Origin: Leidyana gryllorum EB-2025a
Lineage: Eukaryota; Protista; Apicomplexa
NCBI GenBank assembly: GCA_048772705.1
Contig: JBLWGC010000035.1
Location: 372,001 to 436,000 of the forward strand
DNA: 64,000 nt
Direction of reading: 5' to 3'
Part shown: piece after piece, positions 1 to 64,000 of the stretch
Layout: the number at the start of each line of letters is the position of its first letter
Numbering within the stretch: the stretch's first letter is position 1
Position numbers and translations under genes: made by a program
The notes under the pieces: model-generated
The model's input: the letters and a program-made list of their open reading frames with translations, nothing else
Told to the model about the DNA's origin: nothing
The model's database searches: none

Positions 1-2
1 TA

Positions 3-2467
3 GCGGCAGCAGATGAATTGGCCCATTCGGGGCGTATAGCCTCAGATGGGGACGACAGACTGAAGATCGCGAGGATTTTTCAACCAACGGGACCATCCCC
101 GATCCTATTCACGGAAAAGGATGTGCAACGCTATAGACTGTGTGCCCTGTTGGCAACTGCTCTACACAAACTGCGGTGGCCAAGAGGACAGGTGGCGTCG
201 GTGAGTCTGAAGTTTAGAGTCTCTCACGTCTTGTTAGGATGGCAGTATATACTTTACGGAGCGGGGCGCTCAGCTCGAGGAAGCTGCCCAATCGGTGACA
301 GAAGTGCTGGATGCCAAGCCCACTAAACTGTTTGCGCATAACTTGAAGGCTGTTATAGCCAGTCGGAGAGGGAATTACGCCGAGCTCAAGACCGCTCTGT
401 CGGCTGCGATTGCTTCTGCGGGCCGGAAGAATGACAATGTGATTGGGTACAGCGAGTTTCTCCTGGCTGTAGCTTGCGAGCGACTGTGTCTGACCTCAAT
501 TGCCGAGGAGCACATCCAAAAATCAGTCGCAGCATCACCAGACTCTGTGTTGGCGATCTTCTATTCCGCTATATTGACTCTCAAGGCCGACAGTGCACAG
601 ACCTTCGAGGAGACATTGGCTGCCACTCAAGTTTTGACCGAAAGGGCTCTGGCCGACGTCGGGTCCTCAGCCGAAGAAGTCACGATGATCAATGCATTCT
701 ATCAGTATCTGAGGGGATTACAGAACCCGAAGGAGCAGATGGATTGCGCGAAACACATTGATGCCAGAATCAGTGAATTTGACGCGATGTCTCTGCGACC
801 CGACTTTGGGAATCGTCAGGATTCTACTTTGCTGTGGTTGGCCCCACGAGATTATCGCCAGCAACTGCGATTGTGGCAATTGATACTCTTATTGAAGATA
901 GACGCCTCTGTCAAAGTTATGGCAGTGGGGAACATTGACCTCACGAGCTTTATCAAAGCGTACACTCACGATGCTGCTTTGGAGGAGAGAAAGTATCTCC
1001 TGTCTCTGGGCCAAGTGTCGGGGTCAATACTGTTGGCCTCAAAGACGAGCACAGTGATTGACGAAGCTGTGAAGATTGTCGCTGAAATACCACTGGTGAA
1101 GGAACTCATCTACACCGCAGAGAAGTGTGTCTTAGAACGGTCTCTCTACCGTCTGGAGATTCGCAGAAAACTCAATCCGCGGAATCAATGGGTGATCCTC
1201 ACGGCTCCAGACTTGGATCTTCTCGAAGCCTTCGTTGTGTCCAAAGCATTGTCGACTTGGAAGCCACCCGTGATCTCCAGGGTTCCCAGACCTTCGCCTC
1301 CAGTGCCTCACATATCAGTGCGAGGACTATCACCCAAAATGAGTCCCCAGGCCGGACCTGCCAGAGCCAAAGGGGACGGCGCAGTCCAGCAAAAACGAAT
1401 GCCCGCAATGGATCGTCCGCTGAATCAAATGTTCAATGTGCCGCTGACCATCCCCATGTCAAAGTGTCTCCAAGCCAAAGACTTCGTGCTGGGCCCAGTT
1501 CTCGGGACCGGCGGCTTTGGAACTGTGTATAGCGGTCGTATGGTGGCAACAGGTCGTCCTGTGGCCATAAAGGTTCTGAAGGTCAGCTGGTCCCCTCAAG
1601 CTGCTAGAGACCTTCTAGCGGAGATCAACGCTATCGCAAAGCTGAAGCACGGAAATCTTGTCGAATTCGTCGGCGCATGTCTCGATATGCAGAAATTCTC
1701 TCTTGTGACAGAGCTTTGTGAACGAGGAAGTCTCTATGCTCGTTTACACCAATCTAATTCACCGCCTTGGCCATGGCTCAGGTGTTGTCAAGTCGCAGAT
1801 CAAATTGTCAGCGCCGTTGAGTATCTACACAATCAGACACCCAAAGTTGTGCATCGAGACCTCAAGTCCATGAACGTTGTCGTGAGTCTACACTTCTGTC
1901 ACCTCATCGCCTCTTCAGCTCGATCGAAACGGTGTCGCTAAAGTCTGCGACTTTGGATTGACACACTCCATGGAGCTCGGCAAGACCCACATGTCTATGG
2001 GACACGAGGCACGTGGTGGATCGCCGAGATACATGGCACCGGAATGTTTCGAGTCATCTGGTCGCATCAATGAGAAAGTTGACATCTGGGCCCTGGCTTG
2101 CGTACTAATCGAAGTTTTTGGGGGCCCCGTACCCTTCGAGGAGTGCAAAGAAGTGGCACATATTATTAGGACTGTGGTGGTCAGTCGTCATGTAAGTCCC
2201 GCCCCAGGTCACACTCATGTCTCTTACGCTCTACAGAGCCCCCGGATACCATCGCGATTCCCAGAGGCGCTGAAAGCCATTTTACGCGATTGTTTCAACT
2301 TTGATCCTCGACGTCGACCCGATGCCACCCAAGTAAGCGCTTAACCTACATAGTGCAACGCACCACACACGTGTGCCGTTGCTCCTATGATCATGAAGGG
2401 TTATAATAATTGGTCAATGCAGATTCGAGCTGTCATTAACGTCATGCGAGCGGCAGCTGTGCCTTAG
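3..2467 (+). CDS. Tyrosine-kinase-like (TKL/MAP3K-type) protein kinase with a helical, TPR-like N-terminal region; 5'-partial, multi-exon
   Basis: GTGGFG, VAIK, HRDLKSMN, then KVCDFG and YMAPE after splicing. Inferred introns at 201-237, 1882-1918, 2192-2236 and 2333-2422 give one continuous frame ending in TAG at 2465-2467. Confidence 0.88.
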
Positions 2468-2497
2468 TACTTGTTGCATGCGTTGCATGTGGCGTTG

Positions 2498-5400
2498 ATG
2501 TCAGTTCCGCCTGTTGACCGAAATCTGGGAATCGGCTTCGGCGCTCCGCCGGGCCGACGGACTATCTCTATCCTCCACCCGAATTATGCGGACAGAGCCA
2601 AGCCTCTGGATGCATTTTCCTTATATAGCAATCCGGTGGCGCTTCGTGCCTTCGATGTTCACACAGGCAGGCGCTCTCTACCAGCAGGTATGAAGGCAGT
2701 ACGCGCTCGCCAGCGATCTGTTTCACGAACACCGGTCGTGAGACAGTCCATCGGACAGGTGGCACCCAAGACTCCCGCTCCTCCCGTCAAGGAGCAGCCC
2801 ATACCGCCTCGTGGACTCTTCAGCCGACTGATGCGATTATTGCCAGCGCAAGCTTGCTGCCAGATGAATCGACCAGGTCAGCCACCTATGGCCCCTCAAT
2901 TCGCTGCTGGGTCTCCCAGGGGTATCCAAGGCCACATGGGGGCTCCGATTCCACCTCCAACCCGCACCAGTTTGCCAATGTTGAGTGCCCGCTCGACCAT
3001 GGGCACGGGAGACCCCGCATCGAGACAACCACCACCGCAATACGATCCAAACGCCTTCAATCGGATACAATCAATCACTCCCAGGGGTGTTAAGGCCCCT
3101 CCCCCGAGTCGCTTCCCATCGAGACGCACACAGGAACCTCAGAGGGTAAGTTGACAAACTATCTCGCGAAACAGCAATCCTGTCGCAGACCCCAAGTACA
3201 GGTGCAGTTCAGCATCTGGGTAGCACTGGTGCGCAAGGTGGTGATATTGGGCGCGGAATGTCTGCTCTCTCTGTCGGTAACAAAGCACCCGTGCGACGTG
3301 TCTCTATTGGGCCCGAATCGGTTCTGGAAGCTGGGACTTACAACAACACTCGTATGGTGCATGGCAGGGCTATGTACGACCCGTCGATGGACTTTTGGCA
3401 ATCCCGTGGTCCTCTTCGGTCAGCATTGAGTCAGCGACGTGCTTCTGCAGGCGCTGGATTCCCCAAACACACGGAGTCTCAAGTGTCTCAGTCTGGACAC
3501 CAAGAAGTTTACCAACCCCCTGCCCAAAGTGGATACCAAAATGTGGCTGCCGGTGAGTGTGAAGTGTGGGAAAGTGTATGATAATGGCAACTGGGTGCAG
3601 AGCACAGATATCCCGAGGTGGCTCGCACTCCGGAGCGGGTCTCCCCGCGTCCTGAGGCAGGCGCTCGACAGCCTGTAGCATTCGCACAGCAGGCGGATCA
3701 GCAAGCTGGATATGTGTCTTTCATGGCACAGAATTACTTTGGTCCCGGGGGAGTGCCTCAAGGCAGTTCTCCTCAAGTCCCTCCCGGGTATGAACAAGCC
3801 AACAAAGCACCGCACGAGTCATCGATGCGAGTCAGCGGGAAACCACAGTACGAAGTCCACTCCCAAGCCCAAGCACCCGTGGCACAACACGCCCCAGGCC
3901 CCTCTTCTTTCGCGTCCCGACCAACGAATCTTTCAGCTCCCCGCGGGTCGGACTCGGGCCCCGCTTCCGTCGCTGTGTCTCCCGGAACCTCGTCTCCCTT
4001 GCCAATACCACCTGAGATGTCGCCGAAAGACGCCATGGCTGTCTATTCCAAGTATCAAGCGGGTCTTCAGAAGGTGCCGTACACTGTGAATCAAACACCC
4101 TTCAGCATCGAGTTGCCTCCTATGGTTGTCAATGCTTTCACACGATCTGATCGGTTGCGCTATGAGAAGGTGAGAGCGACGTTGGTCGGAAATTATGCAG
4201 ATTCTGTGCAGATCCTCGAGAGTTACAACAATTTGACGGCCGAAGTGGCTGCGGGCAGTCGACGTATCAATCCCACTTGTGTGCGTTTCATGATGGTGCG
4301 AAACTCGCAGTACACCCCGGCTACCGAGGAGTCTCCTGACGGGCGCATTACCGTTCACCTCCCTCCCGAGAGTGAAGCGATACAGAGTGGAGCGGTTGGT
4401 AATGTCTTCATGGGCTCTATTGGGTCTCATAGAGTTGCTGTGAAGATTCCGAACCGTCAAGGTGAGATAGGAGAGGTGTGATTCCTGTGACACATTTTGT
4501 GTAGCATTGGCCACTGATGTGCTGGGAACCATCGAGAAGTTGGTGCACGAGGCGCGTATACTGCTGCGTGTTGGTCATCATCCAGGTGTAGTGAATCTGT
4601 TGGGAGTGCACATCGGTTCTTTCACCGATATCTGGCTCATTATGGACCTGGCGAACGGTGTTGACCTCCATGCGCTGCATTACGAGCATCAGTACCAGTT
4701 AGACGCCACAGCCAGATATGAGTTGATCTGCTCTCTTTTCGATTCTCTCGCCTATCTGCACGCTCCCACTCCTGGAAAGGGTATCATTGCTCACAGAGAC
4801 GTGAAGCCGGAAAATGTTGTGGTGAGTCTTTTCAGTCACCCAACCATATCTCCTCTTTGGTGACTTGACTACTGTACTTCTTTGTGTTATGAAGTTGTGC
4901 TATCTTCGTTCGCGTGTTGGTGATGACTGATGTGCACCCGAAAATCCCAGCGCAGGGGTCTCAATGCTCATCTGTCTCCCCACTCTTTATATATAGTGTA
5001 TTGCTGATTCAAGGACCTCCTGCTGCGGGCAAGAGGCTCTCTCTCTGCACCATCGCCCCCACTGGACCTAACGTGCTCGCAAGAGGCGAAGGGATCCTGT
5101 CAGATGGCATGGAGGGCGACTTGTTGGTCGCGGCGTCCTGATCGGTGTGATGATTTTGGTCGTGGTGTGATCGTGTTATTTTTGTTATGCCTTCACGAGA
5201 GCGAAGTACATTCATGTTTGCATGGCAGATCACCCGCGACTCACAAACGGTGTTATGCGACTTTGGCAACGCTGACCAATCCATCACAGGGAAGTTCACG
5301 AGTCTGATCGGAGGTGAGTGACCATTCAGCTACCGAACTTGCTTTGAATTCTCGCTGCAGTGACGTGGCTCTACGCGCCGCCCGAGGTTTTGACATTGAC

Positions 5401-5764
5401 CCCTGGCCCCATGGAAGGGGGAACCCCGACCATTGGCACGAGTTGGGATATGTGGTCGGCAGGCTGTGTAATCCTAGAGTTGCTGGGACTTCCCCACCCC
5501 TTCGAGCGCCTGATTACATCACGCGAGCCTGACGCTATACGAGATGCATTCCGAGCTGCGATCAAACGGGGTGACTTCCGACCTCGTTGTCCGAGTCGAT
5601 TGAAGAAGCCGTTGTTGAATGTCGTGGCTGCGTGTTTACATCCCGATCGCGAGCAGCGTGTCAGCGCTCGAACTTGTGTGGAGGCCTTACGGAACGACAA
5701 GGAGAAGATTCTGCGGAACATCGCAGACGTACTGGCAGCAGGGCCGACCGCACGTCAAGCATAG
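2498..5764 (+). CDS. Protein kinase with a long Pro/Gln-rich low-complexity N-terminus; multi-exon
   Basis: QSGAVG (variant Gly loop), VAVK, HRDVKPEN, LCDFGN (exon 5229-5313), WLYAPPE and DMWSAG. Short introns join the ORFs, plus one 407-nt intron at 4822-5228. Confidence 0.82.
4915..5012 (+). ncRNA. Possible intronic box C/D-type small RNA (unconfirmed)
   Basis: GTGATGA at 4920-4926 and CTGA at 5004-5007, with short flanking complementarity, inside an unusually long intron. Confidence 0.22.
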
Positions 5765-5862
5765 GCCTGAGGGGAGTAGTATGGTACGACTGATTTGTCG
5801 ATCTTTCGGTTGGTGTGGATAGATTCGTCGTTTGAAATTGGACGAGCAGGACTTTGTGTCAA

Positions 5863-6069
5863 TTATTCGTTCTGGACTTGTTTGCTTGTCTTGTCGAGTT
5901 CTGCTATGTCCGAGTTTTGGGTTCCGCTAGTGACATTCTCACGAGCGGCTTCACGGTCTCCCACCTTGTCTTTAGCCTCACTGAACTTGTTTTGGACGAA
6001 CTCCTTAGCTTTGGTGAAAGCGTCGGATGCCTGTCGGGTGTAGTGTTGAGCGGTCTCTTGAATGGTCAT
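5863..6069 (-). CDS. Small hydrophilic LEA/late-embryogenesis-like protein (68 aa)
   Basis: MTIQETAQHYTRQASDAFTKAKEFVQNKFSEAKDKVG... is an amphipathic K/E/A-rich helix pattern resembling group 3 LEA proteins. Confidence 0.5.
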   Translation of the reverse strand: MTIQETAQHYTRQASDAFTKAKEFVQNKFSEAKDKVGDREAARENVTSGTQNSDIAELDKTSKQVQNE

Positions 6070-6074
6070 ATTGC

Positions 6075-8120
6075 TTAAATGTGTGCTTTGCGTCCATGCC
6101 GTGCACACTCTGGAAAGGGAGTGTCTATAAATGTGTTGACCCCATTGGGGATCGGATTGTAATCAAATGTGTCACTGAACACCCAGAGCTGGAACTGATT
6201 GATTGACTCATCTGGGTAGGTATTGGGGACTTCAAGACTCAAAAAACTGTTCCGTCTTGGTCTGTACATCTCTCGTGGTAGATAGAGTCCAAACGCGTAT
6301 ACATCCTCTCCTCTCACATTTGCCATCAGTCCCAATCGCAGATCGCCCAGGGCACTATTGACAGAGATATTCACTCCAACCTCAATGATGGCGGAAGTCC
6401 AACTCCTCACACACAGCTGTACCTTCACTGCCTTCGCGTCAATGATCGAGAGATCAAGGGCCCTTTCAAAAGGCTCGGCCTCTATGATGGCGTGACGTTC
6501 GAGATATCTTTCCGTCACGAGCGAATCTGTAAGCTTATGGTATCTTCTAATCAATCGACCGTTTTTGAATGCGTCAAACCCATCACCTCCGTCGGCCAAG
6601 AAGTCATTGGTCATCACTTTGTACTTTCGACGTGGCTTTAGAAGCTCGCCCCCAATCCAAACATCCGCGATGATATTGTCAACATATGTGAATCGCATAT
6701 TGGCCACTCCAAGCATCAGACGCGGGGTTTGGAACTGTTGTGACAAGAGTGTACGCACTAACTCTCCTGACATCTCCATGAGAACCATGGTGTTCTTGAA
6801 GGGAAGCGCGCTTAGAACAACGTCAGCAGTCACTATGCCACTCGGAAGACACCCACGCACATTGCCCGGATTCACCACTGCAATGTCGGCCTCCGGTTCG
6901 GCCGCCCGCATCGCATCAGCTATCAGATGCACCAGTTGGGACTCCTCAGATCTCAAGATGTCACCCGATGCGTCGGCTGCCCGGCTGATTGATCGACAAG
7001 TACGCCCAACAATCCGCCGTCGTCCAGCCTCAGCGTCACTCGCAGCACGAGCGACAATGTCTCGCACTGAGGTGACAACAGGGTCGCCTGCAAAGGAATC
7101 TTGGTCTGGATTCCGACGGGAAGCCCGTATCAGTCGACCTGTCGCTTCGGCGGAGGGAACGAAGCCAGGACGAGAGAACTTGAGAGTTAAGTGCCCGACA
7201 TGGGATCCATAACATCCAGCTTGCATGGCTAATACTGGTTCGGTTCGGTGGTACGTTATGTGTGTGTGGCCGCTTAAAACGGCGGAATACCTTCCGTCCA
7301 AATTCTCAAGGAGGTCTTTCCATTCCTCTGAATCTTCACCAGCCGGATGTCCGCCTTGGTGAGCAAGGAGTACCAGCGCGTCACACCCGTGTTCGTTGAT
7401 GAGCGTGTCAGCCTCGCGATTCGCGGCTTCCACCATACTGCCGAAACGAAGCCACATCAGACCTCCGGTTCGGACCAGTAATGGAACAGATTGAGTGACG
7501 ACACCCACGAAGCCAACTTTTCGGCCGTTTGGCATAACCCAGATATAAGAGGGTGAATAGACAAGTGAGTCATCTTTTTCGTTGTAGATATTAGCCGCTA
7601 GGTGAGGTATGGAGGCATGGCCGTTGATCTTTTTATGCAGCCAGGTAACTCCGCGATCGAATTCATGGTTGCCCAGGGCCACTACACGTGTGTCCAGAGC
7701 ATTCAGGACGTCCAATACAGGCTGCTCATCGAGTGAAGCACATATGTACTCTGTAGCCCCCATATTGTCACCAGCAGACACAAGAATAGAGTTTTGAATG
7801 CCATATTGATGTCGCAGTTCTTGAATTGTTTGGGCAAGACTTATTGCTCCATACTCAGCTGTGCCAGCTTCGTCACGCCTCTGAGAGAGGCGGCCATGTA
7901 AGTCGTTGAAGAAGAAGATGTGGGCTTCGTCATTGTGAGCTAAGCGGCGTCGTACTGGATTGGTGATGACTTTGGGCTGGGGGAGGACGGGAAGACAAGT
8001 GTCAGCTGCAGAGTTGAAAAGTCCGCGGCCGAAGAGAACTTGGCGTGCAAGATCGTCTGGTCTAGCCTGAGTGGCAGTGGGGAGGGCAAGAAGTGAAGCG
8101 GCAACAGCAGATAGGAACAT
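6075..8120 (-). CDS. Secreted 5'-nucleotidase/UDP-sugar hydrolase family metallophosphoesterase (copy A), intronless
   Basis: Signal peptide from ATG 8120 (MFLSAVAASLLALPTA). Motifs FNDLHG, AGDNMG, GNHEFD, AHQG, GHTH; C-domain NPGNVRG, LPFKN, NDFLADGGDGF. No hydrophobic C-terminus. Confidence 0.92.
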   Translation of the reverse strand: MFLSAVAASLLALPTATQARPDDLARQVLFGRGLFNSAADTCLPVLPQPKVITNPVRRRLAHNDEAHIFFFNDLHGRLSQRRDEAGTAEYGAISLAQTIQELRHQYGIQNSILVSAGDNMGATEYICASLDEQPVLDVLNALDTRVVALGNHEFDRGVTWLHKKINGHASIPHLAANIYNEKDDSLVYSPSYIWVMPNGRKVGFVGVVTQSVPLLVRTGGLMWLRFGSMVEAANREADTLINEHGCDALVLLAHQGGHPAGEDSEEWKDLLENLDGRYSAVLSGHTHITYHRTEPVLAMQAGCYGSHVGHLTLKFSRPGFVPSAEATGRLIRASRRNPDQDSFAGDPVVTSVRDIVARAASDAEAGRRRIVGRTCRSISRAADASGDILRSEESQLVHLIADAMRAAEPEADIAVVNPGNVRGCLPSGIVTADVVLSALPFKNTMVLMEMSGELVRTLLSQQFQTPRLMLGVANMRFTYVDNIIADVWIGGELLKPRRKYKVMTNDFLADGGDGFDAFKNGRLIRRYHKLTDSLVTERYLERHAIIEAEPFERALDLSIIDAKAVKVQLCVRSWTSAIIEVGVNISVNSALGDLRLGLMANVRGEDVYAFGLYLPREMYRPRRNSFLSLEVPNTYPDESINQFQLWVFSDTFDYNPIPNGVNTFIDTPFPECARHGRKAHI

Positions 8121-8148
8121 GTAAAAAAGGCAAAAGAGTCGCGTCGCC

Positions 8149-10815
8149 TCAAAGCGCGAAGGTGGCAAAGACCAGCAGTAATACAGTACAACTCAGGAAG
8201 TGACGGAAGGGAACGGATCCAGAATGGGGTGCTACATCCAGATGCTTGATGAGTCCTTCTGGGAAGAAAGGGTTACCATCAAACACCTTGGACTGGAGTG
8301 TCATCTCGAGATATCTGGATTTGGTGGTGACAGTGAAAGTATGGCGTATACTGTGGGTGACGGGGCCGTCGAGGTCAGTCTTTTCGAGTGCATACTCGGT
8401 CAAATCCAGCAGGTTGTTGCTGTTGCTCATGTGTTTGACTGTGATGGTGAAAGGACCTGGAACGGTGACAGCTTTCACCACCTCGATGTTATATAGGACT
8501 GTGGCTACCCGACCTGGTGGTCCGACAACCACTTGGTGTGGCTGAGAGACGATGACAACTTGTCCATCTTGTAGCAAGGCGCTAACGTCAATAGCCCGCT
8601 CCAAGTTCGGTTTGGGTATGATCTCGTCGTTGAGAGCTGACAAAGACAGAGTGTGGTTTATCACTGCATCGTAGAGAGAAATCCCCATTGGCAGGGGCAG
8701 TCCTACTTCGAGGGATGTCAGAACGTCTGTAAGGCTATCGTAAGCGTCACCACCCTGAATGAGGAAGTCGGGAAGAACCATCAGAACCTTTTCACTTTCA
8801 GACGCTGCGCGACCTTTCGTTTCACTCCGCCCAGCCCCCTCTGATCGTCTTCCATTGGCTTCGCTAAAGGATGGTGAGTAGTACTCGAGAGTATTGCGTA
8901 GAATAGAAGCATTTGTGTTTTGCTTTCGGCCGGGGTCGTAGCGGTAGGTGAAGCCGGATACCTGAAATTGAGCACTTTTGCCTGCATAGCGGAAATGCAA
9001 GAATTGCTCTTCAAGAACGTCTAACAGATGCGCCGTCGTGGTGGGAAGTACTATCAGTTCGTCGAAGAAAGGTATGGAGTTCCACACGTCAATATTCGTC
9101 AATCGGTTGTGGCGATCATTTGTTGTCAACCAGTCCTCCCGAATCCCACCATCGTTCATCAAAGCCACCATGGGTATGCCCTGGTAAGCTTTGGTGCGGA
9201 GACTCTGTCTCCAATACTCGCCGGCGTGCAACATCGCATCAGCTATGTGGGCACCCAATACCGTCTCCTCGTCGCCAAGCGGTCGAGTCCAGGATTCCAG
9301 TAGTCTTCCGAGAGCCCTCCGAGGTAACTTTGTTTCCCGCTCACGCCACGCTGTGGCCACTATGTTCCCGACTGCGCGAGCGCGGGTTGGGATACTGAGT
9401 TCTGGAACGGCCAAGTTGTTCATGTACCATAACCCATTCTCAGGGTCATGCAAGTAGGGCGTGTAAGCGGGAATGACCTCACACTCGGTTGACAAGAGTT
9501 CCTGAGACATATGATCGAATTGTAGAGTACAAGATGCCAGATTGATACCGAAACCATCAGTTTGAATAACCGTATGACCAAATACTTTCCATACATACGA
9601 CTGATGGGTGTGGGCCGAGAGCACCAAATCAACTGACGGATCTAAAGCTTGGAGAAAACGGGCAAACTCGTGAGTTGGATTGTCTCGGATGAACTTCTGG
9701 GGGTCGTCCCCCCATCCACCTTGATGTATAATGACCACCACTGCATGACAAGTGTGCTCTCGTCGCAGTTGCAAGAGAACTTTGTCTGTAGTCTGAACAG
9801 GTGGCAGAACAGTAATAGTGTCCCTATTGTTGGGTCTGACAATGTCTGTAAATTCTTCGGTAACGGCAGCCGTGAAGCACACATTGTACAGCTTATCACC
9901 ACGAGCGACCGGAACGATGCGGAAACTTGGGAATATTGGATCTTGGGTGGATGAATTTACAATATTACTACACAAAGATTTAGTGTTGGGGTCCAATAGA
10001 TGGTCCAACCCATGCTGGAATTCGTGATTCCCTATCGCGTGTATATCAACACCCCACTTTGCCAATACTTGATAAGCAGGTATGTCAGAATCCAGACAGG
10101 ACTCGGCTTGAGAAGCTCCAATAGAGTCACCAGACGTAGCCAAGATCAAATCCGGCGAGTTCGATCGCAACCAATCCAATCTGATCGTCATACTGCCCGC
10201 GCCGCGTAGTCTTGAATCGTAGTTGGAGGGGACCATGTGGCCGTGCCAGTCATTGATTGATACTATTACGATCTCATCCAAATCAGTTCCAAAAGGTAGG
10301 AAAACAGTTGCCTCGCGAGAAACTTGCTGCTTACTACGGGTGTTTAGTAAGCTCAGAGAAATGTATGGGGGCTCCTGATGCTGATCGCGTACAGCAGCTT
10401 CGGCATCCCGTGCCTCCTCACTGTCATCGACTCTCAACAGGATCTTGAATGCTGTTTCGAGAGCAGCAAATGACCGATCTGCGTTATATTGGATCTCATC
10501 TACCCAGAAAAACGCTGGCAGGGACTTTTCATCAACCGCCACCTCGTATTGATCCTCATCCTCTACCTCCAAACCATCGCCATAATCATCAGCAGTCCCA
10601 CTCTCCTCCTCGTCTTCCTCCTGGTTATTTGTTGGAGATTCGTGACCATTGTTATTCAGTATTGACCCTTCCACCTCGAAAACTGTTCCAGGCGTAACAC
10701 TTTTTCGCAAGGGACGTACATATAGACGAAACCGGTCAACTGCATCCTGCTGTCTTGAACTACCGACCCCGACTTGTACGAGTAAAGCCGCTAGTAATCG
10801 TCGCATCATCATCAT
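8149..10815 (-). CDS. Surface (GPI-signal) 5'-nucleotidase family protein (copy B), intronless
   Basis: Signal peptide. Motifs INDWHG, SGDSIG, GNHEFQ, IHQG, SAHTHQ, NDGGIRED, PDFLIQGGDAY. Hydrophobic C-terminus ...FLSCTVLLLVFATFAL-stop. Confidence 0.9.
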   Translation of the reverse strand: MMMMRRLLAALLVQVGVGSSRQQDAVDRFRLYVRPLRKSVTPGTVFEVEGSILNNNGHESPTNNQEEDEEESGTADDYGDGLEVEDEDQYEVAVDEKSLPAFFWVDEIQYNADRSFAALETAFKILLRVDDSEEARDAEAAVRDQHQEPPYISLSLLNTRSKQQVSREATVFLPFGTDLDEIVIVSINDWHGHMVPSNYDSRLRGAGSMTIRLDWLRSNSPDLILATSGDSIGASQAESCLDSDIPAYQVLAKWGVDIHAIGNHEFQHGLDHLLDPNTKSLCSNIVNSSTQDPIFPSFRIVPVARGDKLYNVCFTAAVTEEFTDIVRPNNRDTITVLPPVQTTDKVLLQLRREHTCHAVVVIIHQGGWGDDPQKFIRDNPTHEFARFLQALDPSVDLVLSAHTHQSYVWKVFGHTVIQTDGFGINLASCTLQFDHMSQELLSTECEVIPAYTPYLHDPENGLWYMNNLAVPELSIPTRARAVGNIVATAWRERETKLPRRALGRLLESWTRPLGDEETVLGAHIADAMLHAGEYWRQSLRTKAYQGIPMVALMNDGGIREDWLTTNDRHNRLTNIDVWNSIPFFDELIVLPTTTAHLLDVLEEQFLHFRYAGKSAQFQVSGFTYRYDPGRKQNTNASILRNTLEYYSPSFSEANGRRSEGAGRSETKGRAASESEKVLMVLPDFLIQGGDAYDSLTDVLTSLEVGLPLPMGISLYDAVINHTLSLSALNDEIIPKPNLERAIDVSALLQDGQVVIVSQPHQVVVGPPGRVATVLYNIEVVKAVTVPGPFTITVKHMSNSNNLLDLTEYALEKTDLDGPVTHSIRHTFTVTTKSRYLEMTLQSKVFDGNPFFPEGLIKHLDVAPHSGSVPFRHFLSCTVLLLVFATFAL

Positions 10816-11118
10816 TGTTGCTTTGGGCCAATTTTACTGACTATCTCCATGACATAGAAGCAATAGCATATCACATAAAATTCCCTCTACCCTCCAAACC
10901 CCCATCCTCGACGCAAACCAGACTCTCTCATCTCACACAGTATCTCTTTCCTTTTTTTACTCTCAGTGCAGCTTCTTGCCCTCGAAAACAAGAGATGGTG
11001 AGAATGAATTGAGCCTCAGCCCTCTCCCATAGGTCTGTACGCAGATATCAATGGATGCAACACCATGATCTAAGACAAACTAAAACTAATGCACAGCAAG
11101 TAGTGGCCTTCATAAAGC

Positions 11119-14100
11119 TCACGCCATCACGAGCACTGCAGCAACAGCGAGTGCACTAAACGTCGCCAAGTTGCTCAGCGCTCCATCAGGCGCAACTCCA
11201 ACGTCTGTCGGTGAAACTGAAACGTCTGTTGTCGAATCTTCTGTTGCTTGGGTAGGTGAAGTAGTTGTTGTGGTGGTGGTTGAGCTAGTGGTGGTCGTCG
11301 GGGTGGTGGTAGTGGAAGTAGTGGGAGTCTCCTCCGTGGAAGTAGTGGGAGTCTCCTCCGTGGAAGTAGTGGGAGTCTCCTCCGTGGAAGTAGTGGGAGT
11401 CTCCTCCGTGGAAGTAGTGGTGGTGGTGGTAGGAGGTGTCATGGTGGTGGTAGATTCCTCCGTGGAGGTAGTAGTGGTAGTGGACTCCTCAGTGGTAGAC
11501 TCCTCTGTGGCTGGGGTAGATTCCTCCGTGGTCGACTCCTCAGTGGGCGGGGTAGACTCCGTAGTAGTGGTCGTGGACTCCTCAGTGGGCGGGGTAGAAT
11601 CCTCAGTGGTAGACGCCTCGGTGGCCGGGGTAGATTCCGTAGCCTCAGTGGTAGACTCCTCAGTGGGCGGGGTAGAATCCGTAGCCTCAGTGGTAGACGC
11701 CTCGGTGGCCGCGGTAGAATCCGTAGCCTCAGTGGTAGACGCCTCGGTGGCCGCGGTAGAATCCGTAGCCTCAGTGGTAGACGCCTCGGTGGCCGGGGTA
11801 GATTCCGTAGCCTCAGTGGTAGACTCCTCGGTGGCCGGGGTAGACTCCTCGGTGGTGGTGGTGGACCCTTCCGTGGTGGACTCCTCAGTGGCCGGGGTAG
11901 ACTCCGTAGTGGTGGTGGACTCCTCGGTGGCCGGGGTAGACTCCTCGGTGGTGGTGGTGGACCCTTCCGTGGTGGACTCTTCAGTGGGCGGGGTGGACCC
12001 TTCCGTGGTGGACTCTTCAGTGGGCGGGGTGGACTCCTCAGTGGTGGTGGTGGACTCCTCAGTGGCCGGGGTGGTCTCTTCAGTAGTGGTGGTAGTCTCT
12101 TCAGTTGTGGTGGTAGTCTCTTCACTTGTGGTGGTAGTCTCCTCCGTTGTGGTGGTAGGCTCCTCTGTAGTAGTGGGGGTCTCCTCCGTTGTGGTGGTTG
12201 TCTCATCTGTGGTGGTGGTGGTGTCCTCTGTAGTGGTGGTAGTCTCTTCAGTAGTGGTAGTAGGCTCCTCTGTAGTGGTGGTAGTGTCCTCTGTAGTGGT
12301 AGTAGTCTCTTCCGTTGTGGTGGTAGTCTCCTCTGTAGTAGTGGGGGTCTCCTCCGTTGTGGTGGTTGTCTCATCTGTAGTGGTGGGGGTCTCCTCCGTT
12401 GTGGTGGTTGTCTCATCTGTGGTGGTGGTGGTGTCCTCTGTAGTGGTGGGGGTGTCCTCTGTAGTGGTGGTTGTCTCATCTGTGGTGGTGGTGGTGTCCT
12501 CTGTAGTGGTGGGGGTCTCCTCCGTTGTGGTGGTTGTCTCATCTGTAGTGGTGGGGGTCTCCTCCGTTGTGGTTGTCTCATCTGTGGTGGTGGTGGTGTC
12601 CTCTGTAGTGGTGGGGGTCTCCTCCGTTGTGGTGGTTGTCTCATCTGTGGTGGTGGTGGTGTCCTCTGTAGTGGTGGGGGTCTCCTCCGTTGTGGTGGTT
12701 GTCTCATCTGTGGTGGTGGTGGTGGTGTCCTCTGTAGTGGTGGTAGGCTCCTCTGTAGTGGTGGTTGTCTCATCTGTGGTGGTGGTGGTGTCCTCTGTAG
12801 TGGTGGGGGTCTCCTCCGTTGTGGTGGTTGTCTCATCTGTAGTGGTGGGGGTCTCCTCCGTTGTGGTGGTTGTCTCATCTGTGGTGGTGGTGGTGTCCTC
12901 TGTAGTGGTGGGGGTGTCCTCTGTAGTGGTGGTTGTCTCATCTGTGGTGGTGGTGGTGTCCTCTGTAGTGGTGGGGGTCTCCTCCGTTGTGGTGGTTGTC
13001 TCATCTGTAGTGGTGGGGGTCTCCTCCGTTGTGGTGGTTGTCTCATCTGTAGTGGTGGGGGTGTCCTCTGTAGTGGTGGTTGTCTCATCTGTGGTGGTGG
13101 TGGTGTCCTCTGTAGTGGTGGGGGTCTCCTCCGTTGTGGTGGTTGTCTCATCTGTAGTGGTGGTTGTCTCATCTGTGGTGGTGGTGGTGTCCTCTGTAGT
13201 GGTGGGGGTCTCCTCCGTTGTGGTGGTTGTCTCATCTGTGGTGGTGGTGGTGTCCTCTGTAGTGGTGGGGGTCTCCTCCGTTGTGGTGGTTGTCTCATCT
13301 GTGGTGGTGGTGGTGGTGTCCTCTGTAGTGGTGGTAGGCTCCTCTGTAGTGGTGGTTGTCTCATCTGTGGTGGTGGTGGTGTCCTCTGTAGTGGTGGGGG
13401 TCTCCTCCGTTGTGGTGGTTGTCTCATCTGTAGTGGTGGGGGTCTCCTCCGTTGTGGTGGTTGTCTCATCTGTGGTGGTGGTGGTGTCCTCTGTAGTGGT
13501 GGGGGTCTCCTCCGTTGTGGTGGTTGTCTCATCTGTGGTGGTGTCCTCTGTAGTGGTGGGGGTCTCCTCCGTTGTGGTGGTTGTCTCATCTGTGGTGGTG
13601 GTGGTGGTGTCCTCTGTAGTGGTGGTAGGCTCCTCTGTAGTGGTGGTTGTCTCATCTGTGGTGGTGGTGGTGTCCTCTGTAGTGGTGGGGGTCTCCTCCG
13701 TTGTGGTGGTTGTCTCATCTGTAGTGGTGGGGGTCTCCTCCGTTGTGGTGGTTGTCTCATCTGTGGTGGTGGTGGTGTCCTCTGTAGTGGTGGGGGTCTC
13801 CTCCGTTGTGGTGGTTGTCTCATCTGTGGTGGTGGTGGTGTCCTCTGTAGTGGTGGTGGTCTCCTCCGTTGTGGTGGTGGTAGTCACCTCCAAGTCTAGT
13901 TCTACCATTTTACCCTCATCGTTGCCAAGTTGATTCTTGTAGTAAATCCTACTACGCAACGTTACTTCGAGATGATCGGCGCTGTGGGTAATCGGGCGTC
14001 TGAACTCAAAAAGAGCACCGTCGGAATTGATCTGGTCGACCTCCCACTCCTCAGACCACTCGGTGGAGCGAGCATCTTCGTCTTGTTCGCCGGATGTACT

Positions 14101-17100
14101 GGCCACGACGTCCACTTGGAAGGGGCCACGGAGTGTCTCCGCAGCATCGACCGAAGCCTTCAGGGTAAGTTCGAGCTGGTCGTCAGCATCGACAGCAAAT
14201 TGCGGAGCTTGAATGAACTCCCAAGAAATCTTCGATCTCAGATCGCTCACAGTGTCATATGAGCGAGAGTATGAGCGCGGTTTGACTGTTCCCTCGGTCT
14301 GTTGTTTATGGGTGAGGTATTCTTCCATATTGATGGCATCAAAGATGCCGAGGTCCCGAACGTCTTTGCCCAACAAAAAGCCATCGAAATTGTGACCACC
14401 TCCGGCCAGGAAGTTGTTGGTCACGATTCTGTACTCTGAGTCGGGTAGGATCGGAAGACCAGTCTCCTCTATAATGAGGCTGTCTTCGAGTATTTCATTG
14501 TGCTCAGCAGATCCATGATCCGCGAATTTCCAAGTGAATCCAGACACTTGCATGATGTAATCGTTTCGAGATTCGTGCCACTGGTTCTCGAGAATCTTGA
14601 CCAGGTCAGCTCCAGTGACGGTCATGAGCACCAGTGAGTTGGAATAGGGCAAAGCTTCCCAAACGTTGTGTCGAGTGATCACTCCAGTCTCAGCGGTATT
14701 CCAGTCCGCCATCACAGATTGGCAATGAGTGAAGGCGAATTGCACGTTGGAGTCGGACTTCTGAGCAGCCCAGAGGAATGAGTCAGCAACCAGTGCTCCA
14801 AGAGGACTTTCGGTATACTGCGGCTGAGGCCAGTCGACAGAGGTTTCTGCCAAAACTTGGGCTCCAACAACGGCAGCGTCCGCGAAAGCTTGCATAACGA
14901 CATTCTTGACCTTCTCGGTACGATCAGACACTCCTGATGCAACGAGTCCGGTCGCCGAATCTATCCACTGCTCCTTCTCCTCATCCCAGTGAACGGTGTG
15001 CGTTGTGGGTTGGAAGCTGCCAGACACTGACAACAGCTGGTGAGACGAGCCGTCAAAGACGAGCTCGTAGACACTCAAAGCACGGCCATGGCTCCAACCT
15101 TGACCAACTACAGCAGTAGTGGTTCCGTCAACAGGGTTCCAAGAGTAAGACTGGTGTGTGTGAGCACTGGAAACGATTTGCACTCTGGGGTCCAAGTCTT
15201 TCAAGAAGTGCGCAAATTCAGCAGTTGGATGGGCCTCAACATATTCATCAGCCGTCTCCGCCGATGTCTCAGCGCCCTGATGTATGAGGGCCAAGACGAC
15301 GTCGGCACCTTCCTCCAAGACGGTATCCACCAACTCGTTGACCCCATCAACAGCTGAACCCACATCGATCTTGCTGGTAGCCAGCGCGTTGGTCGTCTGT
15401 TTCAGACTCTCGAGAGTGACTCCAATGACGCCAATCTTGTAGGTCTCACCCTCGACTTCCACGTCGATGATGGTGTGACCCGGCATCGCCTTCTCGTTGG
15501 TACCTTTGACCATCACGTTGGCTCCCAAGGGAGTACCGACGAAATCTGTGATGGACAAAAAGTAATCCAGGCCAGTCTCGTGGCCGTAGGCGTGGTCAAT
15601 GTCGTGATTGCCCAGAACTGTGGCTTTGGTCCCCCACTGTTTGGCAATCTCCAAGATCGGCTGGTCGTTGTTCAGAGCGGATTCCACTTGGGTGGCGCCG
15701 ATGGTGTCGCCGCCACTCAAAACGATTTGGGCATCCACATTGCGAGCCGCCAAGTCATCCAATGTTAAACTAGTTGCAATGGCGCCGTAGTACCCTTCTC
15801 CGGCGGTATTCTTCGTCTGGCGGATGGCTCCGTGGATATCATTGTAAACAACAACTTGGACAGTTTTGTTGGCGCGGAATTTCAGTGAATGCGTGTGGCT
15901 GACTCCAGCTGGCATCGGATTTCTATCGAATACCTCCGAGAAGAGTGCGAACTCAAAATTCACCTCAACTCCGTCCTCAAACGGTACAGGGATTGACGGT
16001 CTCAAGGGGGTTGTAGAGGTGAGCTCTCCATCGATCTCAATCCAACGAGTTTCATCCGGTTGCCTGCTGTCTGTGTATACCAGCCGGAAAGGACCTTGAG
16101 CGACGAGATCTTCTTCAGGTAACTCGTATACCAGAGCGAGGAGACCCAAGGATTGGTCATATGTAACAGAGGTGAGTTCAACATGTGCGGAGACATCGGC
16201 GGTGATATCCACTGCCCGTTCGAATGGGACCTCCACAAGCTTCCCATCATTCTCAGCTGCCATTGCTTCATTGTATTCAATGGTATATTGGTTGTCAGCG
16301 TCTGCTCTGTGCTGACGGTCAGTACCCTTAGCGAAATCCACAAAGTTGTCCCCTCCAGGAGAAAGGAAGTTGTTGGTGACGACACGGTACGTAGCCTCCA
16401 ACGTCATGGGAACATACTCGTTCGTGTGTCTGTCGATCACTTGCATGGAGTCCGCCAGAATACGATGGCCCAGTTCTTGAGTAGGATCATATTTGTAGGT
16501 CATACCGCTGATCTGAAGATGGTACATCCCACGCTCGCTTCCTGAAGCAGCGATCCACTGATGCTCAAGTACGCCCTTGATGTCGGTACCGGTCATAGTC
16601 ATCACCTCCAACTCATTGCTGAAAGGAAGGGTGTCGAAGACGCTACGAACAGTCACGTCTCCCTCTTGCCAGTCCTTTCGAATTCCACCGTCATTGGTGA
16701 AAGCGATCTCTACAGTTTCATCGGACTGGCGAGCTTTGTGCAACATCGCGTCAACAATGTGGCAGCCCAACTCGGTCTCGGAGCCGCCGGGCGCACGCCA
16801 AGTCTTAGCGATCTTACCAGTGATCCGCGAACCAGTTTCGTCAGCAGAGACGATCGCTCGCTTAATTTCCTCATTCACTTGCAGAAGCAACTCTGGTAGC
16901 TCAGCTTCTGCGTCAGGTGACAGAGGTTCGCCGTTTTCCTCCCATCTCTCAGTGTCGTAATTGTAATAGATTGATTGGCGGACAGAAGTGTACGAGACAG
17001 AAGGTGGTGCTACGAGTTGTCGTGTGTTGCGCGAGAGCTCAAAGTCAAAAGTGGCCAGGTTTACTCCATAGGAACCCGCCTGGATAACCGGTGGTAGATT

Positions 17101-18396
17101 GGGATTGTTGGTACTGCTGGCCCAGTTGTAGTTTTGATGAGTGTGGGCCGTGGCCAACACATCAATGTATCGGTCTTCAGTGTTGAGATTCTGCAAAAAT
17201 TGGGTAAATTCTGATCCAACATTGTTGTCCATCTGGGAATCAACATCCTTGTTGGACGCCGAACCGCCTTGGTGGTACAAACAAATAACGATATCACATT
17301 CTTCTTCTTCTTTGAGGATCTTAGCGTACTTGTTGGCTTCCGGGGCAGCTTCCAAAAACTTGAGCGCTGCCACGTTGTCATATACCACGACGGAGGGCAG
17401 AGACTCCAAAGTAACCCCTACAAACCCGATCTTATATCTCTCGCCTTCGCGGTCAATCTCGACGATATGTGTGGCATCCAGAAAGACGTCTCCGGGTTGT
17501 TTGCCTTCCGGAGCGTTCTCTCCCCACACGATATTGGCCCCCAGCTGAGGGAATTTGAACTTGGTTTCGGCATCTTGCATGATGCTTTCATATCCGCGAT
17601 CAAATTCGTGATTGCCAAGGGCCTGGCACTCAGTTCTCCACATATGAGCTATAGTCTTGGTGGGGTCATCATCGTTGGCGGCAGACTCGAACAGAGTGCC
17701 GCCAATCGTGTCTCCCACGCTGACCACAATCAAATCTTCTCCAGCATTCTCTTTTCTCATTTGTTCAAGCTTCATTGTCATACTTAGGGCTCCCGAGTAT
17801 GCACCAGCGTTGTTTGGGCCTTGTTGTACAATGTATCCATGGAAATCATTGTAGGCGGCAACACGGATGATGTCCACCTTCGCCTCTACGGGGACTACCG
17901 ATTGAGTGCTGTACACCGGTTCGTCTTTGTAGTGGACTGTCAAGGTAAAAGGGTAAGCTCCGGCAGCTGTTGTCTTGGGGATGCTGAGTAACACCTTGAA
18001 TCTTTGGCTCTCTTCCTTAGTAAGCGCCGCAAGTCTTGTGGCATACCCAGGCTCCCCAACTTCAATCGACTCAACAGATATGCCTATACCAGTCAAACCT
18101 TCTACCTTCACCGTGTATTCACCGCGATGCTCGCGATCAACTTGCTGTATGATACCAGAGATTTCGTACAATTCACCAGGATGAGCGACACGATAAGTGC
18201 CACTCTTGTTTTGTGTGTCTAGAACAACGTATGGATCGATCGTTTCGTTCGCGATCGTAGGGACGGTCTCTCGACGGTGGGACTCCACCAGAGAGTCGCG
18301 AAATGCTTTCTGCGCGGCCGTGAGAGGTACCTCGGGCAACCTTCCGGTGGCCACGGCCAGGCATACTCCGAACAATCCTAGTAGTTTCAGATACAT
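11119..18396 (-). CDS. 2425-aa surface protein: signal peptide, two tandem 5'-nucleotidase modules, Thr/Glu-rich mucin stalk and GPI signal (copy C), intronless
   Basis: Module 1: YNDFHG, GDTIG, GNHEFD, AHTHQ, NDGGIR. Module 2: YNDIHG, GDTIG, GNHDID, AHTHQ. About 900 aa of T/E repeats follow. C-terminus GALSNLATFSALAVAAVLVMA. Confidence 0.93.
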   Translation of the reverse strand: MYLKLLGLFGVCLAVATGRLPEVPLTAAQKAFRDSLVESHRRETVPTIANETIDPYVVLDTQNKSGTYRVAHPGELYEISGIIQQVDREHRGEYTVKVEGLTGIGISVESIEVGEPGYATRLAALTKEESQRFKVLLSIPKTTAAGAYPFTLTVHYKDEPVYSTQSVVPVEAKVDIIRVAAYNDFHGYIVQQGPNNAGAYSGALSMTMKLEQMRKENAGEDLIVVSVGDTIGGTLFESAANDDDPTKTIAHMWRTECQALGNHEFDRGYESIMQDAETKFKFPQLGANIVWGENAPEGKQPGDVFLDATHIVEIDREGERYKIGFVGVTLESLPSVVVYDNVAALKFLEAAPEANKYAKILKEEEECDIVICLYHQGGSASNKDVDSQMDNNVGSEFTQFLQNLNTEDRYIDVLATAHTHQNYNWASSTNNPNLPPVIQAGSYGVNLATFDFELSRNTRQLVAPPSVSYTSVRQSIYYNYDTERWEENGEPLSPDAEAELPELLLQVNEEIKRAIVSADETGSRITGKIAKTWRAPGGSETELGCHIVDAMLHKARQSDETVEIAFTNDGGIRKDWQEGDVTVRSVFDTLPFSNELEVMTMTGTDIKGVLEHQWIAASGSERGMYHLQISGMTYKYDPTQELGHRILADSMQVIDRHTNEYVPMTLEATYRVVTNNFLSPGGDNFVDFAKGTDRQHRADADNQYTIEYNEAMAAENDGKLVEVPFERAVDITADVSAHVELTSVTYDQSLGLLALVYELPEEDLVAQGPFRLVYTDSRQPDETRWIEIDGELTSTTPLRPSIPVPFEDGVEVNFEFALFSEVFDRNPMPAGVSHTHSLKFRANKTVQVVVYNDIHGAIRQTKNTAGEGYYGAIATSLTLDDLAARNVDAQIVLSGGDTIGATQVESALNNDQPILEIAKQWGTKATVLGNHDIDHAYGHETGLDYFLSITDFVGTPLGANVMVKGTNEKAMPGHTIIDVEVEGETYKIGVIGVTLESLKQTTNALATSKIDVGSAVDGVNELVDTVLEEGADVVLALIHQGAETSAETADEYVEAHPTAEFAHFLKDLDPRVQIVSSAHTHQSYSWNPVDGTTTAVVGQGWSHGRALSVYELVFDGSSHQLLSVSGSFQPTTHTVHWDEEKEQWIDSATGLVASGVSDRTEKVKNVVMQAFADAAVVGAQVLAETSVDWPQPQYTESPLGALVADSFLWAAQKSDSNVQFAFTHCQSVMADWNTAETGVITRHNVWEALPYSNSLVLMTVTGADLVKILENQWHESRNDYIMQVSGFTWKFADHGSAEHNEILEDSLIIEETGLPILPDSEYRIVTNNFLAGGGHNFDGFLLGKDVRDLGIFDAINMEEYLTHKQQTEGTVKPRSYSRSYDTVSDLRSKISWEFIQAPQFAVDADDQLELTLKASVDAAETLRGPFQVDVVASTSGEQDEDARSTEWSEEWEVDQINSDGALFEFRRPITHSADHLEVTLRSRIYYKNQLGNDEGKMVELDLEVTTTTTTEETTTTTEDTTTTTDETTTTTEETPTTTEDTTTTTDETTTTTEETPTTTDETTTTTEETPTTTEDTTTTTDETTTTTEEPTTTTEDTTTTTTDETTTTTEETPTTTEDTTTDETTTTTEETPTTTEDTTTTTDETTTTTEETPTTTDETTTTTEETPTTTEDTTTTTDETTTTTEEPTTTTEDTTTTTTDETTTTTEETPTTTEDTTTTTDETTTTTEETPTTTEDTTTTTDETTTTTDETTTTTEETPTTTEDTTTTTDETTTTTEDTPTTTDETTTTTEETPTTTDETTTTTEETPTTTEDTTTTTDETTTTTEDTPTTTEDTTTTTDETTTTTEETPTTTDETTTTTEETPTTTEDTTTTTDETTTTTEEPTTTTEDTTTTTTDETTTTTEETPTTTEDTTTTTDETTTTTEETPTTTEDTTTTTDETTTTEETPTTTDETTTTTEETPTTTEDTTTTTDETTTTTEDTPTTTEDTTTTTDETTTTTEETPTTTDETTTTTEETPTTTEETTTTTEETTTTTEDTTTTTEEPTTTTEETTTTTEDTTTTTDETTTTTEETPTTTEEPTTTTEETTTTSEETTTTTEETTTTTEETTPATEESTTTTEESTPPTEESTTEGSTPPTEESTTEGSTTTTEESTPATEESTTTTESTPATEESTTEGSTTTTEESTPATEESTTEATESTPATEASTTEATDSTAATEASTTEATDSTAATEASTTEATDSTPPTEESTTEATESTPATEASTTEDSTPPTEESTTTTTESTPPTEESTTEESTPATEESTTEESTTTTTSTEESTTTMTPPTTTTTTSTEETPTTSTEETPTTSTEETPTTSTEETPTTSTTTTPTTTTSSTTTTTTTSPTQATEDSTTDVSVSPTDVGVAPDGALSNLATFSALAVAAVLVMA
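11230..13886 (-). repeat. Coding minisatellite of ~21-nt units encoding Thr-rich heptads (TTEETPT / TTEDTTT / TTDETTT), then TEESTP(A/P) units and 24-nt TTSTEETP units
   Basis: Directly visible tandem repeats, e.g. gtggtggttgtctcatct and gtagtggtgggggtctcctcc recurring dozens of times on the + strand. Confidence 0.97.
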
Positions 18397-18696
18397 CAGT
18401 GATACGAATCACTTGCAAAAAAAACTTGGACGGGACTTTGAAGCTTCGTGTCCCAGAAACCTCCTGAGGTCCCATTCAGCGCACAGCCATCAAACTTCCG
18501 AAAATCTTCGTCTGACACACGCTATTGTTGCACATCCCGACTTCTGCATAACTAATTTGCTTTTCTCTCATTTTCAACTTTTCAAGATTCTTTCTACACC
18601 AATGCATCCGTTGAGTGCAGTTTTGCATGATGTTGCGGTGATTCAGCGCTGAAGTGAAAATGCATTGTCGGACGTCTGAGCGTCGACTCACAGATC

Positions 18697-21417
18697 TCAT
18701 TCCACGTGTATGGATGGCTGAAAGATGTTTGAGCGGCTTCTGTGCAGTGGAGTCATTGTTTGGCAGGTTTCGGGGTTCACAAGTGGCTCGTCAAGAAGAG
18801 CAAAGAGCCAAGTGGATGTATAAGCTAAAATGAGGAGGACGACAGGACTCGTACTCAGCAGACCACTCATCCCGTTGTCTAGCGGCATATATCTCGCCTG
18901 CAGGCCGCGCGGCAAAGGTGTGTTCAAGGCATCTTGATTGTGGGCTTCAACACTCAAGTATTGCAAACCGCGTTCTCTGATCTCTTTTGTTGACATCAAC
19001 AACGTTATCTGATGGGAACCAATGTGGGCTTCGACGGAACCAACATAGACACGCGCTCGTTAATGAGGCTCTTGAGAGGGGTGAGGCTCAAGCTGAGCCT
19101 CGAGTTCCCACTTCGCCGCGTTGTTGGTGCAGGCGGCCTTCGTGGTATCTATATGTCGCAGATGCGTCAACTGGACCGAGCTATATATCGGTGGCATCAC
19201 AAGATAGAGATCAGTCTGTCCAGTCAAGACCTTCGAGCAATGAAAGTTGATGGTGATGCTGATCTCGGTCATCGTCCCAGATTGAGGTGGTCCCGTGACC
19301 TCCAGTTGGCAACTATCAGTCTTATTGTTCCCGGCTAAGAGCGCTCTGTAATCTGGAGGCAGTGAGAGTGATGTTTCTTGAACACCCTTGTTCCAGGCGA
19401 ATAACCGAAACGCGTCAGCGACTTGATACGTCGTCTCATTACACCGCGTGCTTGGGATTCTCGAGATGGCCGAGATTGCATCTCCTCCGGGCCGAACAAA
19501 GTCAGGGATAGCAATTAAGTACTCGCCGTCTGATACCAACGGTTGTAGGTTGCCTGATTGGTCGAAGACCTCCATGGACACAATCTGGAACGTGTCCTCA
19601 GCGGAATTCGGGGAGAACTCGTAAACAAGCCCACGGCTTGATGTCAGAGTACGCCACTTTCGTCCCCGTCCGCGTATCCGAGAAAAGTTTTGCTGCTCCT
19701 GAAAGAGATCCAGCGACTCAAAACCCTTCAGTCGACAAACCCACAGTGTATCCGAAAACGGCACAATGCGACTCATCTTTTGCCGGTCCAGAGCGTGCGC
19801 TGAATCCAGAAGGAAGCCCCCCGCACCATCCTGGAATTCAATACAGCTGCCGTCAGACTGGGTTCTTCATCCAGCATAACCGTCTCCACTGCATCTGCCA
19901 CCAATCGTGCGAGACCATTGTCTTCCATCTCAGACACATCAGGGGCAGGCATGCGGCATCGAATATCGCCGTGGTGAGGGTTCGAATTTGCTTCCTCGAC
20001 TTCCGCCTCCCAGAGTTGCAGCATCTCAAAGATTCTCTGTGCGTCAGCCTGCCCGTCCACCCACTGTTGATCGTAGCAAGATTCCCAAAGACAATGATCA
20101 ACTACTTCTACATTGTGACCGACAACGTCATAAGCAGTCATTCGGCCGTGATTGAACTTAAACCGGTGCAATGCGAACTCTTGTAGTCTTCCTCGTGTCT
20201 GTACAACTGACCGAGTCCACCCGACCGGCACATTTGAGTGCGCAAGGTCATCAGCGGTCTGTGTGATGTACAGCCCCTGCTTTGAGCTTCCGCCGACAAT
20301 CAAGTCCACATTCGTGTCCAGTTTGGAGATCAGTGTCAGGAATTCGCTGTCGGGGGCCGAAGAATCGCTGAGACTGTCATGTACCAGCGCTATCACAGCT
20401 GAGCATCCCAACTCTTCCTTCACACCTTCGGCCCAAATATTTCCCGGGATGTGAGGCTCTTCAATACTCCAGTGCTCCCGGGCGAAGAGTGGAACACTGT
20501 TCAGCGCGGAAGACGGCAGAAGCCCTATGAATCCAACCTTATACTCGACACCATCGTTCCCAATCAGGGACTTGATCTTGTACGGCTCAAATATCCATCC
20601 AGGTATTTCAAAGTCCCTTGGGCGTAATGGACGGGAGTTTGTCCGGTCCCATGCATTTGTGATTATGAGAGACGTCTGTGATGCAAGCCGAAACCGATAT
20701 CGCCAGAAATTGGAAACCTCGAAATTGCCCAGACTTGAGGTCCAAATTCGACAAGAGTCCATTAAGATGTCTTCGAAGCTATCAAGCCCGACTTGATTCG
20801 AGTAGCCAGGCTCACCAACATTATATCGAGTAGACACGAACTCTAAGAGCGGGAATAGTGACTCCCGGAAATGGGACATGGCGTACCCAAAGTGGATCAT
20901 GGAAGCCTTGTTGCTGTCCGTCGAGTCCCGAGACACGTAATTACCTTTGATGCTGCTGATGCTGCCCACTACATATTCGGTCTCGGGAGTATCCAGTGGC
21001 ACCTTGTCTCTCAAACATAACTTCCCCCATTGTATTGCAAAAGCTCCGTTATCAGACGTTACATTCTCGTCAACGGAACTTTCAACAACGAACCATATGT
21101 CAAGTTCTGGATTAACTTCACGGAACGGCGATCGAAGTCTGCGAAGTTCAAAATCTTCCGGCAAGGTCATCCAAACAGGTTCAGTGCCATTGTTATACGC
21201 TTTGAGGAATTGTTCCACCTTGTATCCCGCTCCTTCCTGATGGTGAACGTGTAAAGCCTCCAGTGAAGCGTTGCCAGATGCTTCCACTTCTAAGAAACCA
21301 AAGCTTGTCTCCTGGACCTACCACTTCGGGGTGGTGGTACATATATCCCTGTTGGCCGTGAGCAGTACTCCATAGAAGGAAAGATATGAGTGCAGTCCAA
21401 CTTTTACCCCTCCTCAT
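18697..21417 (-). pseudogene. Disrupted, catalytically degenerate fourth 5'-nucleotidase paralogue (copy D)
   Basis: Signal peptide MRRGKSWTALISFLLWSTAHG. Homologous blocks YKVGFIG, AVIALVH, VDLIVGG, VVQTRG, LARLVADA, IVPFSD, PDFVRPGGD. Frame changes near 21295 and near 19820, and an in-frame TAA at 19060-19062. Metal-ligand motifs are lost. Confidence 0.75.
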
Positions 21418-22424
21418 CCTGCCCCTCAGGATTTGCTATCCGTAACGGGTGGGGAGACCTAAAAACAATTGAGCCGTCACTTGAAGTTACAGCTCGGTAG
21501 CTCGACGGAGTCACTGTCCAACAACTCAATCTTCTCGACAGCATCCTACCATTGCAAAGATTAATGTGCCACTGCAGTTCCCCACTCGTTGGAGTCGAAG
21601 ATAGCGTTGCCACACCGCCCTCCGTTGACCACTCAATCGATCTCGCCACGGCCGATAAATCTGACCCACTCTCCTGATAAGAATGTTTGGCCAAACGATA
21701 GCTAGTCTCGCATATTACTCACCTCAGCCAGTATCAACTCTTCCTCGCATTCTGCCGCAGCACCTAGATTGAGTGTCGGATTCCAAGTTTGGGAGGTCAC
21801 TGGTAACTGCTGAACTATCAAGCCTGCTTTGATGAGAGTAGTGCTATCTTCCCTCTGGCGGAAAGTGGTGTCTCCTTTGTTATTGTAAGAGTTCGGTGTG
21901 CCACGGCACAACATCCACACCCCATTCGCGTCGGGGGTTAGAGTCATCAGAGCACAGTTCGTGTTTCTCACACACGCGGAGACCGCGAGGTCGGAAATGG
22001 TCATATCCTATCGCCACTAATCTCAATGGTCTAAACGATGGGCAGTACCGTATCATCTGCTTCGATGCGCACAGAAGGTTCACAATGGGTAGCGACGTTA
22101 TCTAATCGCTGAAATGCTGCTCATTATATAGCGCCCGGCAAAGGCGTACCAAGAAATTCTGGTCCACATCAGCTGAAGGCATACGATAAGAGCTGAGAAG
22201 AATAAGGTCTTCAGAACTCACGCGCTTGTGATATCGCAAGGGCGTCCTCCAATGGCGCATGAGGTCCGGGCAAGAAGACATCCTCAGGCAGGTCTGCTTG
22301 TAGAATACCCTGCTGAGGGAGGGGAGCGAGATGGGGGTTACCAGCCTGTATAGATTCTTACCCCGCTTCGGACGCGACCAACAACTTCAACCACAGCCAC
22401 ACCGGCCGCGAATATTTGACGCAT
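21404..22424 (-). CDS. Hypothetical multi-exon protein
   Basis: ATG at 22424. About five short GT-AG introns join small exons and ORFs 21702-22004 and 21404-21694 into one frame. No recognisable motif. Confidence 0.5.
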
Positions 22425-22450
22425 AGCACACGTGTGTGCAGTACGATTCC

Positions 22451-23503
22451 TCAAGGTTGTTGTTTCCTGATTTGCTCGACAAGTACGGCAATTGCGCTGG
22501 GCAGAGGAAGTCGGCATTTATCAACAGACGCCGCTTTGGGTTGTGCCGCTTGTCTCGGAACACCTAAGAAGGCCGTTGGTACTCGACGGAGCTGCGGACA
22601 CCGGCTTACCCAATGATTCATATTCGTAAAATGCGCGGGGGGGCGCTCGTTGAACAATCGCGTAAACAGCGTCAATCTGTAGAAAATGGAGGATTCGCTA
22701 CGGACGTCTACGCACCAATTGTTGGGTGATGTAAGTGGCACGCGTCCAATGTTGCAGACTCGGGTCGTCAGTGGAATGGGGAAGGTGAGTGAGAGCATCG
22801 ATAACTTCTTTTGTAACAATGAATAGCTGGACGGGCTTATTAGCCTGTTTGTTCGACCATCTGGTGGGAAGTTGATTGAAGAATTGGTGGTCATCTGACA
22901 ACTTACGCCCTTCCAGCATCCTGTTTCGCGCTGACAACCGCCTGTGGTGTGGAATACTCCAAGAGAGCAACACCATCTGATCGTTTCCGTCCTGTAGCCT
23001 CGAAGATATGAATTCCTCGTGGTCCTCCGTAGGTACAGGCTCCATCCCAGATCTCAGCTTCGCTCATCATCTACAGTGCGACATGTATTGACAGTGGAAT
23101 GAGCGGTCTCACCCAGTGGAGGTTAGCTAAGATGACGAAATTCTTCTGACTATATCCACCACCGCTGTCCGCTGGCGGTGGGGGCACCGGGGGAGGTACT
23201 CCCAAGAAAAGTACTTTATCTGAATGCGAGTTCGAAGGAGAAGGAGCAGCTTCAGCAGTTACCTTTGCGATGAAATGCTGGGCGTTTCTTAGTGTCCAAG
23301 GTCACCGTTGAGCGGTCGGGTCCTCGTCGAATAGGCGCCGTTGCGTTTCGTCCTGACATTCCCCCCAGTTGCCCACCAAAGTTATAGCGGTGGTGAGTCA
23401 GCTCCAACTCGAAGTCCATGACCTGTACGTTCGTTTCCTCATCTTCGCTTAAGTCCACCGAAAGACTGTCGGAGCTCTCATCATCAGCAGCTGGAGGGGG
23501 CAT
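22451..23503 (-). CDS. RRM-domain protein, CPSF6/CFIm68-like; multi-exon
   Basis: Spliced product FVILANLHWMMSEAEIW...IHIFEATGRKRSDGVALLEY resembles the CPSF6 RRM (GNLTWW...IKFFE...SKGFALV). Acidic N-terminus. Confidence 0.6.
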
Positions 23504-23535
23504 GGGCCGAAAAAACAACACCAAATTTGAGTAAG

Positions 23536-25875
23536 ATGGCTCCCGCGACTGATGGAGGGTTGGGTCCATTAGATCTCCTGGAGGCGGCCAGGAAAAGCAT
23601 TTTTGACATGACGAAGGCTCATCGGAACGACTCGGCTATCTGGAAGGTGCTTGTGTATGACAATCGCGGATGCAGCGTTATGGCTCCCTGCATCAAGGTA
23701 ATTCAGATGGGTTGTGTATCCACAGCGTTACATCAAATGGTAGCGTGGTGAATTGCGGCAGCAAGGCATAACATTGGATATGTTGTTATCAAATGCACGA
23801 TCTCAAGTGCCTGGTGTTGGTGCCGTATATCTGGTTCAACCTACCGAGGAGAATCTTAGAGTGATCTGTGACGATATTAAGAAGGGTCTGTATCGCACAT
23901 ACGCAGTCGAATTCATTTCTCCCGTATCTGACAATCTCTTACGATTCTTTGCCTCCCAAGTGGCTGCTATAACACCTGGGGGAGCCAATATTGTGAATCG
24001 TGTTGTGGACCGATTTCTGGATTTTCACGCATTGGCGCCCAATCTATTTAGTCTCGGGTTACCTATGGCCTTCGAAATCTTCCACTCTCCAAACTCCAGC
24101 GACGCTGCAGTGAGTTCGGTTCCTATCACTTCACACACCCACAGTTGATAGATAACAGCGGTAATAAATCGGATGGTTGACGGCCTCCTGTCAGTGATCA
24201 GGACGTTGAATATACGACCCCTCATCAAATGCTCACGCAACTCTTCCAGTATCGCTCGAGCCGTCGCCATGGCCTTAGACGTGAGTGCAAGGACCCCTGT
24301 TGTCTCCAACAAGGCACTTTGTTCTCTTTTAGCAACGGCTGCGTCAGTTTATGGATACCGGATCTGGGACCGGTTCCGAAGCCGCTGAGTGGACCAACGC
24401 TTCGAACTGGGCATCACGGGCTCGACGTACTCTCTTATTGCTCACAGATCGCTCAATGGATTTCCAAGTTATGACCCGGCACACTTGGACTTACCAACCA
24501 CTCATCCATGATGTATTTGGCATAGAGTGAGTTGTTGCACGTTCACTGTTGTATGGCTCTTACTTTGCAGTCTCAACCGCATCAAGCTCCCCTCCACACC
24601 CAAACAAGAGGAGCAGATGATTGATTTGGACCCGTGAGTCAGAAGTGCCATGGCAATGGCCGGTAACCACCCACCTCTCTCTCACAGAGTGGATCCCTTC
24701 TTTGTACAATATGCCGGGATGCAGTACCCTGAGGTGGCCTCTGCGTGTTCTACTCTACTGAAGGAATACAACAAACGAATGGAGGACATACAGAAGGGAG
24801 GTAATGTATGGGGAGATATGGAAGCTGACGGATTGACTCGGAACGTTTCTCGTGCTCTGGAGGCGGCTCCCGAGATGATCAAGAAAAAACAGTAAGTCGA
24901 CGGGACGAGTATCTCGCCAAGATATGCTCGGTGAACAGCTCGTTGGATATGCACACGACGCTCGCTACAAGGCTTCTTGATGTCATCAACGAACGAGATT
25001 TAGCCAAGTTCTTTGAGACCGAAGTCCAAATTGTGGAGTCAGGCTTCCCGGGTTCCAAACAGAATCTGTACTCTCAGATTGAAAAGATGATGATTTCTGG
25101 GCCAGGCACCCAGATGGATAAACTCCGTCTCCTGCTCACTCTTCACTTATCGCAAGGTAGGGGCTGAGACGTGAATTCTGACCCAAAGACTCTTGGCAGC
25201 TGGACAAGGCTCGGCAGCTGAGATCAACAAAATGGCCGCTATGCTCCAACAGAAGTCTCCCAACCCTGTCGCTGGTCCTCTGCCCGACGCCCTCAAATTC
25301 CTTCGTCATTTTGAGACAATGTCTTCCCTGGGCAGAGAGGGGGCGAGTATGGGTGCCACCGTGGCGGCAGCTCACCCCGGCGCCCCCGGCGGCGCCCGAG
25401 ACGGCTGGGGATCCATGATGGATCGGAGTCGAGGACTGGTACAGAACATGATGCATCTCTTCCCACTGATTCCGATCAAACATGAGTGCAAATTGGTCAA
25501 GTTGGTCGAACAGCAACTCGACAATACGGTCCCTCAACCCGACCCACTGATGACATTGGATCCTTTCGTGAGTGTGACAGTCTTCTCCGTCCGTCACAGT
25601 GTGCTGTTTGTCGCAGAATGTTGGTTCTCCGGCCGAGGGACCAAATACCACCTGGCGGAATTGTATTGTGTTTATGGTTGGGGGAGGCACTTACGTTGAA
25701 AGCAATGCTCTCACTGACTTATGTGCTAAGACTGATCGGCGGGTAGGTCACGTGCATATCTCGATTTGGCAAATTAGGTCTTTTTGACTGGCTGTAGATA
25801 ATATATGGATCTACTCATCTCTATCGTCCCGAGGACATGGTAGACCAGTGGGAACGGTTGGGCAGAGCACTGTAA
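23536..25875 (+). CDS. SLY1: Sec1/Munc18 family protein Sly1 (SCFD1); multi-exon
   Basis: WKVLVYD, LRQQGITL, AVYLVQPTEEN, HTWTYQPLIHDVF, DMHTTLAT, IVFMVGGGTYVE, IYGST. Confidence 0.9.
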
Positions 25876-25916
25876 TAGGGAATGGTTTTGGTGAAAACTG
25901 ACAACTGTGAGGCAAA

Positions 25917-28900
25917 TCACGCAGCACTGCTCTGCTCGACTGACGGGGAAGCGGTCTGTTGCAGGTGCTTATAAGTCACTCTACGCCACAGCTGCACCAA
26001 TCCTGCGACATCAGCAGATGCCAATATCGTAGCAGGATGGTTTACATCCACCGCCAGTACTCCGTGCTCGTGCCCGCGCAGATCCTGAGCGGCGACGTAG
26101 TCTGCATCGCCCATTGCTGGTCTACTGAACACCTTGATCTACAATGGGAGATGGAACGGTCGTTCAGTTACTTGTCACCTCACCTTGCTATCTTCCGAAC
26201 CGGACACCAACCAAAGTTGATCCTCTCTTGGTACGATTCGCGACATGAGGGGTACACAAGTGTGTTGAATCTGGTGGGTGGTGGTGGTGGTGGTAAATTG
26301 AATGTGAGGGTGGCTGTACGCACCTTTAGTCTTTGCTTGACGCTGAGTTGGCGGATGGCAACGCTCGACAGACTGTATTGACACTTAACGATAGCAATCG
26401 TTTGATCGCAATAGTTCACAATCACAGTGGGTTGGCTTCCTGGGCAGAAAGTGACGCAAGTGACGGCAGCTTGATTCTGAAAGGCAAAGAGAGTGATTGG
26501 TGAGGAAGTCAAAGACGAACTTACGGCGCCTGTCAAGTGAAGTTTTGTTACGAATTGGAGCCGGTTGTTTTCAGCCACCTCATACGCTTCGACTGAGCCG
26601 TCTTTAGTTCCGGCAATCAGATTCAGACCTGATGTGTCGAAACAGATGGCTCGAATCTCGGCGTCGACTCTGATGCGTTGCACCACATTCCCCTCGTGTG
26701 AGTCGACAACTCGCACAACTTGCTTTTGGTTTGATGTGAGGAATAATCTAGGATCTGTGGGGAGATATGCTGCCACCAAGATGGGAACAGAGTCAGAGAA
26801 AATCTTGGACAGATAGCCTTGTTGCAAATCCCAGAATCGTACAGTGGAATCGATAGAAGTGGATGCGAGATGCATTCCATCGTGAGTAAAGAACAAAGAG
26901 GTCACAGCTTTAGAATGCCCCTCGAACACTTTCCACTTTTCGACGGGTTCTGTCGGCGGACGCCACCATTCCGAGGTCTCTTTGTCATTCGGTGAGATTG
27001 AAGGTCTGCGTTGGTCGCCATTATTGGCCAACTCTTTGGTGAGGAGTTCCCTGTCTTCAGGAGTTAACCGGATTTTGTAGGTCAAGATGACCCCGGCCTT
27101 TGTGGCGACGGCCAGTAAGTGGAATTCTCGATCTATCGTGGGCTTGGCAAACTTGATACAGGTAACGGCAGTCTTCACGGGCAATGTCATTGTCTGCCAT
27201 CTCGTGATCTCTCCATGTAATTTCGCTTTCTCTTTGTCGCGACTCTCATTCAGCAAAGTCTCATTTCCTTGGAGACTCTCAGCCAGCAGTTCGGCGACAG
27301 GTGGCGTAGAAGTCCGTCCACTTCGTCCACCCCGCCCCAAAGTGCGCTTTGCTCCAACTCCCCATATGTTGGAGAGCCCTTGCATTAACATCTCGTTTAA
27401 GGTTCCAGCTTGGGTCTTCTGCTGTGGGGACTGAAGAAAAGCAAGTCATACCAAAGGACCGCGACGAGACAGGTGCATAACCATAACAGAAACACGAGGG
27501 ACGCTCTTCATCTATCACACAGCACCGAGGACACAAGTGAGGCAGGGGGACGGCGGCTGGGGTGCAGGACGCACAAATAAATGCCGGAGACGGCTGACAC
27601 TCCACACCACTTCCACCACTCCATGGGCTGTAATAACCAAATCTCGCCTCCGCGCCTCCACAAGCCGCTGCCGAAACCCAACGAGAGCCCGAACAATGAT
27701 CGGTAATAGGATACTCGCTTGGAGAGACGGCAGCAGATCGTTGTCGCAGACATCTATGAAAGATAGCAGAGCGGCAGATGCAGTGTCCATAGCTAGAAAT
27801 CGTCTTCATACTCCGACTCGACGGACAATCGTAGTGCCACTGCCGCTCAGTGGAGGGGGAAGACCAACATTGACAATAAGGAGGAGAAAGCGGCGGTGGA
27901 ATCATAACATTGTACGGCGAGGGAGTCACAGGCATTCCAATAACGATATTTCCCGACTGTAGAGGGGTGTGAAATCTCTCCTCAGGCGGCGGCGGCGGTG
28001 TGCGAACCTCTTCTTGAGCAGAGGCTCGGTGAGCCTCATACGAGTAAAAAGGAGAAGGAGGGACAAATGAAGGGGGGGAAGCGCTATCAAAGGGGGCGCT
28101 TGCACAATCGGGACTCGCCGCCGAGGGCAATTCTCCATAAGGGGACACCACAAAATCCTGTTCTGTTACAAATACCTTTTGCTTTTGATTGGCAATCGCT
28201 GAGGGATTTCCTCGTAACGAACACACCTCTTGATAGGTCAGATCTCGAGCGGCTCGAACATCACTCGCCCACACGGCAGGCACACTCTCAAAGTCTTCAG
28301 GCGTTAAGAGCGTCAGTCCAGCTCTGGCCACTTTGCGTAGTGCCACAGGATTGTAAGCCAGACGTAGCCACTCCGATGGCCCTTCTGCACTCGGAGTACT
28401 TCTGGCAGAGGTGGGCGTTTGTTGGTCCAGTAAAACAATTAAGCGTCGGCAGTCTGGCGAAACCTGCGAGACGGAGACGGGAGAAGAAAGTTGTAATGTG
28501 AAGCCGAATCTATAAGGCACTTACCTTTGACCATAGGGGATTCTTGATCGCCCAGTCATCTAACTGATTCAGCTGGGAGCAGCAAAGACACAGTCCCACA
28601 AATCTGGAAGGGGTGGCAAATGACCGATCGATGAGAGGGTGGCAGCTCACCGGAAGTGGTTCGTGACCCGTTTTTGGTCAGGTAAGGGTAGATCGTCCAA
28701 TTCAGAGGAATTGAGGACAGAGACGCTCAGAGGAATTTCCTGTCCTGGCAATTGGAATGAGATTTCACGTTGTTTTAACCATCCTTGTTCATTGGTCGCT
28801 CGGCTGGTGAGTGGTTCGAAAGGACCTTCATGCTTGGTAAGTCGACGAACTATAGAATTGAGAATATGGTCAGCTTCACCAACCAATAGAATGTCGCCTC

Positions 28901-31900
28901 TAAGGTGTGCGCCTTTGAGAACATCGCTTCCCGGCTCTGGAGTCGGAGAAACAATCTGAAGCAAGGCTGCAACTAGGCAGTTAGGATCTGGGTGAAGGAT
29001 GGCCTGGAAGTCTTCTTCGGCTTGATGTCGCAGTTGCTTCTGTGTTGCAATGTCCAACAGATGCCCATCGATTGTTTGCAGCAAAGTCGCCTCCTTGGCG
29101 CGCAAACGATCAATCTCCCTCTGCAGCTCTTCCACTACTCTTGATGGGGGACCAGCTCGCTCGTCCGGGATAGCAGCCGCAGAATCCGTCGCCACGACAC
29201 CCACCCGCAGGAGATTAGTGGATACATCATCACCTGAATCAACCACTGCCCTGCCAGTTACACTTGCTTGAGTGGTGCTCACTGGCCGTTCCGCACACGT
29301 TGTATCATTCTCTCCGTCGTCCACCACAACAGTTCCGGGTGGAGGCTCTTGCGTTTCCGGCGTGATCTGGCGAGACTTGCTCGGTGTGGTGTCGTCTTCC
29401 GCAGCCGGCGTGCCTCTGCCATCCAGTTCGGGCCCGCAGCTGCTCGCGGTGGTCACCAGAGGCGCCATTTGCGTGGAAGTGGAAGGCGCCTGAATGACCA
29501 GCGGAATGTCGCACATACTGTCGGAAGTGGACACGGCGAGCATTTGATATCCTCCGGTCCTAACAGGAGTGTCGTCCTCCTCTGCAACAAGAGTAGGAGC
29601 AACAAAGGATCCAGTGTCATAGCGATTGGCAGCAGCATCGACTGCATTCCCAGAGGGACTGACCGGCGACGGCGGACTAACGGGGAAGACATCGCGACCT
29701 GGGTGAGAAGTCACAAAGACATCGTGATCAACACCGACGGTCTGAAGCTCGTCTCCAGCATGGACAGCTGCACTCATCTCGGCGTTGACCGCCTGACCAT
29801 CACTGACTGATGATACAGTAGTGACAGTAGGAGGATTCCGAGCGATCTGGAGCAGAAGCGCAGACTTCTCGGATTCCCATCGTTCCCGTGCTTCTCTAAT
29901 CTCGGCCTCGATGGTCTCACGTTCGGACAAGAGGATACTCTTCTCATTCTCCAGACGAGTGGCGGTCTCCTGTTGCAACTCAATCTGCTGAGTGCGTTCC
30001 TCAAGCTCTCTCGTCCGTTCCTCGAGGTCACGACTCTGTTGCTCCATCGTTGTGCGTGTCTCCTCCAACTCTCGCTTCGCCTCCTCGAAGAGTGCTTTCG
30101 TTTCCTCCAGTTCTCTGCGGGCGCTCTCCAACTCGGCGTTGGACCGTGCGGACTCCTTGAGATCATTGATCGAAGTCTGCAGAGTAGCCACAGTCTCGCG
30201 CTCAGTATCCAAAGCGGTCTTAGTGGACTCCAACTCGTTCCGAAGGGCGAGAAATTCCTCCTGCAGCGAAGCGAGCTTGTCGGTGAGAGCTTGCTTCTCG
30301 GCCTGCAGGTTGGAAGCATCCTTTGCCTTGATCTTGAGCTTTCGTAGTTGGCGGATGGCTTGGCGTTGGCGCCACCGTAGCTGTGTACGGATGATTCTGC
30401 GGCGGGTCTGAAGGTACGACCGACGCTGCCTGGCCATTCTCCAAGCGGTCTGTACTTTGGTAGCTGCCCGATGCAGTTTGAGATTCCGCACATAGCGCTG
30501 TGTGATCCAGCGTCGCACACATTTCTGGATGTGTAGAATGCTTGACCGTTTACGCTGCATCCGATGGAGGGCCGCTGCACGTCTAACACATCGCGTGATA
30601 CGTCTCGCGGCTCGGTCCTCCCGCCTTCTACAAAGCTCCCTTTTGGCAAGCCACATCCTGACCTTTCGCTGTATGTAACGCGAGGCGTACTGCTTGCGGA
30701 GGTAAAGATCGCGTTCCATGAACATACGCCAGGCAGCTTGCATCATGACGGCGTACTTGTGACGCAGTATGGTCCGCTGGCTGGACAGAATCTCATACGC
30801 CTCGTGTCTGTGCCGAACATATTTATCAGGTGTGAAGTGTCGTAACCCACTTTAAGAAGACCTTCGTCTCACCCACAGCCCAAGCGAACTTGCTGCCGTG
30901 TTTTGGCGGAGGAATCTTGTAATCCTGGTTCACAATCTCCATGAAGCGTTGGACCCGTTCCCGACTGTTCTGCAGGCTCTCGACCTCCTTGGCTCGACCC
31001 TATTGGAAACAAAGACCACACTTTCGGAAGTATTAACGCAGACGGAGGGGATCGAATTGAGTGGACCCCTCGTTGTTTTGCTATAGACCTTCACTTACCA
31101 AGGGAAGGAGGAGTGATCGGTACTCCAAGAAGAAGGACGAGTGCTCGTCTCGGACAGGGTAACCTGCACGACTGACTTGGACCGCCTGCAAGACACCAGC
31201 GTATCGCAGCTGTTCCGCGACTGATTTTCGGTGGAAAATGTCGGGTTTGTTGCGAGGGTTGGGTTTGACGCAGCGGATGAAGTGCGGAGACGTTTGTCGC
31301 ACAGTGTTCATCAACGAGTCAAGTTGAGAACGGAATTCAAGTGATACCGAAGGCTTCTCTCGTTTCCTGTCAGAGGAGATGTATCTGTGCCGAAGACACT
31401 CACTGTTGACTCACTTTTTCGGATCGGCTGTGGCGCCGTGACGAATCATGAATTTGGTGAACAGATCGGCAACAAACGGCTTGCGTGAAGCTTGGATGGC
31501 CTCAATGACATCCGCGTGCAGCTCGTCTCTGTTCTTATCCATCCAGTTGGTGACGCAGTAGTTGACACTACCGGCGAAGTGGTTGATGCTGAACCATTCT
31601 GGTTTGGTCTTGAAGTAGGCAAAGCGAGGATGACGCTCATACACACGCTTCATTCGCTCGACGAAATTCTTCTCTGAACCCTTTGGCATTTTGCACTCGT
31701 CATCCAACATAGCCAGGATGCTGTCACGACCAGCGCTGATGAGCTTCAGGCAGTCTTCGTTGTCCGGGAAGTCCAAAGGATCCCAGGTAATGCCCTCCTG
31801 CTTGTACAGTTTCTCCTCACACTCGAAGATGAAGTGATTGAAGAAGTGCTGTAACCTTTCGTTGGTGTAGTTGATACACAATTGCTCGAAGGAGTTCAAA

Positions 31901-33633
31901 TCGAAACACTCGAAACCGAATATATCCAGAACGCCACAAGAGGCGTCAGGTTTCTCGCCAAATCCAATGTGTGCATTAGTCTCAGATACGATCAGCTTGA
32001 ACAGGCAACCATATAGTGCACGAGCCATTGCTTCTCGGACATCCTCAGCTTGACTCACGGTCAAATTCTTCCGTATGCTGTCCGTTTTTGTTCTAAGTAC
32101 CTTCATTGTGCACGCGAATATCAACTCATCCTGAGTGATCCCGAGGAATTCAGCACATCGTTCGGCATACTTCCCCTTGATGGTCGCCTCAGACAAGCAA
32201 GAAGCTTCACTGTTGCCCTCCGGCTCCGAGAACTGCAGATTACCCATCAAGAGGATCGCAGCAGTGGTCAGCCAGATTGATATCTGTGTGTCCGGGGATA
32301 AACCCACAGTCTGCATAGCCACTGCGGTGCGCACAAACTCGACAACATCATCAACACCCTTCAACGTGTTACAACCGGAACAGTCAATGTACCTGAGCAG
32401 CACCAATGAAAGATCGCCGCCAACCCTTCGCTCACCTCAGGCCTCTTAGTCCCGATAAATTAGGAAATTGTAATCGCACTTCATCTGTAATCTCAACCCC
32501 AAGACGCTTCCCGAGCTCTGCGTCCATCACCAACTCGTTGTTCTCATTCAACCAGCCAGTACTGTCACCAAAGCACGATAACTGATAGAAGGCGTGGTAA
32601 TTTCGCTCGTTCGCCAACTGACGACAAACACGAACAGTCTCTAGCAGATAAGTCTGGATACTCGCGCCAACCAGCCGACCCCGCAATCCATCGATACCGT
32701 CAGTCCGACGTTCCAGAGCGAAAGCCATTTCAATGAACTTTCCAAATCGTGAAGAGTTGTCATTTCTCAGCGTTCTGGAGACAGAGAAGCATTGCTTGAG
32801 CCGCAGACAGTCTGGAATACCTACTTGGCGTTTCCGAAGGCTTCCAGTAGAGGGTTCGACTGCAAAACTTGGTTCTCGATGGGAGATCGCTTGGAGAGGT
32901 CGCGAGTACCAGCCATTGCCAGAAGCTTCATGACAAACTTGGTGGACTCTGTCTTTCCAGCACCAGATTCTCCCGAAATAAGGATAGTCTGTGTAGGTTT
33001 AGATGATGAGTGAGTCGTCTGCCGTGGAGTACCAACCTGATTCTGAGAGGTGTGACACAGTCCACGGAAGGCGTCCATGGCAGTGCTAAATACATGGGGC
33101 TTCTTGTTTATGGTGTAGAGCTCCTTGGCCCCAGCCTCGATGAAATACTTCAAAGTCTGTGGAGAGCGGGAGAAAATGAGCGTCGAGTCTCATCAAATTG
33201 AGTGTCAACGGAAACTCAAGTTTGGAGGAACTTACTGCTTCGTCATAGAGCCCTTTGATGGTTTTGAACGGGTTAACGGCTATAAGGATGGGTCCAGTGA
33301 AGGTGTAGATGCGGTCGTCCTCGAACCGGTCATTGAGGGAGTGGAGGAGTGCAGCTTCGTGGAGGTGGGTGAGCTGGGTGAGGTCATCGAGTTGAGCAAT
33401 GCCGTGCGACGTCATGTGTTCCTCATTTCTGTAGAGCGTGTCCAATGCACCTCGCGTCGTCAGACATACCGTAAGTGGTAGACTTGTGAGAGTTTGCCTT
33501 CTACATCGTCTTTATCGTGTCGTATAATGACGTCATTCCCCTCCACGCGAACAACAGTCGCCTTCTGCCAGACCTCATCCTTGTCTGGAACCCAGATCTT
33601 GGCGCCCAGCGCAAGTGTAGGAGCAGCTGCCAT
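25917..33633 (-). CDS. MyoF: Myosin heavy chain with six IQ motifs, coiled coil and C-terminal WD40 repeats (class XXII, myosin F-like); multi-exon
   Basis: N-terminal KIWVPD..VW; motor motifs [33 protein letters not shown]; IQ repeats and coiled coil in 28647-30746; WD40 repeats in 25917-27391. Inferred splice junctions link the tail to the WD40 exons. Confidence 0.85.
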
Positions 33634-33699
33634 GGCCGCAATGTGAACCTGCGTGGAGCCAAAAGGTGCCAGCAGGATTTCAAAATTTATCAGGGAAGT

Positions 33700-36600
33700 A
33701 TGTCCACAACTCCGAACCCTGCCCAGTATCGGTACCTAAGTCCCGTCAATGCGTCAATAAGGATTGCTAACCCTCCTCCGACTCGTCCAACGGCCCCAAC
33801 CTCTCAAAGAAGATGGAGAACGCGGGTTGCACGGGTAACGAATACCGGAGGCCCTCTGCAAGAACCCCCAGACCATATTGAGCGTGAAGCAAAGGATAGA
33901 CTTACAGCTACCCTCACTAAACTAGACCTTCCGCAGCCTGTCATTATCGAGAATGCCACGTATGAGACCGACTCCAATGGACTCCAAGTTCACCCGCCCC
34001 AATGCATCCTTCCCAACGAGTTCCGGGCACTGAATAATGCTCCTTGTGGAATATTCAAGGGTAGGTTGTCCCAACACTGACCCAACTTCCCATCGCACTC
34101 CGGCAGATTTCTCTTGCTTCTGGTGGTTCAAGGAGGACTCCCTCAACATATGGCACTGGCCCTCAGCTTCAACTTCCAATGGGGAGCTTTCACAAGACCC
34201 AACTTCTGGAGACGTCTGTAAGTTCTCATCACTCCTTCTCCTCACTATCACTTTGGGTACCACAGTCAGACTACCGCTCGAGGAGGATGGACTCTACTGT
34301 GAAGTGGCTGAAATGCGAATGGATCCTTCACTTATAACATGTTTACCGGAACTTCCCGAACTGCAGTTGGCTAATGCATGTTCAACTCAGCTTGAGGCCA
34401 CAGGAGTGCTCACCAAGGACTCTTCTTCAATTCGCTATGTCTCCATGGTTGTTGTCACTCGCGGACACATCCAAAAGTATGTAGTCGCCGGAAACAGCGA
34501 TGTGGGCATTGTCGACGCATTACCGGTGCCTCAAAGTCGAGTCAGTTTCGATGGCCCTTCGTTGCAGTGCTTAAAATGTCTTCCCTACACCGACCGAGCT
34601 TTCGTTGCTGGTAAGTCGTCAACGAGCCGAGCTAAGCTCCACCTTGGAGGGATGGAAGATAATCTCGTGCCCCACCGCGAGACGTCCCCCTCAATGTCTT
34701 GCCAATGGCTTCTGCTTGATCCTTTTATCCGCGCCATGTCTCCTACCCTGCGTCTCTTCCCCTTTCAACTGGCTAACACACTGTGCCTCTGCAGACAAAG
34801 CGGGCCGCTTATGGGAGTACACAACAAGTTTCATCAAACAGGCATATTTGGAGGTCAATACTGCTCGGGGAGGCCGTTTGGAGCCTGTCGACCCTTCCCT
34901 CTTGAATACTTCTCTCATTGACAAGTTCCCTCTTCTCGGAAGTAGCCGCGGCAACCGGATCTCAGTCCAAGGAACTTTAACGAAATTGGTCGATGTTCGT
35001 CCGGTATGTGACTCGACATTGCCTCTCAATTCTCACCTTCGTTCCAGTTGACTGACAGAGTAAATCCCTTTCGAGAAAATGGATACATTGTGTCATTGGA
35101 AATTGACGAACAACGAAGTTTCGTTTTGGCATTGACTAATTATTCGGAAATCTTCTTGATCGCGGTACCGCCGCCCCAGATGACATTCGAGACAATTCGC
35201 AATCACACTTTGATTCGTATATCAGAGAATGAAACGCAAGTGCGACCCGATGCTTGGGTTACCCAATCGTCATTGATCAACTCCATAGTTGATGTGTCTG
35301 TCAAATCCACCAATCTCGGCACAGCAACGGACCTCCGACCTGAACTTTTCGAGCAACACCCCTTGTCCCCTGGTAGCAATCGCTATGGCAGTCAGCTGGG
35401 AGCCCGGCCGAACACACGATTTGTCAGAGACCTGCGCGCTGGACTGCAAAAATGTGTCAAGGTGAGTACTCAAATCAATAGATACCCAACTGAGATCCAA
35501 TCTTGTGTCAAAATCAGATCGTTGGGATCCACTCTCTCGGAGGAGACACAGTGATGGCTGTACTGGACGACGGAACGAGATGCAACATGCGCTATGACTA
35601 CATGGGTCACACCCGCGGGTGGATGAGAGGAGCCCTGGATGGTTCAGTGCCTACGATAGGCTCCAAGACAATGTCTCGAGTACTTGACCCCACATTGTGG
35701 CAATTGGTTCACAACCGTTATCAAGGAGTGGAGGTCAAAGATATGTGTGCCATGTTGGTGTCGGTGAGACTTCCCCCACCCGGCCTGGCCGAAGTTTCAC
35801 GAGTCTGGAAGTGTATTGATGCGTGCAGAGGAGTCGTCAGGGCCGAAGAGCGTCGAGAACTCCTCAAATTAGGATCAAAAGAAGTTGTCCGGTCTTGGTA
35901 CTCGAATCGGTGCGGCGGTCTCTGCCTCATGGATCTTCGGTGGATTGAAGAACCGGGAGGTCTCACAGCCAGCACGCTGCTGGCCCTCACTCCCGGACTA
36001 CCGATGAACACCAACTATATCAATCACGAGTTGGTCAAATGGTTGAGACATCCAAGAGACAACTCCTGGATAAGTCCCTCCGTTATGGTAGACATGCCAC
36101 TTCCGGAAGAGCTACCGCACTTCGAGAACGGCGCAAACCTGCCGGCATTGGTGCAGACTCTCCATCACAGACTGACATGTACTCTCGCCCTACCGCTCTG
36201 CGATGTCATCGCTGGAGAGGGGGAGCGCACAGCGTCCATATTAAATGAAGTATTGGCATTCGGACCTCCCCTGGAGAAGCAGCATGCTCTAACCGGCACA
36301 CAGCTTCTTCCAGGTCCTCAGTATATGGGTCTGACACCTGCTCTGACAGCGATTTCACGAGTACGACCGGCCTATCAAGTATTGGCCGCCATCACTGCAG
36401 CGTCCGAAGCCATCGTAGGCTTACATTCGGAGCTCGTTGGACTCCTCAAGACTCGCCCAGATTTGGGTTGCGACGTTCCCCTCTCTGCTGTGCGCACTCT
36501 GCAGCAACAGACTGGTCACCCATTACCATTGTTGTCTCAATGGGCAGCTCTGGTTCAACCAGATAGTGCCGGACCCCGAGAACCATTCCCAGCAGAGAGT

Positions 36601-39600
36601 ACACAGATTCTCTCCCCGGAGTATCGAGACGCCACACTGTCCCTCGCATGGCAAGTTTTGGCCAACAAATGCGCAAGCTCTGAGAAGACTGTCACTCGCC
36701 ATGATGAGCCCCTCCAAGTGGTGCCGACGGTATCCGACTTCCCCACACACAGCCAGAGAGGGTCACGGCAAATGGACAGAACCCCAACAGCAGCTCTTCG
36801 AAGCCGACTCGGGGCAGCAACGGGCGAGGCAGAGCCAACAGGGACCCAGGCCACCATATACCTCATTTCTATGCTGCCCGTCCTCGCAGCCTTTGATAGT
36901 GCCGCCATTCCCGCTGCTCGACACCTCGAGAAGACTGATCCTCGCCACATGGCCCTCCTCAAGAACGTACTGAAAGTGTTGCAGCCATTCTTTGCGATGC
37001 CGATGTTCGAGCTCGAGGCCGGTATACCCGGACAGGGGATCTCTCTCACTCGACAGCCCGTGAAGAAGTCTCCACAGTCACCCTCTGGGAATAACAATAA
37101 TATGGTCTCTCCTCCCACTGCGAGTACGGCCTCAGATGACGAGAACTCACGCAGTCGGAAACGACGGGCTGACGAGGCGTTGACTCCGATGAACGCAGCG
37201 AAGAGACGTCAGGGTTTGACACATCAGACTTTGGACTCAAACCGTCCAGCGTTCACTTTCACCGATGCGAATGGGTCTCAATGCCCAGTGGACCTCAGAC
37301 TGAAGTTACGTTTCACCAAGAGAGAACTCCAGATTGCCCATCAAGCCATGGAGAGTTTGATGCTCGGTTTGGAACGATATGAGACACAGATGGGAGTCCT
37401 CAATGCTCCAGAATTGCGTAAGCGTCTTTTCGGAGAAGCCGAAGATTGGGTAAGTGTAGAGGTTCCATTTGTCTTTCTCGTCATCACACACCTAACCTTC
37501 AGCGAGCTCTCCGGAAATATATGAGATGTGCAACTGAGCTCTTCGCCTTCTTCAGCGCTTTGGCTGACGGCCTCACTCGATACGCTCAACACGCCGGCAA
37601 CGTCTTGGCAATAGGGGACCAAGCCATCCGGCTAGTCGATCCAGCGGTGTTCGACGCGCTGGCCACCCAAACGTTCCACGACTAGTGAGTTGTTCCCTCT
37701 TGCAGTCCCTCACTCACATTCAATTGTAGTCTACATGAAGTCACCAGTTCGGGTCTCATCGTCTCCCTGAAGCGGTGGCTGGAATCAGAGCTCGATGGTG
37801 GAATCATCTCTCTGGTATCACCCTCGGACCTCTTGCTGGCCGCCCCCAGCCTGTTTGGGCCCACTTATCTCTACTGGCAAGCGGCATTGGAGCCTTTGAG
37901 GTGTCTAACAACAGCGATTGCCAGTTGCGAAGGCGAACGTCGAGCTCTACTCCATCAGCAACTGACTGCGAACGAGCGCATGGCCCAACGGCCGTCGTCT
38001 GGGGAGCGGAGCACTGAGCCAACTTCAGACGGGGTGCAACCATCCGGCCAAAGGTTGGGCCCGGTCAGCAATGCACCTCGACAAATTGCTGCGGGGCCAT
38101 ACCGTCCACATACTGCTACCAGTACCGCATTGGTACGGATCGGCTCGAATTCAGGAGCCTTGATGGCCAGTGGAGGGGAAGAAGAAGGCGGAGGAATAGT
38201 ACCAATGCTGGAGTATATGTGGAATGAGTGGATGACAAAGCGTCCTGACCTCCGTCGCGACCTCAAATTGTGTCTCCCATTGCCAAGTTTCCTTGAAAGT
38301 GGAAAGAATGGGAGACCAAACTTTGATGTGTTCCAGGAGGGTGCCGAGGGACCGCGAATGGAACTGAGACTGCACGTCCTCAAAGCTCTGTTCAGTTTGA
38401 TCAGTTTGCCTAACGGAGGGTTCACTGGAGACAATCCGTCGGTCGAGACTCTGATTGACACTTTGTTCGAGCTCCACTCCTTCGAGTAAGTGCGATCGAC
38501 CAACGCTCTCCGTCAACTTTTTCTTGTTGCTGCAGTGCTGTGGCGCTTATAATGGCTGTTTGGTGTCATTATGTCATCCGAGGCGATGTTGAGTGGCAGA
38601 CGGGGAAGAAGAGTATTGACCCAATTCCCAAGCGAGTCAACGTGAAACTGACTGCTCTATATAATCGGCTAAAGACGATCAGTGACCACAGTAAGTTCCG
38701 GGGCAGCGTGTGATTAGAGATTGCGTGTTCTCTCTAGCGGATGATTGGCTCGGTCGGGACCTGGCTGAAGCGATGGTGGTGCAGTTTACACAGATTGGAT
38801 TGCCATCGCTTGCGAGACTTTACAACTGGTATACCGAGAAGTGTATGAATTCTGGTCAACCCACAAATATCTCGGAAGTGGACAACTTCTGTGCCGCGTT
38901 CGACCTGAGCAAAGGAAGCATAGAAGAAGGAATGGCACATGCCACCTTTTTCTGGATGGTGGCTAACGGTGGCGGAGGCTCTTTCCCGAGACCTTTGGGA
39001 TCTTTACAGAGTCACTGGCTGACAAAGTGGCTGGAGAGACTGCCCATCACAGCGCAGGCCAGTGGCGAGCAGTACTCTGTCAAGGTGGCAATTGCTGTGG
39101 CCGACTTTTACCTATTGGAGCAAAGTTATGCCAAAGCCCAGGAACATTTGGAGCGACTCATTTGTGATCACCCGAGGTGGCTTACGAGTCCGATGGATCG
39201 CAACGTTCTGGCCAGACTGAGCTTGCAGAACGTTGGAGAACATCAGCCTCGGAAAGAGTATCCAATAAAGGCTCCGAGTATCAAGCGAGGGCTCGTGGAA
39301 AGGGATTTGCACGAGTCCTTCAAGGATAAGTTTAGAATCATGTGGTACGCCGCAGTCGATCCGATGACGAAGATGGCTGCTGCCAAGAACAACAATCCTA
39401 TCGCACAGAACAGAACCGCTATTGCGGTGGATTGGAAACTGACCGAACGATTCTATCATGTTCTGCGGAGAGTCGGAGAGCTGCCATTGGACGTCCGTGA
39501 ACGTCTGGTTGAGAAGGCTCTGATGGCTGCTCACGAAGCCAGCCGCACTCATACATTGGCTCAATCCTTTGGAGTTCCCCCCACTACAGTGTCGTCGGTT

Positions 39601-41553
39601 GATACTTCAGCGGAGATTCGTGCACGAGTACTGCTCCAAGGCGAGGCCTTGGATGAAGTGTTGAGCTTTGTCTGTATGCTGACGACTGTGGACCCTGACC
39701 TCAACCGGATGATATTCGAGTTGGTGGTGGAGTTCTCAGAGGGCCCCAAAGTGGTGCCTCCTCGCGAGATGTCCAGACGAAAGGGTTTGGTGACCAACAC
39801 GATCAACTTTGTGGTGTCTCTGATCCATAGCGTATATAAGAGTTTCAATGTACTCTTCGATACGTACTGCAACTACATGTTGGCCAACCGCTCGTTCGGA
39901 GCCTGTCCTTCTCTGACACTTTACGAAATATATAGAGCCATGCCCAACGAGAGCCGGCGACAGCTGTCACTCAGCAATCTGTCGAGGCTGTATCCGGGAG
40001 TGGATAACCCCGAGATCGTTGTCGAGTTTGCTGCGATACTCCCCACCTTCGAGTTCTGTGTTCCCATGATACGGTCGTCTAGAGGCACTGGAGTATTTGA
40101 GCATACGGTATGTGGACAGAAGGCAATCTCTTCACCTCAAAATCCAATTTCCCTCAGGCCTATCGATTGTGGAACACCTTTGCTGACCATATCACCCCGG
40201 CCAGAACTGACCTTCTTTTCCCACGAGAGGATAAGCCACAGACGGTTACCGTCTCCACCATTGGCTTCTTGTTGATGGATCGGACGCTTCGCAGATGCTA
40301 TACCAATAATCAATTGCGAACTATCCTGGATAAGGCGCTAATCGACTACTTTGTGGAACCTAACTATAGTCATTCCCAAAGGTTGAGCAAATTAGTTAAC
40401 CCTTTCGGAGTTCCACTCAACTTCGGCCCCGCCATCCCCCTTCCTACTGTGGTCGTCGGTTGCGTCACAGGGTTTGCCTACGATGCCATTGGCAGAGACT
40501 ACTTTTGGGATATCATCAACCTCGTCAGAAGTCCCCAAACTGGCTCCCGACTCGACTCGGTGGTGAAAGTCACCATGGACCCCCACAGAGTTTTGGGAGT
40601 TTTCTATCCCGCCTCTCTGTGGACTCTGGGCTTAGCAGAGGGCTTGAACACCTTGACACTTCTGCTGAATCACGCGCTGGGAGGTCCCGAGTTTATGCCC
40701 GCAGGAATCTCCACTTCACTGCTCGGGCATTTAGCGAAAGTCTCAGATGTAAGTTGATCGCTCGCGATGTTCTCGTTATGACTTTTGTGTTTCTCAGTGG
40801 ATGGATGTCACCGTGCCGCTGAAGGACGATACTGTCGAGCATATGAGGATCACTGAGGTGGTGCACTGTTTCTTGATGGCCATTCGGGATACTTGCTCAC
40901 TCCTTGAGTGGTTTGTGACTGTCGGTCTGCCCTGCTTCGAGATCGCTGAGCGGCTCAGCGGACCGAACTCCGTCCTTGTCCTGGGTGCCACGGTGGGCCT
41001 GGTGCCGACCTCCACTTTCGGTGGAGAGGGTCGGGGAGGCTCAGCCAGCAGTGCTCAAGTGCAGTCTCTCAAGATCTTGAACGACCAATATGGAGAGGTT
41101 CCTATGGAGGCGGTCACCTTCTTCGATGCTCTCAATGAGTGGAAACGGGTCAACGCCCACCACATTCAAAGGCCATCGAGTGGTGATGGAGGTGCGGAAG
41201 GCCCATCTTCGCCCCTGCAGAAGGCTGAGAATCAAGTGCGAGATCACAATGATGATTTGGCTCGGTCATGCGGATGGCGCAATCTCGGCTACAGGATACA
41301 AAGTACGGCAGAGAAGTTGTTGGCCATTTGGGATACGAATGTATATCTGGAGGCAATTCGGTCTATTCGCAGGATAGGGGGTAATTCGTCCTGTGTGTCG
41401 CATTTGGAGGAGTTGATGGAGTTGACGAGCTCTCAGATAGCTCGGATTGGTTCGAATCTCTTACCAGCGTTGATGGCTTATAACAAGCTTCTGGATCTGC
41501 ATGCCGAAACGGTTCATCGAGGCAGTTTGTTCGGACCTCTGCGTTTCACTTGA
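33700..41553 (+). CDS. NUP155: Large nucleoporin, Nup155/Nup170-like; multi-exon
   Basis: Ordered matches to the Nup155 propeller pattern (FWWFKEDSLNIWHW, IVSLEIDEQRSFVLAL, IVGIHSL..VMAVLDDGTR, LVSVRLPPPG) followed by a long helical region. Short introns join the ORFs in frame. Confidence 0.62.
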
Positions 41554-41693
41554 TCATAGTCTGCATAGGTCAAACCCCTTTTTTCTTCACCCTCTCTTTA
41601 GCTAGGACACGCACGTCTCTTCCCTTCACAGCGACGACGAGCACATCTGATTACACAACAGCGAATCATAATATCAACTGAGCTTCAGACACC

Positions 41694-43823
41694 ATGGGTC
41701 CGCCCGTGAAGCGCTCTCGAACTGAAGCCATGGCCGAAGACGAGTCTATGGACACTCCTCGCTTCGGCGAGGCTATGTCAGGCTCCGGCTCTAAACCCGG
41801 GCTCTTATCGAGATTCGGTGCGAAGCTCTTCAATAGTAAGAGCGGTGGCACTGGCGGTGGTTCGGCAGAGAATCTGCACCCTGGCGACAATGATAGATAT
41901 CGGAAGAGTACATCGGGCAGCTTCTGCCTACAGAAGGAGGTAGACGCAACTTCGGACATGCCCTCCATGAGCAGTAATGATCTCGACCCGTCCACCATGA
42001 AACCAGCTTTCGTGGCGTGTCCAGGTGGGATCTTTTTGGCGAACGCGGGCTGATCAGCTTTGATCTGCAGATTTCGCCACCACTGAACTTGGGGCCTCCA
42101 TCCTGTTTGTCAGCGACGAGTTCTCAGGACTCGCTACCAATTTGTTGCGGAATACAATACATAACCCCAGAGAGACAATTGAGACGGACTATGGCACAGT
42201 TGGGGACTGGTGGGGTACTCGTCGTCGTCGACGGGAAGGACACGAATGGGTTGTGATTCAGTTTGGAGAACCAGGTGAGTACCGATTGGAGGATTCCTCG
42301 GACTCAATTGTACTCTGTATGCAGTCTTTATCCGCGGTTTCGACATTGATACTCACGGAACCCCCGCTGTGACCCCGAACATCTCTGTGGAGGCCGGATA
42401 TTTCACCAATTTAGACGCCGGTGGGTACCGCCGTGAAGAAAGCAGTTATGTCAACCCCTTTCATGCCCCTCAGAGGTCAAAGAAGTAATTAAACGTTACG
42501 TGCCCAATCCGGAAGACCTTTGTAGCCATCAACTGGAGCCCTTATCGGCGGACTTGGTGAGAGATGTTCAAAAAGTTGTCGACTCCAAGGATTGGATCGA
42601 GTTGGTACCCATGTAAGTTCTGATTATCAATTCCATAGATTTCGGTCTACCAGACAACGAATCCGTTTCACCCATGACGGTCACCACTATTTCGGGGTCA
42701 AGACGAAGCAGGAAGAGAGACGTCTAACACATATCAGAGTGAACTTGCTGCCAGATGGGGCTGTGAGCAGATTCCGCGCCTACGGTGAGACCATGTCGAC
42801 CTTCGGAGTACTCAAGCTGATGGCCTCCGAGAGTCCGAGCAAAAGTCTGAATATGTTGAACCCAAAGTTGGGGTAAGTCAGCACATTGGGAACGTTGGAT
42901 ATGTATCTCGTCATCAAACAGGGCTTGGCCGCTCTGGGCTTCTTCCGCCCGCGACCACACACTGCCAAATCTCATCGCCAGTTCGACACCACAGACTTGC
43001 CGTGATGGCTGGTGCACTCAATCGCAGCAGTTCCGACAACCCCTGCTATTTGAGCAGCAACACCAAATCAAGTACTCGAGCGACGACGTCGTTGTACTCA
43101 AGTTGGCCGGCCGATGTAAGTATTGGGAGGGCGAAGTGAGGGCTGTTACGTGTGTCTCTGCAACGGATTCCGGGTCACTCACGTCTCTGCGAGTCATTGA
43201 CGTCACGTCTCACGTTTCTTCGGCTTTAGGTCTACCTACCCGGTTCGAAGTTGATACAAGTTACTTCCTGGGTGACGCACCATATGCAATCACGTTGGAG
43301 GCAATTGATGCGCCTGAGATGCTCAAGCTGCCAATGCTGCAGCAGATTGCCTTTTTCCGAAACCGTTATCGGGAAGGTGTCAAGTGGATACCGTTGAAGG
43401 AGCGAATGTTAGTGAAGCCGAACGCGCTGCACACACTGGATATAACTAGTCATGACACAAAGGCGGCTGCTAGAGCAGGCGGTCGCGCATTTGAAGTAGA
43501 GTCGCAAACTTATCACCAGATCCAATTGCCTACGGATCTGGGCGCGATAACGCACATCAGAATCTGCGTTATACCGGACGGAGTAGGTGGCCAATCTCGT
43601 GAGACGATACTTTCGTTATCAACAGGGCCTAACACGGGTCAAAGTCTGGGGAACGCCCGTGGATATCTTGGCATCAGACACAGGTCGAGCAGGCGCCTTG
43701 TCTTCGCAAGGTTTCGCATTGGAGCCCAGTGCCGCGACGCCAGGGTCGGTGAAGAGACCTTCACGGCGGCGTTCGACCATGTTGTTGTATAATAACTTGG
43801 ACAGAATGTTCCAGCAACAGTAG
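41694..43823 (+). CDS. ALLC: Allantoicase (two allantoicase repeats); multi-exon
   Basis: GASILFVSDEF, WGTRRRRREGHEWVVIQFG, THIRVNLLPDGAVSRFRAYG, FEVDTSYFLGDAP, THIRICVIPDG, TRVKVWG. Confidence 0.88.
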
Positions 43824-43839
43824 TAGTAGAACACATCGA

Positions 43840-44763
43840 CTAGTTACCCCTTCCACCAAATTCTGGTCTGAGAACGAACAATACCCGTTTCCCCTGTCTT
43901 TCCCTGCGGGGTTCGGCTACAACATCAAGAATCTGCTTGACAGCTGACTGAGTAATTCCGCCTCCCAGATGAGCGCAGATTTCCCGCATGTTGGCTCCCT
44001 CCCCGCCTTTGGCTTCAAAGAACTTGAAGATCCGGGCCTGCGCTTCTTCCGTAGAGAGAGAAGCCGCTTGCCGTCTCCTCTTGCGTGACGGCCCACCGAT
44101 CCCGCTGCCACCTCCGTCTTCGTCGCTGCTGACTCCTGCGGTCGTGGAAGTCGCGCCCCAACCGCCAGCAGACTGCGATGGACTCGCAGGCGAAGGGCTG
44201 TCGCCGCTCCCTCCATCGCCGGAAAAGTAGTGAAAGAGACGTGACCCCGATGTGGCAGAACTGGTGTCTTCGACGTGCTTGCTGTAGAAAGCTGCCGTCT
44301 CCTCAACACTGAGCACTCTCGGTTTCAACGGCACCTTCTCGTTCTCTTCTCCATCGCCCTTGCGTCCTCCGCGTTTCTTTTTGCCGGCCGCAGACTGCTC
44401 AATGAGCCAGGCCCTGTATGAGGGGTTGGTGACGTCGGGAAGATAGGACTCGCACGCCCGAACAGTGCCCTCGATACACGGATAGCGAGCTTTCAGAGGC
44501 ATATCAGGCGTTCCTGTGAACTGCAACACCATTTGTTGAGTAACCTGTGCCTCTTTAACCATGGCGGAATGTATACGCTTGACAGGGAAGGTGGAATCTT
44601 GGGGGAGAGCTATGGTACCCTTCTTGGCGCCTTGGGGAGCCTTCAGCATCCCCACCACAGTGCCTGGAGCCTCCTTGAGCCATGATGCGGCAACATGCTC
44701 CGGTACACGTATCAGTGTGAGGCTCGCATTCTTACTGGGCAGTGAGACACTAGGCGCTAGCAT
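43840..44763 (-). CDS. GTF2F2: Transcription factor IIF beta subunit (RAP30)-like, intronless
   Basis: N-terminal LIRVPEHVAASW, IEGTV, and a C-terminal winged-helix pattern IFKFFE...VKQILDVVA...VLRPEF. Confidence 0.7.
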   Translation of the reverse strand: MLAPSVSLPSKNASLTLIRVPEHVAASWLKEAPGTVVGMLKAPQGAKKGTIALPQDSTFPVKRIHSAMVKEAQVTQQMVLQFTGTPDMPLKARYPCIEGTVRACESYLPDVTNPSYRAWLIEQSAAGKKKRGGRKGDGEENEKVPLKPRVLSVEETAAFYSKHVEDTSSATSGSRLFHYFSGDGGSGDSPSPASPSQSAGGWGATSTTAGVSSDEDGGGSGIGGPSRKRRRQAASLSTEEAQARIFKFFEAKGGEGANMREICAHLGGGITQSAVKQILDVVAEPRRERQGKRVLFVLRPEFGGRGN

Positions 44764-44834
44764 ATGTGTGTGTAAGCTTGATCTTTTGTTTCAAAATAAA
44801 CTCAATAATTGCTGTCAGGAATTAGGCGGCACCG

Positions 44835-45638
44835 ATGAGCCAAACGTCCACCAACCACCCTACTCCTGACAATACGACCAAAAACTCGGGTTCAAAGAAG
44901 AGTGAGTGTACTTTGGCCCTCCTGCTCCGACTCTCCCTTTTCTCTTCTGTAGGCGGCTTATTCGCTGGACGTATGAAAGGTTGGCGTGAAATCTTCCCAG
45001 CTGCCGCCTCTTGGGAGGATGTGACGCTCTCGGCTCTGGTTCTTGCCAGTGTGAACATCACCTTCTTCGTCTACTGGGTCGTCGGCACGTCCTTGACTTC
45101 GTTGCTATGCTACACAATTGGAGCCGGAATGCTCGTTGGCTTACCCTACTCCCGCTTGACCTCTCACGGTCGTCACATGGCTGACAACATTCACACTTCC
45201 CAGGTCACTGAAGAGACCGTCAGAAAGCATGTCTTGATGCTTCACGAAATGTTGGGCAAATACGGTGAGTTGCGGCATTCTGCACCACAATCTCGGGGCA
45301 TCAGGGGCTGAGCTACGGCTACTGTTCTGCTGGATTAACACTCAGAGGTCTCTGATGGTTTCCTTCGGCGCCTTTGTAGCGGGATATCTTTTCACCTACA
45401 TGAGCTGGACATTCCTGGCTTTCTGCGGTAAGTATCACCACGCAGTCCACTCTTCTTCATTCGGGCTCCAGTTGTCAACGTTGCCCTGGTACACAAGCCC
45501 ATGATCGCATTCTACAAGAAGAATCTCTCCAAACAAGTCCAGCCATATCTCGACCAAGCTTCCGCTGCGCTCAACGGTGTGTTGAGCAAGATCCCCAGAA
45601 TGTCTGATGCCACTGCTGCTGGCAAGAAGAAAATCTAA
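44835..45638 (+). CDS. Reticulon-domain ER-shaping protein; multi-exon
   Basis: SWEDVTLSALVL and LRLLFCWINTQRSL precede two long hydrophobic hairpins. C-terminal KKKI resembles a di-lysine ER motif. Confidence 0.7.
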
Positions 45639-46364
45639 GAGACACCAAAACTGACGACTCGAATAGCCCCTCCTTCCCCCTGCTGTCCCTTATCCCCTGC
45701 TGATGTGAAAGCGCGAGTATTTCATCCCCTGTACCCTCGATTTTCCAATCTCCACAAACTGGATCACCCATGATCGCGAAATGACGCTGTCTCAGACGCA
45801 CAGCCTGCCTGGATCAGGCAGCTGACCGAGCTCTTCTCATATTTTTGTCATAGTGATAACTGCCCTTTGTGCTCACCGCGTACCGCACGTGTGTGAGTTG
45901 TTTGTGGTTTCGGTTATTTAAGTACGCAATACATAGGAGGGTGCTCAAAAATGCCGAAACAGAGTGCAGCTCGCCGTAAGTGTCACAGGCAGAACATACT
46001 ATCGACAGATGTGAGCTGGTTTTGACATGAACAGTTGTATCACAGGCGTTTTGATTTCAGTCGGTAGAAGATTGAGCAACAAGACGTCGTATGTTTGGCC
46101 AGCTTGACTTCATTCCGATTCATCTCTTGATTGATCTCAAGAATGGTACGATTGCTCGCAGTTTACTGGGGGATCATTGAGACGAGTTGGTATATAAGGA
46201 TACGAGCCTTCATTATTAGTCAAAGAGACTTGTTGCTGGCTGGTTGATCAAATGTGCCTGTGCTTCAAATGCAGTAGGGGTTAATTGGGGTCACACCGTA
46301 TACAAATGTGTACGAATTCGCGTCTGGTGCTGGTGTGATCGGCCTTTCCCAAATCGTTTATGAT

Positions 46365-47708
46365 CTAAGGCTCGATAGCAGCAGCAATACCAGTTGTAGT
46401 TTGAGGAGTACTGTCACCCTTTGTGTCGAACTTGTTGAGGGAGTTGGGTAATTCGGAGTGGTTTCGAAGTATTTCTTCTCCACTTGGTGCTTCTCGTTGG
46501 CCAACATCCTCATCATCAGAGTCCGCTAGGTCGCCGGTGCAGAAACAGGGCACTGGATACTTCAGATCTTTGTAGAGTTGGGGCGTCCTCTGCCTGGTAA
46601 CACCCGGAATAATGAACGCATAAATGAAGAAACCGACGGCTGCAAGTATTAGGGCAACGAGTTGTTCCCAAGCGTAATCTTGCCACCGAAGGCAGAGTTC
46701 AATCACCCATAAAATAGGGGAGCGGAGAGAGTAAATAACAGCTCGGAGGAGTCCGGAGCCGAGCTTTGTGGTGCAAATGGAACCGCCATTGAAGATGAAG
46801 ACAACAACGAGGTACCAAAAGTTACCAATCATGATGTTCTTGTTGTGATTCATTTGGTACCATCCGTGTTTGATGTTGCTGATCCCAGTCCAATGAGCGA
46901 TTCCGATAGCCAGGATGTTCATTGCCACCCCAAAAATTCCTTGAAGCCCCATACACCCCATGGGAGGGAAGTAAGCGCGCTTAAAGTACCACTCCTCGAG
47001 GATAATTTGGAAGGCATTGAATACGGTTCCAGCTAAAGTAAGTACAATACCCAGCCAGGCCTTATCCGAGTCGATATTTGTCTCGGTCTCCGGGTTACGA
47101 ATGGCCTGTACACCCGCCACAACCATTCCCGCTGTCATGATTGCAATACCAATCCATTGGTGGACGCGCAATGGACGGCGCATCATTACAATAGAGAAGA
47201 AAGAGGTACATATCAACATTGTGTTCCGCAACATTTGAATTGTGGAGGCGTACGACATGGTGAAAGCCATGTTGACAAAAGCTGTGCCAATCAAATCCAG
47301 CAACCCGGGAAAGATCCACCACCAAATAGGTGTCCGTGGCTTGTTGAAGGAAGCTTCGTTATTCGGGAATTCGATGTACATCAGTTTCCTTCCAGACCGG
47401 TCACGTAACTTCACTTCAACCCACCACACGATCAGACACATAGATTCCCCACAAAACATGATGAAAGTTTGCCAATACGGCTGGTCGAAAAACTCCGCTT
47501 TGCAACCATCACAAACAGGATAAGATTCGCGATTTTGCAGCTTGACGGCAAGTACACACATCAAGCCTGCGATCAACGTTGTACTCGCGGCCACTGCAAC
47601 CAACCATGGTTTCGGTGGTTGCAGTGTGAATGAATCGGAAGGGGAGACTGGCTCTGCCAGCTCCTGGTGCGTCTGCACTTCAACTTCGTTTTCACCATTA
47701 TTATGCAT
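46365..47708 (-). CDS. SLC35F6-like drug/metabolite (nucleotide-sugar transporter-related) membrane protein, intronless
   Basis: FDQPYWQTFIMFCGESMCL, PGLLDLIGT, ASTIQMLR, QIILEE; about 10 transmembrane segments. Confidence 0.85.
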   Translation of the reverse strand: MHNNGENEVEVQTHQELAEPVSPSDSFTLQPPKPWLVAVAASTTLIAGLMCVLAVKLQNRESYPVCDGCKAEFFDQPYWQTFIMFCGESMCLIVWWVEVKLRDRSGRKLMYIEFPNNEASFNKPRTPIWWWIFPGLLDLIGTAFVNMAFTMSYASTIQMLRNTMLICTSFFSIVMMRRPLRVHQWIGIAIMTAGMVVAGVQAIRNPETETNIDSDKAWLGIVLTLAGTVFNAFQIILEEWYFKRAYFPPMGCMGLQGIFGVAMNILAIGIAHWTGISNIKHGWYQMNHNKNIMIGNFWYLVVVFIFNGGSICTTKLGSGLLRAVIYSLRSPILWVIELCLRWQDYAWEQLVALILAAVGFFIYAFIIPGVTRQRTPQLYKDLKYPVPCFCTGDLADSDDEDVGQREAPSGEEILRNHSELPNSLNKFDTKGDSTPQTTTGIAAAIEP

Positions 47709-48429
47709 AGTAGAAGTGTAATTCGAACTCACGACTTGTAACTACACGTAGAACTTGATACTAACTTTTTTTTCTTCCGAAATTACGACCACCAAAAAGG
47801 TTCCTGTGACAGAGATCCTCTGCACACACCTTCCAAAGAAATACAAACAATACACTTGCTGCTCAGCTATCCTCCACATTCACGTCTCCGGTGCCAATTT
47901 TGTCTGAGACCCATAGATCAGAGAGTGTAGATATTATCCGAGGATCGCCATCTTGATAGACTGATTATCTGGCAACTATACGACGGCCCCTCTTGAGAGA
48001 GACTATTAGACGATATTGCAAATTCAGGCTCGCAGTTCGATCTATGTAGCGAGTGAGTTGACTATCGATGTGGTCGTGAGAGACTCCCATTCTGCACCGC
48101 ACGCCTGCCAAAGACCCATCAATGTGTGGGGGCTCCAGCGGGAGGCCGTCACATTGTGAGACATTTGGGCTTGGGATATACCCCAGGTCGGGTAAACCCC
48201 AAGTCACATCGGCCAAGAGTACCGATAAAATGATCTCCTCGAGACAGTGATTGCCGATTGTTTGATTGCGAATCCGAACTCCGGCAGCGCCAGGCGGGAT
48301 GAAATGGATGAGTTGATGAAAGTATTCACATAGCGAGGAGGTGTGCAAAATGACGATAGATACTGTTGACGAGGGAAGCAGCCGATGTGACTACACATCC
48401 ACAGTTGTGGATTTTTTTTTGGCCTAACA

Positions 48430-49961
48430 ATGCAGGTTGCAGAGGAGGGAGCTATCAAATCGTGCGTACTGTGGGTGCCCCGTGGTCGGGCCCAGGTCCA
48501 ATCATCGCCCACCATCGAAGAACCCCAGCAGCCCACTGCCTCTCAGGATGCGAGTGCAGCTGCTGCGGCTGCTGCCAGCACGGCGGCTAATGCGATACCT
48601 ATGGGCGAAGACCCTATTGACCGAGAGCTGAATATGGCCGGTTACGACGACGAAGACGGCATGACTGACACGCCCTTTGGAGTCAGTCGGCAAGATATCG
48701 AACTTGCGGCGGCTGGCGACCCTCTGCTGCGCGATGCTGACGAGAACGACTCAGATGACGACTCTGAGGCGGACCGGGAAATTCGACCTTCCGACTTCGT
48801 ATTGGTCGTAGGAAACACGGAGAAGGTGGAAGAGAGTTCAATGGAGACATATCTTTATGACCACGAGGAAGGTTCCATCTTTCTGCATCACGATACAATG
48901 GTACGCCCTCAATTAAATCTCGGATGTCAAATCCCTCTCTCTCTCTTTGTCCTCAGATTCAACACTTTCCCACAGCTGTTGAGCTAATTGATTCGTTTGG
49001 TACTCACCAAAGCACCCAATTATTGGCGGTGGGCTCTATGGCGCCCGTCATCGAAGTTTGGGACAACAATGTGGTCGATGCCTTGGAGCCGATTGGCATC
49101 CTGGGCAAGACCAATGTTAGTGAAGAGAAGGCCGAGCAGCTGGCCTGCACAGCATTACATAGCAATCCAGTGGTTCGGTGAGTATAACTCGTTGTGATGC
49201 CCTCACATCTGTGCCGACTTGCAGAACCCAATTGGCATCTGCCCATGCCCACCGCACTGTTCTCATCTGGGATCTGCCCAGTATGAGCCGCGCTCAAAAG
49301 ATGATTTTGCACGAATCATCAGTCGCTGCGGTGCAGTGGCATCCTGTGGAAGCCACAGTATTGGCGACCGGAGGCGATGATAAATTCATGCGGGTCATTG
49401 ACATCCGCACTCCGACCAAAGGAGCGGTAAGAACATTCACGGCGGTGTGCTAGGAGACACGTGTTCTACTTTTTAGAGTCTGAATATGAACGCTGAAGTT
49501 GAGGACGTGTGCTGGAATCGTCACAATCCTTATGTACTCATGGGTGCTTTGGGCGATGGACGCTTTGTTGGGATGGATGTTCGAAATATGCCGTCGCCAG
49601 AGGGAGGAGACGGATCTCTGTTATGGGAGATCGAAGCCGCCGATAGCCCTCTGCTATGCGTTGCCGATACACTGGGTAAGCTGTGTGTGTGAATCTAATT
49701 GTATGACGCCTTGTGACAGTCCCGGGAATGGCAATCACGGGAGGAGAAGATGGTGTCGCCACTGTATGGGACATTCGCGGGACAAGTGGTGGTGCCAAGT
49801 TGGTTGCTAGCCGTGATCTGAAGGTTGGGGCACTATTCTGCTGTCGGAGTACCCCGGATACGAACGAGGCGACTTTAGTCGCTTTTGGCGGACGAGAGGT
49901 GGTAGTGTGGGACGTCGCTGAAAGCGCGCCCGTGGTGTCGTGCTTTGCTGCTTCAAGTTGA
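48430..49961 (+). CDS. PWP1: Periodic tryptophan protein 1 (WD40, ribosome biogenesis); multi-exon
   Basis: SCVLWVPRG, ELNMAGYDDE, IRPSDFVLVVG, METYLYD...FLHHD, AVGSMAPVIEVWD...DALEP. Confidence 0.88.
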
Positions 49962-50051
49962 AAGGGAAAAGCAAAGAAGAGAAGCGTTGAGCATCATCGA
50001 GAGGCGCTGGGCCGGAAGTCTTTTCTGGACGTTTTCCGCACGCGCGACGCA

Positions 50052-52471
50052 ATGGCTTCCACTGGCGGCGGCGAGGGAGGGGCTTTGAGCTCAGCAGGGA
50101 CGACGACGATTGGCTCGAACTGCACTACGGATCAACTATTATTGGAGGGCGATCTTCTGACGAGTAACAGCCGAGTGAAAAACAGCGAGCCACCCACTTC
50201 GAGCTGTGCTCTACTTGAAGCTTTGAATCAATTACGAGTGGATAATCAAGCAGTGGATTTGCTGCTCAGACAGTACGTACTCAAGCAGAAAGATGCGTTG
50301 GACTCTATGCTCGTCAATGTTACTCAACTGTTGAAGAATCAAACGGCCGTGATAGACTTGGCCTGTGACTGTCTGCGCCACGAACATGGTGCTAACGGTC
50401 CTACCCCTGTTGTGGATGTTATGGAAGGCGTACCAGCGCAACTGTCGGCTTCGGCAGTGTGTGCTGCATCGTGTGTGGGTCGTCCTGACCTGAGCGCGAC
50501 GTCTCTGCGCCTCTTCCGATCGGCCTTGCAGCGACAACAACAGATTCTGCGTCCGCGCCCGTTAATTGGGTCGCCTGTTATCACTAACTCGCCTCCAATT
50601 CGGGCCCGTCTACTGGCAGCGGCAACGCGGAGACCCCACAGCGGAAGCAAATTGGAAGAAACAACGACCACCACTGAGCAACTTTCACCGTTAGTGCGGA
50701 ACCTTTTATCTTCAGCTTCCTGGAAAAAGACTTACGATCGTGCGTTCGAACCATTGGATCCCGTCATAGAAACGCCACCGCCTGACGCTGCTGCGACTCT
50801 TGCGGCTATAGTCTCCCAAACCACCACTTCGAAGGAAGACAACAGTAGTTATGCTGAGCGACTGGTCCAATCTATCTTCCCATCAGCGTTGCTGCTCAAC
50901 TCCGTGGTTGATGATTTACCTTCCCCTCCAGCAGCTTCAGGTCAACAACAAGCAGCAATTGACGGCTGTAGCAGCTCGTCGGCTACGAATTCCAACAACT
51001 CCAACACTCTTGTCCATCTGGTTGCTCCCCCAAACCCCTCAATGCCCCAAAGAATCGAACCGCTCGTTCGACAAATTATGACCGTTGAAATGGCCAAAAG
51101 GGTAAGTGCTCCTCCACCCGCCAACATGATTCCCCCCAATCGCTACCGATGGTAGAGACAAAAGACCTGAGCTAAGCAGCGCGTACCCAGTTCGACACAT
51201 AGAAATCGCTCGCACACACGCACGCACGATCTTTCGTCAGACCGTAGATGGCTGTTGGGGAGGAAAGTTGAGTGACAGACTGATTTAGAGATCGATAGAT
51301 ATATTGCAGCCCAATTTGATTGGACGAGATGACTACCTATTCATCGAATGGTTCGGGGCCGGCGAGTACCCCAACCGTTCATATCCCTTCGGAGGCTTCC
51401 GGGCAGAGATCATTCACAACAGAGCGGCTGAATCACTGCTTGAGGACCTAACGGTGCCCACTGGAGCAATTTCCGAGTCCCCCGCTGGAGGCGAGATTGA
51501 TCCCTCTTCATCAACCTCCGCGGCACCCGAGGATGCTTCACGCCGGAATCCGCAACTAGGCCGCTTTGATCCCCGATATGCCCAAATGCTGTTCGAAACT
51601 GAGTGCACGAGGATAGACGCACCCACCCGAGATGCTTGTCTGATAGGTAAGGTTTGAAGAGAGGGGAGGGTCAGTAGGATATGTTCATTTTGCTCAGCAT
51701 TGACAACCATACTTGACTGGGCAGAGCGTCGAGTCACTTTCCACAACCTTCCGTCGACCCGAAGTGCTGCGGCTACCGATAGCATTAAGCAGCCATCCTC
51801 TTCTGATGATGCGACAGCCGACACGGAGACGCTTTTCAATTGGAATGGGTCTTTCCAGGCGCTTTCGACACAGCCTCTTCCTACAGACTACGGCCGCTCC
51901 GACCTATTCGACAAACGAGGGTCAATGCGGTACATACAGTTGGCCGCGAATGCACCTCCTGTACCAGAGTCTATGAACGAGCTGCGTCGAAAGGCCCGCA
52001 ATTTCAACAATTGGTACGGCGTTGCCTATGGGAATGGAATGTGGAAGGCGGAGGTTGTGGTAGACCAGCTGAACGCGAAGCGCAACAGTTTTCAGCGCTC
52101 TTTACGTCAGATGTCGTATCAGAGAGCGCAAGTAGAGGTGATGCGTTGGCTGTTCCGCAAGTGCCACGACCTCCGCATTAGAGCGTTCCGCTATAAAGGT
52201 CGCAGAGACGAATTCCTGGTAAGATTGTGATCACGGGAGATGTTCAGATATTTGTGTCACATCACAGATCACTTTCGGACGCAACGGGGGTGTCATTGGA
52301 GCAACTACCAGCTCGCCATCGCCGAGTCGTAGCCTCCCCGACAACAACTCGCGAATTTCCAGCGCTGAAGACGGCGTTGGGGCGTTCGAGCCTTTGAGAG
52401 GACCCAGCAAACGTCGAACACCCGCCGAAGTCGTCGTCGAAGATGGTGTGAAGAAACATCGCAGATTGTAG
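50052..52471 (+). CDS. Low-complexity nuclear protein with a possible divergent AP2-like DNA-binding domain; multi-exon
   Basis: Short introns join ORFs 50052-51155, 51304-51657 and 51700-52230. Segment YGVAYGNGMWKAEV...SLRQMSYQRAQVEVMRW; basic C-terminus KKHRRL. Confidence 0.55.
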
Positions 52472-52510
52472 CGCTACTTAATGCTTTCTTACCTCTAACA
52501 AAAAAAAGAA

Positions 52511-53864
52511 ATGACTACCCCTATCCCCCAACATATGGACGATGTCCTGGGTATTTATGTCAGAATCATCGAGGGTATGTTTGCTACCCACACATGCCAC
52601 CGTGTCATCGAGATGATGTGCAACAGAGACTATGGCCCGTTCGGAGGGCTTACAGAATCCGAAAATCCTTGAGCAGGTCAAGGACCGCTGGCTGAAGAAT
52701 ATCAAGGACCGTATAGCGAACCCGACAGCGGCAACAAAAGACACTGCGACTCTTGACACCACTTCTGGGGGCGAAAGGCTGGCCCAGGTTGATTTGAATG
52801 CAGTCAAAATCAGAGTCAGAGATGATCATCTCCAGAGTAATGATCTATCACAAAGAGTCACCGACTCCTCGCGGTAATTACTAAATGCTGCTGTGGTTGC
52901 TGTGGTTCGCGCTTGTAAAGGCTATGACTCGTACGGCACACAATGCCTAGAGAGTGATCTGCCACTATGTGTATCGTAATTGCGTCCAACGACGCCGCAT
53001 TCGTATCCTAGCACCTTTCTGTACATAGGCCCCGCCCTGACGATGTGGCTGATCGACAAGGGAGTCGATTGAAGGGTCGACCTGGCTTTCAAGCTGGAGA
53101 GGTCCCCAACTTGTGGACGGGTCAGGCTCTGTGGGACCCTGCTGGGCCCACTACAGCAACCAGGACGGATCCTTCTGGTCGTCCTGTTGGAATAGGCACG
53201 CAACCCCAACCCATAGACCTTGCAGACCCCGACAACGACCCACGAGCCCAGGAGCCAGGCCCAATCGTGCCGTTCTATGTGAACCGCGAAGGAGAATTTT
53301 GGGATGACTGGATCATGGCTGAGGCAGTCCCTGATGAGCAAATACCCATCCCAACTGAGGAGGAAATCGCCAGAGAAGCGGCTGGAGGATCAATGGCCGA
53401 AGGAGCTGGCGGAAATGATGCTGCACACTTGGGACGAGACGCCAGCCCAGTCGAAGGCACCATGGATGCTGAAGGGACCTATGTGCCCCGTGAAGCAGAT
53501 TTTGCGACACGGGTAACGACTCAGTACGGCAGAACAGAGGGTCTGGGAGGGGTAGTTGATGGGGACTCTTCGAACGCATACAATTGGGATAATCCCGACG
53601 AGGTGGACAACGACCTGGATAACGTTAGTGACCTCGCTGACGAAGAACCCGAGTCCTCTGACGTGATAGTGGGTCAAATGGACGCTGTCCTTCGTCCCCC
53701 TGGCAGACGAGTTACTAGCATCGGTTTGTGGAGAATAAGGGTCCGCAATGGCATTGCAAAGGTAGAGCCCACTCAACACACGTGTGTACACACATATATA
53801 TTTGTTTCAGATTAATGGGCAGGAGTTTTTCTTCGACAGTCTTCAGGCAGAATTAGAATTCTGA
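52511..53864 (+). CDS. GTF2A1: Transcription factor IIA large (alpha/beta) subunit; multi-exon
   Basis: N-terminal IYVRIIE...ILEQVKDRWLKNI, acidic linker, and C-terminal VIVGQMDAV...WRIRVRNGIAKINGQEFFF...AELEF. Confidence 0.85.
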
Positions 53865-53872
53865 TTTTCTGA

Positions 53873-55819
53873 ATGACAACCAAGACGTTGGAATACACGG
53901 AGGTGCCCATCGACTCGGTGGCTGTCTACCTCACGGGGGCTGAGCTGAACCGACGAGTGGACCTAACTTTTGACACTCCAGGGCCACAAACGGTCAAGAT
54001 TCTTTTGCCTGGGAATGATGCTGACTTGACTACTGTTCGTGCTGCCGTGATTGGCGGTACCGCGAAAGCAGATATAATCAAGTTGGATTCCGGAGTCGAT
54101 GAGTGGACCTTCTACAATCGGCTGGAACGGTACCCGGAAGCCAAGCCTATCTATGAAGAGTTTCTGACCTTGTGTAAAGCTTATCAAGAGTTGCGTGGCG
54201 AGGCTTTGGGGTTGACGGTGGCGTTGAGTAACGTCGAGAAGGTGCTCAAGTACCTGTGTTCGGACAAGTGTCCGGTAGCCATTTCTGACTTTGAGACTCA
54301 CTGCAAACTGATGAGGGAAGCACGCACCCATTCTCATCAGCTTAGCCACCGCCAGCAAGAAGTTGAGAGATTGAGTCGAGTCAGCCAAGCTGATATAATT
54401 GCGGTAACGCACAAGTTGAACGTGGCGATGAAGATGGGATTTAGTGTCGATCCCAGACATGCTCCAGTTACATGGCTGCGGAACTTGAACAAGCTATTGG
54501 TGCAGCCCAATGCTGTTGACAACCGTTCTTGGGTGCAACTGTCGTTATCTGTAGCTGAGCCAGGAAGCTTGACACTCAATGTCAGCTACTTGGCGAACAA
54601 TGCAACTTGGCGTCCGTCGTACGACTTCCGTATAGCAACGGGGCAAGACGAGGAGTTGGATTTGACATACTTTGCCTATATCTCCCAGACAACTGGTGAA
54701 GATTGGAAGGATGTGTCAGTCTCCCTCCATGCCGGGTCTCCGTCCAGTGAGTTTGCACAGCAGGTCACTTTTATGACGCTCTGATCTGCAGCTGCAGGGG
54801 GTCCCCCCGGATTGAGTCCTCTGACGGTGCGCTTGAAAGAGCAACCCAAGATGATGAAACCCATGATGATGCAGAAGGCATCCATGAGGTCTGCAGCACC
54901 AATGGCCGTCGAGTGTGCTGTTGCGGATGATGAATGTGAGGATGCGGAAATGGGCTATTGTCTTATGGATTCGGCCGCTCCAGCAGCTTCATTCGGAATG
55001 ATGAAACGCAAGAAGATGGCTCTCAAGGCAAAGGTTCGGGAGGGTTCAGAGGTCCAAGCGGCCTTTGACATACCCAAGCGTTGGAACATTGAGTCTTCGG
55101 CCCACGACCACCGCTTTGTTATCACGCAAGCGACTCTGAGATGCAACATTCTGAACTATTGCTCACCCGAAGCATCTCCAACAGTGTTCCGAGCTGCGCG
55201 TGTTGAGAACACGACTGGGTGCATCATGATGGCTGCTCCCGCTCAGGTGTATTGGGACGGATCGTTGATTGCTACAACGCAACTGAAGACCGTTGCCCCT
55301 GGAGATCACTTCGAAGCCTTCTTCGGTGAGGATGAGAGAGTGAGAATTGAAGTTCGGCCCGAGAAGACCAATAATAAGGTAAGAGGGGAGGTCAGGATGG
55401 CCCACTTTATCTTTCGGCACACAGACCCGCGGAATAGTGAACGTGTCGGCGGTTCGCGAGGTCTCCCATGCGTTGACCCTTCGCAACCAACGGGACCAAA
55501 CGCTACGCGTGATGATTGTTTATCGCCTGCCGGTATCTACCTCAGCGGCCATATCGGTTGTACCGGAGATTGGTCCGGTGAAGAGTGAGTTTGCAGTCGT
55601 GGAGTCGAATGGTTTTATTTTGTGTCAGAATGGGAAGGAGAGTCGGATCTGGAAGCGGTGGATGACGCCCACTGGTCTGATAAGACGGAGTGGTTACATA
55701 ATACAATCACGGACCACTGTATTCGTATCATCAAGGCTCCAGCACAATCGTCACATCCGGTGACCTTTAAGTACTATGTGGAGAACGCCAACAACAAACC
55801 TATAGTTATCGCGCCCTGA
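53873..55819 (+). CDS. DUF4140/DUF4139 (mucoidy inhibitor A-like) protein; multi-exon
   Basis: PIDSVAVYLTGAELNR, coiled-coil segment, SYLANNATWRPSYDFR, AYISQTTGEDWKDVSVSL, FFGEDERVRI. Confidence 0.85.
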
Positions 55820-55872
55820 ACGGAGCCCTTTTTGGTGGTGCGCGCGTGCAATAAAACATTTATGCATATAAA

Positions 55873-56843
55873 ATGAGACTTCAATCATCACTCGCGCGAC
55901 CTCTTACCTCCTTTCGGGGCTTCTCAGCCGTTGGGTGCCGTCGATTCACGAAAATTGTAAGTGAACCAACACTGTCCTGCACTGGACTCCTCCACTTCCA
56001 CAGGCTGATGGTCACTCACTTCGAACCAAGTTTCCCGTGAACTGCCCGAACTGTCGAGCAGCGCAACCTTCGTACAGCTTCAAGTGTCCCAAATGCGGCG
56101 GGCTGGGCGGCGTTATAGACGGAGAAGCTCGGGAGAAGCTCAATCCATATGACCTCTTTGATTGGTGAGACACAGCACTCTTCCGGTGGTGATGAACTCT
56201 TCTCAGTCTGCGAGAGAAGCCTATTGATTTTCGTGTCAGTACCGCTGAACTGCAGAAGGAGTATCGCGCGAGAATGCGCGATCTTCATCCCGATGTGATT
56301 CAAGCAGCAGGAGGCGAAGAGGTCAGTGTCACTTCGTGCCGCCGTCTCATGGCTGACTATCTCTATTTTTCAGAAGGAGACGGATGCCGCGGCTTTCCAC
56401 ACTGCGGTGTATACAAAAGCACTCAATGACCTCCGTGATCCTATCACTCGGGCGCTGGCTGTGCTACGCTATGTATTCGGAGTTAAAGCCCTGGAAGAGG
56501 AGAGCACCATTGACGATCAAGAATTCATCATTGAAGTCCTAGAGGCAACTGAAGAGGTCACCGAAGCTGAGTACCTATCAGAACACGAAGGACACAAGCT
56601 ACAGACGTGAGTTGGTGAAGTGTCATTCGATTTTATGTTTTCATCAGGGAATGGCAACGGAGGATGAAGGGGCTTCTCCAAGAGATCGAAGGTGGTTTTG
56701 ACACCCTAGCGGACCCCAAAGTGACGTCTCTGGACAGTTCGGACGCTCGGAAGGCTCTCAAACAGGTGGAGACGGCATTGGAGAAGTGTCGCGTGATCGA
56801 GAAGCTCCTCAATACGATTGCTGAAAAGCTTCCGGTGACGTAA
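55873..56843 (+). CDS. HSCB: Mitochondrial Fe-S cluster co-chaperone HscB/Jac1; multi-exon
   Basis: Arg/Ser-rich presequence, CPNC...CPKC zinc knuckle, J-domain LQKEYR...LHPD, LRDPITRA, DQEFIIEVLE. Confidence 0.85.
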
Positions 56844-56865
56844 TGTCTGCGCCAATTATATGTTA

Positions 56866-59800
56866 TCAAATTCGCCGTCTCGAAAGTCTCCACGAGTTTG
56901 GCTCTTCGTACCGATTGAAAAGCGGCTCGATCCGTTCCCGCTGTTGACGTGTGGAGAGCTTTTGAGCATTGGCCTGAAGTATAAAATGCAGGAGACATGA
57001 TATATATATACATATATATCCAAACTCACCTGCTTGTACAGATTGGGTGCCAATTCAACCAGCCACAAGGGATTGATGGTGCAACAATCTCGGAGATACT
57101 CCTTGGTGGTCATGACGAGCTCGTGGTAGACAAGATACTCTGGATGGCATTGATATATACAGCTGGAAGGATGGAGATAGACTTGTTGATGGTCCACTAA
57201 GGTTCGGTAACCCTCTTGAGGATCTTTGCGGGCAGCGTGTCGGAAATACCCAGCGCAAATTGCTTTGCACACTCTGTTATTGTCTTTTCCAGCGCTGGTG
57301 ACTTCATAGCGGTATCGGTCCAGAATTGAGATTAGTTGTTTTCGAACCTCCTGAGCTCTCCTCAAACTCCGAACCTGAACAAAATTCTCAAAACACCAAC
57401 TGTTCGAGAACTTGCTCTGTGACCACGCCTTGTAAACCTCCAGATAGGTGATGTGATCACCTTCCACTTGATGGAACTTTGATTTCTTTTGGTCCGCGAG
57501 TGCCTGTTTGTCTCGAGGCCGATAAAAGACATTTTCCACCTGGATCATAGCTGTGATTGTGATGATCTCATCGGTGCACTTCAGATCGACAGCCACCAAC
57601 AACATCTTCCCCAACTGTGGCTCCATCGGAAACTCCGCCATCTTTCGACCCAAACGAGTCATCAAACCCTCTCCGTCCAAAGCTCCCAACTCATACAGTA
57701 CTTCTAAGGAATTCAGTAGGGTCTGATACGGCGGGGGGTCCATGAAGTCAAAATTCTGCAGATCGTTCACCCCCATAGCTTTCAGCTGCAGAACAGTGTT
57801 GGCCAAGTTGGTACGCTGAATTTCAGGAACGGCTGTTGGCAACATTTCAGACTTGTAGACTTCCTCGGTGTACAGCCGATAACACTTGCCGGGTCCTGTA
57901 CGTCCAGCACGACCCGAACGTTGGCGTGCATTCGCTTGACTAATTGGCACAACAGTCAGGGACTCTATTCCTGTCTTTGGTGAATAGACCTTCACTTTGG
58001 CCACGCCAGGATCAACCACAAAGCTAATTCCGTCAATAGTCAAAGAGGCTTCGGCAATGTTGGTGGCCACCACACACTTGCGACAGCCAGGAGGCGCCGG
58101 CTCGAAAATCATCGTTTGCATCTCGGACGGCAGGGACGAGTAGACTGGTAGAACAATCAGCTCAGGAGGGTTTTGCGACTTGAGAGCCTTCATTCGTTCG
58201 TGGAGGGTGAGACAAGCGCTATCAATTTCCTCTTGACCGGTCAAGAATACGAGGATGTCTCCCGGCGGCTCCACCAAATGAATCTGCAGAACGGTGATCA
58301 GAGCCGCTTCGACGTAGTCCGATTCCTGCTCCTTTGTGTAGAAGATTTCAACCGGATAAGTCCGCCCAGGGATGGTGAAGATTTTGGCTTGGAAGAAGTA
58401 CTCGGAGAACTTCTCGGCATCGAGAGTGGCCGAGGTGACAATGAGCTTGAAGTCGGGACGCTTGCGCAGCAAATCCTTCAAAAGGCCGAACAGAACGTCA
58501 GTGGATATAGTTCGTTCGTGAGCTTCATCCAACATGATGACAGAGTAGCGAGACAGCATGGGATCGACAATACGTTCGCGGAGGAGGATACCGTCAGTCA
58601 TATACTTGATGACAGTATCTGGGGACGTAACGTCTTCGAATCGGATTGAGTAACCGACTTCTTGGCCGAGACGGCACCCAAACTCATCAGCGACACGTTT
58701 AGCGATAGACATTGCGGCCACACGCCTTGGCTGCGTACAGCCAATTATACCTCCCCTGGCGAGACCGGCTTCCAATATATATTGTGTCATCTGGGTGGTT
58801 TTACCGGACCCAGTTTCACCAATGACAACTAGAACTTGATTTTCGGCGATGGCTTCAATCAACTTGGATCTCAACTGGAATATTGGAAGACTTTCCCGTT
58901 GTTCCAGGATACTCTTATTGGTTTTCAAACCCAAACTAACCGACTGGTTGAGATATAAGCGCTTCCACTCAGGCTGCTCATACGCTGTGTACCCGATACC
59001 CCTCAGACTCGCAGCAATAGTCCTCTCTCCGGGCTGCGGGTTCGGATCTTCCCAAGGCCTGTGGATGTCTCTCGGTATACGGCTGAGCATCTCACGCTCG
59101 GTTTGATCACGAACATCCCGTCTCTCTTTAGCTAAGACAGTCGCGGTGGCAGCTGCCCGAGCCAGCGAGCCTTCGGGGTTGGCGAGGACACGTATAGGAG
59201 ACAGTTGAACTCCAGAGCGAGTTGTTTGACCTTTGAGAAAAGGTGGCTCTATGTCGTTGATCTCAATCTCAATATCCTCTTCGGTACGCGGCTCTACAGC
59301 ACTCAGAAGGGCTTCCGCTTCGTCGACATCCAGTTCGTGTCTCTTCATCACTCCGGAGGCTTGAAGTTGTTGAACGTCCCAGCGCTCGTAATCATTGAGA
59401 CGGCGCCGTTTACTTCCCACATTGGTGGCAGCATTCGTTGTCTCCGGGAGTCTACGCTCCGGAGGCATTGAAAGAGGCACTCCAGTGATGGGGCCGTATT
59501 TACCGTCTGTCTCATCCAAATTGTCGGGTGAGGCAGCGGCCTCATCATCGCTGAGACTGAATCGACGTTCCCCTCGATTGGGTGAGCGACGGCGTTTCGT
59601 CGGCACCGTTTCACGGTCGATTAGCTCGGCAGCCCGCCGCGTGAGTGGGAAGTTGGATTCTGGCCGTTTAAGCTGAAGTTCACGACGATTAGGATTGTCG
59701 TGTATCGCCAGAGCCGGGAAGCGGACGGAGCCGTTAGCGGACCCCGTCCCCTCACTGGCTGGTCGACCCTCTTCCGTGCTGTCCGGAGGTAGCTCGGGCA

Positions 59801-60078
59801 GAGTGACTTTACTCAGTTTAGAGATGATTTGGTGAAGGGTCTTAGCCAAGTCGTAGGAGAGCCCCCAGTCTTGGCATTTATGGGCAAAGTCTTTGAGAGT
59901 CGCCGTCTCCTTGTGCGTTGCCAGTATCATATCGACAACGTCAGGGAGAGCCTGTTGAAAAGGGGATACGGGGGTATCCTGGGCAGTAGGGACTTACTTC
60001 ATCCGGTAGGTCGAGGTGATTCTGCAGCTCATTGGCTATGCGTGCCTGAAGGCCGAGGAACGCGATATCATCCAGCAT
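56866..60078 (-). CDS. PRP22: Pre-mRNA splicing DEAH helicase Prp22 (DHX8)
   Basis: [40 protein letters not shown]; spliced C-terminus [17 protein letters not shown]. Confidence 0.95.
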
Positions 60079-60254
60079 GAAATTTTGGCCTGGTTGTAAC
60101 TGATGGCTTGAAGCTTCAACAGATATCGTGGAACTGTAAGGTGCATATTGGTCTGCACCTCGAGCTTGGCTGACTACGTGTTGTACTCGCCGATTCATTG
60201 ATATTTCTCTACTTTGGTACTTCCTTTCTTCTTCTCTTCTTGTTTACCGCCAGT

Positions 60255-61421
60255 ATGATGGAAGGATTACTTCAAACTGCGGAGCTCCCATCGCCACCAC
60301 CGTCGCAACTACTTCGGAATACATCTACAAGCGAATCCGAAGACTGGATATTCGGGAAGAACAATCCTCGCGCAACACCCACCCAAAACACAACCGGAGA
60401 CGAAACATCATCATCCTCCGATGTCCTTCTCAACAACAAGATCGTACAACTCCTGATGCACACGCCCGTTGCGGCTACGGCTTCTTCGTCTCACAATGAA
60501 TGGTTGGATTCCGTTATCAGTGCGGCCTCAAATGACATTTTTGAGCCGGAACAAACCGACGAACAGCTACAGTCCCTCATCGGCATGCTCACTCATCAAG
60601 ACCAATCACAACGCGCCCGCGCTTTGAGCTTCCCGTCAGCCCAGAACTTCGAGTCCCCCCTTCTTCCCCCTTCATCCTCGAACATCGCCGTTGGTACCTC
60701 CGGTTGGTCCCCCGCCAACAGACCCTACCACTCCGTCGATCGTGCAACTGCACTAAAGAGGGACACCGCTACCACTGCTTTATCACCCGTCAGCTCCGGC
60801 GGCTCCGATCGACACGTTGCTCTGCCTCCCAAGGGCAAACGAGCTCCAGCCAAGGGCTGGTGGAAGACCGAAATCTGTAAATTCTGGAAAGAAGGATCGG
60901 GTTGCCGCAATGGCACCAATTGCCGTTGGGCACACGGAGACGAGGAGTTGCGACGCATACATCCTGCGCATGATGGTGCCGACCGTTTTGAGCGCGAACC
61001 CTCTAACCGACGACGCCCCTTACCCGAAACTTCGTCTCATAGTGAATTGAAACAAACCGCCAAGGAGGATAATGAATGGTCCTACCTCCCCCTCACTTCC
61101 CTCGGGCGCAACCAGCGCGCCAGTATCATTGACCATATCTGGCGCACTATTCGATCTGCTAGGGAGCCCTTCCTCTCACTAGAAGAAAACGTTTTCGTCG
61201 CGGGACCCCCCGGGATTCAAGTCAACCCAACGTATTGGGGGGAACTTCTCGGCGCTTTGGACTGTCACAACACTGCTGACTCCCCCGTAAGCCATCATTA
61301 TCCTTATCCTCACCCCATGTCTCCTTTGCCCGGCCGCCGCACACGCGCCGTATACGCACCTTCTCAACGAGTTGGTGTGCATATTGAACGTCCACCACCC
61401 TACTACAACCACCAATGCTAA
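60255..61421 (+). CDS. CCCH zinc-finger RNA-binding protein (single TIS11-type finger)
   Basis: WKTEICKFWKEGSGCRNGTNCRWAHGDEELR within an otherwise low-complexity ORF. Confidence 0.82.
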   Translation: MMEGLLQTAELPSPPPSQLLRNTSTSESEDWIFGKNNPRATPTQNTTGDETSSSSDVLLNNKIVQLLMHTPVAATASSSHNEWLDSVISAASNDIFEPEQTDEQLQSLIGMLTHQDQSQRARALSFPSAQNFESPLLPPSSSNIAVGTSGWSPANRPYHSVDRATALKRDTATTALSPVSSGGSDRHVALPPKGKRAPAKGWWKTEICKFWKEGSGCRNGTNCRWAHGDEELRRIHPAHDGADRFEREPSNRRRPLPETSSHSELKQTAKEDNEWSYLPLTSLGRNQRASIIDHIWRTIRSAREPFLSLEENVFVAGPPGIQVNPTYWGELLGALDCHNTADSPVSHHYPYPHPMSPLPGRRTRAVYAPSQRVGVHIERPPPYYNHQC

Positions 61422-61651
61422 TTCTGACTCTCTCACAAGGGATGCCTCTTTTCTCTTCTTCTGTTAATTGCTACTTTGCGTCACGACGGATTTCTTCTCT
61501 ATACACTACACTGTGTTACTGACTTATTCTCATCAATGCAATACCATTCTCTGAAGTGTGTGCCCTTTCCGATCCGCCGCTGTCTCACACTCATACCGTG
61601 CCCGCGGTCGTGCCGAAGCAATCTGATTGCCGTGGATCATAGCGAGCGCAT

Positions 61652-62708
61652 TTGAGGAAGTTGTGCACCATGACGCAGGATTGCTCCCTGGCATCTGTAC
61701 ACTTCCCAAACAGACTGATTGGCTGTTGTGCCTCGTCCTCTGGCCTTCGTCAGCAGACGCGTTGTGCGCGGCCGTGTAGCTTCCTCTCTGCATATGTTGC
61801 TCGATCTGTGATAATTTGCCTTCTCGACTGTTTGCAGGCCCAAGAGGCCCAGGGTACTTCGTGCAGCCTGTGTGGGCAAACACAGCGTTCGTCGCCCCGA
61901 CGCGTCGTGCACTTCAGCAACAGTTCTGCTGGTCCCTGCGGCCCACTTAATGTCCGCGTCTGTGACAGGTGCCACTATCTGGCAGAAGAGAAGGCCGCCA
62001 GTATTATTTTACCCACAATGATCCCCAAGAACATGGAGGATCGAAGCCGCCTGGCTCTTTGGGGAATGAAAATAGCTGAGTGAGCCAAATACAGTGTTGT
62101 GTACACTTTATTGCTGTGTAGATTGTTGCGAGCGTGCGAAGACGGAAGTTGGGTATTGCGGGGAACTGTGATGGACATATTTGCCTCCGACACCCCCCGA
62201 GATTTCTGGTCCATGCATCTCAGACAGTGCGCCCGCCTGTGTGTTGTGGTGAGTGCTCAACCCAATAGCGAGCGTACGAGGAGACACAACAATTTGTTCA
62301 TCTCAGATGAGGAATTATGTTGAACTACTGCCTGTTACCCCGAGAACGCAGTTATTCACGACCGAAGTACTAGACAACCTCAGCCTGTGCGAGTGGACAG
62401 CTGTGGCGCACCAATCAGCCCTCTTTCTCGCGCTGATCTTTTCGGGATTCCCTATGCCCAACTTCGCGATCCCCCTCTCCGCGGTTCCCTACGCGCAGCC
62501 CGTTGCGACTCCGTCCTCAATAACTGGTCGCGCAGGAAGAGATTGGCGGGTGGCGCCTTCGTCCCCCGCTGGCTCCTCCACTGACCTGGACCCACCCTCT
62601 CAGGGCGCGGTAGATCTATTTCCCGCAGTACCGGATACGTCCTCGCCGTCTTGGACGGCCCAATTGCTAAAGTTACAACAACGTCGTGCCGCAGGAAATA
62701 TCCGATAA
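61652..62708 (+). CDS. Hypothetical spliced protein with a Cys-paired (zinc-finger-like) segment; start uncertain
   Basis: CSLC...VRVCDRC. Plausible short introns near 62079-62121 and 62269-62306 link ORFs 61652-62083, 62099-62323 and 62253-62708. Confidence 0.4.
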
Positions 62709-64000
62709 ATTAGAAGGATATCCGCGTGTCAAACAACGCAACCCACATTCTAGTGCGCCCACTACATCCGTTATCCGGTTTCTTTCGTACATACTTATCC
62801 ATACACATACACACTTCATAACAGGTCCATCAGGTCAGGATGCACACAGATGATGTCACTAGGTCGGTGACGTCGAAAGTTTAAGCAATTCTTGCTTCGT
62901 CACCTACAACGTTTTGTGGCTAATGACCGACCTATTTTCTTATTAGGCGGGGAACAACAATACAGATCTGGAGCGACTAACCACCGATACTGCTGCTGCT
63001 GTTGCTACCTATTCCAACGACCCCGTCCAGTCATAACATCGAACACATAACCAGCAACAATGTCAACAACAGAACCGCGCGAGCGAGCATCGACTCAAAC
63101 CGAGCAGGAGAGGTACCAGCTGCTGCTGTCAAGAGATCATTTGCAGACGCGCTTTGCCTGACAATCTGCTCATACAAACGCACTGCTACTGCTCTGGGGT
63201 ATCGGTGTGGGTGTCCGACCGGTCATGATACCCCCATATGTTCTCTCCAACCTTCATCCCACCATTTTCTTTCGCCCTCTACGCCTACTTTGTCCTCTCC
63301 CCCTCCATTCTTTATGCATTTATGCTAGGGGGTGCGAGAGTACTCCCTGGAGATAGGTCACACAATTATGAAATAGCTCCCTGTCCCTTTGTTGCCATAC
63401 ACTTCTTCGGAATCCCCTACCAACTCCAAGTGCCTGCGGTATAAGTATCTTATTGCTGCTCAGTGTCCTGCCACCGCTGTAACGCCTCAAACAATGCTAG
63501 CGCCATCGTCATCCTATCCACCAAATGTAATTGTCTATAAACATACGATATGGTTCAGAGTGGTAAACCTCAAAGGCACGAACTTTCATCAAGCGCGCAG
63601 ACTCCGCCTACTTCGAGACGTATTCATCTCTCCTTTGGCCGGGAGCTAGTCACTCGACCTTGTCGTACGTAGGAATTTAAGACTTCGAACCACATCCAGC
63701 AAGTTATCGAGAGTCGAATGAGCAGATGATCGAGTGACTCCCAAGAGAATGAGGGTGTCTCCGATCACAATACATGTACCCTTTGTGGCATCTTGATATG
63801 CTTGAAGCAGTCAGACCACTACCTGATCGACGAGCTGACAAGTCTCTGTTGACAATCATACTCGCGTCGGGTCAATGAAGACACAGAATTCGAGAGGAGT
63901 GATTGACAAACGGGTCGGTGAACGTCCAGTCCGTCGGTCTGACTTGTTCAAGCAATTCAATCTTCCATTTTCAATGAAGCGCTCCGTCAATGTGTGAATC

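What the first reader, a model, noticed from the sequence alone, without database searches (positions are those of the whole stretch)
6075..21417. Intronless tandem array of bacterial-type ecto-5'-nucleotidases: a layered surface nucleotide-processing system
Seen: four co-oriented paralogues (five modules) over 15 kb with no introns, in a region where most genes carry many 30-50 nt introns. Targeting differs: A has a signal peptide only, B is GPI-type with no stalk, C is GPI-type on a ~900-aa mucin stalk, and D is degenerate. Established: this calcineurin-like metallophosphoesterase plus 5'-nucleotidase C-domain family dephosphorylates extracellular nucleotides, and apicomplexans are purine auxotrophs. 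Inference: signatures such as GDTIGAT, QAGSYG, LEHQW and YRVVTNNFLxxGGDNF look more like bacterial secreted 5'-nucleotidases than animal CD73. That suggests a lateral transfer followed by local expansion into soluble, membrane-proximal and glycocalyx-tip enzymes, for purine/phosphate scavenging or for converting host ATP/ADP danger signals to adenosine.
Basis: partly seen in the sequence, partly recalled or inferred. Interest (0 to 1): 0.9.

Follow-up and report, generated by a model that had tools for sequence, protein, structure and literature searches.

The report
Bacteria-derived surface nucleotidases of gregarines
A gut parasite of the gregarine group carries a family of secreted and surface-anchored nucleotide-cutting enzymes that its ancestors apparently took from actinobacteria and rebuilt, one of them as a two-headed enzyme on a 900-residue stalk; they most likely free nucleosides that the parasite cannot make itself.

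Summary
The array is real. A (secreted), B (GPI-like tail) and C (two modules, 888-aa Thr/Glu stalk, GPI-like tail) are unbroken frames; D is broken three times and lacks the metal ligands. The genome is a gregarine's: best hits are Protomagalhaensia, Gregarina and Blabericola proteins. Thirteen gregarine modules form one clade (98/98) that groups with Actinomycetota enzymes (100/100); grouping with the sampled eukaryotic CD73-type proteins is rejected (AU p=9e-5). Relatives on eukaryotic contigs exclude contamination. Corrections: the transfer and the secreted/GPI split are old and shared across gregarines, not a local expansion (array members only 23-28% identical); five more copies lie elsewhere, three catalytically dead; lacking introns is common here. 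A and C1 keep the catalytic set; B lacks the dyad Asp; C2 has a remodelled substrate pocket. Best mechanism: ecto-5'-nucleotidases feeding nucleoside salvage (five ENT matches, two adenosine kinases, no SAICAR synthase found). Activity, location and expression in this organism are untested, and no Toxoplasma, Cryptosporidium or chromerid nucleotidase could be put in the tree. The scan had already noted this array and the outlying copies in this genome. I found no paper on it.

The parts
6075..8120 (-). Gene A: signal peptide, metallophosphoesterase + 5'-nucleotidase C domain, FN3/Ig-like domain, no membrane anchor; all metal, catalytic and substrate-pocket motifs present
8149..10815 (-). Gene B: signal peptide, N-terminal accessory region with acidic insert, catalytic module (metal ligands intact, dyad Asp replaced by Gln), FN3/Ig-like domain, GPI-like tail; its stop lies 28 nt before A's ATG
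11119..18396 (-). Gene C (2425 aa): signal peptide, Ig-like N domain, two catalytic modules each followed by an FN3/Ig-like domain, Thr/Glu stalk, GPI-like tail
15871..17889 (-). C module 1 plus its beta-sandwich: catalytic set intact, lacks the first substrate Arg position; 50% identical to the C104 copy
13897..15870 (-). C module 2 plus its beta-sandwich: metal site intact, but the conserved substrate Arg (E. coli R410 column) and Asp (D504 column) are replaced
11227..13890 (-). 888-aa Thr/Glu-rich mucin-like stalk built of 21-nt and related tandem repeats; exact length depends on the assembly
11119..11226 (-). GPI-signal-like C terminus of C (small residues, spacer, terminal hydrophobic stretch)
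   Evidence: hydropathy only
18697..21417 (-). Gene D: broken, metal-ligand-less paralogue; frame changes near 21300 and near 19810, in-frame stop at 19060-19062; a hydrophobic stretch follows in the last piece

Best explanation
An ancestor of the insect-gut gregarines (before Gregarina, Protomagalhaensia and Blabericola split) acquired a secreted 5'-nucleotidase gene from an Actinomycetota-type bacterium. It gained a gregarine-specific C-terminal FN3/Ig-like domain and, in many copies, a GPI signal, and it duplicated early. In this species the intact copies (secreted A, GPI-type B and C104, stalked two-headed C) act outside the cell as two-metal 5'-nucleotidases. They strip phosphate from nucleotides in the gut lumen or at the host contact, the nucleosides enter through ENT transporters and adenosine kinase re-phosphorylates them. 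Shown: architecture, residues, tree position, partner genes. Inferred: GPI anchoring, glycosylation and extension of the stalk, activity, substrates and the salvage role. C2 probably has a different substrate or mainly binds; D and three outlying copies are not enzymes.
For: Fold and family. Gregarine clade 98/98 within an Actinomycetota + gregarine clade 100/100, itself inside three further bacterial nodes (99/98, 100/99, 100/99) (the 93-row tree agrees). AU rejects gregarines + sampled eukaryotic CD73-type, p=9e-5. The 80 best loci returned from 185,579 prokaryotic genomes are all Actinomycetota by record title; named best hits of the G. niphandrodes protein are actinobacterial, except one labelled Paenibacillus. 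Host-like GC3 of 0.50-0.57 vs 0.77-0.97 in six actinobacterial relatives. Relatives come from trophozoite transcriptomes (PMC8051059). Genome has 5 ENT matches, two adenosine kinase-like genes, 2 GDA1/CD39 matches and no SAICAR synthase match.
Against: No activity, localisation or expression data for this organism (no runs listed). Toxoplasma, Cryptosporidium, Porospora and chromerid nucleotidases are not in the tree; the profile search shows only the top 150, and two true gregarine members scored close to that cut-off. Eukaryotic outgroups are only a moth and a green alga. A and B are long branches. Salvage needs one enzyme; it does not explain the stalk, the remodelled C2 or the dead copies.
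Confidence: 0.62

Rival explanations
1. Same origin, but C and the dead copies serve mainly as surface-coat or adhesion proteins (mucin stalk plus Ig/FN3 domains), with nucleotide binding or residual activity secondary.
For: Three unbroken GPI-type copies have lost the metal ligands yet keep 698-893 codon frames; C2 has lost two substrate residues; FN3/Ig-like domains; 888-aa stalk.
Against: A, C1 and C104 keep the catalytic set despite 23-50% identity, as do the relatives in five other gregarine samples.
Confidence: 0.17
2. The enzymes mainly supply phosphate or split other substrates (UDP-sugars, NAD, 2',3'-cyclic or 3'-nucleotides from digested RNA), as UshA-like enzymes do.
For: NCBIfam matches span UshA, NadN and CpdB models, all below cut-off; substrate pockets differ between modules; the title of a reference in PMC10454023 describes Corynebacterium ushA as phosphate-starvation inducible.
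Against: The best NCBIfam match of C is a surface-anchored 5'-nucleotidase model; the clade lies far from the outgroup modules; purine auxotrophy gives a direct need for nucleosides.
Confidence: 0.11
3. The enzymes modulate host purinergic signalling by removing ATP/ADP or making adenosine, like streptococcal and staphylococcal surface nucleotidases.
For: Analogy with AdsA, S5nA, NudP and Nt5e (PMC10454023); a long stalk could reach host receptors.
Against: Nothing tested here supports it; in Drosophila extracellular adenosine is needed for an effective immune response (PMC4411001), so producing it need not help an insect parasite.
Confidence: 0.07
4. The family is an old eukaryotic (alveolate) lineage inherited vertically, or the island is a contaminant.
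For: Alveolate homologues could not be sampled; a very divergent copy (C109) cannot be placed reliably (branch 4.6).
Against: AU test; nesting among bacteria; G. niphandrodes homologue on a 552 kb contig among eukaryotic genes; another homologue beside an actin-related gene; host-like composition.
Confidence: 0.03

Closest known systems
Actinomycetota secreted bifunctional metallophosphatase/5'-nucleotidases (Arthrobacter, Sanguibacter, Micromonospora, Kineococcus, Corynebacterium proteins)
   Same: Same clade (100/100), 31-36% identity to gregarine modules, same motifs, N-terminal signal peptide.
   Different: Bacterial C-terminal Ig-like and wall-anchor parts are not detectably related to the gregarine C-terminal domain (hhalign E 0.46); gregarine copies carry GPI-like tails, a mucin stalk and dead variants.
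Gregarina niphandrodes 5'-nucleotidase domain protein XP_011134357.1 and EukProt relatives from Protomagalhaensia, Gregarina sp. Poly and Blabericola migrator
   Same: Same clade, same C-terminal beta-sandwich, intronless where genomic DNA is known, secreted and GPI-type forms.
   Different: All are single-module proteins; no two-headed or stalked form and no tandem array was seen (the G. niphandrodes gene has no paralogue within 10 kb). Annotated only, no study found.
Streptococcal and staphylococcal wall-anchored 5'-nucleotidases (S5nA, NudP, Nt5e, Ssads, AdsA)
   Same: Same two-domain enzyme displayed on a pathogen surface; NF047875 is C's best NCBIfam match (E 1.5e-67).
   Different: Score 229 against a cut-off of 1050; LPXTG anchor instead of GPI; immune role shown only in mammalian hosts.
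CD73 / NT5E and E. coli UshA
   Same: Fold (Foldseek E about 1e-40 to 1e-36), metal ligands and His-Asp dyad; CD73 is also GPI-anchored (own knowledge).
   Different: 20-23% identity, separate clades; GPI anchoring is convergent; extra Ig/FN3 domains and stalk are absent from both.

Membership tests
UshA/CD73-type 5'-nucleotidase family | Calcineurin-like metallophosphoesterase domain followed by 5_nucleotid_C | tested here: met
   Pfam over cut-off for A, B, C; model of A matches UshA/CD73 structures
UshA/CD73-type 5'-nucleotidase family | Dimetal ligands (DxH, GD, GNH, H, HxH/Q) | tested here: met
   Present in A, B, C1, C2; absent in D, C169 and both C36 copies
UshA/CD73-type 5'-nucleotidase family | Catalytic His-Asp dyad | tested here: inconclusive
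   Intact in A, C1, C2 and C104; Asp is Gln in B; absent in D
UshA/CD73-type 5'-nucleotidase family | Substrate pocket: Arg residues, two stacking aromatics, ribose-binding Asp | tested here: inconclusive
   Complete in A; first Arg position missing in B, C1, C2; C2 also lacks the second Arg and the Asp
UshA/CD73-type 5'-nucleotidase family | Hydrolysis of 5'-nucleotides | not testable with these tools
   needs an assay
NCBIfam UshA, NadN, Nt5e or streptococcal LPXTG 5'-nucleotidase | Score over the curated cut-off | tested here: not met
   All matches far below cut-off
Eukaryotic CD73-type clade | Grouping with animal and algal CD73-like proteins | tested here: not met
   AU p = 9e-5; only Plodia and Cymbomonas sampled
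Actinomycetota-type secreted 5'-nucleotidases | Grouping with them in a tree | tested here: met
   100/100; nested versus sister position unresolved (actinobacteria form one side in 12% of bootstrap trees)
GPI-anchored proteins | Signal peptide plus terminal hydrophobic tail without cytosolic part | tested here: met
   B, C, C104, C169 by hydropathy; no dedicated predictor available
GPI-anchored proteins | Anchor attached, released by PI-PLC | not testable with these tools
   needs experiment
Mucin-like stalk | Long Thr/Ser/Pro-rich repeat; O-glycosylated | tested here: inconclusive
   Composition and repeats met; glycosylation not testable

The most novel reading that the evidence does not exclude
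One actinobacterial enzyme gene became the scaffold of a gregarine surface-protein family with divided roles: secreted and membrane-bound active nucleotidases, a two-headed enzyme with unlike pockets held far from the membrane on a mucin stalk, and several maintained catalytically dead copies that act as adhesins or ligand-binding coat proteins at the gut interface.
Probability: 0.3. Interest if true: 0.75.

Novelty: new variant of a known kind. Interest (0 to 1): 0.55.

Why it matters
Gregarines feed outside host cells and cannot be assumed to reach host cytosolic purines; how they obtain them is undescribed. This gives a concrete, testable first step (surface dephosphorylation before ENT uptake and adenosine kinase) and a well-supported case of a bacterial gene rebuilt with eukaryotic targeting, converging on the GPI-anchored design of CD73. 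G. niphandrodes in mealworms and cockroach gregarines have relatives, so tests are feasible. The enzyme class and bacterial transfers into apicomplexan nucleotide salvage (Cryptosporidium, own knowledge) are known, which limits the surprise.

Tried and rejected
Introns as the cause of D's breaks: a frame-restoring GT..AG pair exists by chance-level motifs at breaks 1 and 2, but the one with a common donor at break 2 would remove residues that align with homologues, and none spans the stop. A B-to-A splice that skips B's tail: only non-typical donors, no support. Homology of the C-terminal domain to bacterial Ig-like parts: none. New fold for that domain: rejected, generic FN3/Ig sandwich, Z up to 9.3. 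Synteny with G. niphandrodes: two of its neighbours map about 50 kb from the C104 copy, none to the window; weak. C109 as a vertically inherited CD73-type control: too divergent to place. Literature: no paper holds gregarine + nucleotidase in a relevant sense; the Corynebacterium ushA paper could not be read.
Full report
Observation. The window is C35:372001-436000 of a 15.5 Mb assembly in 237 contigs. On the minus strand lie A (6075-8120, 681 aa), B (8149-10815, 888 aa), C (11119-18396, 2425 aa) and the broken D (about 18697-21417). Pfam gives Metallophos plus 5_nucleotid_C over cut-off in A, B and twice in C, and 5_nucleotid_C in a piece of D; D's N-terminal piece matches the family profile at E 2e-12. 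Gaps are 28 nt (B to A), 303 nt (C to B) and 300 nt (D to C). GC content of the catalytic parts is that of the flanks. The array has no excess of intron motifs, but long open frames are common in the flanks too, and 64% of G. niphandrodes genes have no intron (PMC9250747). Lack of introns therefore says little about origin.

Anatomy. Hydropathy shows an N-terminal signal-like stretch in A, B and C and a terminal hydrophobic tail in B and C, not A. C's stalk is 888 aa, 60% Thr and 20% Glu, made mostly of an 88-copy 21-nt repeat. Every module is followed by a domain of about 110 aa that folds confidently (pLDDT 89) as a seven-stranded sandwich and matches FN3/Ig-like domains at Z 8-9.3, with no standout. 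It is shared by all gregarine members and was not found in the bacterial relatives. B, C and most relatives also have an N-terminal region that looks Ig-like on weak evidence only; A lacks it. The model of A matches UshA, Thermus and CD73 structures. Against E. coli UshA columns: A has every metal, catalytic and pocket residue; C1 has the catalytic set and most of the pocket; B has Gln for the dyad Asp; C2 keeps the metal site but has lost the second pocket Arg and the Asp; D has lost the metal ligands. D changes frame near 21300 and near 19810 (in a run of six G) and has an in-frame stop at 19060-19062 that no in-frame intron spans. Other copies in the assembly have unbroken frames, so D is most simply a pseudogene of an already non-catalytic copy; assembly error cannot be excluded without reads (none listed).

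Organism and relatives. The best hits of C1 are proteins of Protomagalhaensia sp. Gyna (44%) and P. wolfi (42%), then bacteria and Gregarina sp. Poly at 25-29%. A profile search of 1.84 billion representatives added Blabericola migrator, G. niphandrodes XP_011134357.1, a further EukProt entry and two proteins from one public run. The G. niphandrodes gene is intronless on a 552 kb contig among DnaJ, adaptin and kinesin genes; another relative shares a contig with an actin-related gene. The EukProt sets come from gut trophozoites (PMC8051059), so relatives are transcribed at that stage. Forms with and without a hydrophobic tail both occur, and one sample holds both. The species of this window was not identified beyond being a gregarine whose C1 and C104 modules are closest to Protomagalhaensia proteins.

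Origin. In a 53-row tree (LG+C20+F+G4) the 13 gregarine modules are one clade (98/98) inside a clade otherwise made of Actinomycetota-type proteins (100/100), which sits within three more bacterial nodes; moth and green-algal CD73-type modules fall elsewhere (a 93-row quick tree agrees). Forcing gregarines with those eukaryotes costs 197 log units, p-AU 9e-5. All 80 kept loci from the prokaryotic genome scan are Actinomycetota by title, though that scan is pattern-limited. Whether gregarines are nested in or sister to the actinobacterial group is unresolved. GC3 is host-like (0.50-0.57 against 0.77-0.97), as expected of an old transfer. Left out of the trees: the dead copies (too divergent). 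Gap: no other alveolate nucleotidase could be fetched, and only the top 150 profile hits are visible.

Age of the array. Its modules are 23-28% identical to each other; C1 is 50% identical to a copy on C104 and 39-42% to Protomagalhaensia. B and C2 branch before the C1/C104/Protomagalhaensia group; A lies in the other half of the clade with moderate support. The duplications are therefore mostly older than this species. Elsewhere the genome has an intact GPI-type copy (C104), three unbroken GPI-type copies without metal ligands (C169, two on C36) and a very divergent copy with ligands (C109). Notes of earlier readers led me to look for the C36 and C109 copies.

Mechanism. By family knowledge these enzymes use two metals and a His-Asp pair to release phosphate from nucleotides held by the C domain. 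The genome has five ENT matches, two adenosine-kinase-like genes, two GDA1/CD39 matches and several phosphoribosyltransferase matches, and no SAICAR synthase match. That fits a chain of extracellular dephosphorylation, nucleoside import and re-phosphorylation, a coupling proposed for other protozoan parasites (PMC6356682). The two kinases lie about 5 kb from the C104 copy, two genes apart; this was noticed after the fact and may be chance. The stalk would hold C's heads away from the membrane (inference). The signal-quenching idea borrows from streptococcal enzymes (PMC10454023) and has no support here; in Drosophila adenosine favours the immune response (PMC4411001).

Verdict. A real, previously unreported (by ten literature searches) gregarine subfamily of a known enzyme family, very probably of actinobacterial origin (about 0.85), with new architectures. 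Function is inferred, not shown. New variant of a known kind; interest 0.55.

Noticed in passing
G000:C104:787400-789750 (L104 1378-2529 and 2596-3699): Two tandem intronless adenosine-kinase-like genes (E 6e-60 and 4e-45 to solved adenosine kinases), followed by HSP90, one other ORF and the GPI-type nucleotidase copy about 5 kb away.
   Followed up: partly
G000:C36:238800-241000 (L131 496-2670) and C36:54600-56700 (L130 46-2142): Two unbroken GPI-type paralogues with no Pfam match that have lost the metal ligands; found only with the family profile.
   Followed up: partly
G000:C109:153156-155432 (L135 3657-5933): Very divergent nucleotidase-like gene with metal ligands kept, starting 7 nt after a secreted lipase-like gene; position in the tree unreliable.
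   Followed up: partly
window 7935-7950 (gene A) and L135 1706-3649: A has a basic Arg-Arg-Arg-Leu-Ala motif just before its catalytic domain, and the C109 lipase-like protein has the same motif after its N-terminal part; it recalls the RRL cleavage motif of Toxoplasma secreted proteins (from memory). Not conserved in other species' secreted copies.
   Followed up: no
window 8120-8149: B's stop codon lies only 28 nt before A's start, so A's promoter or B's 3' end must overlap the neighbouring coding sequence, or the two share a transcript.
   Followed up: partly
L008 7765-9960 (G000:C104): Cysteine-rich repeat protein (731 aa) resembling oocyst wall proteins by eye, directly upstream of the C104 nucleotidase copy.
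   Followed up: no
window 28647-33500: Myosin heavy chain gene with IQ-like repeats, coiled coil and a long unusual tail, read by eye from the ORF list.
   Followed up: no
G000:C104:844000-848000: Orthologues of two neighbours of the G. niphandrodes nucleotidase gene (thioredoxin-domain and pseudouridine synthase genes) lie here, about 50 kb from the C104 copy.
   Followed up: yes

Follow-up and report, generated by a model that had tools for sequence, protein, structure and literature searches.

The reverse-strand gene at positions 11119-18396 of the window (the whole 64-kb stretch of DNA analysed here, from a gregarine that is a gut parasite of insects) is best explained as encoding a gregarine cell-surface ecto-nucleotidase whose family would have reached the gregarine lineage from an actinobacterium-like donor and multiplied there, a joint explanation to which we assign a probability of roughly 60%. 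No other large branch of the apicomplexans has been studied as little as the gregarines, and the purine acquisition and surface display of these extracellular gut parasites are little known.

Gene model and domain architecture

The ORF list and its translation give a single uninterrupted predicted ORF of 2425 aa with an ATG start. Its product starts with a signal peptide and an Ig-like N-domain, continues with two units that each consist of a Metallophos domain, a 5_nucleotid_C domain and a beta-sandwich of ~120 aa, and ends in a stalk and a hydrophobic C-terminal tail (Table 1). Pfam places Metallophos twice (56 bits, E 1e-14) and 5_nucleotid_C twice (197 bits, E 2e-58) on the protein, above the gathering score and in N-to-C order. 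One open frame with paired Pfam domains thus bears out the domain order that the sequence-only reading had proposed, and the module positions given there agree with the Pfam-based limits in the table. A hydropathy scan of the whole protein shows hydrophobic windows at two places only, in the N-terminal signal peptide and over the last 16 residues; the paralogues and the Protomagalhaensia homologues begin with a signal peptide of the same kind. An Rfam scan of the whole window gave no match.

Table 1. Features of the predicted 2425-aa protein and their positions in the window.
Feature	Residues (aa)	Positions (nt)	Strand	Characteristics and basis
Signal peptide	1-18	18343..18396	-	Hydrophobic core, A-T-G ahead of predicted cut; mean Kyte-Doolittle 1.94 over aa 4-17
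N-terminal domain	19-172	17881..18342	-	Short helix, then Ig-like beta-sandwich (CARDB/NEW3-like)
Nucleotidase module 1	173-728	16213..17880	-	Pfam, NCBIfam and PDB matches; residue map against E. coli UshA
Accessory domain 1	729-845	15862..16212	-	7-strand FN3/Ig-like beta-sandwich; AF2
Nucleotidase module 2	846-1378	14263..15861	-	Pfam, NCBIfam and PDB match; alignments
Accessory domain 2	1379-1504	13885..14262	-	Divergent beta-sandwich copy; family alignment
Mucin-like stalk	1505-2391	11224..13884	-	Heptad repeats; TRF, composition
C-terminal anchor signal	2392-2425	11122..11223	-	GPI-type by sequence; translation, hydropathy

The two catalytic heads

Against the NCBIfam models, module 1 scores 113 bits with UshA and 49 bits with CpdB (PRK09420), and module 2 scores 77 and 46 bits, respectively. 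Each module alone matches both the UshA and the LPXTG 5'-nucleotidase models, and within NF006934 (PRK09419 models) the two align to the 5'-nucleotidase half, at positions 628-1069 and 628-1088 of 1174. When the whole head region is compared with NCBIfam, a streptococcal surface-anchored 5'-nucleotidase model ranks first, and it does so for module 2 alone as well. An origin of the YfkN type (CpdB + UshA) was ruled out: both heads are of the UshA type, and the N-terminal module is not CpdB. Among known structures module 1 matches 2z1a (1e-26) and CD73 (~1e-21), and module 2 matches 2z1a (1e-20).

Active-site positions are given in the numbering of E. coli UshA, with the residue letters checked against the E. 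coli sequence. We take D41, H43, D84, N116, H217, H252 and Q/H254 to be the dimetal ligands, H117-D120 to be the catalytic dyad, and R379, R410, F429, N431, F498 and D504 to be the substrate-binding residues of the C-domain. In the alignment to UshA all nine metal-ligand and dyad positions are kept in both heads, with His at position 254 in either head as in nearly all aligned bacterial relatives. Head 1 reads G, R, F, N, F, D at the six substrate positions and so keeps five of them; the residue aligned to R379 is Gly, and an Arg sits three residues upstream. By these residues head 1 would be a canonical dimetal 5'-nucleotidase of the UshA/CD73 type. Head 2 reads Q, M, Y, N, F, H, with both arginines and the Asp lost; R410, F429, N431 and F498 are present in every aligned bacterial module, including both modules of each two-headed protein. 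This puts in doubt the earlier suggestion that two active sites act in sequence, since head 2, with its metal site kept, has lost the phosphate-clamp arginines (R379 and R410) and the ribose-binding Asp (D504). Judged from its pocket, the phosphoester activity of head 2 is most likely a different one or much weaker, and the changes could mean complete inactivity.

It is somewhat unlikely that head 2 is a pseudo-enzyme, which would leave head 1 as the one working nucleotidase and make head 2 and the beta-sandwiches a spacer or a ligand-binding module. The substitutions R379->Q, R410->M and D504->H, set against bacterial modules that keep R410, F429, N431 and F498, speak for such a loss, as does the long branch of head 2 (1.6), which relaxed or changed constraint would give; damaged sites also occur elsewhere in the gregarine family, in copy B of the array described below (D120->Q) and in the P. 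wolfi protein P0008, which lacks R410, F429, N431 and D504. However, the nine metal and dyad residues of head 2 have stayed intact despite a divergence that predates the Protomagalhaensia split, which is unexpected for a dead site, and head 2 retains F498 and N431 and has a conservative F429->Y.

N-terminal and accessory domains

The N-terminal domain scores 22.8 bits with Pfam NPCBM_assoc, slightly below the cut-off of 24.4. In Foldseek its AF2 model (pLDDT 74.9) weakly resembled (TM 0.4-0.5) Ig-type domains found in bacterial glycosidases and in Siglec-like adhesins. This domain is common to the paralogue on contig C104, copy B and the Protomagalhaensia proteins. Accessory domain 1 is modelled as a 7-strand sandwich (AF2 pLDDT 89.7, pTM 0.81) that resembles FN3 domains in the PDB (Foldseek TM by target 0.54-0.65) and generic Ig/FN3 folds in the Atlas (TM 0.58-0.65); it matched no Pfam family. 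Accessory domain 2 is 17% identical to it, and a 'GPF' core motif is common to both. Overall, the fold searches of the N-terminal and accessory domains returned generic Ig/FN3 sandwiches only. Neither hmmsearch and hhalign on P0015 nor hhalign on 12 inter-module domains from actinobacteria detected homology of the gregarine accessory domain to the domains that follow bacterial nucleotidase modules (probabilities 0.2-0.7%); a common fold is possible.

Stalk and C-terminal anchor

The stalk of ~900 aa rich in Thr and Glu, followed by a hydrophobic GPI-type tail, that was noted from the sequence alone is confirmed in our analysis, with a length of 887 aa and 60% Thr and 27% Glu/Asp (T 59.6%, E 20.1%, D 6.5%, together with P 6.1% and Ser 5%). 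TRF finds a repeat of 21 nt, or 7 aa, in about 88 copies over 12028-13881; the heptad has the form (D/E)(E/D)T(T/P)TTT, and the membrane end of the stalk is richer in Ser, Ala and Pro. The DNA has a GC skew of +0.37 and an AT skew of -0.72 over 12001-14000. Since the repeats include exact copies of over 300 nt, the assembled length of the stalk is uncertain. The stalk repeat also gives rise, as a by-product, to ORFs of 920 and 794 aa in other frames over 11171-13933.

A long Ser/Thr/Pro-rich tandem-repeat region in a protein that bears a signal peptide is what is expected of a mucin-type stalk, and similar TTTTEEP-repeat stalks with hydrophobic tails occur on other heads in the same genome. 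Glyco_transf_7C matches at seven places in the genome, and the one locus checked combines Glycos_transf_2 with Glyco_transf_7C, the GT27 catalytic architecture; the seven loci are candidate polypeptide GalNAc-transferases, and O-glycosylation of the stalk is predicted. The idea that a bacterial-type enzyme had been grafted onto a mucin scaffold stands as far as the Thr-rich stalk is concerned. It is better rephrased as a stalk inserted between the last domain of the family and the family's own anchor signal, because the stalk-less C104 paralogue ends in a closely similar 'DGAL + hydrophobic' tail.

The tail itself has the small residues D-G-A, an L-S-N spacer and 16 hydrophobic residues that run to the stop, with no cytoplasmic residues; tails of the same kind are found in the C104 paralogue, copy B and both Protomagalhaensia proteins. 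An LPXTG motif and a basic tail were sought at the C-terminus and neither was found; the protein simply stops after its hydrophobic stretch. On inspection and hydropathy alone, both a signal peptide and a GPI-type C-terminal signal are present. PIG-A, PIG-M and PIG-C/GPI2 are above cut-off in the genome. A six-frame, exon-by-exon search for the transamidase families Peptidase_C13 (PIG-K/GPI8), Gaa1, Gpi16, PIG-U and PIG-S (PF10510) gave no match, and four of these five families matched no control genome either. With five transamidase subunit families lacking a match, the GPI anchor is no more than putative, and the protein may be held by GPI or by the hydrophobic tail itself.

Family and origin

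The source genome is that of a gregarine, and the eukaryotic members listed for the family are gregarine only: Protomagalhaensia sp., P. wolfi and Gregarina sp. Poly. The relatives among eukaryotes come from gregarine transcriptomes, and in a search of 5.8 billion proteins the nearest non-gregarine matches were all bacterial. In a tree with E. coli UshA as the root, the gregarine sequences form a clade nested within a clade of Actinomycetota-type surface 5'-nucleotidases with support of 97/92. All eukaryotic sequences in this tree are from gregarines, so that a bacterial origin rests on the UshA rooting and the distribution of matches. Because the family is otherwise found only in gregarine transcriptomes and is nested inside the Actinomycetota-type 5'-nucleotidases, the enzyme is likely of bacterial origin, and calling it bacterial-type, as the sequence-only reading did, agrees with this nesting and with the all-bacterial nearest matches outside gregarines. 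Bacterial contamination was rejected, as the neighbouring genes are eukaryotic (a kinase, a WD40 protein and a DEAH helicase) and the gene does not stand out from the rest of the window in GC or GC3. A feature search of the Protein Atlas gave nothing beyond clusters of bacterial nucleotidases, all below the 0.9 level.

Four tandem copies of the family lie in the window and one on contig C104. The C104 paralogue is single-headed and without a stalk, and copy B likewise has no stalk; stalked, stalk-less and anchor-less paralogues stand side by side in the array. Heads 1 and 2 are 33% identical, as are head 2 and the C104 paralogue. Head 1, the C104 paralogue and the Protomagalhaensia proteins form a group (99/95) to which head 2 does not belong. 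A sister relationship of head 1 and head 2 was rejected by an AU test (p=0.0088) in which the tested group had been named after seeing the tree and head 2 is a long branch; a recent internal duplication of head 1 is ruled out by this test. The idea that the double head came as such from a two-headed bacterium was also rejected, as all gregarine modules form one clade and the bacterial pairs are separate recent duplications. By this phylogeny the gregarine two-head fusion is independent in origin of the bacterial ones.

Proposed function

In the reading that we prefer, a gregarine ancestor probably gained the gene from an actinobacterium-like donor, after which the family expanded. The signal peptide would route the protein into the secretory pathway, the C-terminal signal would hold it at the plasma membrane by a GPI anchor or else directly by the hydrophobic tail, and the O-glycosylated Thr/Glu stalk would form a stiff, acidic bottle-brush. 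Mucin domains usually span ~0.25 nm per residue, and a stalk of 887 aa would therefore put the heads roughly 200 nm from the membrane, with the stalk-less C104 paralogue and copy B presumably sitting at the membrane. There, head 1 would turn extracellular nucleotides of the host gut into nucleosides and phosphate, and equilibrative nucleoside transporters would import the nucleosides for purine salvage; Nucleoside_tran (ENT) matches occur at five places in the genome, all above cut-off. What the analysis shows is the ORF, its domain order, the state of the residues, the phylogeny and the existence of transporter and glycosyltransferase genes; the glycosylation, the type of anchor, the substrates and the physiological role are inferred.

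A main role in host manipulation instead of feeding, in which removal of extracellular ATP or AMP, or adenosine made away from the parasite, would damp gut responses, is distinctly unlikely. LPXTG-anchored nucleotidases of Gram-positive pathogens damp host responses, and the streptococcal model that ranks first in NCBIfam for the head region belongs to such surface-anchored enzymes; the long stalk would also keep the heads distant from the parasite's own transporters. The bacterial homologues are regarded as pro-virulent in PMC10454023. Yet the sequence does not separate signalling from scavenging, and the two roles are not exclusive. The ENT transporters, together with the purine auxotrophy that is usual for apicomplexans, make salvage the simpler explanation.

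An artefactual gene model, in which mis-assembly of the repeat joined a nucleotidase to an unrelated mucin gene or in which the heads are two adjacent genes, is very improbable: the exact repeats of the stalk do invite collapse or mis-joining and the paralogues lie head-to-tail at the locus about 300 nt apart, but the 7.3 kb frame stays open across both junctions, beyond the stalk comes the 'DGAL + hydrophobic' signal that belongs to the family and is also seen in the C104 paralogue, and the 4-residue linker that joins accessory domain 1 to head 2 holds no stop and no trace of a signal peptide or N-domain.

The surface ecto-nucleotidase reading can be extended to a more detailed scenario, which is unlikely to be right in all its parts. 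A eukaryote would have taken up an actinobacterial surface nucleotidase and rebuilt its display, the bacterial Pro/Thr linker and sortase anchor giving way to a signal peptide of eukaryotic type, an O-glycosylated stalk of ~200 nm and a GPI-type tail. Two anciently diverged paralogues would have been fused, and head 2, with its metal site retained and its nucleotide clamp replaced, would carry out a different phosphoester reaction in a system layered with the paralogues. If this were true, the array's soluble paralogues and those close to the membrane would complete a spatially layered extracellular processing of nucleotides.

More generally, the locus hints at the domestication of a surface enzyme from bacteria, which would then have multiplied and received a new anchor made of eukaryotic parts. 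It is a clear case of convergence in design, bacteria and a protist having each arrived at several nucleotidase heads on a flexible, surface-tethered linker. The adjacent stalked, stalk-less and anchor-less paralogues and the rebuilt pocket amount to a natural experiment that could show how membrane distance and head duplication affect the function of an ecto-enzyme.

Comparison with known systems

The closest sequence relatives outside the gregarines are the two- and three-module tandem nucleotidases of Actinomycetota and Bacillota, such as those of Actinomyces minihominis (WP_164996722.1, P0128) and Nocardioides sp. J9 (WP_145723858.1, P0137, fused to an ExeM/NucH nuclease). In an exhaustive search, 10 of the 20 best matches carry two nucleotidase modules, and the lower-ranked P0146 has three. 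As in the gregarine protein, two UshA-type modules of Metallophos and 5_nucleotid_C are joined in one secreted, surface-tethered polypeptide, and the repeating unit in bacteria, a module with a beta-rich domain of ~100-140 aa, is often ~640-665 aa long against 669 aa in the gregarine. The differences are several. The modules of one protein are sisters in all ten bacterial examples examined, which points to recent internal duplications in bacteria, whereas the gregarine heads are not sisters. In the bacterial two-headed proteins that were aligned (n=4) both modules keep all substrate residues, unlike gregarine head 2. The bacterial anchors are LPXTG, SLH or CWB2, in place of which the gregarine protein has a mucin stalk and a GPI-type tail, and no sequence similarity was detected between the accessory domains of the two (hhalign probability 0.7%).

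The two-headed architecture, which had been described from the sequence as one not recognised among characterised proteins, also has a characterised counterpart. B. subtilis YfkN, a trifunctional nucleotide phosphoesterase, is described in PMC8475336 and PMC10454023 as a double-headed, wall-anchored Metallophos/5_nucleotid_C protein whose heads act in sequence. It is a CpdB + UshA fusion with a sortase signal and no mucin stalk, whereas the gregarine protein pairs UshA with UshA and has a stalk and no sortase signal.

CD73 (NT5E) shares the two-domain dimetal fold and the catalytic residues; it is GPI-anchored and extracellular and supplies nucleosides for uptake and signalling. It differs in having a single head, in being a dimer, and in the absence of a stalk and of Ig-like/FN3-like extra domains, and with a match of about 79 bits against about 150 bits for the bacterial relatives it is much more distant.

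For the stalk, the counterparts are the mucin-like surface glycoproteins of Cryptosporidium, in which long Thr-rich acidic repeats separate the globular head from a C-terminal tail that is hydrophobic. Within the same genome, an ORF on contig C216 carries a stalk repeat that is 67-73% identical in sequence; the other stalked proteins have unrelated heads, with no bacterial-type enzyme in those examined. The enzyme family is already known, and so is the multi-head layout, so that the protein does not define a new class of system: the two-headed layout is known from its bacterial relatives, and it is the eukaryotic stalk-and-tether version that is new.

Gene structure and genomic context

The two-headed gene is a single open frame of 2425 codons running from ATG to stop, and the sequence-only reading described it correctly: its coordinates, open frame, order of domains, stalk and hydrophobic ends all stand. 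Pfam finds Metallophos and 5_nucleotid_C twice each. Both nucleotidase modules (head 1 and head 2) are classed by NCBIfam with surface-anchored and UshA-type 5'-nucleotidases, and the hydrophobic windows of the protein are confined to its two termini. Long ORFs in other frames across the stalk were rejected as repeat artefacts. Accessory domain 1 is predicted with high confidence to be a seven-strand beta-sandwich (pLDDT 89.7), with only generic FN3/Ig-type matches among known folds, and the N-terminal domain is predicted with moderate confidence to be an Ig-like sandwich (pLDDT 74.9), with a near-threshold NPCBM_assoc/NEW3 match and a weak likeness to Ig domains known from bacterial glycosidases and adhesins. 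Nothing in either domain points to catalysis, and both have the look of spacers or struts. The junction between the heads is clean, with four residues between accessory domain 1 and the strand that opens head 2. Contamination of the assembly (15.5 Mb in 237 contigs) is excluded as the source of the gene, because its neighbours in the window are eukaryotic (a protein kinase, a WD40 protein, and a DEAH helicase), GC is uniform over the window with a GC3 of 0.57 in the head region and a similar 0.55 in the helicase, and the top matches of the head are gregarine transcriptome proteins: those of Protomagalhaensia sp. (39-44% identity), of P. wolfi and, more distantly, of Gregarina sp. Poly. These matches also mark the source organism as a gregarine.

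Coordinates of the two-headed gene, the parts of its product, its paralogues, and a stalked protein of contig C216 (L019, a piece of that contig; G000, the whole assembly)
Feature	Position	Remarks
Two-headed gene	window 11119-18396, minus strand	
Signal peptide	aa 1-18	
N-terminal domain	aa 19-172	
Nucleotidase module 1	aa 173-728	head 1
Accessory domain 1	aa 729-845	~117 aa
Nucleotidase module 2	aa 846-1378	head 2
Accessory domain 2	aa 1379-1504	
Repeat region (stalk)	aa 1505-2391	887 aa
End piece	C-terminus	34 aa, final 16 residues hydrophobic
Copy A	window 6075-8168	first in-frame ATG at 8120
Copy B	window 8149-10815	888 aa
Copy D	window ~19060-21287	degenerate, frame-shifted
C104 gene	contig C104	858 aa
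Stalked C216 protein	L019 5505-9983 (-) = G000:C216:140504-144982	2639 aa open frame; ORF extends past the sequence examined

Paralogues, stalk, and anchor

Five related places were found in the genome: the two-headed gene, copies A, B and D arrayed with it, and a gene on contig C104. The C104 protein, copy B, and both Protomagalhaensia proteins share one plan, with a signal peptide and N-domain ahead of a single module and an accessory domain and hydrophobic tail behind it, and lack the stalk. Their tails are much alike, that of C104 reading KDGALAS and that of the two-headed protein PDGALSN before the hydrophobic stretch, so that the stalk is flanked on one side by the last domain of the family and on the other by the anchor signal of the family. 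This placement argues against a chimeric assembly and shows that a stalk was inserted into a nucleotidase gene, the reverse of the earlier proposal of an enzyme grafted onto a mucin scaffold.

The stalk consists of 59.6% Thr, 20.1% Glu, 6.5% Asp, 6.1% Pro and 4.7% Ser, and is built from a 21-nt unit in ca. 88 copies, with Ser, Ala and Pro richer toward the C-terminus. Elsewhere in the genome, at least three very long ORFs carry repeats that share 55-74% protein identity with the stalk. One of them encodes the C216 protein, in which an unrelated head of ca. 390 aa without obvious family is followed by ca. 800 aa of TTTTEEP/TTTTEAP repeats and then by a Cys-rich piece that leads into a hydrophobic tail. 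This layout shows, at the level of the predicted proteins, that heads of unrelated kinds share the stalk-plus-tail design. Glyco_transf_7C matches lie at seven places in the genome; at the one examined, GT2 and GT7C stand together as they do in polypeptide GalNAc-transferases. The GPI biosynthesis genes PIG-A, PIG-M and PIG-C were found, while a six-frame profile search of the genome returned none of the five GPI transamidase families Peptidase_C13 (GPI8), Gaa1, Gpi16, PIG-U and PIG-S. Given the latter result we call the tail GPI-type by sequence and no more, a bare C-terminal membrane helix being the alternative; the missing matches may stem from divergence, introns or assembly gaps. Many proteins of this genome nevertheless carry GPI-type tails at their C-termini, and such tails may instead serve as plain membrane anchors.

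The neighbouring copies vary in condition. Copy B carries a large acidic insert in its N-domain and has GNHEFQ in place of GNHEFD, exchanging the dyad Asp (UshA D120) for Gln; it may be catalytically impaired, though it is otherwise intact and has a predicted anchor. Its stop codon (8149-8151) lies close to the first in-frame ATG of copy A, which is followed by a good signal peptide; the gap of ca. 28 nt, on the same strand, compares with ca. 300 nt among the other array members. Copies A and B may share a transcript, or copy A may start elsewhere. Copy D looks like a decaying paralogue: a frameshift near 19776 splits the gene, GNHEFD has become GNFEVS, the GHTH motif is gone, and a 5_nucleotid_C match is left only in the C-terminal piece.

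Catalytic and substrate residues

Residues were mapped on E. coli UshA (MG1655 record) aligned with the family. The functional positions, which we take from the UshA structural literature, agree in letter with the E. coli sequence, and this validates the numbering.

Residues of the two heads at functional positions of E. coli UshA
UshA position	Head 1	Head 2
Metal ligands D41, H43, D84, N116, H217, H252, 254	all present	all present
Catalytic dyad H117-D120	present	present
R379	Gly (Arg three residues upstream)	Gln
R410	Arg	Met
F429	Phe	Tyr
N431	Asn	Asn
F498	Phe	Phe
D504	Asp	His

In UshA, R379 and R410 form the phosphate clamp and Asp504 binds ribose. With the clamp arginines and D504 lost, canonical binding of a nucleoside 5'-monophosphate by head 2 is unlikely, despite its intact chemistry centre. 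All six substrate positions (R379, R410, F429, N431, F498, and D504) are kept in both modules of the four bacterial two-headed proteins aligned (4/4). The P. wolfi orthologue (P0008, from a transcript) keeps the metal site and has lost R410, F429, N431 and D504, much as in head 2, so that the clamp has been lost more than once within the gregarine family.

Bacterial relatives and history of the fusion

Searched exhaustively by HMMER, with head 2 and its accessory domain as the query, 1.84 billion representatives gave 4170 matches, the best 20 of which include 10 long proteins matched in at least two stretches; by motif positions, two complete modules are present in the bacterial matches P0127-P0131, P0133, P0135, P0137 and P0140, and three in P0146. 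The named multi-head proteins are actinobacterial (Actinomyces minihominis, Actinomycetaceae bacterium, and Nocardioides sp., the last with its two modules fused to an ExeM/NucH extracellular nuclease). Several bacterial multi-head proteins have LPXTG-type signals, and close single-headed bacterial relatives are anchored by a Pro/Thr linker with LAKTG, by SLH repeats, or by CWB2 repeats. Passages in two papers (PMC8475336, PMC10454023) describe YfkN of B. subtilis as a characterised double-headed, wall-anchored member of the superfamily. The two-headed layout, which had gone unrecognised in the sequence-only reading, is thus already known. No relative closer to head 2 was found among the 1.84 billion representatives, the best identity being 33-34%.

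That the enzyme is of bacterial type is borne out. Among the matches listed from 5.8 billion proteins including EukProt, gregarines are the sole eukaryotes and the next matches are bacterial, at ca. 150 bits; animal CD73 scores ca. 79 bits and E. coli UshA ca. 53 bits. When E. coli UshA and a Skermanella protein serve as the root, an 18-row actinobacterial-type clade (97/92) encloses every gregarine sequence of the tree, and these hold together as a single group (80/74; 82% of bootstrap trees). From these distributions, scores, and a tree whose only eukaryotic sequences are gregarine, transfer from a Gram-positive, probably actinobacterial, donor appears likeliest. Many actinobacterial relatives have a repeat unit of 640-665 aa (module plus a beta-rich domain of ca. 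100-140 aa), against 669 aa in the two-headed protein; module and sandwich may have been transferred as one piece. Sequence similarity between gregarine and bacterial accessory domains was not detectable.

With the proteins split into modules, those of each bacterial multi-head protein cluster together (10/10), sister pairs having 99-100 support, which indicates that the module was duplicated in tandem many separate times in Actinomycetota and Bacillota. Given this clustering and the single gregarine group, the gregarine fusion is independent of the bacterial ones. Within the gregarines, C104 is the nearest partner of head 1, and the Protomagalhaensia proteins join these two next (99/95); head 2 branches off under this node, and copy B under head 2. 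A tree constrained to unite heads 1 and 2 is worse by 14.6 log-likelihood units (AU p=0.0088), for a group defined after the tree was seen and with head 2 on a long branch. By its position, head 2 represents a lineage that predates the split of L. gryllorum and Protomagalhaensia. This is compatible with two histories: either the single-headed genes descend from an old two-headed gene, or a deletion in the head-to-tail array joined two adjacent genes.

Proposed function and comparison with known systems

The two-headed protein would be secreted, heavily O-glycosylated, and tethered to the surface. Mucin domains typically span ca. 0.25 nm per residue; the stalk would extend the heads ca. 200 nm off the membrane, farther than in the stalk-less paralogues. 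Head 1 would dephosphorylate extracellular nucleotides, and the resulting nucleosides would be imported for salvage, a role that fits the purine auxotrophy commonly seen in apicomplexans. Equilibrative nucleoside transporter family matches lie at five places in the genome. Head 2 may have another activity, or very little. Two active sites acting in sequence, as in YfkN and nuclease-nucleotidase fusions, are possible but unsupported by the sequence. The first reading holds as an observation and only in part as an interpretation. A full-text literature search returned nothing relevant on gregarine nucleotidases. What appears new, in that we found no precedent, is a eukaryotic protein combining two anciently diverged heads of bacterial ancestry with a mucin stalk of ca. 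900 residues and a GPI-type tail; precedents do exist in bacteria for the enzyme family, for multi-head layouts and for linker-plus-anchor display, and in animals for 5'-nucleotidases with a GPI anchor.
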